DNA from: Lepidodermella squamata | Lineage: Eukaryota > Animalia > Gastrotricha | Reading direction: 5' to 3' | Assembly (NCBI GenBank): GCA_047495785.1 | Contig: JBLDXI010000007.1 | Coordinates: 4,340,001 to 4,404,000, forward strand | Length of the DNA stretch: 64,000 bases | In this document: piece after piece, positions 1 through 64,000 of the stretch | Layout: the number at the start of each line of letters is the position of its first letter | How positions within the stretch are numbered: position 1 is the stretch's first letter | Position numbers and translations under genes: made by a program | The notes under the pieces: generated by a model | Databases searched by the model: none | Told to the model about the DNA's origin: nothing | Seen by the model: the letters and a program-made list of their open reading frames with translations, nothing else

Positions 1-1211
1 AATTTGCGAGTACTTAACGCTTCACAACTATTTCACTTAGAAACTTAATCAAATCACCACCAGGTTTTTTTGGGTTTTTTCGTAAAACAAGATGCCCGTA
101 GCCTAGGACCAAATCCACGAAAATATCCTCAGGATATTATGGACCTCAGTTGACTCCATAATAGGTTCTATCCTTGAGTAAACACTGTAGGCGTATCCAT
201 AGCAATTAATACCTACAACACAACAGCCAAGTGCTGTCTATGTTTTTAGTATTTTTCTCTCGAATTACGGCTATTAACCGAATGTCCCGGGGCAGTCTCA
301 ATCGATCGAAATTAGGACCCACTTTGTTTATTTTCTGGCAAATACCTTCTCAAGCTTCGGGCACTTGTTGACAGAAAATTGCACTTGACACCGTGGTTTT
401 CTACCAATGTGCGTGTGCTTGTAAGCTATATCCGGTATTTGTAAACAAATTATAGCACGGGCAAATCGCTGATAAACATTCGAATTTTTTGAGATAGCCA
501 TCGCATTCACAATTTAGACTGTCAGTAACATTTTGTCCTCAAAGGTCATCTCAGCCTTTTCAGACTCTTCTGTGACCTCTGCCTTTTCACGCATTCAAGT
601 GCGCGGTGAAAAAATCCATTCACATAAAGCCGGCGGTTGGCTATTTTGTTTTTGCACTGCGTAGCCGGTGACATAGAGCCTTTGAGGCTATTTTCAGCTG
701 CCATCCTTCAGTCGCAGAATATTTCCCCGGAAAATTTTACCGGCATCATCCATTAATATTGTCCCATTTAATTCACGCTTACTCTACTCCCAGGATTCTG
801 CACAAGGGTTGGAATTCCCTGATTAAATTATAGTTCAACCTGTGCAAATTTACCTCAAACCAGTTAGCTATTCCAGAGAGCGAAGTACCACTAGGGATGG
901 TAGGGATCATCCCTACCAGTTCCATCGGTCCGTACGGTGAGCTCATTCAAAGACCAAAAGGGGGAGGGACCCTTATGTCGATTCTTGCGATCCTAACCAG
1001 TTCCGCGGCCCTAATACTTCGCTCTGTGTTTTATTCGAATCGAACAATTTTATTCCAATTAAATGTTGAGATTTTCTCTGCTACGGCACTGAGTTATGGT
1101 TTTGTAGAAATTATGATACTATTGAACTTATTTTTTTGCTGTCATTATGATGCTATGGTTCTTCAGATTTAATTTAATCCTTCCGTTTTTTGCAGACGAA
1201 TTATTAATCAA

Positions 1212-3635
1212 ATGATCGCAGTGCGTGGTTCCCGAGTGATCCCCTCCTGCCTCCTGTTCGCCCTCATTTTAGGCCAACCGCCTCTCAACAATGGCGAACA
1301 GCCACCACAAATAGATTTCAGCAAGCGGCATCACTCAGTGCCCCCATTATCAACATCAGCAAGTAGTGGAGCCCTCAATAAAATGCTCCAGCTCATCGAC
1401 GAAGGGGCTGACATCAACGAATTCGACTGGCTGGGCCAAACCGCGCTGCACATGGTCGCGAAATTCCAGCAGACAAAAGCAGCTAGACTGCTGTTAGAAC
1501 GCGGCGCGAATTGCTGCATAGCAAATGCTGATTTCGAAGAAACCCCGCTTCATCTAGCCGCGAAAACGGGGAGCCTAGCTATCATTCAAATGTTGATTGA
1601 CCGTGGGGCGAATGTGAATGCCCAGATTTCGAAGCAAATCCACCCTGGAGGCACGCCTTTCTTATACGGGGCCTACTACGACGGGAATTCATTCGCGACG
1701 GCCAAGTTACTGCTAGAAAACGGGGCTGATGTAACCCAGACCAATAGTTACGGCCAAACGGGGCTGCATCTCTACGTCGAACATTTGAATCTGAGAGCTG
1801 TGACGGTTATGGTTGGCCGATTCGGAGCTGATCCGAATATTCGAAACGAGGCAGGATGTACGCCGTTGAATATCTTAACTATGCAAGCCAACGAAAATAG
1901 GAACCATCCAAACCTAATTCAAATCGCGTCTTACCTGTTAGAAACCGGCGCTGCTGTCAATGCGAGATGTGCTGGGGAGAATGGCAGTAAGAGAACTCCT
2001 CTCCACAATGCGATTCTAAGCGAGAATCGAATTTTGGTAGATCTACTGTTGGAATACAGCGCTGATGTTAATGCCGTTGACAGGCGGGGCTACACCCCAC
2101 TCTATCTCGCAACTGTAGTTCGGGATAAAATCGATAGCGATTTGATCAGGGTTTTGCTGGAACACGGCGCGAATCCTAATACAGTAACCAGGGAGCTCCG
2201 AGCAGCTAATCCTTTCTGCAATTCCATTTTATCGAATTTCCTGCGGAAACGGCTTGAGGTTAACGAGGTGACGTCAGAGGTCGTGGCTCTACTTATTGGC
2301 CATGGTGCTGAGAAGGACCCTAACTGCCCGAATTACGAGTACGACGAAATAGGCCGGTACCTGCAGTTCCAACGCATGCCGACCAGTCCTCCGATCCAGA
2401 TATTGCCTGTGCTATTCCAATTCGAAGAAGGCGGTCCTGCGGAGTTGCCGCTCTACAACGAAAAAGCCGTTGCTGAGAAAATGCTGGTGAGCAAGGCGAT
2501 TCCCGACATTATTAAAGCGGCAAGCTTTGGCGACGCGGCTGGCATCATCAAAATATTCCAGCGTTTCAGTAATAACACGATGAAAATCGCCGAGTTCATC
2601 AACGAAAAGGACCAGTTTGGCAAAACTGCGCTGCATTGGTCGGCTGGTGGCGAGTATTTCATTGCGACAAGGACCTTGCTAAGGGGCGGAGCTTATGTTG
2701 AAGCCGAGGATAACGAGAATAACACCCCTCTAGTCTATGCAGCTGCGACTGGGAATGTCGAAATAATCAAACTGCTGCTGAGTTACGGAGCTCACGTCGC
2801 TGGAAATTCAGCCCTGAGACAAGCAGTGGATCGGTCGAATTCACCCGAGGCCGTTGAGATCTTACTACAGGCTGGGGCTTTCATCAACCCTAAGGAAGAG
2901 CCTTCTTTATTGCATCTTGCAACGATAAAGCAGAACATTCGAATGATGCAATTGCTCATACGGTACGGAGCGAATGTCAATGCAAAGGAGGCAACTCTGG
3001 GCCAGGCGCCGTTCAGCTATTTGCTGGAGTCTGACTGCTGCTATCCGCAATTGCCAGTCTTGAGTGTGCTCCTCGAGAATGGCGCTGATATCAACAGCAG
3101 AGATAACAGAGGCCGAACAGGTGAGCCAAAAGAAAAATCGGGGAAATATTGTGAGCGTCCTCCGTGACAGTTCAGCGATGAAAGAAATTTGAGTTACTAT
3201 CGCAAATTTATTTTTACGTTTTAATCCAGCCTTTGTTGAAATGTTCAATTCTATTCCTGTCCTATTTCAAATCCATTTTTATATTTTTCAGCCCTTTCCA
3301 TCGCAATCGAAGTGCGACGGCGAAAGGAGGTTGTTCGATTTCTAGTCGAGCACTACGCCGATGCGAACATTCCAGATGCTTACGGCTGCAACGCGCCGCT
3401 GTACCTACTCGTGCAGATGGCATCGCGCGAGGCGAACCGATTTCATTTACATTCCATCAGCTCAGTGGAGGACGACGCGGAGGTCGCGCAGATCGCGAAA
3501 GACCTCATCGAGTACGGCGCGTACTCGGACAAGCGAGACCCGTGCTCAGGCCTGACGCCGTATCAACTAGCTGTACGCCGCAACCTGCCAAAAACTTCTC
3601 AAACCATCATAGAACATATTTTATACAAAAGATGA
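1212..3635 (+). CDS. Ankyrin-repeat protein, 2 exons (1212-3120, 3292-3635), with a hydrophobic N-terminus
   Basis: Many G-x-T-[AP]-L-H ankyrin motifs (GQTALHMVA, ETPLHLAA, RTPLHNAI, GKTALHWSA, NTPLVYAA). The intron ACAG|gtgagc...ttttcag|CC joins the 651-aa ORF in frame to the 3312-3635 ORF, restoring GRTALSIAI. Confidence 0.9.
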
Positions 3636-4347
3636 GCCATATTCTGTTATAAACTGTAAAGAATGGGAATTTTGAATTGTGGGCTCTCTCTCCATACAGA
3701 GACGCGAAACACCAGCAAACATTTTGAGGCTGTAGCTTACGGTCCAATACAGCTACATTTTGAAAATTGTAAAATGTAGTGGTTTGGAACTTGTTTTTGA
3801 GGGAACTGAGAGGGCCCAAATTAGGCTATGCGTCTAGCCATTATCAAAAAGTTCTAATATGTGAATAAAAGAATGAGTTGATTCTCAATGGCTCCCCGTA
3901 ATCATTATTAATTCATGACCTAATTCATAAATTCATAAATATGGTTGGTTGCCTCATACAGAATTCGGCCCGGCCGCGTTGATTCATGTAAAATGCAAGC
4001 CGACATTCAGCAGCGGCCTGGCCAATCGATAATTCCTATGCCGAAGAAAGAAGAACAATAAAAAGCGTGTGCCATCGCGTAAACACTGCAGCGCGATTAC
4101 CTGGCTACCGCGTGCGCGATGGGACCCCCGTGCGCATCGTCATGCATTATTCACGCAACGCAGCTGTAGTTGTCAACTGAAATGCCCTATTTATCTGCTG
4201 AGCTGTATTCCATGCAAGTCGACCAGATATTTATTGACCGGTCGCTGCTTCATCTAACGATTTTTCGTAGCGACACATTGTTTTGGCGATGGAATGCAGT
4301 CTTTTTACGATCGGCTGAACTTTTCTAGTAAATAGCTTCAACTTATC

Positions 4348-5188
<841 letters not shown>

Positions 5189-5761
5189 ATAGACTTTCTA
5201 TAGGTACTTCAATAAAACATGTGTATCGATCAACAGATTTGTTCAATCGATATGGGCATTTCAGCTTTTTGAATTAAGAACTTTAGCGACTCCATACGGC
5301 TGGGAAGATAGGAATTGTGAGGCTTTGTAGATACTACTCGATCTGTTCTCCGCCGGCATGGTATCGCGAATTATTTCAACAAATTTCTAATAGAGATGAA
5401 AGGAGAAAAGCGAAAAATTGGATGCGGCTAAATATGGATCGCTTCCTTCTCCCACTGCATATGTCTCAAGTATGATTAGCCGAGATCTTTTCTCCAGTGT
5501 TTGCAGAAGGATGTTTTAATTTGTACCGCCAAAAACGTCAAACAGAGTGTTTCATAGTAATTAGAGAACTTCGCAACGTCAAGACTGCTTTATTTACCCA
5601 GAGCAAACCGACAAAAATTAGGAGTAATAACATAAAAATGAGTCTGTAAAGAGCATTGCTCAACGCCGTTCGGACTAAAAGTCTGCAAAATTAAACGCCG
5701 TTTTGATTACGGCTGACCTTACTGTTGAGTTGATGCCACCGTTATCAGCTAAATAGATCGC

Positions 5762-8700
5762 TTATGGAGCTTCTTGCGCCAAGAATCGAACTACTTCATT
5801 ATGGCGATTTCGAGATGCTATCCAAAGAGGAGTTCTGCCATCTCTATTTGCCGTAGAAACCGTAGCTGGCGCTTCCTTTGCCAGAAATCTGACAACTTGG
5901 ATGTGTCCATTCGCAGCCGCCCTCCAAAGCGGGGTTTTGCCGTTGTTATCGCGCGTAGCAAGACTGGCTGGTGCATCCTTCGCCAAGAATTGAACAACTG
6001 CTATGTGGCCATTTCGAGCCGCTATGCAGAGCGGGGTTGTGCCATCGTTGCAAGGCGTAGAAACAGTGGCCGGAGCTTTCTTCGCTAGGAATTTAACGAC
6101 TTCGATGTGCCCATTATGAGCGGCTGTCCAAAGCGGAGTTGCACCATCGTTGTCAGCCGCAAAAACCATACCTGGTGCTTCGATTGCCAGAAGTCGAACA
6201 ACTTCAATATGACCATTTGCAGCGGCTACCCAAAGCGGGGTTGTGCCGTAGTTATCAGGCGTAGAAATCGAAGCCGGGGCTTCTTGTGACAGGAATCTAA
6301 CAACTTCGAGGTGGCCATTCGCAGCGGCAATCTTGAGCGGAGTTGTGCCGTCTTTATCAGCAATAGAAATTGCGTATGGTGCTATGTTAGAAAGAAATCG
6401 AACAACTTCGACATGGCCATTCTGAGCTGCTTTCCAAAGTGGGCGTCTGCCTTTGTAATCAGCCACAGAAACGGTACCAGATGATTTTCCAGCCATGAAA
6501 GCTAATATTTCCAGGTCACCCTGAATCGCGGCTATTTCTGTTGCCGCGCTTGCCTCACTTGCGTTGAAATTGCGCTTTACTGCTTCTAAATCACGTTTCA
6601 AAACTGATCGAATGAACTCAGATGTAGTCTCCTTGCTGTTTTCGTGGTTATTCAAAGCCGTTCTTGCTTGATATTTCCAGTAGTGACCATGGAAGAAGTC
6701 CGCAATCTTGTCTCTCTCATCTTTCAGCATCTCCATTCAATCTTCGTCGAAAATTTGCATCAGGAAAGCCAGATCATTGTGTTCTGCTATGCATTTTATG
6801 TAATTTTGATTGTGATCTTGGTTTCCGTGCAGTCTGGTAAGTATCCAAGCAATCAGGCGATAGGAATAATGTGTTCCTTGTCTTCTGAACTCATCTCCTT
6901 CTGGCAGGCTGAAATTATCTTCCCAATCCAAGCCATAGAGAAAGTGGATGAAAGACTTGCCTCCACGTTTGCTTACGGACGTGCATGCTTCCAGCAATGC
7001 GTCGCAACTCAAATTCTCCAAGATATCGCGCAGCAGCCGCCGATGCACCGATTTGTGCTTTTGACTGTTAGCACCCTTGAAAAACTCGAACAGCATCATA
7101 TCGGCATTCGAATCAGTCCTTCCTTGCAGTAGAAACAGTCGAACTTTGTCATGAAGATCCGCATCATTTGAGGCCGTCATCCTAAATTCTTCAGCAGCTC
7201 GGCGAAAACCTGCTTCCCAAAGCAGTTGATGCACGGACGAGAGCTCATATTCTCCACCAACTGTTCTTATGACAGCCCGCTGATCGAATGCGTTGAAGAC
7301 GTCCTTTGCCCTAAGGTTGGGTGCCAACTGGAGCCAAAGCATCGTTAGATATTCGGCAGGAATCAGAGTGTTTGGCTCGAAAAGTAAGTAGGCATAAAAG
7401 CATAGTCTGTACGTTTTGCCGAATCGCTCAAAAGTAAACTGCAACAGACCATCGACGGTTTGCTCATTAAAGCGCGGATCGCCACCGGCTATAACAGTGT
7501 CGAAGTCGTTGGTCTTACGATTGACTAACTCTTCATACTCCTCGTCCCAATCGTAATTACCGAAAAGAAAGCGGTTAGCAACGAGAGACATGATCAGGGG
7601 CAAGCCGCAGCATATTTCAGCGAGCTTACCTATCTTTTCCACGGCGTTCGTCTTGAATTTCTTCTTCAAGTCGCACGTCGTATCGAGATACTGTTCAATG
7701 GCTGCATTTTCGAGACTATCAATTTTCGCCAACTTGTAGATGAGTTGCCGCTGTTGCATTAAAATCGGATAAGGGTCACGCGTGATGACGCAGCAGGACA
7801 TTTCCGATTGCTCTTGCACAAAGAAGCGAAGCAATTCCACGTTGAACATGTCATCGAGGACGACGAGAACACGATGGCGTTTTTTGTCTCGGAAATACTC
7901 GCTGATATGAGACAACTCAGATCCGGTGAATTCCGCGGCGGCTTTCTTTGCCAGGGCCAATAGGCTTTCACGGAATTCTTTCTTGGCTGAGTCGTCGAAA
8001 GTTGGCCCTTGCCATTTGAAACACTGCAGCCAAAGCACAACTGTCGGTGACTGCAGTCCTCTGGGTACATTTTCGCTACACAGTAATTTTGCGATCAACA
8101 CCGATTTTCCAACACCTCCCTCGCCAGCCACAACCAGAAGACTCGCAAAGCCTACGAAGAGTGAGATATAAGCGATTTTCAGCTATGAGGCTTTCTCTAT
8201 GCTTAAGAACTATTCGCTTCCTTCAAATGCTCAAAAAGTAGGGCTGATCTGTTGCTCGATTCCCAATGATGGTTTAAGCGATAAGAATAAGAAAACATAC
8301 CTTTGGCCGGTTTGTTGCAAATTTCGATCAAATGGTTTATCATTTTGTTCTCGAGTTCGTGCCGCTCGAAATAGTTCGCAATGCTGATAGGTATGCTTGG
8401 AGCGTAAAATCGATTCAGAACAACGGCTTTCTGAGCCGGCATTTTCAGTATCAGCCGGATTTGCTGGCAAATATCATTTGCATCGTCGTGGAAGTGCATG
8501 GCCTCCGTGCGCAAAAAAATGCGAAGCAGATTGCCAAGGTTGCGAGATTCGCCAAGTTGGACGAAGCTGTCTTCCAAATTTACGAGGAGGACGTTCTTCT
8601 TCTTGAAAATGGCATAGTCGAACTCCTTAGCTGAATTGGAACCATTGCGTAAGTACGGCAGACTCAGGAAGCAAACAACGATATCTGCCCAGTCGACTTT

Positions 8701-9339
8701 CTGTTTTTTGAGAACAGCCTTGAAATATCGTGAGAAATTTCAAGGTAGGGCTGGGATGAATTTACCTCCATCATTGCTTGATCAAGATCACCGCAAATGT
8801 TATGGACATCAAGGAAAACATCGAAGTCCGGTTGCTTGCTGAGATATTCATCAGAGACCCTGCGTACGTCATCCTCCCGAAAGCTCCACGAATAGCTTAC
8901 AAACACACGAGCGTTTTTAATAGCAGCAGCGGATTCATCTAAGGAAGCGGCCTTAATTAGCGCAATACAATTTTGGTTGAAAACATAATAAATATGGTTG
9001 GTAAAGATTAATTAACCGTTAATCGATATTCGGCTAATTCAACTGGCTTGGGGGATGCTGTTTTGCGGGCTTGGGCAAATGCAGAGACTGTCTCACATGC
9101 CTTTCGATGGCCCATGGCGGGAAAGAGCTCCCTGATGTCGTCTTTTGTTAGGAGGGCTATACTGAATTCATCCAGCTCATTAGCTGTAAAACCAATGCAA
9201 AAAATAAGGTTCTCTGACATGAAAAATCGAAGATAAGAAACACCAGCTCACCAGTGAAAACGTCGCACAGGCGAGACTGATGGTCGGGATTGGCAATACC
9301 CGCGTCGAAGACCAACTTCCCGAGTGCAGCTTGGTCCAT
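5762..9339 (-). CDS. NLR-like STAND protein SAM-TIR-NB-ARC-ankyrin; exons 9339-9252, 9183-9017, 8951-8766, 8718-8301, 8151-5762; one in-frame TGA at 6739-6737
   Basis: SAM-like FTANELDEFSIALLTKDDIRELFPAMGHR. TIR: VFVSYSW, DVFLDV, ADIVVCFLSLPYL, SAKEFDYA. NB-ARC: Walker A GEGGVGKS, Walker B VLVVLDDM, VITRD, CCGLPL. Seven 34-aa ankyrin repeats. Exon lengths sum to 3249 nt (1083 codons). Confidence 0.82.
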
Positions 9340-10029
9340 CCCACTTGCGGCGACAGTTAGGTGGCTCCGTTAAGTAAATTATCAATACATCTAATGTCAA
9401 GAGATTGAACCATAGAAAAGGCTGGTGATTAAAGTAGTTAGAACTAGTATCTGGCGCTGTAATGTATTTACGCTACTATCAAAAAATGAAGGCAATGTCA
9501 AATGTAAATGAAACCAAGCAATCTTGTTGCTATGATAAGCAGAAGCCTTCTGAGAACCTTGGCTGCTGAAGCACTTTAATGTTAAAGCCTACAACTAGTT
9601 TTTCATTTAAGCTACTGCTGTTACCTTTGGCCATTCACATGTTTTACACTATTTGACATGAACGTGCACGTATTTTCGCGTTAACGTTAACTAAACCTGA
9701 ATAAATAATATTCATGGTAACAGAATGTAAATGTCGAATGAAGGTAATATTTTAATTTCGAATTCAAAATTTTTGTTTTCATAACCGCTCGAGATGCACC
9801 GAACATTCGAATGAGCTTGAATGCAGGTATTTTTGATCCTGCTTCGACCACGCCGGTTCATAGCCTCCGAATATTCTTTATTTATATAAAATATATAACA
9901 GATTTTAAACGATAATTTGTATTTTTAGCAATATAAAGGGAATAATTCGACCGTTGGGGGGAAAAGCGATGAAATCAGAGCTTAAGAAAACTAATAATAT
10001 AAATTGTCCTCAATGTTCGGCCCCTCGTT

Positions 10030-11376
10030 TCAGGCCTGAGCTGGCGGAACCAAGTATGGCAGAGCTTCGTTAGCCTCATTTTTGCGATACTCAACGCCGT
10101 AGTCCTTGTACCGCAACACATCATTTCGCAGGTAAATGAACGTATCGTAGTAGATATGGCGAAAGTGCTTCGGGTACATCCCATCAACCTCAGGGCACAT
10201 CTCGTGGTAGCAATTGCCGACGAGAATTTCCAGCTCAGTCAACGGGAAGTACTGCTTCATCTCTTCCTCGGTCATCGTCAGCATTCTCAGCAGCTCCTGG
10301 GACCAGTGGGCTTGGAACTTGGCCACGTCTTGCTGCATCTCCTCCTCGGATGGCAATTTAGCCTTGCCCTTGATCAACATGCAAATGAACTCGGACTGGG
10401 GTCTCAGGTGGTACAGCCCAGCGATGTTCGCCTTGCCAAGGATGAAGAGCTTTTGGCATCTAGGGTGGACGAGATGCTTGTAGAGCGGGAACAGAAAACG
10501 GCCAAGCGAACCCAGCGCCTCGAAGTCCAATTTCAAATCCTCAGCCAACGGTAGGCTGGGCTTGAAACCGGAGCAGAAAATCACGACATCGTATTCACCA
10601 CTCGTACCATCCGCGAAATGAGCCGTGTTTCCCTCGGCCGAAACTAGGCTGGTATGTAGGGCCATATTTGGGAGGGACTTGCACCAAAGAGGCGGGATAG
10701 CGTTGTAGCAACAGTCCATACTTTTAGCCCTGCCTGGTTTGCTCAGCAAGATAGCCATGTCCATCGCGCCCCAAGAGCTTCCAACAATCAAAACCCGTTT
10801 ATCCTTGATGCGAGCCGGGTCTCTCAGCGAGTGGTAGTGGAAATGCTCGCCAGTGAACTTCGACATATCAACGTCAGGAGTGCGAGGGACAGTGTACTGG
10901 CCATTGCATAGCAAGACGTAGTCGCTGGTCTCATCAGTCGATCCGCCGGTCTTCAAATCGTGCAGTTTGAAAGAGAATTTCTGCGTCGCCTTATCAAAGC
11001 TGATGTTAGTGACCTGTCGATTGAATTGAATGTACTTTTCAAGCTGGAATTTCGTCGCAAAGTCGAGGAAGTATTTGTAGGTCTCCTCTCGTGTTGGGTA
11101 GACATGCGTTCCAGGCGGGAAGTCGTGCTCCGGATGCGGCTGGTGCAGCAGGGTCGGCGTGTTCATTTGAAGCTCGCGGTAGACGGTCGTGTTCATCGGC
11201 TGGCCGGCTACGTCGTACGTCTCCGGTCTGTCGGCCATGAATACCCACTCGCCGCCGAGTTCGGCGCGCCGCTCGTAGCAAACGAATTCAACGCCATCGG
11301 CTTCGACGTGTTTCTGCAGCGATCGCAGGGAAATCAGGCCACCAGGACCAGCGCCAACAATCACAACTTTAACCAT
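10030..11376 (-). CDS. Flavin-containing monooxygenase (class B FMO family), intronless, 448 aa
   Basis: FAD-binding GAGPGG, ERRAELGGEW, LCNGQYTVP, FMO fingerprint variant FTGEHFHYHSL, second dinucleotide motif LIVGSSWGA, and DVVIFCSGF. Confidence 0.9.
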   Translation of the reverse strand: MVKVVIVGAGPGGLISLRSLQKHVEADGVEFVCYERRAELGGEWVFMADRPETYDVAGQPMNTTVYRELQMNTPTLLHQPHPEHDFPPGTHVYPTREETYKYFLDFATKFQLEKYIQFNRQVTNISFDKATQKFSFKLHDLKTGGSTDETSDYVLLCNGQYTVPRTPDVDMSKFTGEHFHYHSLRDPARIKDKRVLIVGSSWGAMDMAILLSKPGRAKSMDCCYNAIPPLWCKSLPNMALHTSLVSAEGNTAHFADGTSGEYDVVIFCSGFKPSLPLAEDLKLDFEALGSLGRFLFPLYKHLVHPRCQKLFILGKANIAGLYHLRPQSEFICMLIKGKAKLPSEEEMQQDVAKFQAHWSQELLRMLTMTEEEMKQYFPLTELEILVGNCYHEMCPEVDGMYPKHFRHIYYDTFIYLRNDVLRYKDYGVEYRKNEANEALPYLVPPAQA

Positions 11377-12352
11377 GTTTTAGTGTTTTACGACGAAATA
11401 GGACGCGGTGTATAATGGGAAAAAAGTGGTGTGATGGCCTCTCCCCAGCGGTGCGGTTGGCGCGATTACATGATCCGTTGTTTTAAAGGCGATAAAAAAC
11501 CGACTACTCCCGCTGTACGTTTTGGAAAGAGAACGATAAAGGTGACGGATGCCAGCGGCTTGTATCTGATACGTTGGAACGAAATAGGACAAAGGGCAAA
11601 GGGAAAGCCGTCGTTATCTGCAGGAGTAGCCAGGTGGTATTTATTTATAAATGAGCACTATCGGGTTCGTTGATAAGTAGTCGACTTTGTCTACTTATGC
11701 ATGGGGAGAAAAAACATCAACAGCTATGGCAAGCAGCAAGCATGTGCTGGTGTGACATCTCCCTCCCCCCCCCCCTCCCCCCCGTCGCGTATGAACTGTA
11801 TCACGTTTTAAAAATTATAGGATCAATTATATCCAATAATAGGGAGACGGGTCGATGTGAGCAGATGTTTACAGATGCTATACCTATCGGAGTTTCAAGA
11901 AACAAAGCATATTGATTAACATTGTTTCACTGTTTGTTGAATCAACTATCAGTCTCTGGCTGGCACAGTTTTTGACATGAGTTAAAATCGACGTTTCGGA
12001 AATACTTCGAGTTTTAGTTTCAGAGCCCATAGTATTAGCTAAAAATACATTTTTTTGGATGGAATTCGGCACGATGAACATTTGCACCCTTATCAATCAA
12101 AGCAGGAATAAAAGCAGGAAAGGCGAAACACCGAGAAAAGCTATCTCTGTGATCCGAGCCCTATGATTGTCAAAGACTCACAAATACAAAGGCAGACTAC
12201 TAATTATAATCTTGAAATGGAATTTATCAAACTGAGTATTTCAGTTGATTAAAACTGAACAATGGCTACAATTCTTTGTTCCCACGCGAACAATAAGCAT
12301 TTAGTACCTCAAACAATGAAACACAATCAAACCAACAGAGTGACACGATCTG

Positions 12353-13277
12353 ATGCGTTTGAAAGTGGCTTTCGTTGTTTTCTTCTCGCTAAGTGAGCTA
12401 CGACAAAATGATGCAACTTTACGAGTGTACTGTATCTTATTTTTGACCAGTCGTTTTTGTTAATGCTGATGGCGATGAAGACAAAAGCGGAAATAAGGAT
12501 GGGGATGGGCAAAGTGGCAGCAACAGAGAAGCAAGTTAATTTCGCTTGGATTTTCATGATTTTCCCAATGAATTTATGAACTGAAAGCGTTACTTGTGAA
12601 TTCCATCAGAATGATAACAGCCGCGAGCGCCGCACAACAAAATCAACGACGAAATCCACCACAACTACTGCAGCTGCAACCCAACAATCGACTCAAATAG
12701 TTACCAAAGAGACAACCAGCTCACCGCCGGTTCCGCTCGATGTGATTTACTACCGGGAAACACCACCACCTCCACCACCGCCGACCTACAATCAGCCTCC
12801 TCAAACTAACAAGCCGGCTAACATTGAAGTTGCATCAGCCCCCGCTGAAATTGTGGTCGTGGTCGCGCCCAGTCGACCGCCTTCGCCGCCCCCGAGACCG
12901 CCTCCCCCACGGCCTCCCCCTGAAAACTTATCACCCGGGGTGAATGTAGTCCTATCACCTGGCAGGCAGCCTGAGCTCATCTACGTACCAGCAACATATC
13001 GGCCGAGACCCACGCGGTACAATCCCACGATTTACGTTGTTGATAATGGCGCCAACAGCGGCGATACAATAATTGTGATCAAGCAAACAACCACGCCAAG
13101 TTTGTTAATGAAATTTTTGTTAGCTTGTTAATTTGATACTCATTATCTACAGATCCTCCGTCGGACTACCAGCTGCCTGACATGTGGGTCATCATAATAT
13201 GGGTGGCTGCTGTGACGATTGTCGTTGGAGTCATTGTTTTCATCATTGTGTGGTACGCCTGCAAATGCCATTGCTAA
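12353..13277 (+). CDS. Small type-I membrane protein family, member A (signal, acidic segment, RERR, Thr/Pro-rich, TM, CKCHC stop)
   Basis: Hand-spliced 4 exons: MRLKVAFVVFFSLIVFVNA-DGDED...NDNSRERRTTKS...PPPPPP...WVIIIWVAAVTIVVGVIVFIIVWYACKCHC. Needs a GC donor at 12531. Confidence 0.75.
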
Positions 13278-14187
13278 TAAAATTGGTGTGACATGGAAAC
13301 AACGGATTTTCCGGGAAAGAAGTTAATCATAATAGCCTGAGTTGGCCCATGAAATTTGAGGAAGTTGTAGCTGAAAGAAAGCGCATCTCAGCTTTGATAT
13401 TGTCGTATTAAGCTATTCTAAGCGTGTTTTCGACCTTTGTGGCAAAAATAGTCCCTCATAGTTACTTACTTTAAAGACGTCAATCTATGGCTGAATTCCG
13501 TTTCATTCATTCATCAAAGCCATTTGAACTCTCAAATGAGATATTGCAGGTACCATCCTCATTTAATTCAAAGGATATTTCTCAAATCAGAACTGTTTCA
13601 TTCATCACTATCAGATTTAAGTTTTAAGGTTTGCTTAAGTAAGGTTATTGAAAGTGAAAAGTGATACTGATTTCATACCACGAAAAAGCAAAACAAAGAG
13701 TTGAGTCATTCACGTCAATGTACTATACACTTTCATATCAATTTTTTGTCTGTAGTTTTTCTCCACAGTCTTTTTGGCTGTGAATTACGATGCCAACGAA
13801 ATTTTACGCTTAATATGATGCAAAAAACTTAGATAATCTTTTGAAAAGCGTGGCTGTCGTTGTTATCAAGTAAGAAGGGGGCATGAGGAGAGTGACGAAA
13901 CACATGGTCCAGCAAAGAAAATTTAGAGAATTCACCGTTAATTTTTCTGATTTATCTGCTTATTTAGCGATATTGGAAACATCATAGCAAGCTGAAACCC
14001 AGACAATATTTCAGCAAGAATCAAAGATTTTGACTAACGAGAAATGAATTGTTTCCTTATCATTAAATTAGCGTCTTCAGTTGATCTTCAAGCGTGGATT
14101 ATTTTTTGCATGCAAAAGCTCCAATGCTTTGTAGTAGTTTCATCACAAGAGCTCAATCCTGGTTTCATCTGTGTCAACCGTCATGAA

Positions 14188-14766
14188 ATGATCCGAACGA
14201 ACGCTAAGAGTCTTTCAATATCAGGCAAGCGAAGCAGAACTCACCGATACAATTTCATCAATCTATTGTTAATTTATATATTTTTCAGTTGCCCTTCTTC
14301 TGTTAATTATAATTGAAGGGCAAGCACAGGATGTGAGTGATGGTCATTTTATTGATAGTTCGAAATTCCGTGTTTTGTTCAAAGGAATCTCTCGATAATA
14401 CGATTACAGCAACATCTACTACAGCAAGGCCTTCTCCCCCGCCTCCGCCCCCTCCACCACCTGCGCCTTCCCCTCCAACGGTTGTGAGGGAAATCATTTA
14501 CGTTCCTGGGCCTCCTCCTCCTCCTCCACCTCCGCCTCCACCGGCAGCGGTGGTCGTGAAAGCACCAGCGCAAAGTAAGTATTTCAGAGGATGCATTAAC
14601 CACTTTGAAGCCTATTTCTCCGCTACCAGCTACGCCAAAAGGCCCTTCACCTGACGAAGTCATTGGCATAGTCATCGGAGTTTTGTCTTTTGTACTAGCA
14701 GCTACGCTGACTATAACACTCATCCTTGTACAATGCGGCGTAATACCTTCATGTACTTGCTATTAG
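14188..14766 (+). CDS. Small type-I membrane protein family, member B (poly-Pro ectodomain, TM, CGVIPSCTCY stop)
   Basis: 4 exons: MIRTNAKSLSISVALLLLIIIEGQAQ-DESLD...PPPPPPPPP...EVIGIVIGVLSFVLAATLTITLILVQCGVIPSCTCY. The first intron uses a GC donor at 14225. Confidence 0.75.
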
Positions 14767-15718
14767 CGAGTAACAACGTACGGAGTAAGACGGAATGAAA
14801 ATTTACTCTCGATAATTAATAAATAGAGTAGCTCACGGTTACTTTCCCAGTATTTCGAATATTATCTCAGAATTGTGTATTTGATAAAGAATTAGCCGGC
14901 CCAAAATAGCTTGCAAGAAGCTACACAGATCAACAGCAGGAATGGAGCATGAAGCATGAGGTTGGACTTGAGATTTGTTATTCAAGGCAAAGAAATACCC
15001 AAACCCTCGGCCTCTTTCGGCCAAATACAATCAACGTATTCGTGAAGGCAGGCTGTCAATGAGTTTTGATAGTCCCGAGTCTACATAATAGTTCATGGGA
15101 TAAATTGTGAATCGCGAATTTTAGCAAATGTTTGGAGTTCGTCTTCTAAATTACCAGTGTATCAAAATAATACTATGGAGCCGGTGGAATCCTTCGGAAG
15201 CGTTCAAGCGAACAGTTGAATCATATACTTTGAAAGCTGATATTTTTATGGCAAAGCAGATGAAATTGTTAACCCTAGAGGTTCTGGTGTATCCGATATG
15301 GTCGCTTGCGCCGAACTGAGATGAAATGACGTGTCTTAAGCGACGTCGGCGCCTCAGTCTGACCTAATACTTTGTAATATGAGTCATTGATGAGAATGCT
15401 ACTGAATTATTACCACAATTACACTGACGTTCCTTCTCAAAATCCCTGGAATAGATTTACTCACTCAGTTGAGCCCTGTGAACTGTGATAAATGCGCATA
15501 TTGAGTCAGGAAAAACAAGTTATCTAATCCCATTACTTGTTAGCATTTTTGAATATTGCTCAAACTTCTTTGCGCATCATTCCTGTCAGAAAGTATTCTC
15601 CCATCCGTGAAAACGGACGCAAACGACAAGGTGATTATGAGTTATCGCAGCTATATAAGTCGCCATCAGCATCGACGACAACGCTACTCACGGCAACAGA
15701 CAATTGATATTCATCACA

Positions 15719-15966
15719 ATGTCTCGGTCACTTGTCCTACAAATCCTGACTGTCGCATGTAAGACGCCTTAAACTTCTGCCAACTGCAGGCAAACTTATT
15801 TAAGCATTCTTATTTTTCAGTCTTGCTCCTGCTCCTGGAAGTCGGCGAAGTCAATTGCCAGTACTACGACTCGGTCGGACTGATAGCCGGCGTTGTCTCA
15901 TCCGTGGTTGTTGTCCTGATCATTGTATTTGTATCTCTCGCAGTTTGCGGAGTTTTTGGCTGTTAA
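15719..15966 (+). CDS. Family member C: 61-aa micropeptide (signal + TM + CGVFGC), essentially no ectodomain
   Basis: 2 exons joined by T|gtaaga...ttttcag|TC: MSRSLVLQILTVAFLLLLLEVGEVNC-QYYDSVGLIAGVVSSVVVVLIIVFVSLAVCGVFGC. Same phase-1 signal-peptide intron as its neighbours. Confidence 0.65.
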
Positions 15967-16770
15967 TCGACGTTCAGCACTCCGTTCAATTAATAATTGA
16001 GACTCAACAGCCTCGATATTCAACATCCTCCTTTCATAATTAATCAATTAGGTATTGATTAATATTAATGCAACAGCGACATCATAAGCTATATTGACCA
16101 TAATTGTTTCCTAATTTCTTTTTAAAACAATAATAAGCGAATAAATAATAATTAATCAATACATTTCGAACATTTGTGAGACAAAGCTTGCTCGAGGATA
16201 CTTTAAAACTTTTGACTCTTTTATGAACGCATATTCGATGAAGTAAGGAAGTGAAAGGATTTAGCTAGTAAATATCCTTGGCTTGCGTGATTGCGCGTAG
16301 TCCTCGAATTTTAAAACGGATACTATTTACTATCTACTAGCTAAATCTGTTCACTTCCTTACTTCAGGCTGAAAAAACACATGGGGGACCCTTTGCCCTT
16401 TGGTTTCCTCGGCTCGGTGCTAGAAAACACCTCAGCTCCCGGATCCTACTTCGTACCCTGTTTCAAATTACTATAGATTACTATACTATTGCTAGATTAT
16501 TATCATAGGCCTCTATTATAAGAGGCTACGCTCCTTGCAAATTCGGAAGATTTCCTACGAAGGTGAATTTCAAGTCTCAACAAGTGTAAAGGCGTGCTTA
16601 GAGCCATTCTCTTTCAACTGCAGTGTCGTGATGTCGTCAGCTGGTTCCACCACCTCCGCATTTCGTGAACTACAGATTAGCATGTGTGTACTGCATCATG
16701 TGCATCTCCGCTTGCAACCTCAAATAGAAAAAACCACATCAGATTCACAAAGGCTTCAATCCAGTAGGGA

Positions 16771-17417
16771 ATGCAAGTAGCTCTGCCTGCCTTATTTATT
16801 TGTAAGTGTATATATGATTTTTTTTTATAATCGGTAGAACAAATTCTTCTCCGCAGGGTTTTCTTCGACTCTGGTTAATCATTGCTGGTCCCAAACGCCC
16901 CCTGGAAATTCTCCACCTGCGTCGTCTGATGTTGACAATGTAATTATGCAAGCCATCTCTAGCATCCGTTGAATTTTGCCATTCATTTTAAACTTTTAGA
17001 GAGACTTGATAATAATAGGTGGCGGTGGGAATTCGCCGGTATACATTCAGAGCCCACCTCCAGCGCCGCCAGTCTATTACCCCAGGCCACCTCCTGTTTA
17101 CTACCCCAGTCCAGTCTATTCGCCCCCCTCAGTCGTCGTCATCCAGGATGTCCCGCCTCCGCCTCCGCCACCGCAGCAGGTCATAATAACGGACAACGGT
17201 CGCGGCGACACAGTGATAATCATCAAAGCAACAAGTTCGCACTTTTTATTTTATTTTTTCTGAAATTAATGATGGCCATTTCTTCTCGCATTCAGCCACT
17301 CCGGCTCCAGCGGATCCAGTACTGGTCGGCATCATTGTTGGAACTACCCTCGGTGTGATACTGATCATTCTTATCATTGTGCTCAGCTATGCATTTTGCT
17401 GGTGTTGTCCCAAATAA
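16771..17417 (+). CDS. Family member D (Pro/Tyr/Val-rich ectodomain, TM, CWCCPK stop)
   Basis: 4 exons: MQVALPALFIWFSSTLVNHCWS...SPPPAPPVYYPRPPPVYYPSPVYSPP...DNGRGDTVIIIK...LVGIIVGTTLGVILIILIIVLSYAFCWCCPK. Shares the DNG-x(1,3)-GDT-x-I-x-IK motif with member A. Confidence 0.78.
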
Positions 17418-17804
17418 AAATTAATAATCAATTTTCGGTCATTTATGAAACCCTGATTTGCGGCGGAAGCTGACAGCTTGAATACATGAATGTCTCGTAG
17501 AAGTATCATTTTTGTTGATTTTCGAGTGTTTGAATAAAAAACCAACAATTGACGGCCTTCTTTAATGTAATAGCTGAAGGTTTTCTGGCGGCAGCTGTCG
17601 CGCAGCGAGTCAGTATCCTTTGAAATCTGAAATTAGGGCCACGCAAGGCTTGTATTCGTACGATTAGAACCTGCGCCGTCGACCGGCTGTTATCGATATT
17701 TATTCTCATGGCAGCCGTCCGACTCTGGCGTAGACGATAACTGTAACCTTTCTTCATCGCATTAGTCATTGTAGTCATTTCGAAAAAATCGCAATGACAC
17801 ACTC

Positions 17805-18192
17805 GAACGCGGCAGATATATTTCAGAATAATTGTGCTTTAATTAAAAATTCAGCATTCATCCACGCATTAATGGTCCATTCCTCTGGAATATGCACTCT
17901 CAGCCCCCGGCCATTGCTTCCGTCAGTTCGCTGGATCAACCCATGAAACCACCCGTTTCGGTAATGTCAGCTTCTCGACCTGTCTCTAATCCAGAAACTA
18001 ATCCAATCGCTGTGAATCCTCGATACAGTGGTGTTCCAACGATTGCAATCATATTTCTACCATAATTAAGCCAGCTACATAGCTACATAGTTGCTACAGA
18101 CCGCCGAGCGCCGTATGCTTACAGAATATGCGATGTGTTTTCTTATGCTCCTGCGAAGTGACTCAAAGCATTTCGGAACTGACGCCATTGTC
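17805..18192 (+). pseudogene. Family member E, 5' part (degenerate paralog of 42461-43074), interrupted by a large TIR element
   Basis: Nucleotide similarity to 42585-42980 (tggatcaacc..., tctcgacctgtctc, tgtgaatcctc, aagtgactc...cggaac...attgt.gg) stops at the left TIR. Confidence 0.7.
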
Positions 18193-20259
18193 GGCGCCGT
18201 GCAGTAATGTAGCTTAACCATGATATACGCACATTGGAAAATAAATTTTCTTATTTTAACGAATTTTGCCTCGAAACCGGTGTCATACTGACGGCCTTGA
18301 TGCGATGAGCAAGAATATATATAATTCGAAGCACTTCGAGCGTCCAGTGCCACGTTGAAGCTGTTTGAGCGGTTTTTCAGTCGGCGTACTATTATTATTA
18401 TTAGTGTGCGCATATGTATGTTGTTGTGCATGATGCGCGATTAAAGCATGGGCGGCCAGGCGACATAACTTTTATGGAAATTCGTTGTTATTTTGCGTTG
18501 CATTGTGCGTAACAGGTAGCTCCGATAACTACAAATTTATTGAGACTTGACGTAAAATACGAGAAGAATAATAAAATTCCCCTGAAAATGTTGTTCTCAA
18601 GTGCCTGCTATCTAAGATTTTCTTCACCGTTCATTATCGTTGACCAGAAGCCGCTCAAAGACACAACAACAACAACGCATTTTTTCATTAAAACACTACA
18701 AAAAATTTATTTCAATTTCTGCACAATAATAATAGTAATATCATTGAAAACATTAAAACAAGAGGTAAAACTATATATTATATATATTACGAGGATAACA
18801 CCAATACCAAAATTCAAAGCCTGTCGACAAGCTCTTCTTCGTCTGCCATATCCACGTCATCGGCTGTCCATTCGTTGTCTTTATATTTTTTCTCGAATCA
18901 GGGCTAGCCGATTTTCATATGCCCGGCGTTTCTCCTCTGAAGAAATGTCACATGGTAGAGCATTGAAGTAATCAAGCATTCGCGGTGGAATAACACCATC
19001 CGCAATCCAAGACAGCAAATCCATCTTTTTATCAAACGTGAGGTTTCGCGGCCCAGTACACTTTTTCAGGTTTAGCTGTCATGATAAAATAACAAATAAA
19101 ATAACGAGCAGAGAAGGCAAGTTATTATTATCTACCTACCGTTATCATAACCAAATGGACCTTTATTCTTCACAGGAGTGAGGTGTACATCTAAACGCCA
19201 TGAAACTGTCATCAAGGAATCAAACACTACTGAGTCAGCTACTGATGAGGGTGGACTCGTAGGTAGCGCGGTATGCAACTGTCATCAAGTTATCAAACAT
19301 TACTGATCGGCTACTGATTGGAGCCTGCAACCGAGCAGCGGCTGCTACATGCTAACTCAATGTACACCTTGCTGTTATCAAGTGCTTGTAATTAACGATG
19401 TGTAAGCCGAATAAAAGAAACAAATGTGAACTCGACAAAGTCTTTTGTTGTATCTGGTCAGATTTGGAGTTTATATTGTTTATTCTTATTGTCAGTATTA
19501 TTTGCAGCTATCACTAGTATGGGATCGTTACGGTTTGCAACTTCATTTCTGTTGCTTTACTTTTATGTTACACCCATTATCACGGGGTCATGTACGACGT
19601 GTTGTTCCACGATGTGTTGCCTAAACTCGTCGATGGCAGTATTTTGCATCACACTGAACCGGACGCAGTTAGCCTTTTGTTTCAGGGTTTTTTCGAAATC
19701 ATTGCTGACATTGTTCACTTCCTGCTCGAGTTTTTGAAGTTCAAGTTAGCGATGCTTCTAGCAAGCCTAGTGATCCTTTTTGCATTACGTCTCAGTGTCA
19801 GAGCCACCACATGTGGTTGTTTAGCAGCCCTCTGCATCGGCTTTCCATCGCTTATGTTTCTGATCATTTTTCGAATTTACCTGATGCTCGTAATCGTGTC
19901 TTTGCTGCTGCTGGGTATACGCCTATCGGAGAACTAAGTCGCAGATTTACAGATTTTCTAGTAACTACCGCAAGTGCTTTCACGGTAAAACTAACGCCGC
20001 GTGCGGTAAAAATTTACATACGCGGCGGCGTTCATTATACCGCACAGGCATTGAGGTGATCTTGTTTGCGTGCTGCGGTAAAATAATTACCGTCAAATGG
20101 AGAGTTATACCGAAACGCTAGCGAGCTATTATTCTGCTTCTGAAGCTATCATTCGTAAGAACCAGTCATAAGGTTTTACACCCAAGTGTTTGCTTAGTCC
20201 AGGATAACAACGTCTATGTCTTACTGTCAAATTAAACAGCTTCAAAGACTTTGAAGCTT

Positions 20260-22068
20260 CAAAACAGTTTCAAAGAAATAGAAGCGCAACTCAACTCTTT
20301 TGCCGAACAAAATCTTTTCGGCTTGATTATGCCTCAAAGCATCAAAAAGCAGGCCTACAACAATAAGGTTTGATTTCAATAGCCAAATTTAGACAAACTC
20401 AGGTTTATTTAAATAACTTTTAGTACAAAGGGAAAAAGAATTTTAGCCCATTGGGCGATTCTGTTCCAGGCGACACCGTTGTTGAGCGGAACTACGCTTG
20501 TTGGTGCTCTGGAAAGCACAGAGACGAGGGCGGCGAGCAGCTGACCCGATCCAAAAAGAAGGGCTGTCCCTTCAGCGTTATTGTCAAGCACGCCAGCGTC
20601 ACGGGCAGTGACGGAGATGGCTATACTGTGACCGCGCGAAACATGGAGCACAACCATGAGCGTACCGAACAGGACTACAATCGTCGAACAGCAGCCTTGT
20701 CGAAAGGGTCGAAGGCAGACCGTGCTATCGCTGAAGCTGCCATCGACGGGCATCAGAAACCAGCCGCTACAGCGAGAATGCTTCGAAAACTTTCTGCTCG
20801 TCAGCCTACTAGGAAAGACATCCAGAATTTCTCTGACCAGCTAAGAAGTTAGTTGAACTCACTTTTTTGATCAAGTATTGAATTACAATTTTGTCCATTT
20901 CTAGGGAAAAACGGATTGAATGATCCCGAAGACCGACTGTGGGCGACATTGCAACGTTTTCAGAACTATCTCGTGCTTGTCGACGACGAAACCAACGACG
21001 TCATCGCGATTTGCACTCAGACAAGAAGGCAGCAGAAGCTGGCAAACTTGCATCCCGAAGTTTTGCATATTGATGGTTTGTTAACACCTAAATTTGAGAA
21101 AATAATAATTAAATTCAAATAATTCATCAAATTAATTGAAATTTCACCTTTTGTTCTTCATCAGGCACGTACAAGGTGAACGACCGCAAAATGCCGCTAA
21201 TCACGTTCATGGTGACGGACAACCACGGCACGGGCCAAGCCGTTTTCCACGCTCTAATTGTTCACGAAACGCGCGACGTTTTCGACCAGACGTTCGCCGT
21301 GTTCTTCGAATGGAACCCATTAGTTAAGCCAAAAATTAAAACTGTTATGCTAGATAAGGACAAACAAGCAATTGATGCAATTAGTTCACACGTTGATCTT
21401 AATATCACTCGCATTTTACTGTGTCGCTTTCACGTCATGCAAGCTTGGGGCAAAAAACTTACGAAGAGCAAAGTTAACAGCTCAGTAGCGAAAAAATTCA
21501 TCGATCTCGCGCAACAAATGCTCTATGCTATGGATGAGTCTGACTATGAGAAATTGTTTGCTACTGCTAAGGACGTGATGGCTGAATCTCTCTATGATTA
21601 TTTTATAAAAAATTGGCAAGACGATCGAACTATGTGGGCAAGTTATGCAAGGATTGGCGTTTGTCATCTGAATGATCACACAAATAATAGGCTAGAACGA
21701 TTCCACCGCACCATTAAAGACTGTCTGATTTCCGCTAATTACTCCGTCGGATCGCTTCTCAAAGCTTTGTTCGAAATTGATGTTGAAAGAAGTATAATTA
21801 GCAGGAATGAGGCAATGAAATGCCGAAATGACACACCTACTTGGTTTGAACGATATGGTATTCCCATCGAGTATGTAAAACTTACCGACTTCGCTTTAAA
21901 AAACCTACTGAAAAAAGAATTAGAGCTCTCACAAAATCGAGAAGTAGTCTGTTTACATGATGAGATATATGAAGTTAAGAATCGCAATGGCTGTAAGACT
22001 TTCTCCGTTAATATGCACGATGAGACTTGCTCGTGTGGAATCCCAGCATCATCTTTGTTGCCCTGTCG
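20260..22068 (+). mobile_element. Mutator-like (MULE) transposase gene with introns, truncated at the SWIM finger
   Basis: FAR1/WRKY-like SKKKGCPF...NMEHNH. DDE core HIDG|TYKVN (spliced), VMLDKD, LLCRFHV, TNNRLERFH. SWIM CSCGIPASSLLPCR ends where the LINE fragment begins. The start coordinate is approximate. Confidence 0.8.
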
Positions 22069-22775
22069 CCCAGAGGCACAGATTCTTTCAGCCAGTTCTC
22101 GCCACCAGGTTCTGTTGCTGGCCAGCTCCCTCAGATGGACGAGGTCTTTGTGGCAGTTCAGACTGGGGACCCAGGGCTGTCTCTTGATGTAGTCATGATC
22201 GTTTTGGATGGCAATATTTAAGGCAAAGGTTTCGTGGAGATCTTTCGCGAGGAGTTTCGGCAATGTGATCAGGGGCAATATTTAAGGCAAAGGTTTCGTG
22301 GAGATCTTTCGCGAGGAGTTTCGGCAATGTGATCAGGCCTCTCCCAAGAAAGGGTTGACCGAGTTTTTCGAAGTATTGGTCCATGGCGACCTGAGCGGGG
22401 GTGAACGCCGGTAGCCGTAGGATATGACCGAATAGTCTCCACCTTCGCCTCTTTACAGTCAAGGACAGTGGTTCTTCGCTCGTTTCATGGTATAGGTCTT
22501 CGTTGGAAATGGTGTCCGGGTAGATACTGCCCATAATCTTGCGGAGCTGATCCCTGTGATGGGCATCGAGCTTCTGCTCCATCGTAGATGTCAGCCCCCA
22601 TGTTTCGCTGTTGTACAAGAGCACCGGTTTGGTTTTGGCTCTGTATATGCGGATTTTCTTGTCGACTGATACGATGTTCGATCGCCAGATTGCATCTAGC
22701 TTGCCAAACGCTGCCCAGGAGAGGCTGATAAGATGCGCCATGTCTTCGGAGTCACCTAGAAGGCTACCCAGTTTC
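22069..22775 (-). mobile_element. 5'-truncated non-LTR retrotransposon (RTE-like) RT C-terminus with an internal ~65-bp tandem duplication
   Basis: KIRIYRAKTKPVLLYNSETW, ISNEDLY, RRRWRLFGHILRL. The segment gcaatatttaaggc...gtgatcagg occurs twice at about 22211-22337. Confidence 0.8.
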
Positions 22776-22990
22776 TTCTCTCTTCAAACGCCAACATGAC
22801 TGGTAAAAGCGCGTAACTATTCGCGCACTTTTCCTAGGCTTTGCTTTTTTCATTCTTCAATAAATTTTGGCAATATAATATAACGAAAAATTTTTGTTCA
22901 TTTTATTTCATTTGAAAACCAAGAACGTCTTTTGGCGGGTTTTCAATTTTTATTTTATTAGGAGTTTCGACAAAAAAGCCACATGGGCGG

Positions 22991-23176
22991 CCTGGAGAAA
23001 CAGTCAGCAATAACTGGAGTACCAGGGGTAGGAATTTCAATTAAGTAGTTAGTAAACCAGTCCAAACTTTCCTAGAGCGTAAGCTCGCGATTTTCTCACA
23101 AGCTCCGCCTTATGGCGAAAGCTTGAGTCCGTCAGGGCGAGGAGAAATCGTAATTCCTGATCCTGATCCTGATCCT
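22991..23176 (+). mobile_element. SINE-like interspersed repeat, 5'-truncated copy with (CCTGAT)n tail
   Basis: Similar to the reverse complement of 46610-46808 and 54780-54978, which end in (CGTGAT)n. Confidence 0.6.
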
Positions 23177-23487
23177 CTCAGTTGACGTCGTCGAACGAAA
23201 CAAAATGAAGTCTCTCTCATTGCATTCATTTCATTTTAATTTTCGCCGAAGATTTGCCTCGAAATCGTGTTAAAGCTTTTATTTTTGATTTAATTTGCAA
23301 GATCTGTTGTGAGACTTCGGCTTGTTCTTCACTTGTAGCACTCCAGTAACTTGTGGTAGGCGCACGTTATCACTAAATTTTCCATTTCCATCGCTGAACT
23401 TACTCGGAGAGGTTTGTCTCTAACCTCTAGATCCTATAAAATGACCAAAAAATGACTAACCCATCAATGCATCCAAGTTCATCCGTA

Positions 23488-23812
23488 TGTTTAGTACTGA
23501 TAACAAGTTGATGCATCTGTTTTCTACTCGTAACAAGTTGACCTATTTGTTTTCTACTCGTAACAAATACTTATACTTTCAACCATTAGTGTCCACTCGC
23601 GCGCAATGTTGAATCCTTTGAAAAATGATCATCACGAAGGCCCGGGAGGCTCTCTTACTGTCGAGACCAAGTCATCTTAAACGGGGCTTCTTGGAGCATC
23701 CTGTCAAGTGTTAAACTGCGACTCCAATATTTGTTTTCTACTCGTAACAAATAGACACATCTGTTTTCTACTCGTAACAAATTGGCCCGATTGTTTTCTA
23801 CTTGTGGCAAGT
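23488..23812 (+). repeat. Two clusters of ~30-bp-period repeats with core TGTTTTCTACTCGTAACAA
   Basis: About six copies at 23488-23567 and 23731-23812. Probably subterminal repeats of a TE. Confidence 0.6.
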
Positions 23813-26288
23813 GGAGTTTTCAGCAAATTTCGCACAAACTTGACATCAATCAAACAACTTCCATCAAAGCCCCGCTAATGGTTCAGGGCTAACTTCGTGA
23901 TTTGGGTAACAGACAGTCAGTTGCCAGTTTTTAGTGTTCAAATGAGCATCATTGCTTTGACCGTTCTCATAATTTACGTAGGATTTCAGCTGCTAACGTT
24001 TGCTGAGTTAATCTGTTGCCTGTTTTGCTTGAGCCCCTCCTGAATTTTTCACACAGGTTTTAGTTTTACATAGCGTCATCACCGTTACTCCGGAATCACC
24101 CTTATCTTCCTCGTTCTACTATTCTATTTGATTTTGTATCATATTGAATGGATCAAATAATTATAGATTTCATCCACTGTAGATTTTACGTTTCGCTGAT
24201 TTAGTTTTGATATCTGCTAATATCTCGAGCACGAAAGCGTAAAGCCGCAGTTTCTGCAGATTGGGTCATTCAGGGAAAAGAAGCAAGGCATGACAGACTT
24301 GCTTTTGAACGACTCGAGTTGGTGTACCGAAGAAACGATACATGTATGCTTTTGTTGCCAAATTACTCTTCATTATTATAATAGGATTTTAGGAGAGATT
24401 GAGTTTGGAGAAGAGCGAGCTTTGCTAGAGCTAAAGCTGGACAGCGGCTGGTCCAATGAAATGCTTTGAAAAATTTGCATACGATGGAATTTCGCGCTTC
24501 GACCAGAGAAACCGGAGAACCAAAGGCCCGGCGGCTGTGAATTTCCCAATTCGTCACCAAATCACGCGGTACGCCAATTTCAAATATTTTGTTGACATGG
24601 AAAAATCATCAACAATTACCTGTTAGTTTTAGTTAGTTACATGCGTAGTTAGTTTGGGGCGCCGTCATTATAGCGGCGACAAAATAAATGCGAAGCTGTT
24701 AATGAGGTTCTGTTAATGAGTCGCTGGCTTAAGCATTTCAATCGGCAATAGAGCGCTTTGTACGTAATTCAGATAAAATTAGCTATTCCTTGTAAATCTT
24801 ATCCAATTGTGGACTAGATTGTACTACATTCATTCCTGTAATATAAATCAACCGTGGAGCTACGATCTTGCCATAAGATCGCACGCGCATGAGTTCGCGG
24901 TAAAGACGCGAGCTATTATTCGCCCGCCAATGTGTGGAAGATCGCTATTCCAGTGGTGCGCTAACTCGGGTTTTTTGGCCGCCGGCTGGCCTTGAGGTTT
25001 GTGCTAACAAATATTTGGTTTATTTGGATGGGTCATCCATCTTTAAAATTTGTTTCGGGAATCGAGAAGTGATAGTGATAGTGAAAGTGTGGGGTATTTT
25101 GGCAATTTGGCGATTTCACGATTGCCTTTCGTGTGACTCACAAGAAAAAATACGGTCCGAATTTGGGGATGCATAATTGTTTTTTACGAGCAATTCTATC
25201 ATCCGAATTCATACCCCTGGGACCTGCTAATTCGGGGGGTTAACTCTGTATGGTGCGAATTCGGTCGCTCAAAATTAATTTTTTTCATAGGTGGGAATTG
25301 GGACCTTGCAATTAATTAATGCAATTTTTGAAAAATTTACATGTCAATAATCAACGATGAAGCACTTTCAAAAAATTTATATCTTGAAATCCAAGTACCT
25401 GGTTGTACCAGGCAGCAAGGTAGCAAGGTTCCGAAACCCTGTTAGAGTAACTAGGATCAGAGATTCTCCACCCAGGACTACCCGGCAGTCAGTTAACTCT
25501 TACCGAGTTACTTACACAAAGGCCTTTGAATCTATGCCAATTTTCCAACGAGTCGACCTTCGTTTATGAATAAGACTCGGACTCACTCGTTCACGTCGCG
25601 GAAGAACCCGCACTTAAGTGATTTTTTTTATTTTACTGTATTGCAAAGTACACGGGGCAAGGATTTTGGGACGAGCGTAGCGAGGCACCGAGCGAGGCGA
25701 GAAAGCAGCGATTAATTTTTGTCGCAGTCGAGCGAAGCGAGAAAAGTAACCAACAACTAGTTTCTTCCTTCCGCTAGATAAAGGCGACCAGTGACTTTTT
25801 TACGCTTCTCAACGACGATCTCACTGGCGGGTATAACACTGTCAGGTAAAAAGAGCCGGAAACAAAACGAAATCGGTCACTTCCAAGCTTGAAACGAGTC
25901 GAAGCAGGAGTGAAACGAGGCGCAGCCGAGTGTAACGAATGCGGAGACGAGTTTCAACATTTTCGAATTTTTCGAAGGCCCACTTTTTCCAAGATAATAC
26001 ATGTACGAGATACACGTGAAAATACTGCAGTTTGCACCTGACAGCAATTTGCGAACTCAAAAATTGGCGCGGCTTTTTAATCGTCGAAATGCGTTGATAA
26101 GTGTTCGAGAGTTCAAAAATAAGAAATTGTCTAGCTTTCATGATTAAGATGGATTTTTTATTGTTTGAGAATTCATGCCCTCGTTTTTATAATATGCAGC
26201 GAACTATGTGAATTATTTGGATTTCGACACACTCAAACCCCTGTATCTTGATAACGGTGATAGCTGACCCCATCGAGCAATATGTAAA

Positions 26289-26385
26289 ATAGTTCCCACG
26301 GTCCGGCCTGTTTCTCGATGATAACATAACTGCGCCTCGGCTTGTTATGTGATCATCTCGAAACAGGCCTCCCCTAGGGAACTAT
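26289..26385. mobile_element. ~97-bp hairpin MITE
   Basis: ATAGTTCCC..GGCCTGTTTC..GATGATAACATAAC is the imperfect inverse of GTTATGTGATCATCTCGAAACAGGCC..GGGAACTAT. Confidence 0.55.
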
Positions 26386-26769
26386 AAATACATAGTACAG
26401 CATAGATCGGCTGTAGCACCTAGTACAGTTCAAAGACTGTATTGCACAGTACAGCTCAGATCGGCTGTAAAGCACTGTACAGTTCAGTGACTGTAGTACA
26501 ATGTACATCTCAGATTGGCTGTAGCCCCTAGTACAGCTCATAACTGTACTTTGGCGTACAGTGTCGATCGAACTGTAGTCGATTGCGGAGACAAAGATCG
26601 AAAATACCCAGGATGCAACTTTTCGGCTTGCGGCATATATAGAAAATACCTAAGGCGCAGAACTAGTCGATACGAGCTAATTAAATTTTCTGACAGCTGA
26701 ATGATCTGTTTTAAATGCCTCTCCGATCGTTAAGGAGTTTCGCCCTTTTCAAAATTGATAGCTTGATTC

Positions 26770-27780
26770 TTGATAGCTCGAGAAAATAGACTAAAAAATA
26801 TTGAATATCGCTGGCTCCGTTCGATATTAGATGTCCACCTTATGGACTACATTTCTAACATAGACATAAGGCTAGCTCTATGCGGAGGTCTCATTGTAGT
26901 GGGCCGCATTGTAGAAAAACAACGGTTAAGGTATTTCGCGCACATTACTAGATCACGCGACTATGACGTGGAAGCAGTGTTTTTTTTAAGGGGTTTACAG
27001 GGTTTACAATGTAAACACCGGAAATAGGCGATGTAAACACCGAAATCCAAAACCTGCCCGCGTCTGTATCAACCTTGGTCTGGAAACTTGCTAACTCTCT
27101 CATCTCATGCATTTTCAACGTTAAAATTATCCTAAAATACCTGTAAAATGCTAAATTTTTCTGCTCGCTTCGCTCGCACATGTGTTTACTACTTAAGTGG
27201 ATTCGTTTCCCGCGTTTCTTTGACTGTGGTCTTCGCCTCACACAGTTGGTACTACACCACTACTTCAAATTGGTAAGGCGAATTTTTCGAATCTGATGGT
27301 GAAGATTATTGAGCAATCATTCCTGCGGAGTATCACCGCGCATGAAGTATGAACTGCAATGTTTTCATTAACTTATTTCGAAATATCTTCGTTATTTTAA
27401 AGCAATTTTAGGCTATTCTCAGCACAAATTCCAGCATAAAATCGAAATTTAAGCTCGCTTCGCTCGCAAGTTCTGAATTTTGTTGTCCCAAAATTTCAGC
27501 CGCTACTTCTAATAGTTGTAGATAGAAGGCAATGCTGTTTTCGGTATACATTTCCCGCAATTTTATACCGAAAAATTCCGGTACATATAAGGCGGATAGG
27601 TGTAAACACCGAACTGTTTTGGGTAAACACCGAACTTTTCCTTAAAAAAAACACTGGTGGAAGGACTAATTAACAAAATTTATAATATTTGGACGCCTCC
27701 GTGTGGATGGTTTGCACTAAGAGGACGACCCAGAACTAGATGGATCCACGGAGTGCATAGAAAGGACGAGGGCCGGTTAG
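26770..27780 (+). mobile_element. LINE RT C-terminal remnant interrupted by a MITE
   Basis: EYRWLRSILDV..ISNIDIR..RLRYFAHITR. After removing 26975-27656 and one TSD copy the frame continues VEGLINK...RGRPRTRW. Confidence 0.75.
26975..27656. mobile_element. MITE with CAGTGTTTTTTTTAAGG termini and a 7-bp TSD GTGGAAG
   Basis: TIR and TSD read directly. Internal GTAAACACCG repeats lie near both ends. Confidence 0.8.
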
Positions 27781-30700
27781 GGGCAAAATCGGCCTATGAT
27801 TGAAAATGAGCGAAACTAATTTTAATTGAAAGATATTAGTCTGAAGTTTCAGAATTAGTGGTCAGAGATGTGGCAGGGAACTTCGGAAATACTAATAATG
27901 TTATTTTAAGTTTGTTTTATTTGACACTTTTGTCGCAGGAAATAGCGTTTTAAACTTCGAGTCTTGATGGGTTTTGAATCTCGCGCGGTCATGTGACCAG
28001 AGATATTTGTACGCGTTCTTGTGAACAACGCCAAATAGTATCAACTTCTCAGAATTTTCAAACGCCACCTGGGCATCCTATCGCTCTCGGACTTTTTTCT
28101 ATCCATCATTTTGATTATTCTGTAATTTCTAAAATTAATTTCAGCTCTTTCACACCTTGGGCGGATTTTACCTGCAAACCGGCCCTCCTCCTTAGTTAAG
28201 GTTGTACTGACTAAGGAATTACGCCGGATAAATTTAAGAGTAAAGCGAACAATAAGACGGGCAAAACGCCTAAAAACAAAACATCTGGCGTAAAGGAGTT
28301 TGAAATAGAAATTATTCCTGATCTTACACTACCTAAGATGGTTTCGTTTGAAAAGATGAATGGCGCATGATTGTTAACTCTATTGAAAACTACGAATTTT
28401 TCTGAAAAAGCAGGATCTTGAACTGTGGGTTGGGCAAGGAATACTCTTTGCCAGCCTTCGCCCTCTTCAAAACCGGAACCGGAATTATTATTAAAATTCA
28501 ATTATAAAAAGTCTTTTTCATTCCTAACTTTCTTTTTAATCATCAAAATCCGAATCATAGCTAACGGAATTGTTCTTCTTCAGACCTGAAGTGTCAAAAA
28601 TTGCGCGATGATCAGACTGCTTGCCACTCCAAACGGTTGATACGGGGGGCTTAATACTACTTTTTTTAGGTAATTTTAGGTAATTTTGGGTAGTAATTTT
28701 AGGAATTATTTCACTTTACAGCATTTCCAGAAGATCGGCCATCAAAGCATCCAAAAGTGTAGGATAGAGGAATGGGCGAATTTCTCAAGCTGGGTGGAGC
28801 TCCAGAGGGAACCTTCTTGAACGCGGCGGGTGAAAGGGAATATATCTTCCAAGGCCATTTGGCTTCATAGCCGTCTCGCATCTCGCGCACAGACTGTCTT
28901 CAGCTCATTCTCGTAGCTAAACCATACATCTTCTGACCAAGGTAGATAGTCACCTTTGATGCTTGGTTTCGCACCGAGATCGAAGAAGTAACATTGACGT
29001 CGTTTTTGCTGTAGCTCTATATTATACCTATGGTCATTTGACTGTACTGAGGGTACGGCTCGTCGGGCTGTACAACTAGTACAGTTATTTGGACTGTATC
29101 TCACGCTACAGTCAATAATAGCTGTAATTACTAGTACAGCTAAACGAACTGTACTTGCAGTACAGCCTAATTGAGCTGTAATCGCAGTACAGTAAGATGA
29201 ACTGTACTCGCTGTACAGCTCGAGTGGACTGTACCGTTCGTACAGCATTGGAGACTGTAACTAGGATTACAGCCGAAAAATACTGTACTTGGGAGTACAG
29301 GAGTTTTTTTTGCCTAAAGTGCGGGTTCTTCCGCGACGTGAACGCACTGCTTAGCATATGCACACATGAAATATGACTAAAATTCTAGAGTTTTTAATTC
29401 AATTATTCATCCCCTAATAGCATACCGCTGAATTCGGGAGATGCTCAATTAGTATGGTATGAATTCATAACTCTGAAAAACAGCACTTTGCAACCCCCTG
29501 ATTTCAGGGCCTACCCCTAAATTCGGATGGAGCATCCCGTGATTTCGGACCATATTTTTTTCTAGTGCTAGATATGGCGATGGCCAATCGCGTTAGTATT
29601 AGTGGTTTTACACCATCGAATGCGTTATGCTAACCGAGAAAAGACATCGGATTTGTTCCAGTAATAGCCCAGGGCTGAGGGGTAAACTCAGTTCAAAAAC
29701 GTCAAAAATTAACCATTCGCAAAAACTTGATTCTTCGAATTCTTCAAAATTTCAAGGTTGAAATTTTAGAAGCCCGGGCTGCTCTCTAATAAAACAAATG
29801 CGGTACGCACTTTGTGTTTGCCGCTTGCCGCTTTCAACATGTAAAACTTGGATAGAGCTCGGAATAATTTCATAGACCTTGGATCGGGAATTAACCTATA
29901 TAGAAAGGGTTTGCATGTTTTAATGCTGCGTATATCAATGATTGGATTAAAGAAGACTGGGTAGTATTTTTAGCGTTGAAATGGGCGTTTTATGGGCGCC
30001 CAGAAAAAAATAGGAGGATCAGTTTAGGAGACCGATCCGGGTTGGAGAAAAACCATCTGATAATCAGTGACAACAAAATAATATCAAAATCGAGAAATAA
30101 TATCAAAATTACTCCCATCTATGAAATCACCAGTCACTCGTTTTGTCCTGCGCAAATGATTAGAATCCTCTAAATTTTTTATTCCTATCCATCCCGAATT
30201 TTTATTGCAAACATAGTCGAGCCACATTTATTAAGAAAATTGAAACTCAGCAATCAACAGCCGAGTCAAATCCAAGTTCGCGGCAAACTGCTTGCGTGGC
30301 ATGCTGAATGTGACAGCTATCGCTATCCCATACGTGAAGCCTATCCATTGCATGGCCCGGGCGATTGATGCGGGCGGGATTTAGACTTGGGCTAATATAT
30401 TATCGGTTGGGCTGTTGTTGTAACAAATATGGTGAATCTAAAACCTTGTTGTCTTTTCTTTTAGACTGAACGAAAACCCATCGTGGCCCAAGATGGTTTC
30501 GCTTTTGTATCTGTCTTAATGTCGAATGTCAGAGTCCGATGTTCTACGAAATGGGCACTGGATCAGGGATTTTACGGCTTGCCTCCAATCAACGCGAACA
30601 AAGATCGTTGTCCAAAGTTGAACTATGTTTCTGTTTCAAAATTGCGCCTAGCCTGCTGCTTTTGCTGTCGACTATTCTTATTGACTATATTGAATCTATT

Positions 30701-31741
30701 ATTGGCAAATCGGCAAATAATAATAATAATAATAATAATTTTGAAGTAAAACTTTGTTGAGCGAACGTCGTGTTTAGTCGTGTTGATAATGGTTTTTTAA
30801 TCTTTTTCAGCAGCATCTCTTTATATTTGAACAGCATAGACAAATATAAGAGACTGGACACTCTTGCCTTTGTAATACTGCCGAAATTATTCGAATTTTC
30901 AATATAGAAGTCCTCAAGCACATTTTTAAGGAAATTTTTGAATTTTAGCCCTCACTATATCCTGGTGTTGCAACGACAGTTTTCATCGGCCGTAGTGGAG
31001 CCGTAGTCAAAAAGGCAGTAGCTCACGCTCTATACAACCATATACATTTTGAAGCTGTGTCGTAAAAATTTTCCCAAAATTCACGGCTTTAAAAACTTTG
31101 AGAACTTGCAATTTGCCCCACCTCAGATTCCAGAATGTTACTAATGGGATCGATGCAGAATTTTATGAGAGCTTTCTATTGATACCAGAATTATTTGTCT
31201 ATGTTGAACAGTAACAGTGCAGCAATATCAATGAAACTTTACTAGGGCGAATGTGACGGCGTCTCTTTATGGCAACCAGCAATAATTATTAGATTTCGCG
31301 CTTTTCAGAGTGACCGGCAGCCCTTTAGAGCAGAGCGAAGCGGATTTATATGCAAAACGATCCGATCTTTGATCCCAAATTATCTACATCAAAGATCAAA
31401 GCTACCTATTTATTGTTGATCGAGAAAACATTTAGCCTAGTGGCTTCTATTTCTCTTGCAATAAATAATAGGTTAAAAATATGCGCCCGCACAAGAGGCC
31501 GCATTTGCATAATATATGCACACACTAATAATAATAATAGTATAACGCCGACTGAAAATCGTTTAAATAGCTGTAGCTTAACCCCAGATGGTCCAAGTGC
31601 ATCAATTTTTACATATTCTTCATCCTCGCATCAAGACGGTCATTTTGATACCGGTTTCGAGGCTAAATTCGACAAATTAAGAAAATTTGTTTTCCCATGT
31701 GGGTATAGCATGGTTAAGCAACATTACTGCACGGCGCCGAC

Positions 31742-31870
31742 GCATCGTACTTGGAGCGCTACCATTTTGCATTTGCTTTAATTACTACAACGAGCATTTT
31801 CACAACTTGTGGTTTCACATCTTACGAGTTTTGCGAGTAACAATGAAACTGCTTGTTTCAAAACAATGTC
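31742..31870 (+). pseudogene. Family member E, 3' part (TM/Cys-tail exon remnant and 3' UTR)
   Basis: gcatcgtacttggagcgct..cattttgc..actacaacgagcattttcacaacttgtggtttcaca matches 42980-43060. Confidence 0.7.
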
Positions 31871-31973
31871 GGAGATCGTGACAACGTCTTAATTACATTG
31901 CCCTCATAACTTTACCTATTGTTGATCGCAATAATTTAGTTGAGCGGACAATGTTGCAAAGTAGCTAAGTAAA

Positions 31974-32925
31974 ATGGAATTTTTCTACGCATTAATATTC
32001 GCCTGTCTTGCGTTTGCTACCAGCGGAGATTCCGATCACCAGCCTGAGAACGTAAGGAGTCTGCCGTGATTATTAACCCTATTAATTTATATATTTGAAC
32101 GGCTTTTGCGGGTCTCCAAATAAGTACCTTGCCGTTGTAGGATTCTAGAGTTGAGTAGAGTTGTTATTCAGTGCCCAGCCGAATAAACCAAAGGGTCTCC
32201 CATGTGGTGTCTTCAGCCTTCATGATGTTGGCATTTCGAAGTCGGCGGGTCGCAGTACCCCCTTTTTCGCATCATGGCAAGTGAACGCTAGATTTGAATG
32301 CACAACCCACAGTGATGATAAGAGGCCAATCGATCCCTACACCGCATGTTCCCTGTTTTCATTTATTAAAAACTTTCCTATAGTTTGGTATTTGGTATAC
32401 TTTGAAGGACCGTGAAACCTGAAATGTTTTCCGTTTGTCGGGTTCGCAGAATGCGTCAACTTCTCAAAGGCGGCTTTTCTCTCGCCGCATACGATCATCT
32501 TCAACGACAAAATCCAGTGTATGCTAAGAAATGCGCACTGCTTCAATTTCTAATTCAGACAAATATTTCACGATACAGCGGAATTCCGTGGTCACGTTCA
32601 GCATCGGGAACAAAGTTTCATCAGCGTACATATCTAAAGATGAAGCTATTCGCATCGAACCCACTCAGCAGCCGGAAAGCACCGTGAAAATATCGTCAGG
32701 CGACGAGATACCTCAATATACGTTTTCTACTATTGAAGCTGCAACAAGTGAGCGTTGAGTTGTTGCTTGGGTGATTATTTATACTTTTTTGAGTTTTCAG
32801 CCACTCTCTTCCCGCCCTATGCTACTCCGGCGGTTATTACGGCTGGATCTATTTTCGCCATAGTTTTCACGGCTCTGATCGTGGCTTTGTCATACTACTA
32901 TTGCTGGTGCTGTGCCAAAACATGA
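31974..32925 (+). CDS. Family member F (signal, RRIR, Ser/Thr-rich, TM, CWCCAKT stop)
   Basis: MEFFYALIFACLAFATSG...|NASTSQRRLFSRRIRSSSTTKS|...|TLFPPYATPAVITAGSIFAIVFTALIVALSYYYCWCCAKT. The middle exon choice is less certain. Confidence 0.65.
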
Positions 32926-33236
32926 AACAATCGTAACAATGATTAAACTGAACAGGTGCAGGCCTCAGTATGGATACTTTATTCGTAGAGCCCATGAAAT
33001 GAAATGAAAACAGCTAAAAATATCCTGAAGGTCGGAAATATTTGTTTAATGAAAAGTCACGGAGCTTTTTGCCCGATCCTGTAATTTGTTGCATACAAAT
33101 AACGGTTAAATCTAATGCCAATTATCCACTCTGACCTAATTTAGTTTTTAATAACAACAAAAGACTCGTAAGAAATCTGATGAATCAGGAAACACTCAGG
33201 TTTTATCTGAAGTGTATCGAAAGTGGAAGAAAATCG

Positions 33237-33602
33237 GGGTCCCCCACAGAGCAGCAGGCTTCATATCAGGATGAACTCAAAAAGCGGTGCAAACGCCACG
33301 CCACAATAAATCGAATTAATTACGATAATTACGATAAAATTCTGCGTATTTTTCAGAATATGGGCTCATCATAACTTTAAGAGCCCGGCTTATGAATTCT
33401 GGAAAATGTTCGACCAAATTGAGGTCTGAGCTACATTACGGAGTTTTCATGACTTCCGCTCCTCAATTTTTGGAGTGAAAAGCTAGAATGGCTGACCATC
33501 ATGTCCATTGGTTGAAAATCGGAGGCTATGTCTGAGCGCCAGCTGGGAGGACTGTTTAGTGCGTTTACCCTGCTTCGAAGCCTGCTGCTCTGTGGGGGAC
33601 CC
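33237..33602. mobile_element. MITE with a 26-bp TIR and a 7-8-bp TSD
   Basis: GGGTCCCCCACAGAGCAGCAGGCTTC and its inverse. Flanks GAAAATC(G) and GAAAATC(A). Confidence 0.7.
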
Positions 33603-33760
33603 GAAAATCATACTATTTGAATTTATTATTCGTTATTGGTGGATTTATTAATTGTGGACTCAATTGTGTTAATGTGTTATATTTTCAATCCGTTTCACAC
33701 ACCGACTGCCTGGCCCTTGGCTTTTGCATGAATGTTTAGGTGCATGAGAGTTCAAGCCTG

Positions 33761-35485
33761 AGGTGCGTTTTTTATTATAACCGAGGTGCTATTGTTCAGC
33801 GCTGTGATCAATTTTTCGGTGAGATTCGCAACAGAAAAATCACAATCGGCACGTCTATCATGAACTGACCGGCTCGAATTGCGGGCAAGGGGTGTGTTCA
33901 AAAAGTCTCAGAGCTTCAGAACGCTGTTCTTTCAGAATTACTCGATAATTGCGTTTTTAAATGTTCAGAGCGATTTTTCGCATTGTTTAGTTTCAGAGGG
34001 AAGGGACACAGATGCTCTTGATTACGCTTTCAGGCGATTTTTTAATGTTCAGATCGTTCAGTGAGGGACAAGCATTGTTCGAAGTTTCAGGCTGCTCGAG
34101 CAGTCTGAAACTTTCCTTGATTACTCACGTGCATCATGATTAGTCACAATGGTTCGATATAAATTTTATTTTTATCAATTTTTTGACGGCAAAGCGTTTA
34201 TACGTCTGCAAAGTGGGAAAATAATTCGGAAACCTTGCGGAACACCTTGGAACGCCTCTACGGCACATTTCTCCTTCACAGCTATTAAAAATTTATCAAT
34301 TTTCAAGTTTGAATAAATGAATTTTTTTAATCAATCAATGCAAAAAATAGCACATGAAATGCCGAATGGTACCACTGCTTCCTTTCCCCTTTTTCAGGGA
34401 AACGCATAAGGCTCAGGTCAATTTTTAATTTTTTTTTCCAAAAATTGAAAATTAAATGAAAAAATTAAATTACAAATTTTGGGCGGCATCGCACATTTTC
34501 AATTTCACAACTGCTAATTTTCGAAGCCTTCCCAAAACATTTTGAAAAATTCCTTTACTTTTATCGGGAGGGTGATTAATTTTAATTTAAAATCAAGAGT
34601 CGTTTGATGAACAATTCCCAAAAATTCATTGAGATCGAGACCGATTCCAAACTTTCTCGCAGCATGTATAATTTATGCCGATAAAATCGCGGCGACACTG
34701 TGGAGGTCTAGATTCTAGATTGTTCTCTATCGTCGTAAACCGAAAAAACGGGTTGAAAATCACTCGACAATCCGATAGGTCGCTTTGATTTGCCTTTTGG
34801 AGGGAAATTATTACAAAAATGTTCCCAAAAAATCAACATGGAAGAGAGACTGTTGGGCGCAAATTCCTAACAATTTTCCCACAATTTATTGCAATATTTA
34901 AAAAATTTCCCAAGGTGAATAAGCTTCCCGCGTTAGACTGCGATAAAAAGAAATAAAAGTTAAAGTTTCGTTGAAACACTATTGCGCAATGAGAGAACAA
35001 TGCCTGTAATTAAGAATGCGCATTCAGTGGCGCTGAGACTTTTTGAACACACCCAAGGCTGGTCAGAAAAGACAAATCCCCGCGCGGATTAAGAACATTT
35101 GGCCGCGGCTAAATCGTGACATGGCTGTAATTAATTTACGGCCATGCAACATGTGACCCTCGTTAATTTCTGACCCCATGTCTTAAGAGCTAATTTTATC
35201 CAAACTACGCAGAAAGGTTTTTTATTTTCTCTGCAATTATCGAACATGAAATCGATTTTAAAAAAAATCGATCAATTTGGTAAAATTTATGAAAATCCAA
35301 AGCGTTTTAGGCGATTTCTGACCATTATTTTGAATCCAAACTTGCCGACAAGTTCGAATTTCATCATTTTCAATTTTTGAGTTTTTGATTGGGTTTGAAA
35401 AGCTTTAACTTTCCGTGTGTGTCATCTGGTGTTAATAGATGTAATTAGTTTTAGGCAGACCACGGTTTTAATAAAAAACGCACCT
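33761..35485. mobile_element. PIF/Harbinger-like non-autonomous element (TSD CTG)
   Basis: AGGTGCGTTTTTTATTA..ACCG.GGT and its inverse at 35459-35485. CTG on both flanks. Confidence 0.7.
33890..35054. mobile_element. Nested Harbinger-like MITE (TSD AAG)
   Basis: Perfect TIR GGGTGTGTTCAAAAAGTCTCAG. AAG on both flanks. Confidence 0.75.
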
Positions 35486-36053
35486 CTGGGATTGCTATGT
35501 AATCTCCACTGAAAAATTAGTATCGCTAGCGCATGAGACATCTGGCAACAATTCAGCAGCCGACATTAATTCTTATAGACCGAAATAGGACAACACCACG
35601 ATTCGTGCGTTTATGAAGTTTCGTGCGCTATCTCTTGGTTACGGGCTTTTTTTCGTGAGTAACCGGACAGCAATCATGACTTGAAAATCACCGCGTGTGA
35701 AGTTTGAAAAACTTTGCCACAACTTGTCACAACCCACCCGTTCTTCGATTAGATGCCTGGACAATAATGTTCTGACTTATCTCTCGCGCAAGCGTGGACG
35801 ATTCTTAAAAGCAGGTTCAGAACATGCACATTTTTAATTGCATCCTCTAAAATTGTTCAGTGGCGCGGAAATCTCGTGCATCTTGTAAATTATTTATCAC
35901 AGCTCTTCGAACCCCGACCTTCTCTCAGCTTTCACCACTCACATCAATAGACGCCTTACATATCATGTATTCATTTGCTTTCAAGTTCGTTCTATGCTAA
36001 GTAACTGCTTCATATGCGACTGGAACTTTGAATTTTAGACGTTTTTTTTCAAA

Positions 36054-39000
36054 ATGGGCGCAAGATCCATTTTCTTGCTCTCCTCGTTATACTTTTTCAA
36101 CTATGTTGAAGCTCAGGGCATACAGCGCTGTGGAACGTTGGTTCCGCAGTTCTCGCTGTTCAACCACGTAGCAGACCGCGCTGCCAACTGGGAGTTGTAC
36201 CAAATGCCGGGTCTAAATGCAAGCAATTCGCCTGTGAACGCAACTCGCCTCTCCCTGAACACACTGTACAATACAAATGCTGGTATGTGGTCGAAAAGCG
36301 TAAGTGCTTTCAGCAACTGGGATATAGTACCTAGAGATTGAGTTCTCATGAATAGCCACTCACTCTGACCAACTTCTACATGGAGATTTGGGCGTATCTG
36401 TACTCAACCGTATCACCAGGCGCACACGGAATCATGGTGATAATCGGCAATAACGCCTCATTGACGCGGTTTAATTCAAGTAAGTAAAAGCAAATAAGCA
36501 CGCAGCAATTCTCAAAACTGTGCAGCATGGCGATTGGCGATCTTAGTGTGCGACTTTCAGGGGGTTGGGGGATAGACATCTTTCTGCCCCTTCGCCTTTG
36601 TCCCAGCTCGGCCAGACCAGATAACAAAATAAGCAAATATCCACTATTTCGTTAATCTTGAGAGGTTTTTAAGCGTGTTTTAGTGGCAAGTTTTCTTGTT
36701 TCGCTCGTTTTTTAGTCGAAACACCTTTAGGCAAAAACAGCAAAATCAACTTTTCCATCTCTAGCAGCTCCATGAACCAAGATCGCACCCTGGGCGATCT
36801 ATTCCTGTTGATCATGACTTACTTTTTAGGCTATTGGTATGGCGTAAACTGGTCCTCGTTCGTTGGACTCGGCGCTAATTTTTTCCCTTATATGTCGACC
36901 TATCTTGCGTGGCTAAGCACTGTTCCCTACGGTGCCAACAACGCACCTTACTATTGCTCGGTAAGCGACGTAATCGCGTGCAGCTCGAGCGTATCGCCGG
37001 CGACGTGGATGCTCAACCAACCTGTCATGTTCCAGGTTAGAGTTGAGGGCGGTTACAAAGTCTCGATTGCCTCTTGCCTGGTGAATGGCTCTTGTGTCGG
37101 ACCTTTCACTGGGTCGTCGAATCGCTACTCCTTGCTGAGCTCATTCCCCGGCGAGCAAATGATGCTCGGCATCAGTACACGGGCTGGCGGTGCTGCGGAT
37201 ACTGTAGACCTCCTGAGCGTAGGAGTTTACGACTGCTCCGCCGATCCATCGCCGAACAAGTAAGTTGCTGAACTCGGGATTCATTCGAATGTTCGACGAA
37301 TCTTCTTCTAGGATCCAATCGTGCGGGACGTTGGTGCCGCAGTGGTCTCTGATCAATCACACGGTCGATCGGGCCGCAAACTGGGACTATTACCCACATG
37401 CCAGTATGAGCTTGGTTGGCCAGCCAGCGAACACGACTCGACTGACCTCAGAAGGCTCAATCTACGCCGAAACTGGCCTGTGGAATCGTATCGTGAGTAG
37501 ATGATACCTAATTGTTTCTTGTGTTATTCGCCAATTTCCCACCACACTACAGCCTTTCAATTCGATTGATTTCTACATGGAATTGTCCGCTCGAGTTCTA
37601 GATACAGACAATTTGCTATCTGAAGGATTCGCTTTGATCATCGCCAACAACGCATCGATCGTCCGGCCACCTTTCACTCGTAATTTGAAGATGAAAAGTT
37701 ACCCATCACTATCAATTTTTAATAAGAAATTGGATTTGGCTTGGATTCTAATCAATATGTCGGATTCGCTTTGGCGATTAACGGCTATTTCTCTAAATTG
37801 AACGCCATGATAACAACAGCGCCTCGCAGCGGCATTCTTTTCCCAGCCAACTGTAATGCTACGGGCACCGCGATCTGTTTAACGCCTAGTTTCCCAATGA
37901 ATCGCAATCACATTGTTCAATACCAGATCCGGTTGATCAACGGAACATTTCTATCGGTAAAATTATCGATAATTATCGATATATTTTAATTTTGCTTTAT
38001 TTTAAAGATGTCTATGTGTCTGACTGACAATGTATGCGCTGGGCCGTTCACTGGGGCGTTACCATCGTCTCTTGTCAGTTTGATTGCATCTCAGTCGATG
38101 ATTTTAGGCGTAGCTGGTCGAAACGGAATCACGACTGACACAATTGATTTGCACAGCCTTGCAGTTTACGACTGCTCAGCATCGACAACTTCGAGCTCGA
38201 CTACAACCACTACCACGTCAACCACCACTACTAGCCCAACGACAACCACTACTACAACTACGAGCCCAAGCACCAGTACAACAACTACGACAAGCCCAAG
38301 CACAAGCTCAACCCAGAGCACCACAACGTCGACTGCCTCTGCCGCGACTTCGAACACGTGCCAGTGCTCGTGCCCAACTGTCGCTAGTTCATCGACTTTC
38401 AGCTCTACTACTGCGCCGCCTCTGCTCTCTGCTTCGTCGTCGTCGCCATGCACAGCTATGCTGTCGCAAGTCTCCAGCTCTCCAACTGCATTTTCAACGG
38501 TAGAGATGAGCATGAACTATTTTCGCTAAGAAATAGCGAATGAATGATGTCTGCTCTTCATGAAGGTCATATATGTCTACATTTATTTTACAGAGCCCCT
38601 CCACATCAACTACGGGATCAGCGACTTCCACGCAGGTAAGACCACGCCGGTTATTCCACCGTATGAGTTCTAGTTTTCGCTTAGACAGCCTCGCAATTTC
38701 TGACAAGCTCAGGACAATCAACATCGACCGCTGCTGCTTCTGTAAAAATTGTAAATATTAGCATTATCAACTTCACAAAACTGTGTATCAGGTGACTACT
38801 TCAATGCTGACAACCACGCGGACAGCTACTAGCTCATCTTCAACTTCATCTGTAAAATACTTGCTTTAAAGGGTTGTTTAGGAAGTACAGAAGAAAATGA
38901 GTTCTCTCAGACGTCTATGAAAGATAGAGCCAGAAAAAAAATGGGAGGAGGGAGGAAATTCCACGACTCTAAAACATTTACGGGCTCATTTTTGTTTCAG

Positions 39001-41029
39001 GCCACTCAGACAACCTCAGTTGCAGCTGGTAAACGAAAGAGAGCAATTTCTGTATCAAATGTTCAGATTCCTAGTTCAAAAACTGTTATTCAAGCCAAGC
39101 AGGGTGACCCAGGTAAAGCTTTTGGTCTTTCTAGCACATTATCAGGCCCGCCTACGTTACGGCTCTGCGCGCGCCCCTATTGGCCGGCCATTTCGCGCAC
39201 ACTGTTACGCAACACACGCGCGCCGTAAGTGCGTGCGTGCACAACTGAATCAATTTTAACCCAAAAAAGTCGCGCATTTCGCATATATTTTATCAGATTT
39301 ATAAAACATAATTTCAACCGAAAAAATCTTTATCTATCGATATAAAATGTGCATGGTAGGTACAAAAAATAAGCTAACGTGGCTAACTTTTGGACATACA
39401 CAACAAGGCACGCTCACTCGCCCAAGTCGTGCGCATTGTTATTTATCGCTAATTTTACCGCGCGCGCAGTTGTCAAAGAGAAACTTGAACCTTTTGTGGC
39501 GGTTTTTATGCCAAGATGAAGAGAATTTAATCCTCTATCGATTGAATATAGGGTTCTCGCTCGAAAAATTGAAAGGGAAAAAGTTTTACGTGCACTGAAA
39601 AATTAGGGCGGGTGACCTCACGCGAGCGCACCACCAAGTAAAAATTGTGCACGTCAAATGTTTAATTCCAAATTTCAATCGTAACGAATCTATATTCAAT
39701 CGATAGAGAATTCAATTTACTTCATTTTGATGTAAAAGCCGACGTGAAATTCATAGATTGCCCTTTGATTTCAGTTCAAAATGAGCTGACCAATAGGAGC
39801 GCGCGCAGAGCCATAACGTAGGCGGGCCTGAAAATGTGCGTCTTTCTACCTGAATCTGTCACAAAAATTCTGAATCAGATTCAGCTGCTGCCTTGGAAAT
39901 CGTCGCAAAATCGCAAAATTCAAGTTCCCAAATGATTCAAATGCTTCTTGGAAACCCTTCAAGCAAATACTACGACCTTCCAACATCTCCTTACACACTG
40001 GAAGACATTGTCAGCGGTTGCCCGGAATTATCTCCATCCCAAATTGTCCCGTTGCCTCAGGAACAAGCTCTCAATCAAGCGATGCTCATCACGCCAACAT
40101 TCGGCATCGACAAGTTGCTTGAAATTGACGCTGAAACTCAAAAGATATCCATTACGGGTTCGCTAATGTTGAGCTGGGCCGTTGATTCATGCCCAGCGGA
40201 AATTGATGACGTAAACGATCTTCAAGAATTAAAAATTGCGAACCGAAATTCGGTATGGAAGCCAGAGCTCAAGTTTATCGATACAGCTTCAGGCTGGAGT
40301 GAAGAATCACTGAAATCTGGCTTGATGGCTACAAGCCAAATCAAGGCTGAATCCATTAATTACACGCTACAATTTTATCAGATCTATTCAGGGAAGTTCA
40401 GTGGAACCTGCGTGAGTGATTTTGCTTATTACCCATTCGATCGACAAACTTGCGTCTTTGGATTTTCGCTGACTAAAGCCGTCACTACAGTTACATTTAA
40501 AGATCCGGCTTTTGTTGCTTCTGAGGTGAATCTGGGTGCAGGCTGGATCTACGAGGGCCGAATGACTGTGTTGACGATGGCTACACAAAGAGGCGTGAAA
40601 ACTAGCGCGGCCTTCTTTATTGTGACATTGAAACGTGATGGTTTGGGCCAATGGTCATCGCTGGTATCGCCAATTGGAGTTTTGGCTCTCGCCCTAGCTG
40701 CTTCTCTCTTTCTACCGCCCGGTTGCTTGCAACGCCCTGTGATTTCGGTCCTTGTTTTATTGGCTATGAGCGCAACAGGTTTCAACCTGTCCAAAGAATT
40801 GCCAGAACTTCAAAGCTATCAAAACTTCTACCTTGCACAATGCGCCAGTGGTCTGTTGTGGATTTGCGGAGCAACTGCATTGTTCCAACTGACTCTATGT
40901 TGCCACGAAAATGTATTAGCTTCGCCCAGCGCAAAGAGGGTTAGCCTAAGCCGTATATTCGACATGATTGTCGCTTTCCTTGTGGTCTCGTCGACTACGG
41001 CGCTGTTGCTTTATCAATTGCTTAGATGA
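36054..41029 (+). CDS. Tandem L-type lectin + mucin stalk + Cys-loop ligand-gated ion channel fusion, paralog 1 (~1083 aa, 12 exons)
   Basis: Exons 36054-36299, 36356-36479, 36830-37259, 37312-37492, 37553-37679, 37727-37956, 38008-38499, 38594-38635, 38685-38741, 38792-38851, 39001-39112, 39879-41029; all GT-AG, summing to 3252 nt in one open frame. Cys-loop CVSDFAYYPFDRQTC (C-x13-C), VWKPEL, and four TM segments. Confidence 0.8.
39134..39839. mobile_element. Mutator-type MITE in the last intron of the lectin-channel gene
   Basis: ~55-bp TIR GCACATTwTCAGGCCCGCCTACGTTA.GGCTCTGCGCGCGC... with a 9-bp TSD GTCTTTCTA. Confidence 0.85.
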
Positions 41030-41482
41030 AAGCCGCAATCATGCGGCCCTATCCAAGTTTTGGAACTATTGAGACATTTGTGATCCAATGATCAATGTTG
41101 CATCATGCTTCAAAATATTCCTAACCATTACATCGGTTATTTTTTCAGCTCTTTTTAGGCTTTTCGATGAATCAAGTCCACCCATAGAGAGAAAAAATGA
41201 CTCTATGAATCCACCAAAACAATTTGTAGAACTGCCCAAGTATGATTGATATTTCAGAGCTAAACTTGGTTATTTTGTGAAAATCGCATCACCCTGAAAT
41301 TCAACACTTATTTTTGAAAGATGAAAATTGTTCTCAGTTTTGAGTGAGCATTACAAATAACGAATGAAAAATGAAAATACGCTATTGCACTCAAGTAAAC
41401 TGTCAACAAACAACGTTTTTACGAGTTTCCAGGTAGTAAAAAATATATTTTCCACCTTAGTATCCATAATGATGAATCCCCG

Positions 41483-42033
41483 ATGACACAGCTGCGATTT
41501 TGTTTGCGTTCGGTGATAGGTATAAATATGTTCAAGTTCAACGTTCAACATACTGTTAACAGTGCCTTTTCCGTCAGCTCTTCCGCTCATTCTGCTCATT
41601 TTCAAACCAGCATGGGGCCAGCAGGTTGATCGAATACAATTACTCACATTCTACATGTTTTACCGGTGTATTATTCATTAAGCCTGCACCTACACCGGCA
41701 GTGACTTCTACAACTACGCTGCCTCCTCTGCCCCCGCCACCACCACCACCTGCTCAAGACGTTGTTCGGCAAACGCAAGTGGTTCTCGTTCCCGTAGTTG
41801 TCGGCGGGGCCGCTGTTGCAGCTGGCAATAAAGGACAAACAAGTATTTATAGCCTTTATTCAATGAGGATGATTTCAATTCATTTTCCGCTCGTTTCAGC
41901 TGAACCGACTGAGCTGAGTCCGGAAGCAACAATAGGCATTGTCATCGGCGTGTTATCTTTTTGTTTAACTGTGGCCATCACAATTGTTAGCATTCTCAAC
42001 AGCTGCGGCATATCAACTGCTTGTAAATGCTGA
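41483..42033 (+). CDS. Family member G (Pro-rich ectodomain, TM, CGISTACKC stop)
   Basis: MTQLRFCLRSVIALPLILLIFKPAWGQQ|PAPTPAVTSTTTLPPLPPPPPPP...|EATIGIVIGVLSFCLTVAITIVSILNSCGISTACKC. Confidence 0.75.
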
Positions 42034-42460
42034 ATAAACTGTGTCTAGTATAAAAGCATGCGTGCTTTTTCACTTGAATTCACGAAATTATATCCCATGT
42101 CGAATGTCAATCTCGAGAATCAGCAGAACGGGAGCAATTTTCAGTCTAACACAATTTAGGTTTCAGATTCCGGAAGCGCCAGAAGACGCGATTTTCCTCA
42201 ACCAACTCAATTTTTCTGATCATTTTTTGTTTGATTTAGTTCTTTATCGTCACCATCAAAATGAGTGATTACAATCTCATGTGGCATGAGATGAACGAAA
42301 TCCAGCAGCCATGCTGAGATCGTTTAGATAGAGAACGCCGAGATGCATGCACCGGGTGCATTCAGGGCGTCAATATGCCTATTATCAACAAGCACTTACA
42401 AATTCTCGCGTGAGGAAAGACATGTTAAAGTTTTGGTGCACTCAAGGAAGACAACTTCGG

Positions 42461-43074
42461 ATGTTTAGCTCTCTTGGGCTTGCTGTTTTCGGTAACATTT
42501 ACATAGCCACTGCTTGCAAACATTACCGTGAACATGTAAAACATTAATAAAGCTTCCGCGCTGTTAAATCTTCGCCATAGCATTAACGCGCAGCTGGTAT
42601 AATTCAGACTTCTTGTACTTTAAATTCAGCTTTCATCTGTAATTTCAAGGTCACCTCCCCTGCGATAATCTCAGCTCCAGTCATTGCTTCGTTCGCTTTG
42701 GATCAACCAAAAAGACCACCCGCCCCAGCAATGTCTCCGTCTCGACCTGTCTCGAAAGACATCGCTAACCCTATAGCCAATCCGATCGTTGTGAATCCTC
42801 AAATCAGCGTTCTCCCAACGATCGGCGACTCGTTGCTCGGTGGGCTGAATCAAATTTCCAACATAATAAAGCCGGCGAGTAGTAAGTTGAAACAGACTGA
42901 AATATAGTCATCACAAACTTATTTGTTTTCTTAGGTTCCAAAAGTGACTCGAAGGAGCTCGGAACAGAGGCTATTGTTGGCATCGTACTTGGAGTGCTGT
43001 CATTTTGCTTAACAGTTGCTATCACTATAACGAGCATTTTCACAAGTTGTGGCTTCACAACTTGCAAGTGTTGA
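42461..43074 (+). CDS. Family member H (TM, CGFTTCKC stop); an alternative in-frame ATG lies at 42422
   Basis: MFSSLGLAVFASALLNLRHSINAQL|VTSPAII...DQPKRPPAP...|EAIVGIVLGVLSFCLTVAITITSIFTSCGFTTCKC. Confidence 0.72.
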
Positions 43075-43538
43075 TAACGGGTAACAATAAAACCCCATGT
43101 TCAAAGCAATGAGAGCGCTGCTCTCAGTTGTGTCTGTTTTGCCGTGCTAATTAATCGCTGTGCATCAGGTGCATTCAACTTCGTACATATTGTTGATAAT
43201 CATTCGTTTTTTGCCCGCCGTAGCGTCGCAACGTCAATCGTTCATTGGGTTTTGTTAGTCTGTTGATCAATGCCAGGGGGTCCGATTTTCCTGGTCTTCA
43301 TATAAGTATAGAGTCTAGAGTTCAGTCGCTGTCAACGAGCAATCAATTCATCGCTTGGAAACGTAAGCGATCTGAAGGATTACTGCAATAATTGCTGACT
43401 GATGTCAACAACTTTCAAGCAGAGCTTCGGATTTGATTTAGTTTTATTTACGGCTTAATTTACGCACTTCCTTCCATCAATCATTTAAAAAGTCAATTCC
43501 TTCTGGAAATGTAAGAATCAAAAGGCCATACCTTTGTA

Positions 43539-46518
43539 CAGTGCTCCCTCGTTAGTGGCACCCTCCTTAAAAGAACTCCCTCGTTTGTAGACCGTAATTT
43601 TGGACCCTGCTAAATAAATTAGTAGTAAATTTTTAATTAAACACAAAATAATTATTTGATAAATTTAAAAAATTAAGCGTCAAAAATTAAAATAATAAAG
43701 CGTTCCTAGAAACCTAGCGGCGCGTTGTCGTGATTTTAGGCACTAAGCTGTTCTTGTGGCTTTGAAATGACTGTGATTATGCAACAGAGTGTGTGGATTA
43801 GCTGCCACTCAAATCGTGCTGCGAGTCGTCCTGCTTTTTTAGGTAAAACTCCATCAGAAATTCACCAGCTAGTTCATCAGAAACTAATTGGTAATTCGTT
43901 TCAACATCTATAAAAATGCCCTCCTATCTTCAATCTTCTTGATTTGCAGATTTTTCTGAGGTCAATAGCTGATCAATTAAACACCCATTGAGTTGCCCTG
44001 ATTTATCATGTTTTAGCAGTTTTCCTGACCAGAATAGCTTTTTTAATTTATCAACATGATCGAATTAGGATTAGAAATCGTGAATTTTGTCAGGAAAAAA
44101 TGAAACTTCGTGGTATTTTTTAAGAGTTAATCTAGTTTCGTCAGCTAATATTTGCGTTTTGTCAGCTAATTCCTGTTTTTGTCAGAAGTATCTTTTTCTG
44201 ACAGCAATGACTCTTTTTGACAGCAGAACTGCAATTTACCAGCTAGTTTAATGTTTATTGTAATTCAAACCATATTTCGCTAGCTAAGATCATATAAATG
44301 CGAATTACACATTTTTCTAACTATTTCAATATTCGGGTTGAAATGAATCCACGGCCAGTTTCAACGAATACTACGTGCGCACAGTCAGTCCAAAAAATCT
44401 GTTGAACCCGCATTTTTGGCACTTTCGACGCATCATAACAGCACAAATATGAATCGCTTGGGCTGCGAACTAGTCAGGGTTAGAGGGTTAGAAAAAGGCG
44501 GTATACAAGACTGTCAAGTTTTCATCCTGGGGGTGTCGATATGAGTTTGACGCAACGATAGAAGCGTGATAATTCCTTGTTATTCTGTAGAGTGATAGGT
44601 GTGGGGGTAGTAGAGAGGGAGTTCGGGTTCGATTTCACAAAAGTATATCATACATAGGTAGTTCGAGTAGTTACAGGCAATCAAGGTAAATTTTCGCTTT
44701 TTGCAATCATTTTCCTACTTTCTTTTTCTTGCGAAAAAATTAGCACTAATGTTAAAAGATGAAACTACGGTAATTACTACGGTAGGACTAAGGAAAAAAT
44801 CGGTTGACTTGGCGGCCGGACATTGCCGAAGCAGGGCGATTACGGCAATGACCTCTAATTGGCATTTTCCGCGATATTACCCAGTAGCGCGCAGTAGACG
44901 TTTAACATTTTAGATAATTTTAATTTTATTCAAAATTAGCTGATAAATAGTAGTTCTGCTGTTAAAAAGAGTCATTGCTGTCAGAAAACGATACTTCTGA
45001 CAAAAACAGGAATTAGCTGACGGAACAAGGAATTAGCTGACAAAACAATATACACCCTTTTTTAACGATTCGGTAGTTATTTCTCCATTATTGAAATAAC
45101 CCCGCTGGAATAAACCGTGAGCCGTGGGAAATGACTAGTAAAATCCAGGTTTTTCTGATCGAAATTCTTGAATTTTCCACACTAAATGATGAATTTTTTC
45201 CAGTTTTTTTCAAAATAATTTCCCAGCTGTGTTGCGTAATCAAGCGAAGAATCAAGTCCTTGTTTTCAGATTTAATTGAATTTAGATAAATAGAGTTATT
45301 CTCATAATAAACCGATTTAATCGTTCGAGTTGTGCTGAGTCATTGTAATTAGTAGCCGATTTTCGATAGTCTATAGGCCTGATCTACCATGAAACTGGCT
45401 GCCACTACTCTACGATTTCATTGCTCAACGCCTTGGCAATTTTACGGGTTTTTTTCACAACTTTTAATCATTCGATTTTGACTTTGAAAATCGCAACATC
45501 CCGAGGAGGGGCGGCGGGAGCTTCTGCCCGATTTTTTACCTTGATCTGATCTGAAGGCCAGTCGAATGAAAATCAGATCACGCCTGAGAAGATCCAAATT
45601 TATTCCATTCAAGCGAAACACCTATCGAACCGTTCCCTGTTGACGGAACCACACGTCTTATGCCTTGAAATTAGTCCGTAATTGCTCAATGCCATTAATG
45701 CGATGAATTTAAAACAGAAAAATTCAGGTTAACCGCGAAAGAATTATCGAAAATACATAATTCATCTTAATTTTTTCAAATTTCATATTAATTGGTCATT
45801 TTTTAAATAATTCTAGGAATTTTAGGCGAAGCATGACTTCTGAGAATGTTAGGCTGAATTTGCTGGTGATTTATTCAGAAGTATTCTGGTCAATCTTGAC
45901 CAAGGTGATTGATTTTTTAAGCTGTGATTTCAAATGAAATTGTTTGCGAAATCGGACGATCTGGGCATTTTGAAGTAAATTGAAATAATGAGCAGGGTGC
46001 GAAGTACAGGGGTGCTGGGGTGTCGCGACACCCCAGCTTCGGGATTCCAAACAGAGGAAGGCTGAAAATACCACAGGGAGGACCCTTTGGTTTCTTCGGC
46101 TTCGTGCTGGAAACTTGCCAGAAAACACCTCAGCTCCCGGATCCTACATCGCACACTGATAATGAGATTCCAGGTTTTGTTATTATTCTGAGTTCCGTAA
46201 CCCCAGGCAGGACTTAAAATCAGAGTAAAGAAACAAGGCCAGCCAGCCAAATCAAAGCCGCCCGGGCAACTCAGAAAAAAACTTTGCGACGAACTTATGA
46301 TTCATAGTGTTATTGTTTCACAGCCTTCAGCGAGCGAAATTTGTGATGACACGTAATCCGTGTCCGTCTCTTTCTGCGCGTTGGCATGGCAACTGTCTTA
46401 AGACGTAGAAACGGTCTATTTTTAGCTTCTGCATTCAATTACAGCCCTCGTTATAGCTTTCCCTTGTTTAAAGACCGGGTCTGGCTCCCGACCCAGTGCT
46501 TTTATCGAGGGAGCACTG
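43539..46518. mobile_element. 2980-bp non-autonomous Tc1/mariner-type element, copy 1
   Basis: TA|CAGTGCTCCCTCG...CGAGGGAGCACTG|TA with no transposase ORF. Contains a nested inverted-repeat element (~44135-45046) and a small MITE (~45993-46158) also seen at ~16366-16460. Confidence 0.85.
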
Positions 46519-46609
46519 TATTCATTTCGGTTTATTTATTGTTAAAATAGCAACTTTCCGAATTCAAAATGATAACCAAGATTGCTTGTTATTTTTGGTT
46601 GTGGGCAGC

Positions 46610-46892
46610 TCACGATCACGATCACGATTACGAATCCACGATTTCTCCTCGCCCGGACGGACACGAGCTTTCGCCATAAAAGGCGGAACTAGTTGGATAA
46701 TCGCGAGTTTACGCTCTAGGAAAGTTTGGTCTGGTTTACCCACTACTTAATGAGTACCCATGTACTCTATACCCCTGTTACTCCAGTCCTTGCTGACTGT
46801 TTCTCCAGGGACCAGGCATTGGTACCTAGGTGGTTACCCAATCAGCGAAGCCTACTAACGCCGTCGTAGCAAGAAAGCTACCAAAAGACTCC
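46610..46892 (-). mobile_element. SINE-like repeat with (CGTGAT)n tail (also at 54780-55062)
   Basis: Homologous to 22991-23176, with a tandem hexamer tail. Confidence 0.55.
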
Positions 46893-47718
46893 TAGTTTGA
46901 GAATGATTTACAAGAGGTAATTACACGGAGCCAAGATATAGAATTTCCCACTGGGAAAATCCGGCAATGCCTCTGCAACACCCCCTCTCAGACATTTCCA
47001 TTTGTCTTTATTTGGAACACATTGATTTACGAAATTATATATATATGCGCATGGTTTCAACTGCCATAAGACCTTTTTCTACAGGAGTTGCAACGCGGCT
47101 AATACGACCAATTTACCTGTGCACTTAGAGGAACCACGCAAAAGCACCCACCACTTAGCGACCGCGTGAAACTTTGAGTTGCATTCGAAAAGCCATTGAC
47201 TGCCCTTGACGTCAAAATCAATTTTAATGGCTTGTCCAATATGAGATGCACTTAGAGCATAATGCGAGCGCTCGAGCGATACCCAACTCAAACTCGCTTT
47301 GAATTATTCAACCAGCCTACCACGCTTTGCCGCTAAGAATTAGACAATTCTTCAGGCCACAAGTATACTTGAAGAGAAATATTTGTTGTAAAATTATGAT
47401 TGCTAAATTGAGATATACCTCGGCGTTGCTTTACAGGCGTTGCTTTACATGACCCCGAACCCCGAACCTACGCAACCAATTGACGTTTCGCCCTGCACTC
47501 TGGAGCTATTCGACGGAATCTGCAACTTGTATCACACAACATTCGGTGTACTCGAGCGAAATTCGAATAAAGACATAAAAGTTGTCATTAGCTTGCTTCC
47601 ACGTATAATCATCGACCACTTAACGCTTTCAAGCGAATGAATAATTCATTGTCTAACGCGCATTGCAATCGCATTGGAAAACATTTGAGGTGACAATTCA
47701 GGTCTGTGTGAAAACACC

Positions 47719-50700
47719 ATGTCGCAGTTTGCTTGTGCTGTTTTCTCGCTAAGCATTTTGAGTCTCGCTGATGCTCAAGGTGTGTCTCGCTGTGGGACTC
47801 TGCTTCCGCAGTTCTCGCTGTTCAACCACGCCGATGCCGACCGATCGGTTAACTGGGAGTTGTACCAAATGCCGGGTTTGAATGCAAGCATCTCGCCGGT
47901 GAATGCAACTCGCCTCTCGCTGAACAACCTCCAAAATTCGAACGGCGCCATTTGGGCGAGGAAAGTTAGTAATTGCGCTGATTTCTTAGCTTGTCTGAGC
48001 TGTATTTTCTCTTGCAAAGCCTTTCACACTGACCAACTTCTACATCGAAGCATGGGCTTACGTCAGCTCAAACTCTCCGGGCGGTTCAGGCGATGGTACC
48101 CTGTTTCTTATTGGTGACAATGCGTCTATCTCTCGGTTCAATTCTAGTAAGTACAGCGGTAGAGCTAAGAGACTGCCGACTGCGATAATTTCTATGGGTA
48201 TTTTATTTCTGGTTGGGCTTAATTAATTACGATTTGTTATTTGCTAATCCGACTAAATTCAGAACAGAAACGCAAGTGTAACGCCTGTTAAATTTCTTAT
48301 TTCTGCCACCAGGCTACCATTTCGGCGTAGACTGGACCTCTTTCACTGGCATGGGCGTCCATTTTTTCCCCTATCACGAGTCCTATTCATCATGGATAAG
48401 CACGGTGACTTATGGCGAAAACAACCAGCCGTACTACTGTTGGGCACGGGACACAATCTTGTGCACCAGCGTTAATGCAACAGCCTGGCTGATCAACAAG
48501 CCTGTCATGTACCAAATTCGAGTCGAAAATGGCAACAAAGTGACAATGGGGTCTTGCCGGTCAGATGGCGCATGCATCGGACCTTTCACTGGCTCGTCTA
48601 GTGCTTACTCGCTCGCTAACTCCTTCGCAGGCAAGCAACTGATGCTTGGCATCGGCGTGCGATCCGGCTGGAATACTGACACCGTCGACCTCCTAAGTGT
48701 AGCTGTCTACGACTGCTCGATTGCGGCATCGCCGAACAAGTAATTTATAAACGTGACGTTAACCATTAATTGCACATTCGATGAAGGGTTGAATCGTGTG
48801 GAACTTTGATGCCACAGTTTTCGCTGCTCAACCACGCGGTTGATCGAGCAGCCAACTGGGACAACTACCCACACTCGGGTATGAGCCTGGCTGGCCAGCC
48901 GGCAAACACAACGCGTCTGGCTTCCGAAGGCTCGAAAAACGCCGAATCAGGCTTATGGAACCGAAACGTAAGCGGATACTTGTTTCAAGTGACCACTTCA
49001 CAATGTTCCTTGCTGAAAGTGCGATAATAGTACATTTCCTATTAACCATTAATCATTAATCATTGCTAACACCAAGATTCGGAACCTGAGAAACAACCGC
49101 GTTGGAAGATGAATTATTCACTTAATCAATTCAAACTTAGCTTTCTTTTCGTAGCCTTTCAGCAAGTCGAGCTTCTACATCGAGCTATCGGTTAGTGTTA
49201 CCGACCTGGACAACGCACCATCGCCAGGAATCGCCCTCCTTATTGCTAGTAACCAATCGATCGGGCGACCATCAAATCTGCGTAATTTTCCCGACCTACT
49301 CTAAAACTTGCATCATCGCTTTAAATTGCAGAAAATGGCTTCGGCCTGGATTCAAGCAAATTCGTGGGTTTTTCGGTCGCATCCAACTTTTTATCGGGTT
49401 ATCTTAGTTCGAAAATTACGCCAACTTCTCCAGGGGGCTCTCTGTTCCCTGGCATTTGCAGTACCGCGGATAGCACAGTCTGCGCAGCTCTCAATTCAAC
49501 AACAAAAAACAATACGGTTCAATACCAGATTCGGCTCGACAATGGAGTGTCACTGTCGGTAATAATTTCGTTCTTTCGCAATATCGTTGTCACTATGAAA
49601 GCCTTTAACAGATTTCGGCTTGTTTGTTTGATGGCACGTGTTTCGGACCTTATACAGGAACTTTGCCGACTTCTCTAGCGAATTTGATGGCCGCTCAAGC
49701 TATGATGCTGGGCTTGGGAACCACAAGTGGAAACACATCAGACACAATCGATGTGATCAGCATTGCAGTCTACGATTGCACACAAACAACTACAAGCAGT
49801 CCCACGTCTACGATCGCAACCGATTCTTCGAAAGTTTCAACGTCAACTTCAAAGCCGTTGAAAACTACGACAGATCAGAGTTCCACTGAAGAAAATGACT
49901 TTGCGACCAATTCAGATAGCGAATTCCCGATTCCTGAGCTAGAGCGAGGCAATCACATGCCCACAGTCGATATCGAGGATCTGCTGCCTTGTAAAACCCT
50001 CGCCGCAGACTTGAGATCGCCTGATCCGAATACAAAAGTCTACGCAACGCTAACAGTTGAGAGACTAGCATCCGTTGATCAAAATGAGCAGCAAGTATCA
50101 CTGTGGGGCGGTCTGCTCCTCCAGTGGATGGTCAGCTCGTGCGGGGCTAATTATACAGCTCCAGAAGCTGATGACAAGGAACGGCTAGTTTCGACACGCC
50201 GAACTGATCTATGGCGACCTTCGTTGGTTTTCGCTAACAAAACACCTGATTTCGACCTCAGCAACCCGGCTTGCGGTGAGTCGATGGATATTGCCTATTA
50301 CCCAACTGCACCAAACCGCACTCTGTTCTTCCACTGGAACCGCGTTGGAACTTTCCCGGCCAGTTGCGAAATTGACTTGTCCAAGTTCCCTTTCGACACG
50401 CAAACCTGTGAGATGACAATGCTGATGTTCGAATCTGCTTATTTCATTCGAATTGGTGGAATGAATGTCTTGCTCATGGGCGACCTAACATACGGAGTTT
50501 GGGCTTTCGATTCGCTGAAGGTCCTGAAGGGAAATGTCACTAGTCCAATCAGACAATCTGACCAAGTTTCATTTGCCAAAGTGAAATTCACATTCAAGCG
50601 TAGCCCTGGTTACTACATCGTGAATATGGTTGTGCCTTGCTACGTTCTGATAATTCTCGCCTTTGCAACTTTCTTCATGGATCCAGCTGTTCCTGATCGG

Positions 50701-51021
50701 CCTGCAATTTGCTGCACGATCATGTTGTCTCTCATCGTTGCCCAGTCAGATGTACTCTCGAGCGTGCCAGCGACAAATCAGGAGATTCTTTATGCAAATT
50801 ACATCCTCGGCCTTACTGCAACAATCGCTTGCATTGCCTTCTATCAAATCGTGATGTCTCGTCTCGTTTCCAAAAATGAAGCCAAGTATGAGACGCCTGT
50901 CAAAATCGTCGGTGGATTTACGTCAACTCTTGTCAATCTGCTTGACATCCTAGCTGGCATGGCGGCATTCGAAGGCGTTCTCGCTATAAACCTCTACTTT
51001 GTGATGTTTATTGTCCTGTGA
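47719..51021 (+). CDS. Tandem L-type lectin + stalk + Cys-loop ligand-gated ion channel fusion, paralog 2 copy a (~914 aa, 7 exons)
   Basis: Exons 47719-47964, 48020-48146, 48313-48739, 48787-48967, 49155-49281, 49332-49558, 49612-51021 (2745 nt, open). The last exon alone holds the end of lectin domain 2, the stalk and the whole channel (LWRPSL, CEIDLSKFPFDTQTC, FKRSPGYYIVNMVVP, four TM). Confidence 0.88.
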
Positions 51022-51708
51022 CGCCGAGTTCTTCATGATATTTAGAATCAGTAAGAACACGTTATCCGCCGTTGAAAACGTGTTGCAATTAAGAATGTGC
51101 GACAGCTGTCTATAAATTGGTAGTTCTTCGCCTTGGCCACCTTTTGTGTATTGAAATTACAAGAATCACTTCGGATCATGATTTATCTTGTGAGGCATGT
51201 AGACAACAAAAAAGAAATTCTCCTTCTCAGTGATTGTAGCAAAATCGTGAATAAAAATCGGCACAAACCTGCTCATTCCTACTCATTTCTAAACTCCCAG
51301 TCATTGTGCAAACTTTGTTTTTTTGCAGAAAGCAGCTAATTTTTTAGGCTTTTTCGAAAAGTAAATTGGTGGAGCCTGTAACCGTTTTGCATGTGATTTT
51401 TCAGCTGAGTCTGTTTCGAGTTGGACAATTTAAAAAATGTCAGAAATCAGGAATGAGGAGTAGGAGTGAATTTTATAATAATTGTTCTATGAATCCTCAA
51501 TTCCTCCGCAGCTAAATGCATTATTTGATGTAGTAAATCTGACTGCCATTGTTATGTCACGTTTTAGCACAAACGCATCTTGAGAGACCTGCATTTGGTC
51601 ATCGCAACCAATTGCACACCCTGGGCGACAAATAGAAAACATTCGAGCTCAAGCACCTCGGGAGCAGATGAGATGCGGAAATAGGCGCATTAAGGCTTTC
51701 ATTAACTA

Positions 51709-54688
51709 CAGTGCTCCCTCGTTAGTGGCACCCTCCTTAAAAGAACTCCCTCGTTTGTAGACCGTAATTTTGGACCCTGCTAAATAAATTAGTAGTAAAT
51801 TTTTAATTAAACACAAAATAATTATTTGATAAATTTAAAAAATTAAGCGTCAAAAATTAAAATAATAAAGCGTTCCTAGAAACCTAGCGGCGCGTTGTCG
51901 TGATTTTAGGCACTAAGCTGTTCTTGTGGCTTTGAAATGACTGTGATTATGCAACAGAGTGTGTGGATTAGCTGCCACTCAAATCGTGCTGCGAGTCGTC
52001 CTGCTTTTTTAGGTAAAACTCCATCAGAAATTCACCAGCTAGTTCATCAGAAACTAATTGGTAATTCGTTTCAACATCTATAAAAATGCCCTCCTATCTT
52101 CAATCTTCTTGATTTGCAGATTTTTCTGAGGTCAATAGCTGATCAATTAAACACCCATTGAGTTGCCCTGATTTATCATGTTTTAGCAGTTTTCCTGACC
52201 AGAATAGCTTTTTTAATTTATCAACATGATCGAATTAGGATTAGAAATCGTGAATTTTGTCAGGAAAAAATGAAACTTCGTGGTATTTTTTAAGAGTTAA
52301 TCTAGTTTCGTCAGCTAATATTTGCGTTTTGTCAGCTAATTCCTGTTTTTGTCAGAAGTATCTTTTTCTGACAGCAATGACTCTTTTTGACAGCAGAACT
52401 GCAATTTACCAGCTAGTTTAATGTTTATTGTAATTCAAACCATATTTCGCTAGCTAAGATCATATAAATGCGAATTACACATTTTTCTAACTATTTCAAT
52501 ATTCGGGTTGAAATGAATCCACGGCCAGTTTCAACGAATACTACGTGCGCACAGTCAGTCCAAAAAATCTGTTGAACCCGCATTTTTGGCACTTTCGACG
52601 CATCATAACAGCACAAATATGAATCGCTTGGGCTGCGAACTAGTCAGGGTTAGAGGGTTAGAAAAAGGCGGTATACAAGACTGTCAAGTTTTCATCCTGG
52701 GGGTGTCGATATGAGTTTGACGCAACGATAGAAGCGTGATAATTCCTTGTTATTCTGTAGAGTGATAGGTGTGGGGGTAGTAGAGAGGGAGTTCGGGTTC
52801 GATTTCACAAAAGTATATCATACATAGGTAGTTCGAGTAGTTACAGGCAATCAAGGTAAATTTTCGCTTTTTGCAATCATTTTCCTACTTTCTTTTTCTT
52901 GCGAAAAAATTAGCACTAATGTTAAAAGATGAAACTACGGTAATTACTACGGTAGGACTAAGGAAAAAATCGGTTGACTTGGCGGCCGGACATTGCCGAA
53001 GCAGGGCGATTACGGCAATGACCTCTAATTGGCATTTTCCGCGATATTACCCAGTAGCGCGCAGTAGACGTTTAACATTTTAGATAATTTTAATTTTATT
53101 CAAAATTAGCTGATAAATAGTAGTTCTGCTGTTAAAAAGAGTCATTGCTGTCAGAAAACGATACTTCTGACAAAAACAGGAATTAGCTGACGGAACAAGG
53201 AATTAGCTGACAAAACAATATACACCCTTTTTTAACGATTCGGTAGTTATTTCTCCATTATTGAAATAACCCCGCTGGAATAAACCGTGAGCCGTGGGAA
53301 ATGACTAGTAAAATCCAGGTTTTTCTGATCGAAATTCTTGAATTTTCCACACTAAATGATGAATTTTTTCCAGTTTTTTTCAAAATAATTTCCCAGCTGT
53401 GTTGCGTAATCAAGCGAAGAATCAAGTCCTTGTTTTCAGATTTAATTGAATTTAGATAAATAGAGTTATTCTCATAATAAACCGATTTAATCGTTCGAGT
53501 TGTGCTGAGTCATTGTAATTAGTAGCCGATTTTCGATAGTCTATAGGCCTGATCTACCATGAAACTGGCTGCCACTACTCTACGATTTCATTGCTCAACG
53601 CCTTGGCAATTTTACGGGTTTTTTTCACAACTTTTAATCATTCGATTTTGACTTTGAAAATCGCAACATCCCGAGGAGGGGCGGCGGGAGCTTCTGCCCG
53701 ATTTTTTACCTTGATCTGATCTGAAGGCCAGTCGAATGAAAATCAGATCACGCCTGAGAAGATCCAAATTTATTCCATTCAAGCGAAACACCTATCGAAC
53801 CGTTCCCTGTTGACGGAACCACACGTCTTATGCCTTGAAATTAGTCCGTAATTGCTCAATGCCATTAATGCGATGAATTTAAAACAGAAAAATTCAGGTT
53901 AACCGCGAAAGAATTATCGAAAATACATAATTCATCTTAATTTTTTCAAATTTCATATTAATTGGTCATTTTTTAAATAATTCTAGGAATTTTAGGCGAA
54001 GCATGACTTCTGAGAATGTTAGGCTGAATTTGCTGGTGATTTATTCAGAAGTATTCTGGTCAATCTTGACCAAGGTGATTGATTTTTTAAGCTGTGATTT
54101 CAAATGAAATTGTTTGCGAAATCGGACGATCTGGGCATTTTGAAGTAAATTGAAATAATGAGCAGGGTGCGAAGTACAGGGGTGCTGGGGTGTCGCGACA
54201 CCCCAGCTTCGGGATTCCAAACAGAGGAAGGCTGAAAATACCACAGGGAGGACCCTTTGGTTTCTTCGGCTTCGTGCTGGAAACTTGCCAGAAAACACCT
54301 CAGCTCCCGGATCCTACATCGCACACTGATAATGAGATTCCAGGTTTTGTTATTATTCTGAGTTCCGTAACCCCAGGCAGGACTTAAAATCAGAGTAAAG
54401 AAACAAGGCCAGCCAGCCAAATCAAAGCCGCCCGGGCAACTCAGAAAAAAACTTTGCGACGAACTTATGATTCATAGTGTTATTGTTTCACAGCCTTCAG
54501 CGAGCGAAATTTGTGATGACACGTAATCCGTGTCCGTCTCTTTCTGCGCGTTGGCATGGCAACTGTCTTAAGACGTAGAAACGGTCTATTTTTAGCTTCT
54601 GCATTCAATTACAGCCCTCGTTATAGCTTTCCCTTGTTTAAAGACCGGGTCTGGCTCCCGACCCAGTGCTTTTATCGAGGGAGCACTG
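51709..54688. mobile_element. Tc1/mariner-type element, copy 2 (hybrid flanks)
   Basis: Same sequence as copy 1. Left flank as in copy 3, right flank as in copy 1. Confidence 0.85.
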
Positions 54689-55888
54689 TATTCATTTCGG
54701 TTTATTTATTGTTAAAATAGCAACTTTCCGAATTCAAAATGATAACCAAGATTGCTTGTTATTTTTGGTTGTGGGCAGCTCACGATCACGATCACGATTA
54801 CGAATCCACGATTTCTCCTCGCCCGGACGGACACGAGCTTTCGCCATAAAAGGCGGAACTAGTTGGATAATCGCGAGTTTACGCTCTAGGAAAGTTTGGT
54901 CTGGTTTACCCACTACTTAATGAGTACCCATGTACTCTATACCCCTGTTACTCCAGTCCTTGCTGACTGTTTCTCCAGGGACCAGGCATTGGTACCTAGG
55001 TGGTTACCCAATCAGCGAAGCCTACTAACGCCGTCGTAGCAAGAAAGCTACCAAAAGACTCCTAGTTTGAGAATGATTTACAAGAGGTAATTACACGGAG
55101 CCAAGATATAGAATTTCCCACTGGGAAAATCCGGCAATGCCTCTGCAACACCCCCTCTCAGACATTTCCATTTGTCTTTATTTGGAACACATTGATTTAC
55201 GAAATTATATATATATGCGCATGGTTTCAACTGCCATAAGACCTTTTTCTACAGGAGTTGCAACGCGGCTAATACGACCAATTTACCTGTGCACTTAGAG
55301 GAACCACGCAAAAGCACCCACCACTTAGCGACCGCGTGAAACTTTGAGTTGCATTCGAAAAGCCATTGACTGCCCTTGACGTCAAAATCAATTTTAATGG
55401 CTTGTCCAATATGAGATGCACTTAGAGCATAATGCGAGCGCTCGAGCGATACCCAACTCAAACTCGCTTTGAATTATTCAACCAGCCTACCACGCTTTGC
55501 CGCTAAGAATTAGACAATTCTTCAGGCCACAAGTATACTTGAAGAGAAATATTTGTTGTAAAATTATGATTGCTAAATTGAGATATACCTCGGCGTTGCT
55601 TTACAGGCGTTGCTTTACATGACCCCGAACCCCGAACCTACGCAACCAATTGACGTTTCGCCCTGCACTCTGGAGCTATTCGACGGAATCTGCAACTTGT
55701 ATCACACAACATTCGGTGTACTCGAGCGAAATTCGAATAAAGACATAAAAGTTGTCATTAGCTTGCTTCCACGTATAATCATCGACCACTTAACGCTTTC
55801 AAGCGAATGAATAATTCATTGTCTAACGCGCATTGCAATCGCATTGGAAAACATTTGAGGTGACAATTCAGGTCTGTGTGAAAACACC

Positions 55889-58800
55889 ATGTCGCAGTTT
55901 GCTTGTGCTGTTTTCTCGCTAAGCATTTTGAGTCTCGCTGATGCTCAAGGTGTGTCTCGCTGTGGGACTCTGCTTCCGCAGTTCTCGCTGTTCAACCACG
56001 CCGATGCCGACCGATCGGTTAACTGGGAGTTGTACCAAATGCCGGGTTTGAATGCAAGCATCTCGCCGGTGAATGCAACTCGCCTCTCGCTGAACAACCT
56101 CCAAAATTCGAACGGCGCCATTTGGGCGAGGAAAGTTAGTAATTGCGCTGATTTCTTAGCTTGTCTGAGCTGTATTTTCTCTTGCAAAGCCTTTCACACT
56201 GACCAACTTCTACATCGAAGCATGGGCTTACGTCAGCTCAAACTCTCCGGGCGGTTCAGGCGATGGTACCCTGTTTCTTATTGGTGACAATGCGTCTATC
56301 TCTCGGTTCAATTCTAGTAAGTACAGCGGTAGAGCTAAGAGACTGCCGACTGCGATAATTTCTATGGGTATTTTATTTCTGGTTGGGCTTAATTAATTAC
56401 GATTTGTTATTTGCTAATCCGACTAAATTCAGAACAGAAACGCAAGTGTAACGCCTGTTAAATTTCTTATTTCTGCCACCAGGCTACCATTTCGGCGTAG
56501 ACTGGACCTCTTTCACTGGCATGGGCGTCCATTTTTTCCCCTATCACGAGTCCTATTCATCATGGATAAGCACGGTGACTTATGGCGAAAACAACCAGCC
56601 GTACTACTGTTGGGCACGGGACACAATCTTGTGCACCAGCGTTAATGCAACAGCCTGGCTGATCAACAAGCCTGTCATGTACCAAATTCGAGTCGAAAAT
56701 GGCAACAAAGTGACAATGGGGTCTTGCCGGTCAGATGGCGCATGCATCGGACCTTTCACTGGCTCGTCTAGTGCTTACTCGCTCGCTAACTCCTTCGCAG
56801 GCAAGCAACTGATGCTTGGCATCGGCGTGCGATCCGGCTGGAATACTGACACCGTCGACCTCCTAAGTGTAGCTGTCTACGACTGCTCGATTGCGGCATC
56901 GCCGAACAAGTAATTTATAAACGTGACGTTAACCATTAATTGCACATTCGATGAAGGGTTGAATCGTGTGGAACTTTGATGCCACAGTTTTCGCTGCTCA
57001 ACCACGCGGTTGATCGAGCAGCCAACTGGGACAACTACCCACACTCGGGTATGAGCCTGGCTGGCCAGCCGGCAAACACAACGCGTCTGGCTTCCGAAGG
57101 CTCGAAAAACGCCGAATCAGGCTTATGGAACCGAAACGTAAGCGGATACTTGTTTCAAGTGACCACTTCACAATGTTCCTTGCTGAAAGTGCGATAATAG
57201 TACATTTCCTATTAACCATTAATCATTAATCATTGCTAACACCAAGATTCGGAACCTGAGAAACAACCGCGTTGGAAGATGAATTATTCACTTAATCAAT
57301 TCAAACTTAGCTTTCTTTTCGTAGCCTTTCAGCAAGTCGAGCTTCTACATCGAGCTATCGGTTAGTGTTACCGACCTGGACAACGCACCATCGCCAGGAA
57401 TCGCCCTCCTTATTGCTAGTAACCAATCGATCGGGCGACCATCAAATCTGCGTAATTTTCCCGACCTACTCTAAAACTTGCATCATCGCTTTAAATTGCA
57501 GAAAATGGCTTCGGCCTGGATTCAAGCAAATTCGTGGGTTTTTCGGTCGCATCCAACTTTTTATCGGGTTATCTTAGTTCGAAAATTACGCCAACTTCTC
57601 CAGGGGGCTCTCTGTTCCCTGGCATTTGCAGTACCGCGGATAGCACAGTCTGCGCAGCTCTCAATTCAACAACAAAAAACAATACGGTTCAATACCAGAT
57701 TCGGCTCGACAATGGAGTGTCACTGTCGGTAATAATTTCGTTCTTTCGCAATATCGTTGTCACTATGAAAGCCTTTAACAGATTTCGGCTTGTTTGTTTG
57801 ATGGCACGTGTTTCGGACCTTATACAGGAACTTTGCCGACTTCTCTAGCGAATTTGATGGCCGCTCAAGCTATGATGCTGGGCTTGGGAACCACAAGTGG
57901 AAACACATCAGACACAATCGATGTGATCAGCATTGCAGTCTACGATTGCACACAAACAACTACAAGCAGTCCCACGTCTACGATCGCAACCGATTCTTCG
58001 AAAGTTTCAACGTCAACTTCAAAGCCGTTGAAAACTACGACAGATCAGAGTTCCACTGAAGAAAATGACTTTGCGACCAATTCAGATAGCGAATTCCCGA
58101 TTCCTGAGCTAGAGCGAGGCAATCACATGCCCACAGTCGATATCGAGGATCTGCTGCCTTGTAAAACCCTCGCCGCAGACTTGAGATCGCCTGATCCGAA
58201 TACAAAAGTCTACGCAACGCTAACAGTTGAGAGACTAGCATCCGTTGATCAAAATGAGCAGCAAGTATCACTGTGGGGCGGTCTGCTCCTCCAGTGGATG
58301 GTCAGCTCGTGCGGGGCTAATTATACAGCTCCAGAAGCTGATGACAAGGAACGGCTAGTTTCGACACGCCGAACTGATCTATGGCGACCTTCGTTGGTTT
58401 TCGCTAACAAAACACCTGATTTCGACCTCAGCAACCCGGCTTGCGGTGAGTCGATGGATATTGCCTATTACCCAACTGCACCAAACCGCACTCTGTTCTT
58501 CCACTGGAACCGCGTTGGAACTTTCCCGGCCAGTTGCGAAATTGACTTGTCCAAGTTCCCTTTCGACACGCAAACCTGTGAGATGACAATGCTGATGTTC
58601 GAATCTGCTTATTTCATTCGAATTGGTGGAATGAATGTCTTGCTCATGGGCGACCTAACATACGGAGTTTGGGCTTTCGATTCGCTGAAGGTCCTGAAGG
58701 GAAATGTCACTAGTCCAATCAGACAATCTGACCAAGTTTCATTTGCCAAAGTGAAATTCACATTCAAGCGTAGCCCTGGTTACTACATCGTGAATATGGT

Positions 58801-59191
58801 TGTGCCTTGCTACGTTCTGATAATTCTCGCCTTTGCAACTTTCTTCATGGATCCAGCTGTTCCTGATCGGCCTGCAATTTGCTGCACGATCATGTTGTCT
58901 CTCATCGTTGCCCAGTCAGATGTACTCTCGAGCGTGCCAGCGACAAATCAGGAGATTCTTTATGCAAATTACATCCTCGGCCTTACTGCAACAATCGCTT
59001 GCATTGCCTTCTATCAAATCGTGATGTCTCGTCTCGTTTCCAAAAATGAAGCCAAGTATGAGACGCCTGTCAAAATCGTCGGTGGATTTACGTCAACTCT
59101 TGTCAATCTGCTTGACATCCTAGCTGGCATGGCGGCATTCGAAGGCGTTCTCGCTATAAACCTCTACTTTGTGATGTTTATTGTCCTGTGA
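55889..59191 (+). CDS. Lectin-Cys-loop channel fusion, paralog 2 copy b (identical to copy a)
   Basis: Identical translated ORFs at +8170. Confidence 0.85.
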
Positions 59192-59878
59192 CGCCGAGTT
59201 CTTCATGATATTTAGAATCAGTAAGAACACGTTATCCGCCGTTGAAAACGTGTTGCAATTAAGAATGTGCGACAGCTGTCTATAAATTGGTAGTTCTTCG
59301 CCTTGGCCACCTTTTGTGTATTGAAATTACAAGAATCACTTCGGATCATGATTTATCTTGTGAGGCATGTAGACAACAAAAAAGAAATTCTCCTTCTCAG
59401 TGATTGTAGCAAAATCGTGAATAAAAATCGGCACAAACCTGCTCATTCCTACTCATTTCTAAACTCCCAGTCATTGTGCAAACTTTGTTTTTTTGCAGAA
59501 AGCAGCTAATTTTTTAGGCTTTTTCGAAAAGTAAATTGGTGGAGCCTGTAACCGTTTTGCATGTGATTTTTCAGCTGAGTCTGTTTCGAGTTGGACAATT
59601 TAAAAAATGTCAGAAATCAGGAATGAGGAGTAGGAGTGAATTTTATAATAATTGTTCTATGAATCCTCAATTCCTCCGCAGCTAAATGCATTATTTGATG
59701 TAGTAAATCTGACTGCCATTGTTATGTCACGTTTTAGCACAAACGCATCTTGAGAGACCTGCATTTGGTCATCGCAACCAATTGCACACCCTGGGCGACA
59801 AATAGAAAACATTCGAGCTCAAGCACCTCGGGAGCAGATGAGATGCGGAAATAGGCGCATTAAGGCTTTCATTAACTA

Positions 59879-62858
59879 CAGTGCTCCCTCGTTAGTGGCA
59901 CCCTCCTTAAAAGAACTCCCTCGTTTGTAGACCGTAATTTTGGACCCTGCTAAATAAATTAGTAGTAAATTTTTAATTAAACACAAAATAATTATTTGAT
60001 AAATTTAAAAAATTAAGCGTCAAAAATTAAAATAATAAAGCGTTCCTAGAAACCTAGCGGCGCGTTGTCGTGATTTTAGGCACTAAGCTGTTCTTGTGGC
60101 TTTGAAATGACTGTGATTATGCAACAGAGTGTGTGGATTAGCTGCCACTCAAATCGTGCTGCGAGTCGTCCTGCTTTTTTAGGTAAAACTCCATCAGAAA
60201 TTCACCAGCTAGTTCATCAGAAACTAATTGGTAATTCGTTTCAACATCTATAAAAATGCCCTCCTATCTTCAATCTTCTTGATTTGCAGATTTTTCTGAG
60301 GTCAATAGCTGATCAATTAAACACCCATTGAGTTGCCCTGATTTATCATGTTTTAGCAGTTTTCCTGACCAGAATAGCTTTTTTAATTTATCAACATGAT
60401 CGAATTAGGATTAGAAATCGTGAATTTTGTCAGGAAAAAATGAAACTTCGTGGTATTTTTTAAGAGTTAATCTAGTTTCGTCAGCTAATATTTGCGTTTT
60501 GTCAGCTAATTCCTGTTTTTGTCAGAAGTATCTTTTTCTGACAGCAATGACTCTTTTTGACAGCAGAACTGCAATTTACCAGCTAGTTTAATGTTTATTG
60601 TAATTCAAACCATATTTCGCTAGCTAAGATCATATAAATGCGAATTACACATTTTTCTAACTATTTCAATATTCGGGTTGAAATGAATCCACGGCCAGTT
60701 TCAACGAATACTACGTGCGCACAGTCAGTCCAAAAAATCTGTTGAACCCGCATTTTTGGCACTTTCGACGCATCATAACAGCACAAATATGAATCGCTTG
60801 GGCTGCGAACTAGTCAGGGTTAGAGGGTTAGAAAAAGGCGGTATACAAGACTGTCAAGTTTTCATCCTGGGGGTGTCGATATGAGTTTGACGCAACGATA
60901 GAAGCGTGATAATTCCTTGTTATTCTGTAGAGTGATAGGTGTGGGGGTAGTAGAGAGGGAGTTCGGGTTCGATTTCACAAAAGTATATCATACATAGGTA
61001 GTTCGAGTAGTTACAGGCAATCAAGGTAAATTTTCGCTTTTTGCAATCATTTTCCTACTTTCTTTTTCTTGCGAAAAAATTAGCACTAATGTTAAAAGAT
61101 GAAACTACGGTAATTACTACGGTAGGACTAAGGAAAAAATCGGTTGACTTGGCGGCCGGACATTGCCGAAGCAGGGCGATTACGGCAATGACCTCTAATT
61201 GGCATTTTCCGCGATATTACCCAGTAGCGCGCAGTAGACGTTTAACATTTTAGATAATTTTAATTTTATTCAAAATTAGCTGATAAATAGTAGTTCTGCT
61301 GTTAAAAAGAGTCATTGCTGTCAGAAAACGATACTTCTGACAAAAACAGGAATTAGCTGACGGAACAAGGAATTAGCTGACAAAACAATATACACCCTTT
61401 TTTAACGATTCGGTAGTTATTTCTCCATTATTGAAATAACCCCGCTGGAATAAACCGTGAGCCGTGGGAAATGACTAGTAAAATCCAGGTTTTTCTGATC
61501 GAAATTCTTGAATTTTCCACACTAAATGATGAATTTTTTCCAGTTTTTTTCAAAATAATTTCCCAGCTGTGTTGCGTAATCAAGCGAAGAATCAAGTCCT
61601 TGTTTTCAGATTTAATTGAATTTAGATAAATAGAGTTATTCTCATAATAAACCGATTTAATCGTTCGAGTTGTGCTGAGTCATTGTAATTAGTAGCCGAT
61701 TTTCGATAGTCTATAGGCCTGATCTACCATGAAACTGGCTGCCACTACTCTACGATTTCATTGCTCAACGCCTTGGCAATTTTACGGGTTTTTTTCACAA
61801 CTTTTAATCATTCGATTTTGACTTTGAAAATCGCAACATCCCGAGGAGGGGCGGCGGGAGCTTCTGCCCGATTTTTTACCTTGATCTGATCTGAAGGCCA
61901 GTCGAATGAAAATCAGATCACGCCTGAGAAGATCCAAATTTATTCCATTCAAGCGAAACACCTATCGAACCGTTCCCTGTTGACGGAACCACACGTCTTA
62001 TGCCTTGAAATTAGTCCGTAATTGCTCAATGCCATTAATGCGATGAATTTAAAACAGAAAAATTCAGGTTAACCGCGAAAGAATTATCGAAAATACATAA
62101 TTCATCTTAATTTTTTCAAATTTCATATTAATTGGTCATTTTTTAAATAATTCTAGGAATTTTAGGCGAAGCATGACTTCTGAGAATGTTAGGCTGAATT
62201 TGCTGGTGATTTATTCAGAAGTATTCTGGTCAATCTTGACCAAGGTGATTGATTTTTTAAGCTGTGATTTCAAATGAAATTGTTTGCGAAATCGGACGAT
62301 CTGGGCATTTTGAAGTAAATTGAAATAATGAGCAGGGTGCGAAGTACAGGGGTGCTGGGGTGTCGCGACACCCCAGCTTCGGGATTCCAAACAGAGGAAG
62401 GCTGAAAATACCACAGGGAGGACCCTTTGGTTTCTTCGGCTTCGTGCTGGAAACTTGCCAGAAAACACCTCAGCTCCCGGATCCTACATCGCACACTGAT
62501 AATGAGATTCCAGGTTTTGTTATTATTCTGAGTTCCGTAACCCCAGGCAGGACTTAAAATCAGAGTAAAGAAACAAGGCCAGCCAGCCAAATCAAAGCCG
62601 CCCGGGCAACTCAGAAAAAAACTTTGCGACGAACTTATGATTCATAGTGTTATTGTTTCACAGCCTTCAGCGAGCGAAATTTGTGATGACACGTAATCCG
62701 TGTCCGTCTCTTTCTGCGCGTTGGCATGGCAACTGTCTTAAGACGTAGAAACGGTCTATTTTTAGCTTCTGCATTCAATTACAGCCCTCGTTATAGCTTT
62801 CCCTTGTTTAAAGACCGGGTCTGGCTCCCGACCCAGTGCTTTTATCGAGGGAGCACTG
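59879..62858. mobile_element. Tc1/mariner-type element, copy 3
   Basis: Same TIRs and TA flanks, with a unique right flank (tatttaccacac). Confidence 0.85.
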
Positions 62859-62877
62859 TATTTACCACACTGTGGAT

Positions 62878-63136
62878 GGGGAGCAAGTGGTCGAGCGGTC
62901 CCAGCACCTCACTGGCGGCGAAGAGGCACGGGTTCAATCCCCAGAACCGCAACACCGTGTAGGACGCCATTCACCGGCAATCAAGATATGGCTACTCAGT
63001 ACACAAAGCCTGGGAACCATGGTACGACCATCAACCATGGGTATAGTGGACTCATAAGCCTTGTGATGATGTCTGATACCAAATGCTAAATGTCGAAAGG
63101 CAACTTGCATAAATAAAGAGTATGAGTATGAGTATG
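62878..63136 (+). mobile_element. tRNA-derived SINE
   Basis: Pol III A box TGGTCGAGCGG (62888) and B box GGTTCAATCCC (62931), a non-tRNA body and a (GAGTAT)n tail. Confidence 0.65.
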
Positions 63137-63895
63137 CTGAAACAATACCTAGAGAAAATTATTGAATTTAACAGGAGTACTTTTATTAATTTTATGGATG
63201 AAAAAAGCACAGTCGACCGCGACCAAGTGTACGAAGCGCTCGAGGGTCTAGCAGTTTCTCGCAGTCTTATAGTTATAGATAATATCAAGGCTTTATACAA
63301 GGACATTTACACATTGCCACTGTGCGAGTAAATGGCGTAAGCGCGAAACCCTTCCGGGTGACTAAGGGACTAAGGCTTCCCACTGTCCCCCCTGGCTATT
63401 TATAGTTGAATTAAATGCAGTCTGCAAGAGAAAACGATGAGTGGCAAATGTTACTAGCGGCTGTCGCAAGATTTGGAGGAAAAGCAATTACCGTAGTTGT
63501 TCCAATAGTAGCCCAGGGTTGAGGGGCCAATTCGGTTCGTAAATATCAAAAATATCAAATTCACCAAATTCGTAAATATCAAAAATATCAAATTCACCAA
63601 CAATTATTTTTCGAAATTTTTGAAAATCTCGAGGTTAAAATTTTAGTAGCCCGGGCTGCTGTAGGAACAAATAAGGTACTTATAGATGTTTTTGTTGGGG
63701 TGGGCGGACAGTTGAGATTTAAAATTAACGTTCCAAAAACTAAATTTATGAGAGTCAATAAAAATAACTGTAATTTACATTAACCTTTTTCTATCTACTG
63801 GCAGTTGATTGAGGAAGCCGATCAGTTCGTTTATTGCGGAAGTGTTATCACGTCTGACGGCAGGTGTAAGGCTGATATAAGGACTCGTTTGGCAA
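63137..63895 (+). mobile_element. Degenerate RTE-like LINE reverse transcriptase fragments
   Basis: LKQYLEKIIEFNRSTFINFMD...VDR...IKALY, then KINVPKTKFMRV and EEADQFVYCGSVITSDGRCKADIRTRLA. Confidence 0.65.
63491..63676. mobile_element. pogo/Tigger-like MITE (a related copy lies at ~29650-29805)
   Basis: TA|CCGTAGTTGTTCC..TAGTAGCCCAGGG ... GCCCGGGCTGCTGTAGGAACAAATAAGG|TA. Confidence 0.6.
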
Positions 63896-64000
63896 ATTTT
63901 CAGATTTATCTGTTAATGACCATTCACCCCTAGGTGCTCTCGGTCCAGGAGCAGAGTCGTTAGCACATTACATATCATATATGCATATATATATATATAT

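Follow-up and report, generated by a model that had tools for sequence, protein, structure and literature searches.

This locus raises the question of whether an animal genome encodes an NLR-like receptor in which SAM, TIR, NB-ARC and ankyrin modules are joined in a single protein, as a preliminary description of the DNA had proposed, and whether the copy assembled here can still produce it. The window, that is, the whole 64-kb stretch analyzed (64,000 nucleotides, GC content 42-45%), carries the gene on its minus strand. The predicted TIR-NB-ARC-ankyrin, NLR-like design was supported both for the gene family and for the locus. The reading we favor, with moderate confidence, is that the locus is a member of a lineage-specific animal STAND/NLR family with the order TIR, NB-ARC, helical region and ankyrin repeats, to which SAM-like 5' exons have been added and which is cut at codon 743.

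NB-ARC module, ankyrin repeats and relatives

The NB-ARC and the seven ankyrin repeats named in the preliminary description were both recovered by Pfam. The NB-ARC match scored above threshold (E=2e-7, 31.0 bits versus a gathering cutoff of 23.5), and the ankyrin array was matched by Ank (5.5e-46, with seven stretches) and by Ank_2 (4.3e-54). No LRR was matched by Pfam in the gene. Exon 5 contains the P-loop, Walker B, VITRD, GLPL and VHQ motifs of an NB-ARC ATPase (Table 1). When the module was aligned with Apaf-1-like relatives (alignment A4), the G, G, K, D and P residues were invariant and VHQ occupied the MHD column, in agreement with its earlier designation as the MHD equivalent.

A search of 1.84 billion representative sequences yielded 22 relatives, the best match showing 28% identity. 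The nearest of these (P0001/P0023, P0003, P0004+P0013, P0007, P0014 and P0017) are unannotated TIR/NB-ARC/ankyrin genes on eukaryotic metagenome contigs. The word-indexed protein search found no match with the NB-ARC exon, and with the relative P0004 it returned P0004 itself only. Relatives are very scarce, and the receptor family is a rare and unannotated one. An NB-ARC phylogeny, which had been named beforehand as a check, placed the gene within a 100/100 clade together with TIR/NB-ARC/ANK proteins from eukaryotic metagenome contigs, and collinearity with P0001 was observed through the NB-ARC, the helical region and the start of the ankyrin array.

Exon structure of the gene

A five-exon model of 1,068 codons was deduced for the gene (Table 1). 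The predicted introns are all bounded by GT..AG and measure 68, 92 (or 65), 65 and 149 nt, the bracketed value corresponding to an alternative donor of exon 2. Exon phases and splice sites are mutually consistent across the model, and apart from one in-frame TGA the 1,068 codons show no other break. Some upstream exon is required because no ATG precedes the TIR in exon 3; the relatives L003 and L004 have their own ATG just before this domain. The join of exons 4 and 5 restores a ..C..P..G.L.V.G..G.GK motif that is uninterrupted in P0004 and P0017, and the linker in exon 4 is collinear with P0004, P0014, P0017 and P0001, in which the TIR half and the NB-ARC lie in one ORF.

Table 1. Predicted features of the minus-strand receptor gene (positions are those of the window).
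Feature	Position	Strand	Description
Gene	5762..9339	-	five-exon model; ATG 9339-9337 to TAA 5764-5762
Exon 1	9252..9339	-	ATG at 9339-9337, 29 codons plus 1 base; first half of SAM-like leader; donor GT 9251-9250
Exon 2	9044..9183	-	second half of SAM-like leader, motif ...DDIRELFPAMGHRK...; acceptor ...ttttacag 9185-9184; donor GT 9043-9042
Exon 2, alternative donor	9016	-	exon end 9017; phase 0 with either donor
Exon 3	8766..8951	-	linker and TIR N-terminal half, from ..VFVSYSW.. (strand A) to ..DVFLD.. (strand B)
Exon 4	8301..8700	-	TIR C-terminal half and linker to NB-ARC; Glu codon gag 8625-8623 within ..SNSAKEFDYA..
Exon 5, first part	6740..8151	-	NB-ARC ATPase with winged-helix and helical extension
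P-loop	8102..8125	-	GEGGVGKS
Walker B		-	VLVVLDD
VITRD		-	VITRD
GLPL	7595..7606	-	GLPL
MHD equivalent	7226..7234	-	VHQ
In-frame TGA stop, codon 743	6737..6739	-	between NB-ARC module and ankyrin part
Exon 5, second part	5765..6736	-	same frame, 324 codons: linker of ~90 residues, then seven ankyrin repeats; first codon ATG
Terminal TAA stop	5762..5764	-	end of the coding sequence

The differences between the window and contigs of the public run X1 were also inspected. The third and fourth predicted introns and the 3' UTR contained indels, and one composite coding indel removes 3 bases. Across codons 155-311, eight of the nine listed differences were synonymous, and a single listed haplotype difference fell in exon 1, with several just upstream or in intron 1. 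This placement of indels and substitutions fits the exon model. In one divergent X1 contig the NB-ARC contains 2 extra bases at 7493; the family thus includes broken copies, and paralogs are mixed by the mapping. Within the 64-kb window itself, no paralogs of the gene were found. The runs on record as RNA were screened for the locus sequence, and none contained the stretch; run X2 ("RNA?", with another organism label) gave short partial contigs with strand-switch joints and zero splice joints, and the screen of run X3 for the locus sequence gave nothing.

TIR domain

The TIR named in the preliminary description is divided between two exons, and its identity was supported indirectly. The best Pfam match of exon 4 was TIR_2 (E=0.13, 13.2 bits, profile positions 49-112), and exon 3 gave no TIR match when searched directly by profile. 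Exon 3 is nevertheless homologous to L004:2368-2508 (tblastn, 40% identity, E=2e-8), an exon that matches Pfam TIR_2 at 3.1e-6 (28.1 bits versus a cutoff of 28, profile positions 1-45). The TIR intron position is common to the gene and L004, exon 3 and the L004 exon ending at the same place. Taken together, exons 3 and 4 appear to tile the TIR_2 profile, neither of them reaching the Pfam threshold by itself; the assignment therefore stood by way of the homologous exon and the exon 4 match, but not by an above-threshold match of the gene's own exons.

Structural databases were searched with both halves. A five-sequence profile of the TIR N-half (A3) matched mainly TIR/SEFIR chains in the PDB, the best being 7uxr (E=0.015), and for exon 4 the top named clusters in the ESM Atlas were all TIR_2 (0.90 and 0.89). 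The profile of the C-half (A2) found nothing significant in the PDB, with a Cat1 TIR chain second at E=0.36, and PDB sequence searches with exons 2, 3 and 4 one by one found nothing relevant. AlphaFold prediction of exon 4 with a five-row alignment gave a pLDDT of 60, and Foldseek of this model against the PDB gave no match.

The glutamate that had been pointed out in SNSAKEFDYA is present, and in alignment A2 this Glu of ..SAKE.. (E26) is invariant, its counterparts in four relatives lying in C.KE / C.RE / C.NE. In the Cat1 TIR chain it falls opposite the ..WCWDELE.. segment, and the TIR of the gene has S-A where the classical motif has W-C. Given the conserved glutamate, an enzymatic TIR is plausible.

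SAM-like leader

The two short 5' exons may provide the start codon and code for a helical, SAM-like module, which is taken here as a lead. According to the ESM Atlas feature search, exon 2 resembled SAM_NCD1 (0.86 and 0.84) and SAM_1/SAM_2 (0.79), the SAM families making up four of the five best named clusters; the highest of these scores, 0.86, lies under the tool's own line of 0.9. The leader pattern ..F(T)A.ELD.....LT.DDI.EL....GHRK presumably fits the SAM helix 2-5 consensus, again as a lead only. No SAM in the leader was matched by Pfam, PDB sequence search or Foldseek, all run on single exons, between which intron 1 splits the putative domain. Exon 1 searched singly by profile gave no match, and the AlphaFold model of exon 2 alone (pLDDT 74, two helices) had no Foldseek match. 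What persists of the SAM claimed earlier is thus the signal from the ESM features, but not a profile, sequence or fold match.

It is possible, though somewhat doubtful, that the 5' exons are not SAM, or are foreign to the gene, and that the product is a plain TIR-NB-ARC-ankyrin protein with a short unrelated leader. Besides the unmatched searches and the ESM score under the 0.9 line, such a leader would be in keeping with L003, L004 and P0017, none of which has a SAM ahead of the TIR, and with an in-frame ATG at 9220 that could be another start if intron 1 were retained. However, the lack of a start codon in exon 3 calls for an upstream exon, and the phases and GT..AG sites of the 5' exons fit. 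The share of SAM families among the top ESM clusters and, as a lead, the likeness of the leader pattern to the SAM consensus also count against a non-SAM leader.

In-frame TGA at codon 743

The TGA at codon 743 of 1,068 lies exactly at the boundary between the NB-ARC and the ankyrin part. An ATG (6736) follows it at once in the same frame, and the 324 codons past it are still intact. SAM, TIR, NB-ARC and ankyrin had been described as read in one frame from five exons; five exons in a common frame were predicted here too, but the reading is broken at this codon. Because the premature stop precedes the ankyrin sensor, the assembled copy cannot make the full four-part protein.

P0001 was found by BLASTP to align on both sides of the TGA, with about 10 residues between the two parts and the ankyrin part matching from residue 7 on. 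A single X1 contig covers position 6739, where it shows A>C on the plus strand, that is, GGA (Gly) on the minus strand. The same contig departs from the window at three further positions (6702, 6729 and 6743) and has lost 3 bases, and is therefore another copy rather than the same haplotype; this sister copy may represent either the second haplotype or a closely similar paralog. The exact sequence of the window at 6739 was absent among the public-run contigs mapped there. An uninterrupted effector-NOD-repeat ORF was observed in P0001 and, as far as codon 743 is concerned, in the X1 sister contig, but not at the locus.

Two ways of bypassing the stop were ruled out. A small intron excising the TGA would lack a donor, since the stretch from the final conserved NB-ARC codons to the stop contains no GT; the collinearity of the relative speaks against it as well. 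An alternative code or selenocysteine is contradicted by the FMO-like and channel ORFs of the same window, which are terminated by TGA, and by the Gly of the sister copy. With no intron, a normal stop, a collinear relative and a sister GGA, a truncated allele or pseudogene is indicated and an assembly error is less likely. Most likely, then, this copy is a recently truncated allele or a young pseudogene, whose predicted product would at best be a 742-residue SAM-like/TIR/NB-ARC protein without a sensor.

An intact gene, with the TGA introduced as a wrong base during assembly or whole-genome amplification and a true product of ~1,067 residues (SAM-like/TIR/NB-ARC/ankyrin), is unlikely. The sole public-run contig over the position does read GGA, the rest of the 1,068 codons are unbroken, and seven strong ankyrin repeats have been kept past the stop, but the flanking differences mark that contig as a different copy. 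Moreover, modern consensus assemblies seldom contain single-base substitutions, and fast-evolving receptor families often carry nonsense alleles.

The chance is very slight that the locus is a functional split, with a SAM-like/TIR/NB-ARC protein and a separate ankyrin protein (from the ATG at 6736) made from one transcript and acting in trans, or that the stop is read through. The same-frame ATG immediately after the TGA would permit the former, exon-junction-dependent mRNA decay would presumably not apply to a TGA in the last exon, and functional TIR-NB proteins without repeats occur in plants (PMC8635717). However, the Met after the stop belongs to ancestral continuous sequence, as the sister copy reads Gly-Met and P0001 is continuous, and no relative is split at the NB-ARC/ankyrin boundary. 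Reinitiation after an ORF of 742 codons is very inefficient in eukaryotes, and UGA followed by A is, to our knowledge, not a known leaky context.

Proposed working of the intact form

By analogy with plant TNLs, Apaf-1 and SARM1, the ankyrin array of the intact form would sense a ligand and keep the NB-ARC in an ADP-bound, inactive state. Nucleotide exchange at the NB-ARC would lead to oligomerization, which would bring the TIR domains together, and the clustered TIRs with their conserved glutamate might hydrolyze NAD+ or act as a signaling scaffold. The SAM-like leader, if real, would provide a second self-association surface, like the SAM ring of SARM1. It is conceivable, though improbable, that the leader joins with the TIR_2-type TIR in a unit that self-assembles and destroys NAD+ in the manner of SARM1, under NB-ARC/ankyrin control, the stop-bearing copy being a natural sensor-less form comparable to plant TIR-NB proteins; if true, this would be an animal NLR with a SARM1-like executioner.

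NAD+-destroying TIRs are at work in the resistance proteins of plants, in the anti-phage systems of bacteria and in the axon death driven by SARM1; animal NLRs normally use death-fold effectors instead. A family in a spiralian-type animal that couples a TIR to an NB-ARC switch and an ankyrin sensor, and perhaps also to a SAM oligomerizer, would be an independent reinvention of plant TNL logic and would give a tractable setting for the question of NLR-gated NAD+ depletion in animals. The locus adds to this family what may be a SAM-bearing subtype, as well as a copy that has newly acquired a nonsense codon; the latter is consistent with the birth-and-death turnover typical of immune receptor families. 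For functional work, the stop-bearing copy would be a weaker subject than intact paralogs.

Comparison with known systems

Plant TNLs share with this gene an N-terminal TIR with a glutamate, an NB-ARC with P-loop, Walker B, GLPL and an MHD-like motif, and a C-terminal repeat sensor. Their similarity to the gene is at the level of Pfam domains only, and the gene differs in having ankyrin repeats instead of LRRs, no C-JID/post-LRR domain, an extra SAM-like leader and an origin in an animal.

SARM1, an ARM-SAM-SAM-TIR NAD+ hydrolase, resembles the gene in that a TIR_2-type TIR with a glutamate is immediately preceded by a SAM-like module. SARM1 TIR chains were among the PDB matches of the N-half profile (E ~0.8), with bacterial TIRs scoring better. 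However, the gene has one candidate SAM-like unit instead of two, and its TIR is followed by NB-ARC and ankyrin. It has no ARM, and there is no room for ARM exons because 690 nt separate the ATG from the neighboring FMO-like gene. The features of a SARM1 orthologue, namely ARM repeats, tandem SAM and TIR as the last domain, were thus not found in it.

Fungal NB-ARC/NACHT-ankyrin NLRs likewise place an ankyrin sensor C-terminal to a STAND ATPase (Dyrka et al. 2014, PMC4986451), but they have other N-terminal effector sets and belong to another kingdom; none was present among the 22 sequence relatives. In amphioxus, a TIR-NB-ARC homologue of Apaf-1/CED-4 has been reported and likened to plant R genes (Zmasek et al. 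2007, PMC2246300). It is likewise an animal protein with the TIR ahead of the NB-ARC, but as described it carries WD40, TPR or no repeats rather than ankyrin, and SAM is unmentioned (PMC2246300). The architecture that had been called unusual is thus supported as a design, but is less unprecedented than it appeared, given this earlier report.

The metagenome relatives share with the gene the domain order, the TIR intron position, the TIR glutamate and a collinear helical region leading into the ankyrin array. They differ in their sequence (20-29% identity), in starting with the TIR, without a SAM-like leader, and in having no stop at the NB-ARC/ankyrin boundary.

Gene model and domain architecture

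The reverse complement of 9700 to 5600 was read and each piece was translated, and this re-reading of the minus strand reproduced exactly the coordinates of the preliminary description. The five-exon model of the receptor gene comprises 1,068 codons and, besides the terminal TAA, contains a second stop, a TGA at codon 743; all four introns (68, 92, 65 and 149 nt) are GT..AG. Codon numbering and variant classification were carried out by script from the exon coordinates, and domain and homology searches were performed on single exons.

Coordinates of the receptor gene and of neighbouring open frames (positions in the window)
Feature	Position	Strand	Remark
Exon 1	9339-9252	-	ATG at 9339
Exon 2	9183-9044	-	alternative phase-0 donor would lengthen it to 9017
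Exon 3	8951-8766	-	
Exon 4	8700-8301	-	
Exon 5	8151-5762	-	
NB-ARC ORF	8131-6737	-	
In-frame TGA	6739-6737	-	ends the NB-ARC ORF
Ankyrin-rich frame	1173-3167	+	664 codons
EF-hand-like short ORFs	4348-5117	+	assigned by reading
FMO-like gene	10030-11376	-	single exon, 448 aa

The exon 4/5 splice is supported by homology, because the junction restores the ..C..P..G-L-V-G..G.GK motif of relatives (P0004, P0014, P0017 and P0001) in which a single ORF runs from the TIR C-half through the linker to the P-loop. When contigs of the public run X1 were compared with the window, nearly all differences listed over 8491-9433 fell outside the predicted exons; every indel among them lay within intron 3. The contigs of another run, X2 (its RNA status guessed, its organism code different), that match over 5650-9450 are 94-160 nt long, align partially and in many cases flip strand at a joint; since they look like inverted chimeras or paralog fragments, they were not usable as transcript evidence.

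The NB-ARC domain exceeded the Pfam gathering score (E=2e-7, 31 bits vs 23.5), and its translation contains the motifs GEGGVGKS, VLVVLDD, VITRD and GLPL. Alignment to eight relatives placed VHQ in the column occupied by LHD, LHG, VHD and IHQ in Apaf-1-like proteins, in agreement with its proposed role as the MHD equivalent. The seven ankyrin repeats were likewise recovered (Pfam Ank 5.5e-46, seven stretches; Ank_2 4e-54).

Intron 3 splits the TIR domain, and neither exon alone reached the Pfam threshold, although homologues and the top-ranked families point to TIR. For exon 4, TIR_2 was the top Pfam family (E=0.13, profile positions 49-112), and the top named ESM Atlas clusters were all TIR_2 (0.90 and 0.89). 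Exon 3 matched an exon of the metagenome contig L004 with 40% identity (tblastn E=2e-8), and that exon clears Pfam TIR_2 (3.1e-6, 28.1 bits, positions 1-45); exons 3 and 4 therefore tile the TIR profile between them. The L004 exon terminates at the same residue as exon 3 (..MEE, then gt), so this intron position is common to both genes. When a profile of the TIR N-half, built from five sequences, was searched against PDB, mostly TIR and SEFIR chains were found (7uxr 0.015, PdTIR 0.058), followed by RRS1, AbTIR and SARM1. The glutamate in ..SAKE.., singled out earlier as a possible catalytic residue, is invariant in five family sequences.

The proposed SAM domain fared less well. Exons 1 and 2, searched singly, gave no match in Pfam, PDB or Foldseek, but an ESM feature search with exon 2 returned SAM_NCD1 (0.86 and 0.84) and SAM_1/SAM_2 (0.79), a score graded as a lead by that search and the sole tool-based pointer to SAM. 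The leader also carries a ..LT.DDI.EL....GHRK.. pattern, which we take to resemble SAM helices 3-5. Whatever their fold, the upstream exons probably belong to the gene, because exon 3 has no ATG, unlike the relatives on metagenome contigs L003 and L004, which have their own ATG just ahead of the TIR domain. The SAM-like addition is an unconfirmed candidate.

An in-frame stop between the NB-ARC and ankyrin domains

The preliminary description was largely right in its observations, but the single open frame that it drew through all domains is interrupted by the TGA at codon 743, which it had overlooked. The ATG starting the 324-codon ankyrin ORF is the codon immediately after this TGA, in the same frame. 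A small intron excising the stop was ruled out, because the stretch from the last conserved NB-ARC codons to the TGA contains no GT. In the window TGA acts as an ordinary stop, terminating the FMO-like gene and long channel ORFs. The closest relative, P0001, aligns up to the last residues before the TGA (..LTEIF, P0001 about 586) and resumes at residue 7 past it (P0001 about 597), and the TGA therefore lies inside ancestrally continuous sequence.

Base 6739 was covered by one X1 contig only, in which C on the plus strand turns the TGA into GGA (glycine). Further differences of this contig at 6702, 6729 and 6743, and 3 bases missing at 6626-6629 with the frame kept, mark it as a sister copy, which would be the other haplotype or else a very close paralog. 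At 6739 none of the public-run contigs compared carries the window's own haplotype, and independent data leave the stop neither confirmed nor disproved. The sequence downstream is all intact, and the change, if real, would therefore be recent. As assembled, this copy would end after the helical region, without the ankyrin sensor; because the stop is in the last exon, exon-junction-dependent decay would not need to remove the mRNA.

One X1 contig, ∼14% divergent across 7193-7596, carries a 2-base insertion in the NB-ARC coding sequence at 7493 and probably represents a family paralog with a frameshift.

Relatives and phylogeny

A word-indexed protein search gave zero matches. An exhaustive search of 1.84 billion representatives returned 22 proteins at E<=0.001, none below 1e-30 (best E 1.6e-18, 28% identity); no self or paralog match was among the representatives, and this organism's proteins are therefore missing from the libraries searched. 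The nearer relatives are NB-ARC-ankyrin proteins, several of which start with the TIR C-half, and P0017 is a TIR_2-NB-ARC protein. Their contigs bear eukaryotic genes (7tm_1 GPCR, protein kinase, CEP104, Ddi2-like and G-alpha). A maximum-likelihood tree was built from 19 NB-ARC regions, with the fragments P0012, P0013, P0014 and P0021 left out; in it the NB-ARC of the window's gene grouped with eight TIR/NB-ARC/ankyrin relatives at 100/100, and the NB-ARC/APAF1_C/WD40 proteins formed a separate second group.

On metagenome contig L005 (4796-8109), the P0017 ORF halts 12 nt ahead of a 599-codon ORF containing the remainder of the NB-ARC domain and ankyrin repeats, and a comparable gap, of 147 nt, occurs in L003. 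These interruptions are probably introns inside the NB-ARC domain, where the window gene runs continuous.

Genomic neighbourhood

The ankyrin-rich frame at 1173-3167 (Pfam Ank 7e-62, Ank_2 1e-57) has no NB-ARC domain and is weakly similar to the ankyrin part of the receptor. Just downstream of the receptor 3' end, the short ORFs read as calcyphosin-like calcium-binding exons. The FMO-like flavin monooxygenase gene (Pfam FMO-like 2.8e-30) terminates 690 nt upstream of the receptor ATG.

Proposed function and comparison with known systems

The interpretation as an enzymatic-TIR immune or cell-death receptor is partly supported: the locus has the domain order, intact ATPase motifs and the conserved TIR glutamate, but also the stop, which truncates the copy as assembled, and the SAM domain is unconfirmed. 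The locus belongs to a rare, unannotated animal TIR-NB-ARC-ankyrin family, and this copy is probably truncated. Plant TNLs, Apaf-1 and SARM1 suggest by analogy how an intact member would work: the ankyrin array would keep the receptor off; nucleotide exchange would switch it on and lead to oligomerisation, and the clustered TIR domains might then hydrolyse NAD+ or act in scaffold signalling. A SAM-like leader would contribute self-association.

Within the limited literature covered, no description of a SAM-TIR-NB-ARC-ankyrin protein was found. An animal TIR-NB-ARC combination was reported in amphioxus (2007; PMC2246300), and SARM1 combines a SAM ring with a TIR NADase (reviewed in PMC8635717).

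What the first reader, a model, noticed from the sequence alone, without database searches (positions are those of the whole stretch)
47719..51021. Candidate glycan-sensing ion channel: two L-type lectin domains fused N-terminally to a complete Cys-loop receptor subunit
Seen: the spliced ORF reads signal peptide, domain 1, domain 2, S/T stalk, pLGIC extracellular domain (C-x13-C with FPFD), then M1-M4. The fusion does not depend on splicing guesses, because the end of domain 2 (MMLGLGTTSGNTSDTIDVISIAVYDC), the stalk and the channel share one exon (49612-51021). Knowledge: the repeated domain follows the L-type lectin pattern of ERGIC-53/VIP36, i.e. RL...G-x-W...P...F-x-x-E...GDG...FG...F-x-G-x-x-V...G...G...D-x-x-D-x-x-S. 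Ordinary animal Cys-loop subunits start the ligand-binding domain right after the signal peptide. I do not know a described animal pLGIC with tandem legume-like lectin domains. Inference: a pentamer would display up to 10 lectin domains, which could gate or localise the channel on contact with glycans (microbes, prey, symbionts, substrate, matrix). A diverged paralog with the same architecture (36054-41029) argues for a selected family.
Basis: partly seen in the sequence, partly recalled or inferred. Interest (0 to 1): 0.95.

Follow-up and report, generated by a model that had tools for sequence, protein, structure and literature searches.

The report
Lectin-like heads on a Cys-loop channel
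This eukaryotic gene encodes a complete neurotransmitter-receptor-type (Cys-loop) ion channel subunit whose outer end carries two legume-lectin-like domains on a flexible sugar-coated stalk, a build I found in no paper and no named database entry, though whether the heads bind sugars or open the channel is untested.

Summary
Seven GT-AG exons (47719-51021) join in frame into a 914-aa protein. It reads signal peptide, two ~235-aa repeats (40% identical, E 2e-54), a ~70-aa disordered Ser/Thr stalk, then a complete Cys-loop channel subunit. The fusion needs no splicing guess, because the end of repeat 2, the stalk and the channel share exon 7.

The channel is solid: Pfam Neur_chan_LBD 1.1e-10, an AlphaFold model with pLDDT mostly above 90, and Foldseek E ~1e-18 to ELIC, GlyR and nAChR.

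The sugar/calcium motif "GDG" is present in only one of four domain copies, so glycan binding is doubtful.

Unnamed relatives from metagenome contigs show the same plan. The scan had already noted this family on other pieces of this genome. An exact second copy lies at 55889-59191. I rate it a new variant of a known kind, with function untested.

The parts
47719..51021 (+). Whole gene A: 7 exons at 47719-47964, 48020-48146, 48313-48739, 48787-48967, 49155-49281, 49332-49558 and 49612-51021; 914 aa
   Evidence: All borders are GT..AG and the joined frame is open. An RNA-run contig joins 49281 to 49332.
47719..47781 (+). Signal peptide, residues 1-21
   Evidence: Hydrophobic N-terminus ending ...LADAQG, read from the sequence. 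No predictor was run.
47791..48716 (+). L-type-lectin-like domain 1, residues 25-259, spliced over exons 1-3. It has six Cys, the first and last at the domain ends.
48797..49779 (+). L-type-lectin-like domain 2, residues 271-501, spliced over exons 4-7. It lacks the GDG aspartate.
   Evidence: Alignment of the four domain copies and blastp against domain 1.
49780..50001 (+). Ser/Thr-rich stalk, residues 502-~575; 44% S+T over residues 502-560
   Evidence: Composition. pLDDT is under 50 across exon-7 residues 31-101 of the AF2 model.
50002..50604 (+). pLGIC extracellular domain, with the Cys-loop C697-C711 at 50365-50409
   Evidence: Pfam Neur_chan_LBD 1.1e-10, 41.8 bits against a cutoff of 26. 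PDB sequence hits to nAChR and GlyR at ~1e-12. AF2 pLDDT mostly above 90.
50605..51018 (+). Transmembrane domain M1-M4. M2 lies at 50695-50766 with Asp at -1', Arg at 0' and Leu at 9'. The M3-M4 link is only 18 aa.
   Evidence: AF2 helices at exon-7 residues 333-355, 362-384, 393-421 and 440-468. Foldseek TM 0.78-0.83 by target to ELIC, sTeLIC and GlyR. R363 and L372 are invariant in the family alignment.
55889..59191 (+). Second, letter-identical copy of gene A
   Evidence: Tandem unit of 8170 bp. 43537-54692 equals 51707-62862 exactly, 11,156 bp.
36054..41029 (+). Diverged paralog B with the same two domains (63% and 56% aa identity to gene A's), a long Ser/Thr stalk and its channel on a separate exon
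   Evidence: Gene model of the N-terminal part, dN/dS and Pfam on the channel exon.

Best explanation
Gene A encodes a secreted-pathway, single-chain subunit of a pentameric Cys-loop channel. From the N-terminus it has:
- two cysteine-rich beta-sandwich domains of the L-type (legume-like) lectin kind;
- a ~70-residue disordered Ser/Thr-rich stalk, probably O-glycosylated;
- a compact channel module: an extracellular domain with the Cys-loop, then M1-M4 with almost no intracellular domain.

The pore has a leucine at 9' and an acidic residue at -1'. From established knowledge of this superfamily, that points to cation selectivity.

Inferred, not shown: five subunits would hold up to ten heads well above the ligand-binding ring. 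Because the stalk is long and flexible, the heads most likely capture or anchor to an extracellular macromolecule (glycan or protein, on matrix, mucus, a microbe or a neighbouring cell). That would localise, cluster or tether the channel, rather than drive the gate through a rigid interface as proposed for the bacterial channel DeCLIC.

The gene belongs to an expanded family under purifying selection in this genome and in unnamed relatives.
For: Shown here:
- Clean seven-exon model, with the fusion inside exon 7.
- An RNA-run contig carries the exon 5-6 joint. RNA cover lies over exons 1 and 3-7, with none in intron 4 or the flanks.
- Channel identity.
- Stalk predicted disordered.
- Lectin-like identity: Atlas features 0.95 with 170 shared features, and all ten best hits in L-type families.
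- VIA-align against 48,161 chains puts the E. histolytica legume-lectin-like domain, ERGIC-53, FRIL, p58 and VIP36 at ranks 1-5. Thrombospondin C-terminal, an archaeal legume lectin, peanut lectin and Emp47p all sit within the top 14. Each is aligned to the C-terminal part of its domain, as expected for exon 3.
- Relatives with the same plan in single open frames: P0151 (812 aa) has two N-terminal domains, a stalk and a channel, and its domain 2 also lands on Lectin_legB (0.91).
- An HMM of the four window domains matches the N-terminal domains of P0013 and P0008 at E 2e-5 and 0.0095.
- P0035 has a significant Laminin_G_3 match plus Neur_chan_LBD.
- Constraint: for domain 1 of gene A against the paralog, dN 0.25 against dS 1.44.
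Against: - No profile or sequence search recognises the N-terminal domain.
- The GDG aspartate is absent from 3 of 4 copies.
- RNA evidence is thin. Contigs are short, 28 of the 66 laid are only 90-95% alike, exon 2 has no cover, and the RNA run carries a different organism label from the DNA run.
- No transcript is shown to span the lectin and channel parts upstream of exon 7.
- Pentamer formation, ion flow and any ligand are untested.
Confidence: 0.6

Rival explanations
1. The heads are lectin-fold adhesion or spacer modules that bind no sugar, as with the L-type-lectin-like C-terminal domain of thrombospondins. A conventional small agonist at the subunit interfaces gates the channel. The heads serve only placement, assembly or protection.
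For: The GDG aspartate is missing in 3 of 4 copies, and the loop that carries the calcium/sugar residues in L-type lectins is replaced. Thrombospondin C-terminal domains are among the best structural matches. The stalk is disordered. The extracellular domain keeps the family's conserved core.
Against: Loop C of the channel shows no aromatic residues typical of amine sites, by my reading of the sequence. Head types vary across the family (L-type-like, LamG-like, EGF-containing), which suggests the heads are the variable recognition part.
Confidence: 0.3
2. The full-length fusion is rarely or never made. Transcripts start within or just before exon 7 and give a plain channel, and the upstream exons are a separate secreted lectin-like product or a relic.
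For: No read-level evidence ties exons 1-6 to exon 7. Exon 2 had no RNA cover.
Against: Exon 7 itself begins in the middle of domain 2, has a proper acceptor and has no signal peptide of its own. The channel needs an N-terminal signal to place its extracellular domain outside. RNA depth runs on from exon 6 into exon 7. Relatives carry head, stalk and channel in one open frame. The domains are under constraint.
Confidence: 0.07
3. The locus is an assembly artefact or a dead copy.
For: Two copies are identical over 11,156 bp, which could be an assembly duplication.
Against: The frame is open over 914 codons with seven correct intron borders. A DNA run holds 97% of the sampled words and covers the stretch evenly. 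An artificial duplication would not affect the gene itself.
Confidence: 0.03

Closest known systems
Animal Cys-loop receptors (nAChR, GlyR, GABA-A, 5-HT3)
   Same: Extracellular domain with C-x13-C and FPFD; pre-M1 Arg; M1 Pro; M2 with Leu at 9'; four helices. PDB sequence hits at ~1e-12 and Foldseek E ~1e-18.
   Different: About 550 extra residues precede the ligand-binding domain. The M3-M4 link is only 18 aa, not a large intracellular domain. A family-specific extra cysteine pair is present (C572 and C622). The best database relative is only 35% identical.
DeCLIC and other bacterial pLGICs with an N-terminal domain (PMC12664993)
   Same: Two beta-sandwich lobes precede the canonical extracellular domain. 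The channel is compact, without an intracellular domain.
   Different: DeCLIC is prokaryotic and its lobes are described as four-plus-four-stranded jelly rolls that form calcium sites facing the vestibule (PMC12664993). Here the protein is eukaryotic and has the Cys-loop. Its heads are ~235-aa L-type-lectin-like domains on a ~70-aa disordered stalk. Homology between the two kinds of head was not tested.
L-type lectins: ERGIC-53, VIP36, Emp46/47, legume lectins, bacterial L-type domains
   Same: They are the nearest families by Atlas features and the best structural matches of the partial model. The size is similar (~230 aa), and the conserved first and last cysteines would staple the N- and C-terminal strands.
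   Different: There is no Pfam or NCBIfam match. The GDG aspartate is kept in only 1 of 4 copies, and the calcium/sugar loop is not recognisable. The domain is fused to an ion channel, not to a cargo-receptor tail.
Ionotropic glutamate receptors and adhesion GPCRs (concept only)
   Same: A large extracellular recognition module is stacked on a signalling core. Some adhesion GPCRs use LamG/pentraxin domains (PMC13729602).
   Different: The channel and receptor folds are unrelated. This is an analogy only.

Membership tests
Pentameric ligand-gated ion channel (Cys-loop) superfamily | Extracellular ligand-binding domain matching Neur_chan_LBD | tested here: met
   41.8 bits against a cutoff of 26, E 1.1e-10. 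PDB hits to nAChR and GlyR at ~1e-12.
Pentameric ligand-gated ion channel (Cys-loop) superfamily | Cys-loop: two Cys 13 residues apart, with the F/Y-P-F/x-D core | tested here: met
   C697 and C711 with FPFD between them, read from the sequence. Both Cys and the Pro are invariant in 60 relatives.
Pentameric ligand-gated ion channel (Cys-loop) superfamily | Four transmembrane helices with a pore-lining M2 carrying Leu at 9' | tested here: met
   AF2 gives four helices at pLDDT above 90. Foldseek TM is up to 0.83 by target. Pfam Neur_chan_memb alone is below its cutoff (11.8 bits against 28.1).
Pentameric ligand-gated ion channel (Cys-loop) superfamily | Assembles as a pentamer and conducts ions on ligand binding | not testable with these tools
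   Needs expression and electrophysiology.
L-type (legume-like) lectin domain | Match to the family profiles (PF00139, PF03388, PF18483) | tested here: inconclusive
   No hit at E up to 1 or up to 10. Only exon pieces of this gene could be scanned. Complete domains of relatives (P0151) also gave no hit.
L-type (legume-like) lectin domain | ConA-like two-sheet beta sandwich closest to solved L-type lectins | tested here: inconclusive
L-type (legume-like) lectin domain | Conserved Asp/Asn calcium and sugar ligands (the Asp of the A/G-D-G motif; the Asn/Asp loop after the F-x-G-hydrophobic strand) | tested here: not met
   By motif position only, with no structural alignment. GDG occurs in domain 1 of gene A alone. 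Where the acidic loop is expected, the four copies read FFPYHESY, SNFLSGYL, FFPYMSTY and INGYFSKL.
L-type (legume-like) lectin domain | Binds carbohydrate | not testable with these tools
   Needs a glycan array or binding assay.
DeCLIC-type pLGIC with N-terminal domain | Two N-terminal beta-sandwich lobes before the extracellular domain | tested here: met
   Architecture only.
DeCLIC-type pLGIC with N-terminal domain | Lobes lie beside the vestibule, close to the extracellular domain | tested here: not met
   The heads are separated from the extracellular domain by ~70 residues predicted disordered. DeCLIC features are as described in PMC12664993.

The most novel reading that the evidence does not exclude
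The heads are the true sensors. Binding of a glycan-bearing or other macromolecular surface by up to ten lectin-like heads, or the pull it exerts through the mucin-like stalks, opens a cation channel directly. That would make a contact- or glycan-gated Cys-loop receptor family. A variant is gating by release of the heads from the channel's own stalk glycans.
Probability: 0.15. Interest if true: 0.9.

Novelty: new variant of a known kind. Interest (0 to 1): 0.72.

Why it matters
Current pLGIC papers treat extra N-terminal domains as a prokaryotic feature, with DeCLIC the only one studied structurally (PMC12664993). This gene shows that eukaryotic Cys-loop channels can also carry large extracellular recognition modules. 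In the broader family the heads vary: L-type-lectin-like, LamG-like or EGF-containing, usually on mucin-like stalks.

If the heads take part in gating, fast ionotropic signalling would extend from small transmitters to macromolecular or surface cues. If they only place the channel, they are still a new way of anchoring a pLGIC.

The channel module is compact, without introns and without an intracellular domain. That makes it a convenient object for expression and cryo-EM.

Tried and rejected
Searches that found nothing:
- Pfam on each lectin exon piece, and on the N-terminal parts of P0151, P0008 and P0013.
- NCBIfam on the same.
- phmmer and a 9-row profile against PDB sequences.
- Word-indexed protein search with exon 3 and with exon 7. 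The length window and low identity limit this tool.
- JGI metagenome scan with exon 3.
- Atlas features on the 58-aa mature part of exon 1: too short, best score 0.62.

Weak or uninformative results:
- Foldseek of the partial model against PDB and Swiss-Prot models was not significant. FRIL was at rank 2 with E 0.48.
- The ESM Atlas shape search gave only generic ConA-like and beta-sandwich rows.
- Local hhalign of the four-copy alignment against single N-terminal domains of relatives was insensitive: 20% probability for P0013 and 4% or less for the rest. A plain HMM search did link P0013 and P0008.

Steps not done:
- The spliced domain or whole protein has no reference and was not typed in, so HHpred-like and full-domain folding steps were left out.
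- The organism was not identified. Run and organism names are coded, and the relatives are unnamed ENA metagenome proteins.

Rejected reading: two neighbouring genes wrongly joined. Exon 7 is one open frame from the middle of domain 2 to M4.

Full report
**Observation**

The stretch 47600-51100 was translated in three frames and read base by base. Seven exons with GT..AG borders join in frame into 915 codons including the stop, giving 914 aa. The exons are 47719-47964, 48020-48146, 48313-48739, 48787-48967, 49155-49281, 49332-49558 and 49612-51021.

The protein layout is:
- a hydrophobic signal peptide (residues 1-21);
- two repeats (25-259 and 271-501) that are 40% identical over 239 residues, E 2e-54;
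- a stretch rich in Ser and Thr (502-~575; 44% S+T over residues 502-560);
- a channel module.

The last ~56 residues of repeat 2, the stalk and the whole channel lie in one open frame, 49609-51018, behind an AG acceptor. So the fusion does not depend on a splice prediction. This part of the finding is confirmed at the stated coordinates.

**The channel**

Several results agree.
- Pfam Neur_chan_LBD scores 41.8 bits against a cutoff of 26, E 1.1e-10. Neur_chan_memb is below its cutoff.
- Sequence search of solved structures gives 222 chains at E up to 0.001, led by nicotinic and glycine receptor subunits at about 1e-12.
- An AlphaFold2 model of exon 7, using a 60-row alignment of relatives (A2), has mean pLDDT 83. 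The channel part is mostly above 90. It shows a short N-terminal helix, ten strands, and four helices at exon-7 residues 333-355, 362-384, 393-421 and 440-468. Only 18 residues link M3 and M4.
- Foldseek matches ELIC, sTeLIC, glycine, GABA-A and nicotinic receptors at E about 1e-18, with TM up to 0.83 by target.
- Invariant across the 60 relatives are both Cys-loop cysteines, the loop proline, the pre-M1 arginine, the M1 proline, the 0' arginine and the 9' leucine. A further cysteine pair is nearly invariant.

M2 starts with Asp at -1' and Arg at 0'. From what is established for this superfamily, that suggests cation selectivity. This is inference.

The subunit is therefore complete. It is compact like bacterial family members, but it has the eukaryotic Cys-loop.

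**The N-terminal repeats**

Sequence methods do not recognise them.
- Pfam on every exon piece found nothing.
- Pfam on the N-terminal parts of relatives found nothing.
- NCBIfam found nothing.
- phmmer and a small profile against PDB sequences found nothing.

Two other lines point the same way.

First, ESM Atlas features. For the 141 residues of exon 3, the C-terminal 60% of domain 1, the nearest clusters are Lectin_legB / Lectin_L-type_dom at 0.95 with 170 shared features. All ten best family-bearing hits belong to L-type lectin families. By the tool's own figures, shuffled proteins reach 0.95 about once in 100.

Second, structure. An AlphaFold2 model of that same piece was built with a nine-row alignment (A1). 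It is all-beta at modest confidence: pLDDT 64, pTM 0.56. Foldseek found nothing significant.

The exhaustive VIA-align pass over 48,161 chains ranks these first:

Thrombospondin C-terminal domains, an archaeal legume lectin domain, peanut lectin and Emp47p all sit within the top 14. Every later row is another ConA-like sandwich. In each case the aligned range is the C-terminal part of the target domain, as expected for exon 3.

The full domain could not be tested.

**Is it a lectin in the functional sense?**

The four domain copies in the window were aligned. Six cysteines per domain are conserved, the first and last at the domain ends. That fits a staple between the N- and C-terminal strands of such a sandwich, which is inference.

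After the conserved F-x-G strand, where L-type lectins carry their acidic calcium and sugar loop (my knowledge of ERGIC-53 and legume lectins), the copies read FFPYHESY, SNFLSGYL, FFPYMSTY and INGYFSKL.

By motif position, then, the canonical site is not kept. Sugar binding is possible but not indicated. I put it near one in three.

**Stalk**

Exon-7 residues 31-101 have pLDDT under 50 and the stretch is rich in Ser, Thr and Pro. A long flexible, probably O-glycosylated link makes rigid head-to-gate coupling unlikely. It favours tethering, placement or pulling.

**Expression**

Two runs hold the stretch. One, of unrecorded kind, holds 97% of the sampled words and covers introns and flanks evenly, so it behaves as DNA. 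The other is probably RNA, dates from 2015, holds 12% of the words and carries a different coded organism label.

In the RNA run:
- cover lies over exon 1 and exons 3-7;
- cover is nil in intron 4 and both flanks;
- one contig joins 49281 to 49332 with GT..AG ends, exactly intron 5 of the model.

Caveats:
- the contigs are about 100 bases long;
- 28 of the 66 laid are only 90-95% alike, so they may come from paralogs or a related strain;
- exon 2 had no cover;
- nothing ties exon 1 to exon 7 in one molecule.

**Family**

The exhaustive HMMER search with exon 7 found 2970 proteins at E up to 0.001, but the best is only 35% identical. The twenty looked up, among them thirteen of the fifteen best hits, come only from ENA metagenome assemblies and carry no name.

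Many of the closest carry N-terminal extensions of 130-580 residues and a Ser/Thr stalk.
- P0151 (812 aa, same cluster as the best hit) has two N-terminal domains, a short Thr stalk and the channel in one open frame. Its second domain also lands on Lectin_legB by Atlas features (0.91).
- An HMM of the four window domains matches the N-terminal domains of P0013/P0154/P0155 (E 2e-5 to 8e-5) and of P0008 (E 0.0095).
- The contig of P0154 shows a further upstream exon of that domain.
- P0029 and P0055 (914 and 916 aa) are long head-plus-stalk-plus-channel proteins. P0029 and P0018 show weak Laminin_G_3 matches.
- P0035 has a significant Laminin_G_3 match (6.4e-16) before Neur_chan_LBD.
- P0012 has an EGF-like match.
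- P0029 lies in a single open frame next to a tandem trypsin array.

The general plan, a variable recognition head on a mucin-like stalk on a compact Cys-loop channel, is thus shared by several unnamed eukaryotic genomes.

Within the window:
- Paralog B has the same exon phases and the same two domains, at 63% and 56% identity to gene A's. For domain 1, dN is 0.25 against dS 1.44; dS is saturated for domain 2.
- An exact second copy of gene A lies 8170 bp downstream. 43537-54692 equals 51707-62862, 11,156 bp without a difference.
- Earlier first-stage notes of this scan list the same kind of gene on at least eight other pieces of this genome. I did not test those.

**Literature**

In the held library:
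- no paper holds both 'Cys-loop' and 'L-type lectin';
- none holds the two Pfam names together;
- searches combining pLGIC terms with lectin, laminin G or ConA-like terms returned nothing relevant.

The 2016 inventory of pLGICs (PMC4795631) does not mention N-terminal domains or lectins in its main text. [quoted passage not shown] Subscription-only papers and database architecture tables were not searchable here.

**Verdict**

The architecture is real, selected and apparently undescribed, and the heads are most likely L-type-lectin-like in fold. Sugar sensing and gating by the heads are open, and the sequence gives reasons for doubt.

I class it as a new variant of a known kind: a Cys-loop channel with a new extracellular architecture.

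Noticed in passing
window 43537-62862: Tandem repeat of an 8170-bp unit, about 2.4 copies, with no difference over 11,156 bp. It is either a very recent duplication or an assembly duplication. The unit holds about 4.2 kb of upstream DNA with no long open frame, plus gene A.
   Followed up: partly
window 1212-3164 (+), 10030-11373 (-), 21176-22189 (+): Intron-free open frames: an ankyrin-repeat protein (651 aa), a flavin monooxygenase-like protein (447 aa) and a MULE/ZSWIM-type transposase fragment.
   Followed up: partly
window 41626-42033 (+): A 135-aa open frame with a Thr/Pro-rich stretch and a C-terminal hydrophobic segment, just downstream of paralog B. It could be a small mucin-like membrane protein or chance.
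   Followed up: no
L001 1-5437: Next to the head-plus-stalk-plus-channel gene P0029, the metagenome contig carries a tandem array of six trypsin-domain genes on the other strand.
   Followed up: no
proteins P0024, P0122: Predicted proteins with three or four Neur_chan_LBD stretches but a single transmembrane region. They are either tandem extracellular domains or merged gene calls.
   Followed up: no
window 48020-48146 (exon 2): No cover in the RNA run while neighbouring exons are covered at 2-6x. This is probably low depth. Skipping this 127-nt exon would shift the frame.
   Followed up: no
exon-7 residues 127 and 177 (protein C572, C622; window ~49990 and ~50140): A cysteine pair at the top of the extracellular domain is nearly invariant in the 60 relatives. 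It is a family-specific second disulfide candidate.
   Followed up: partly
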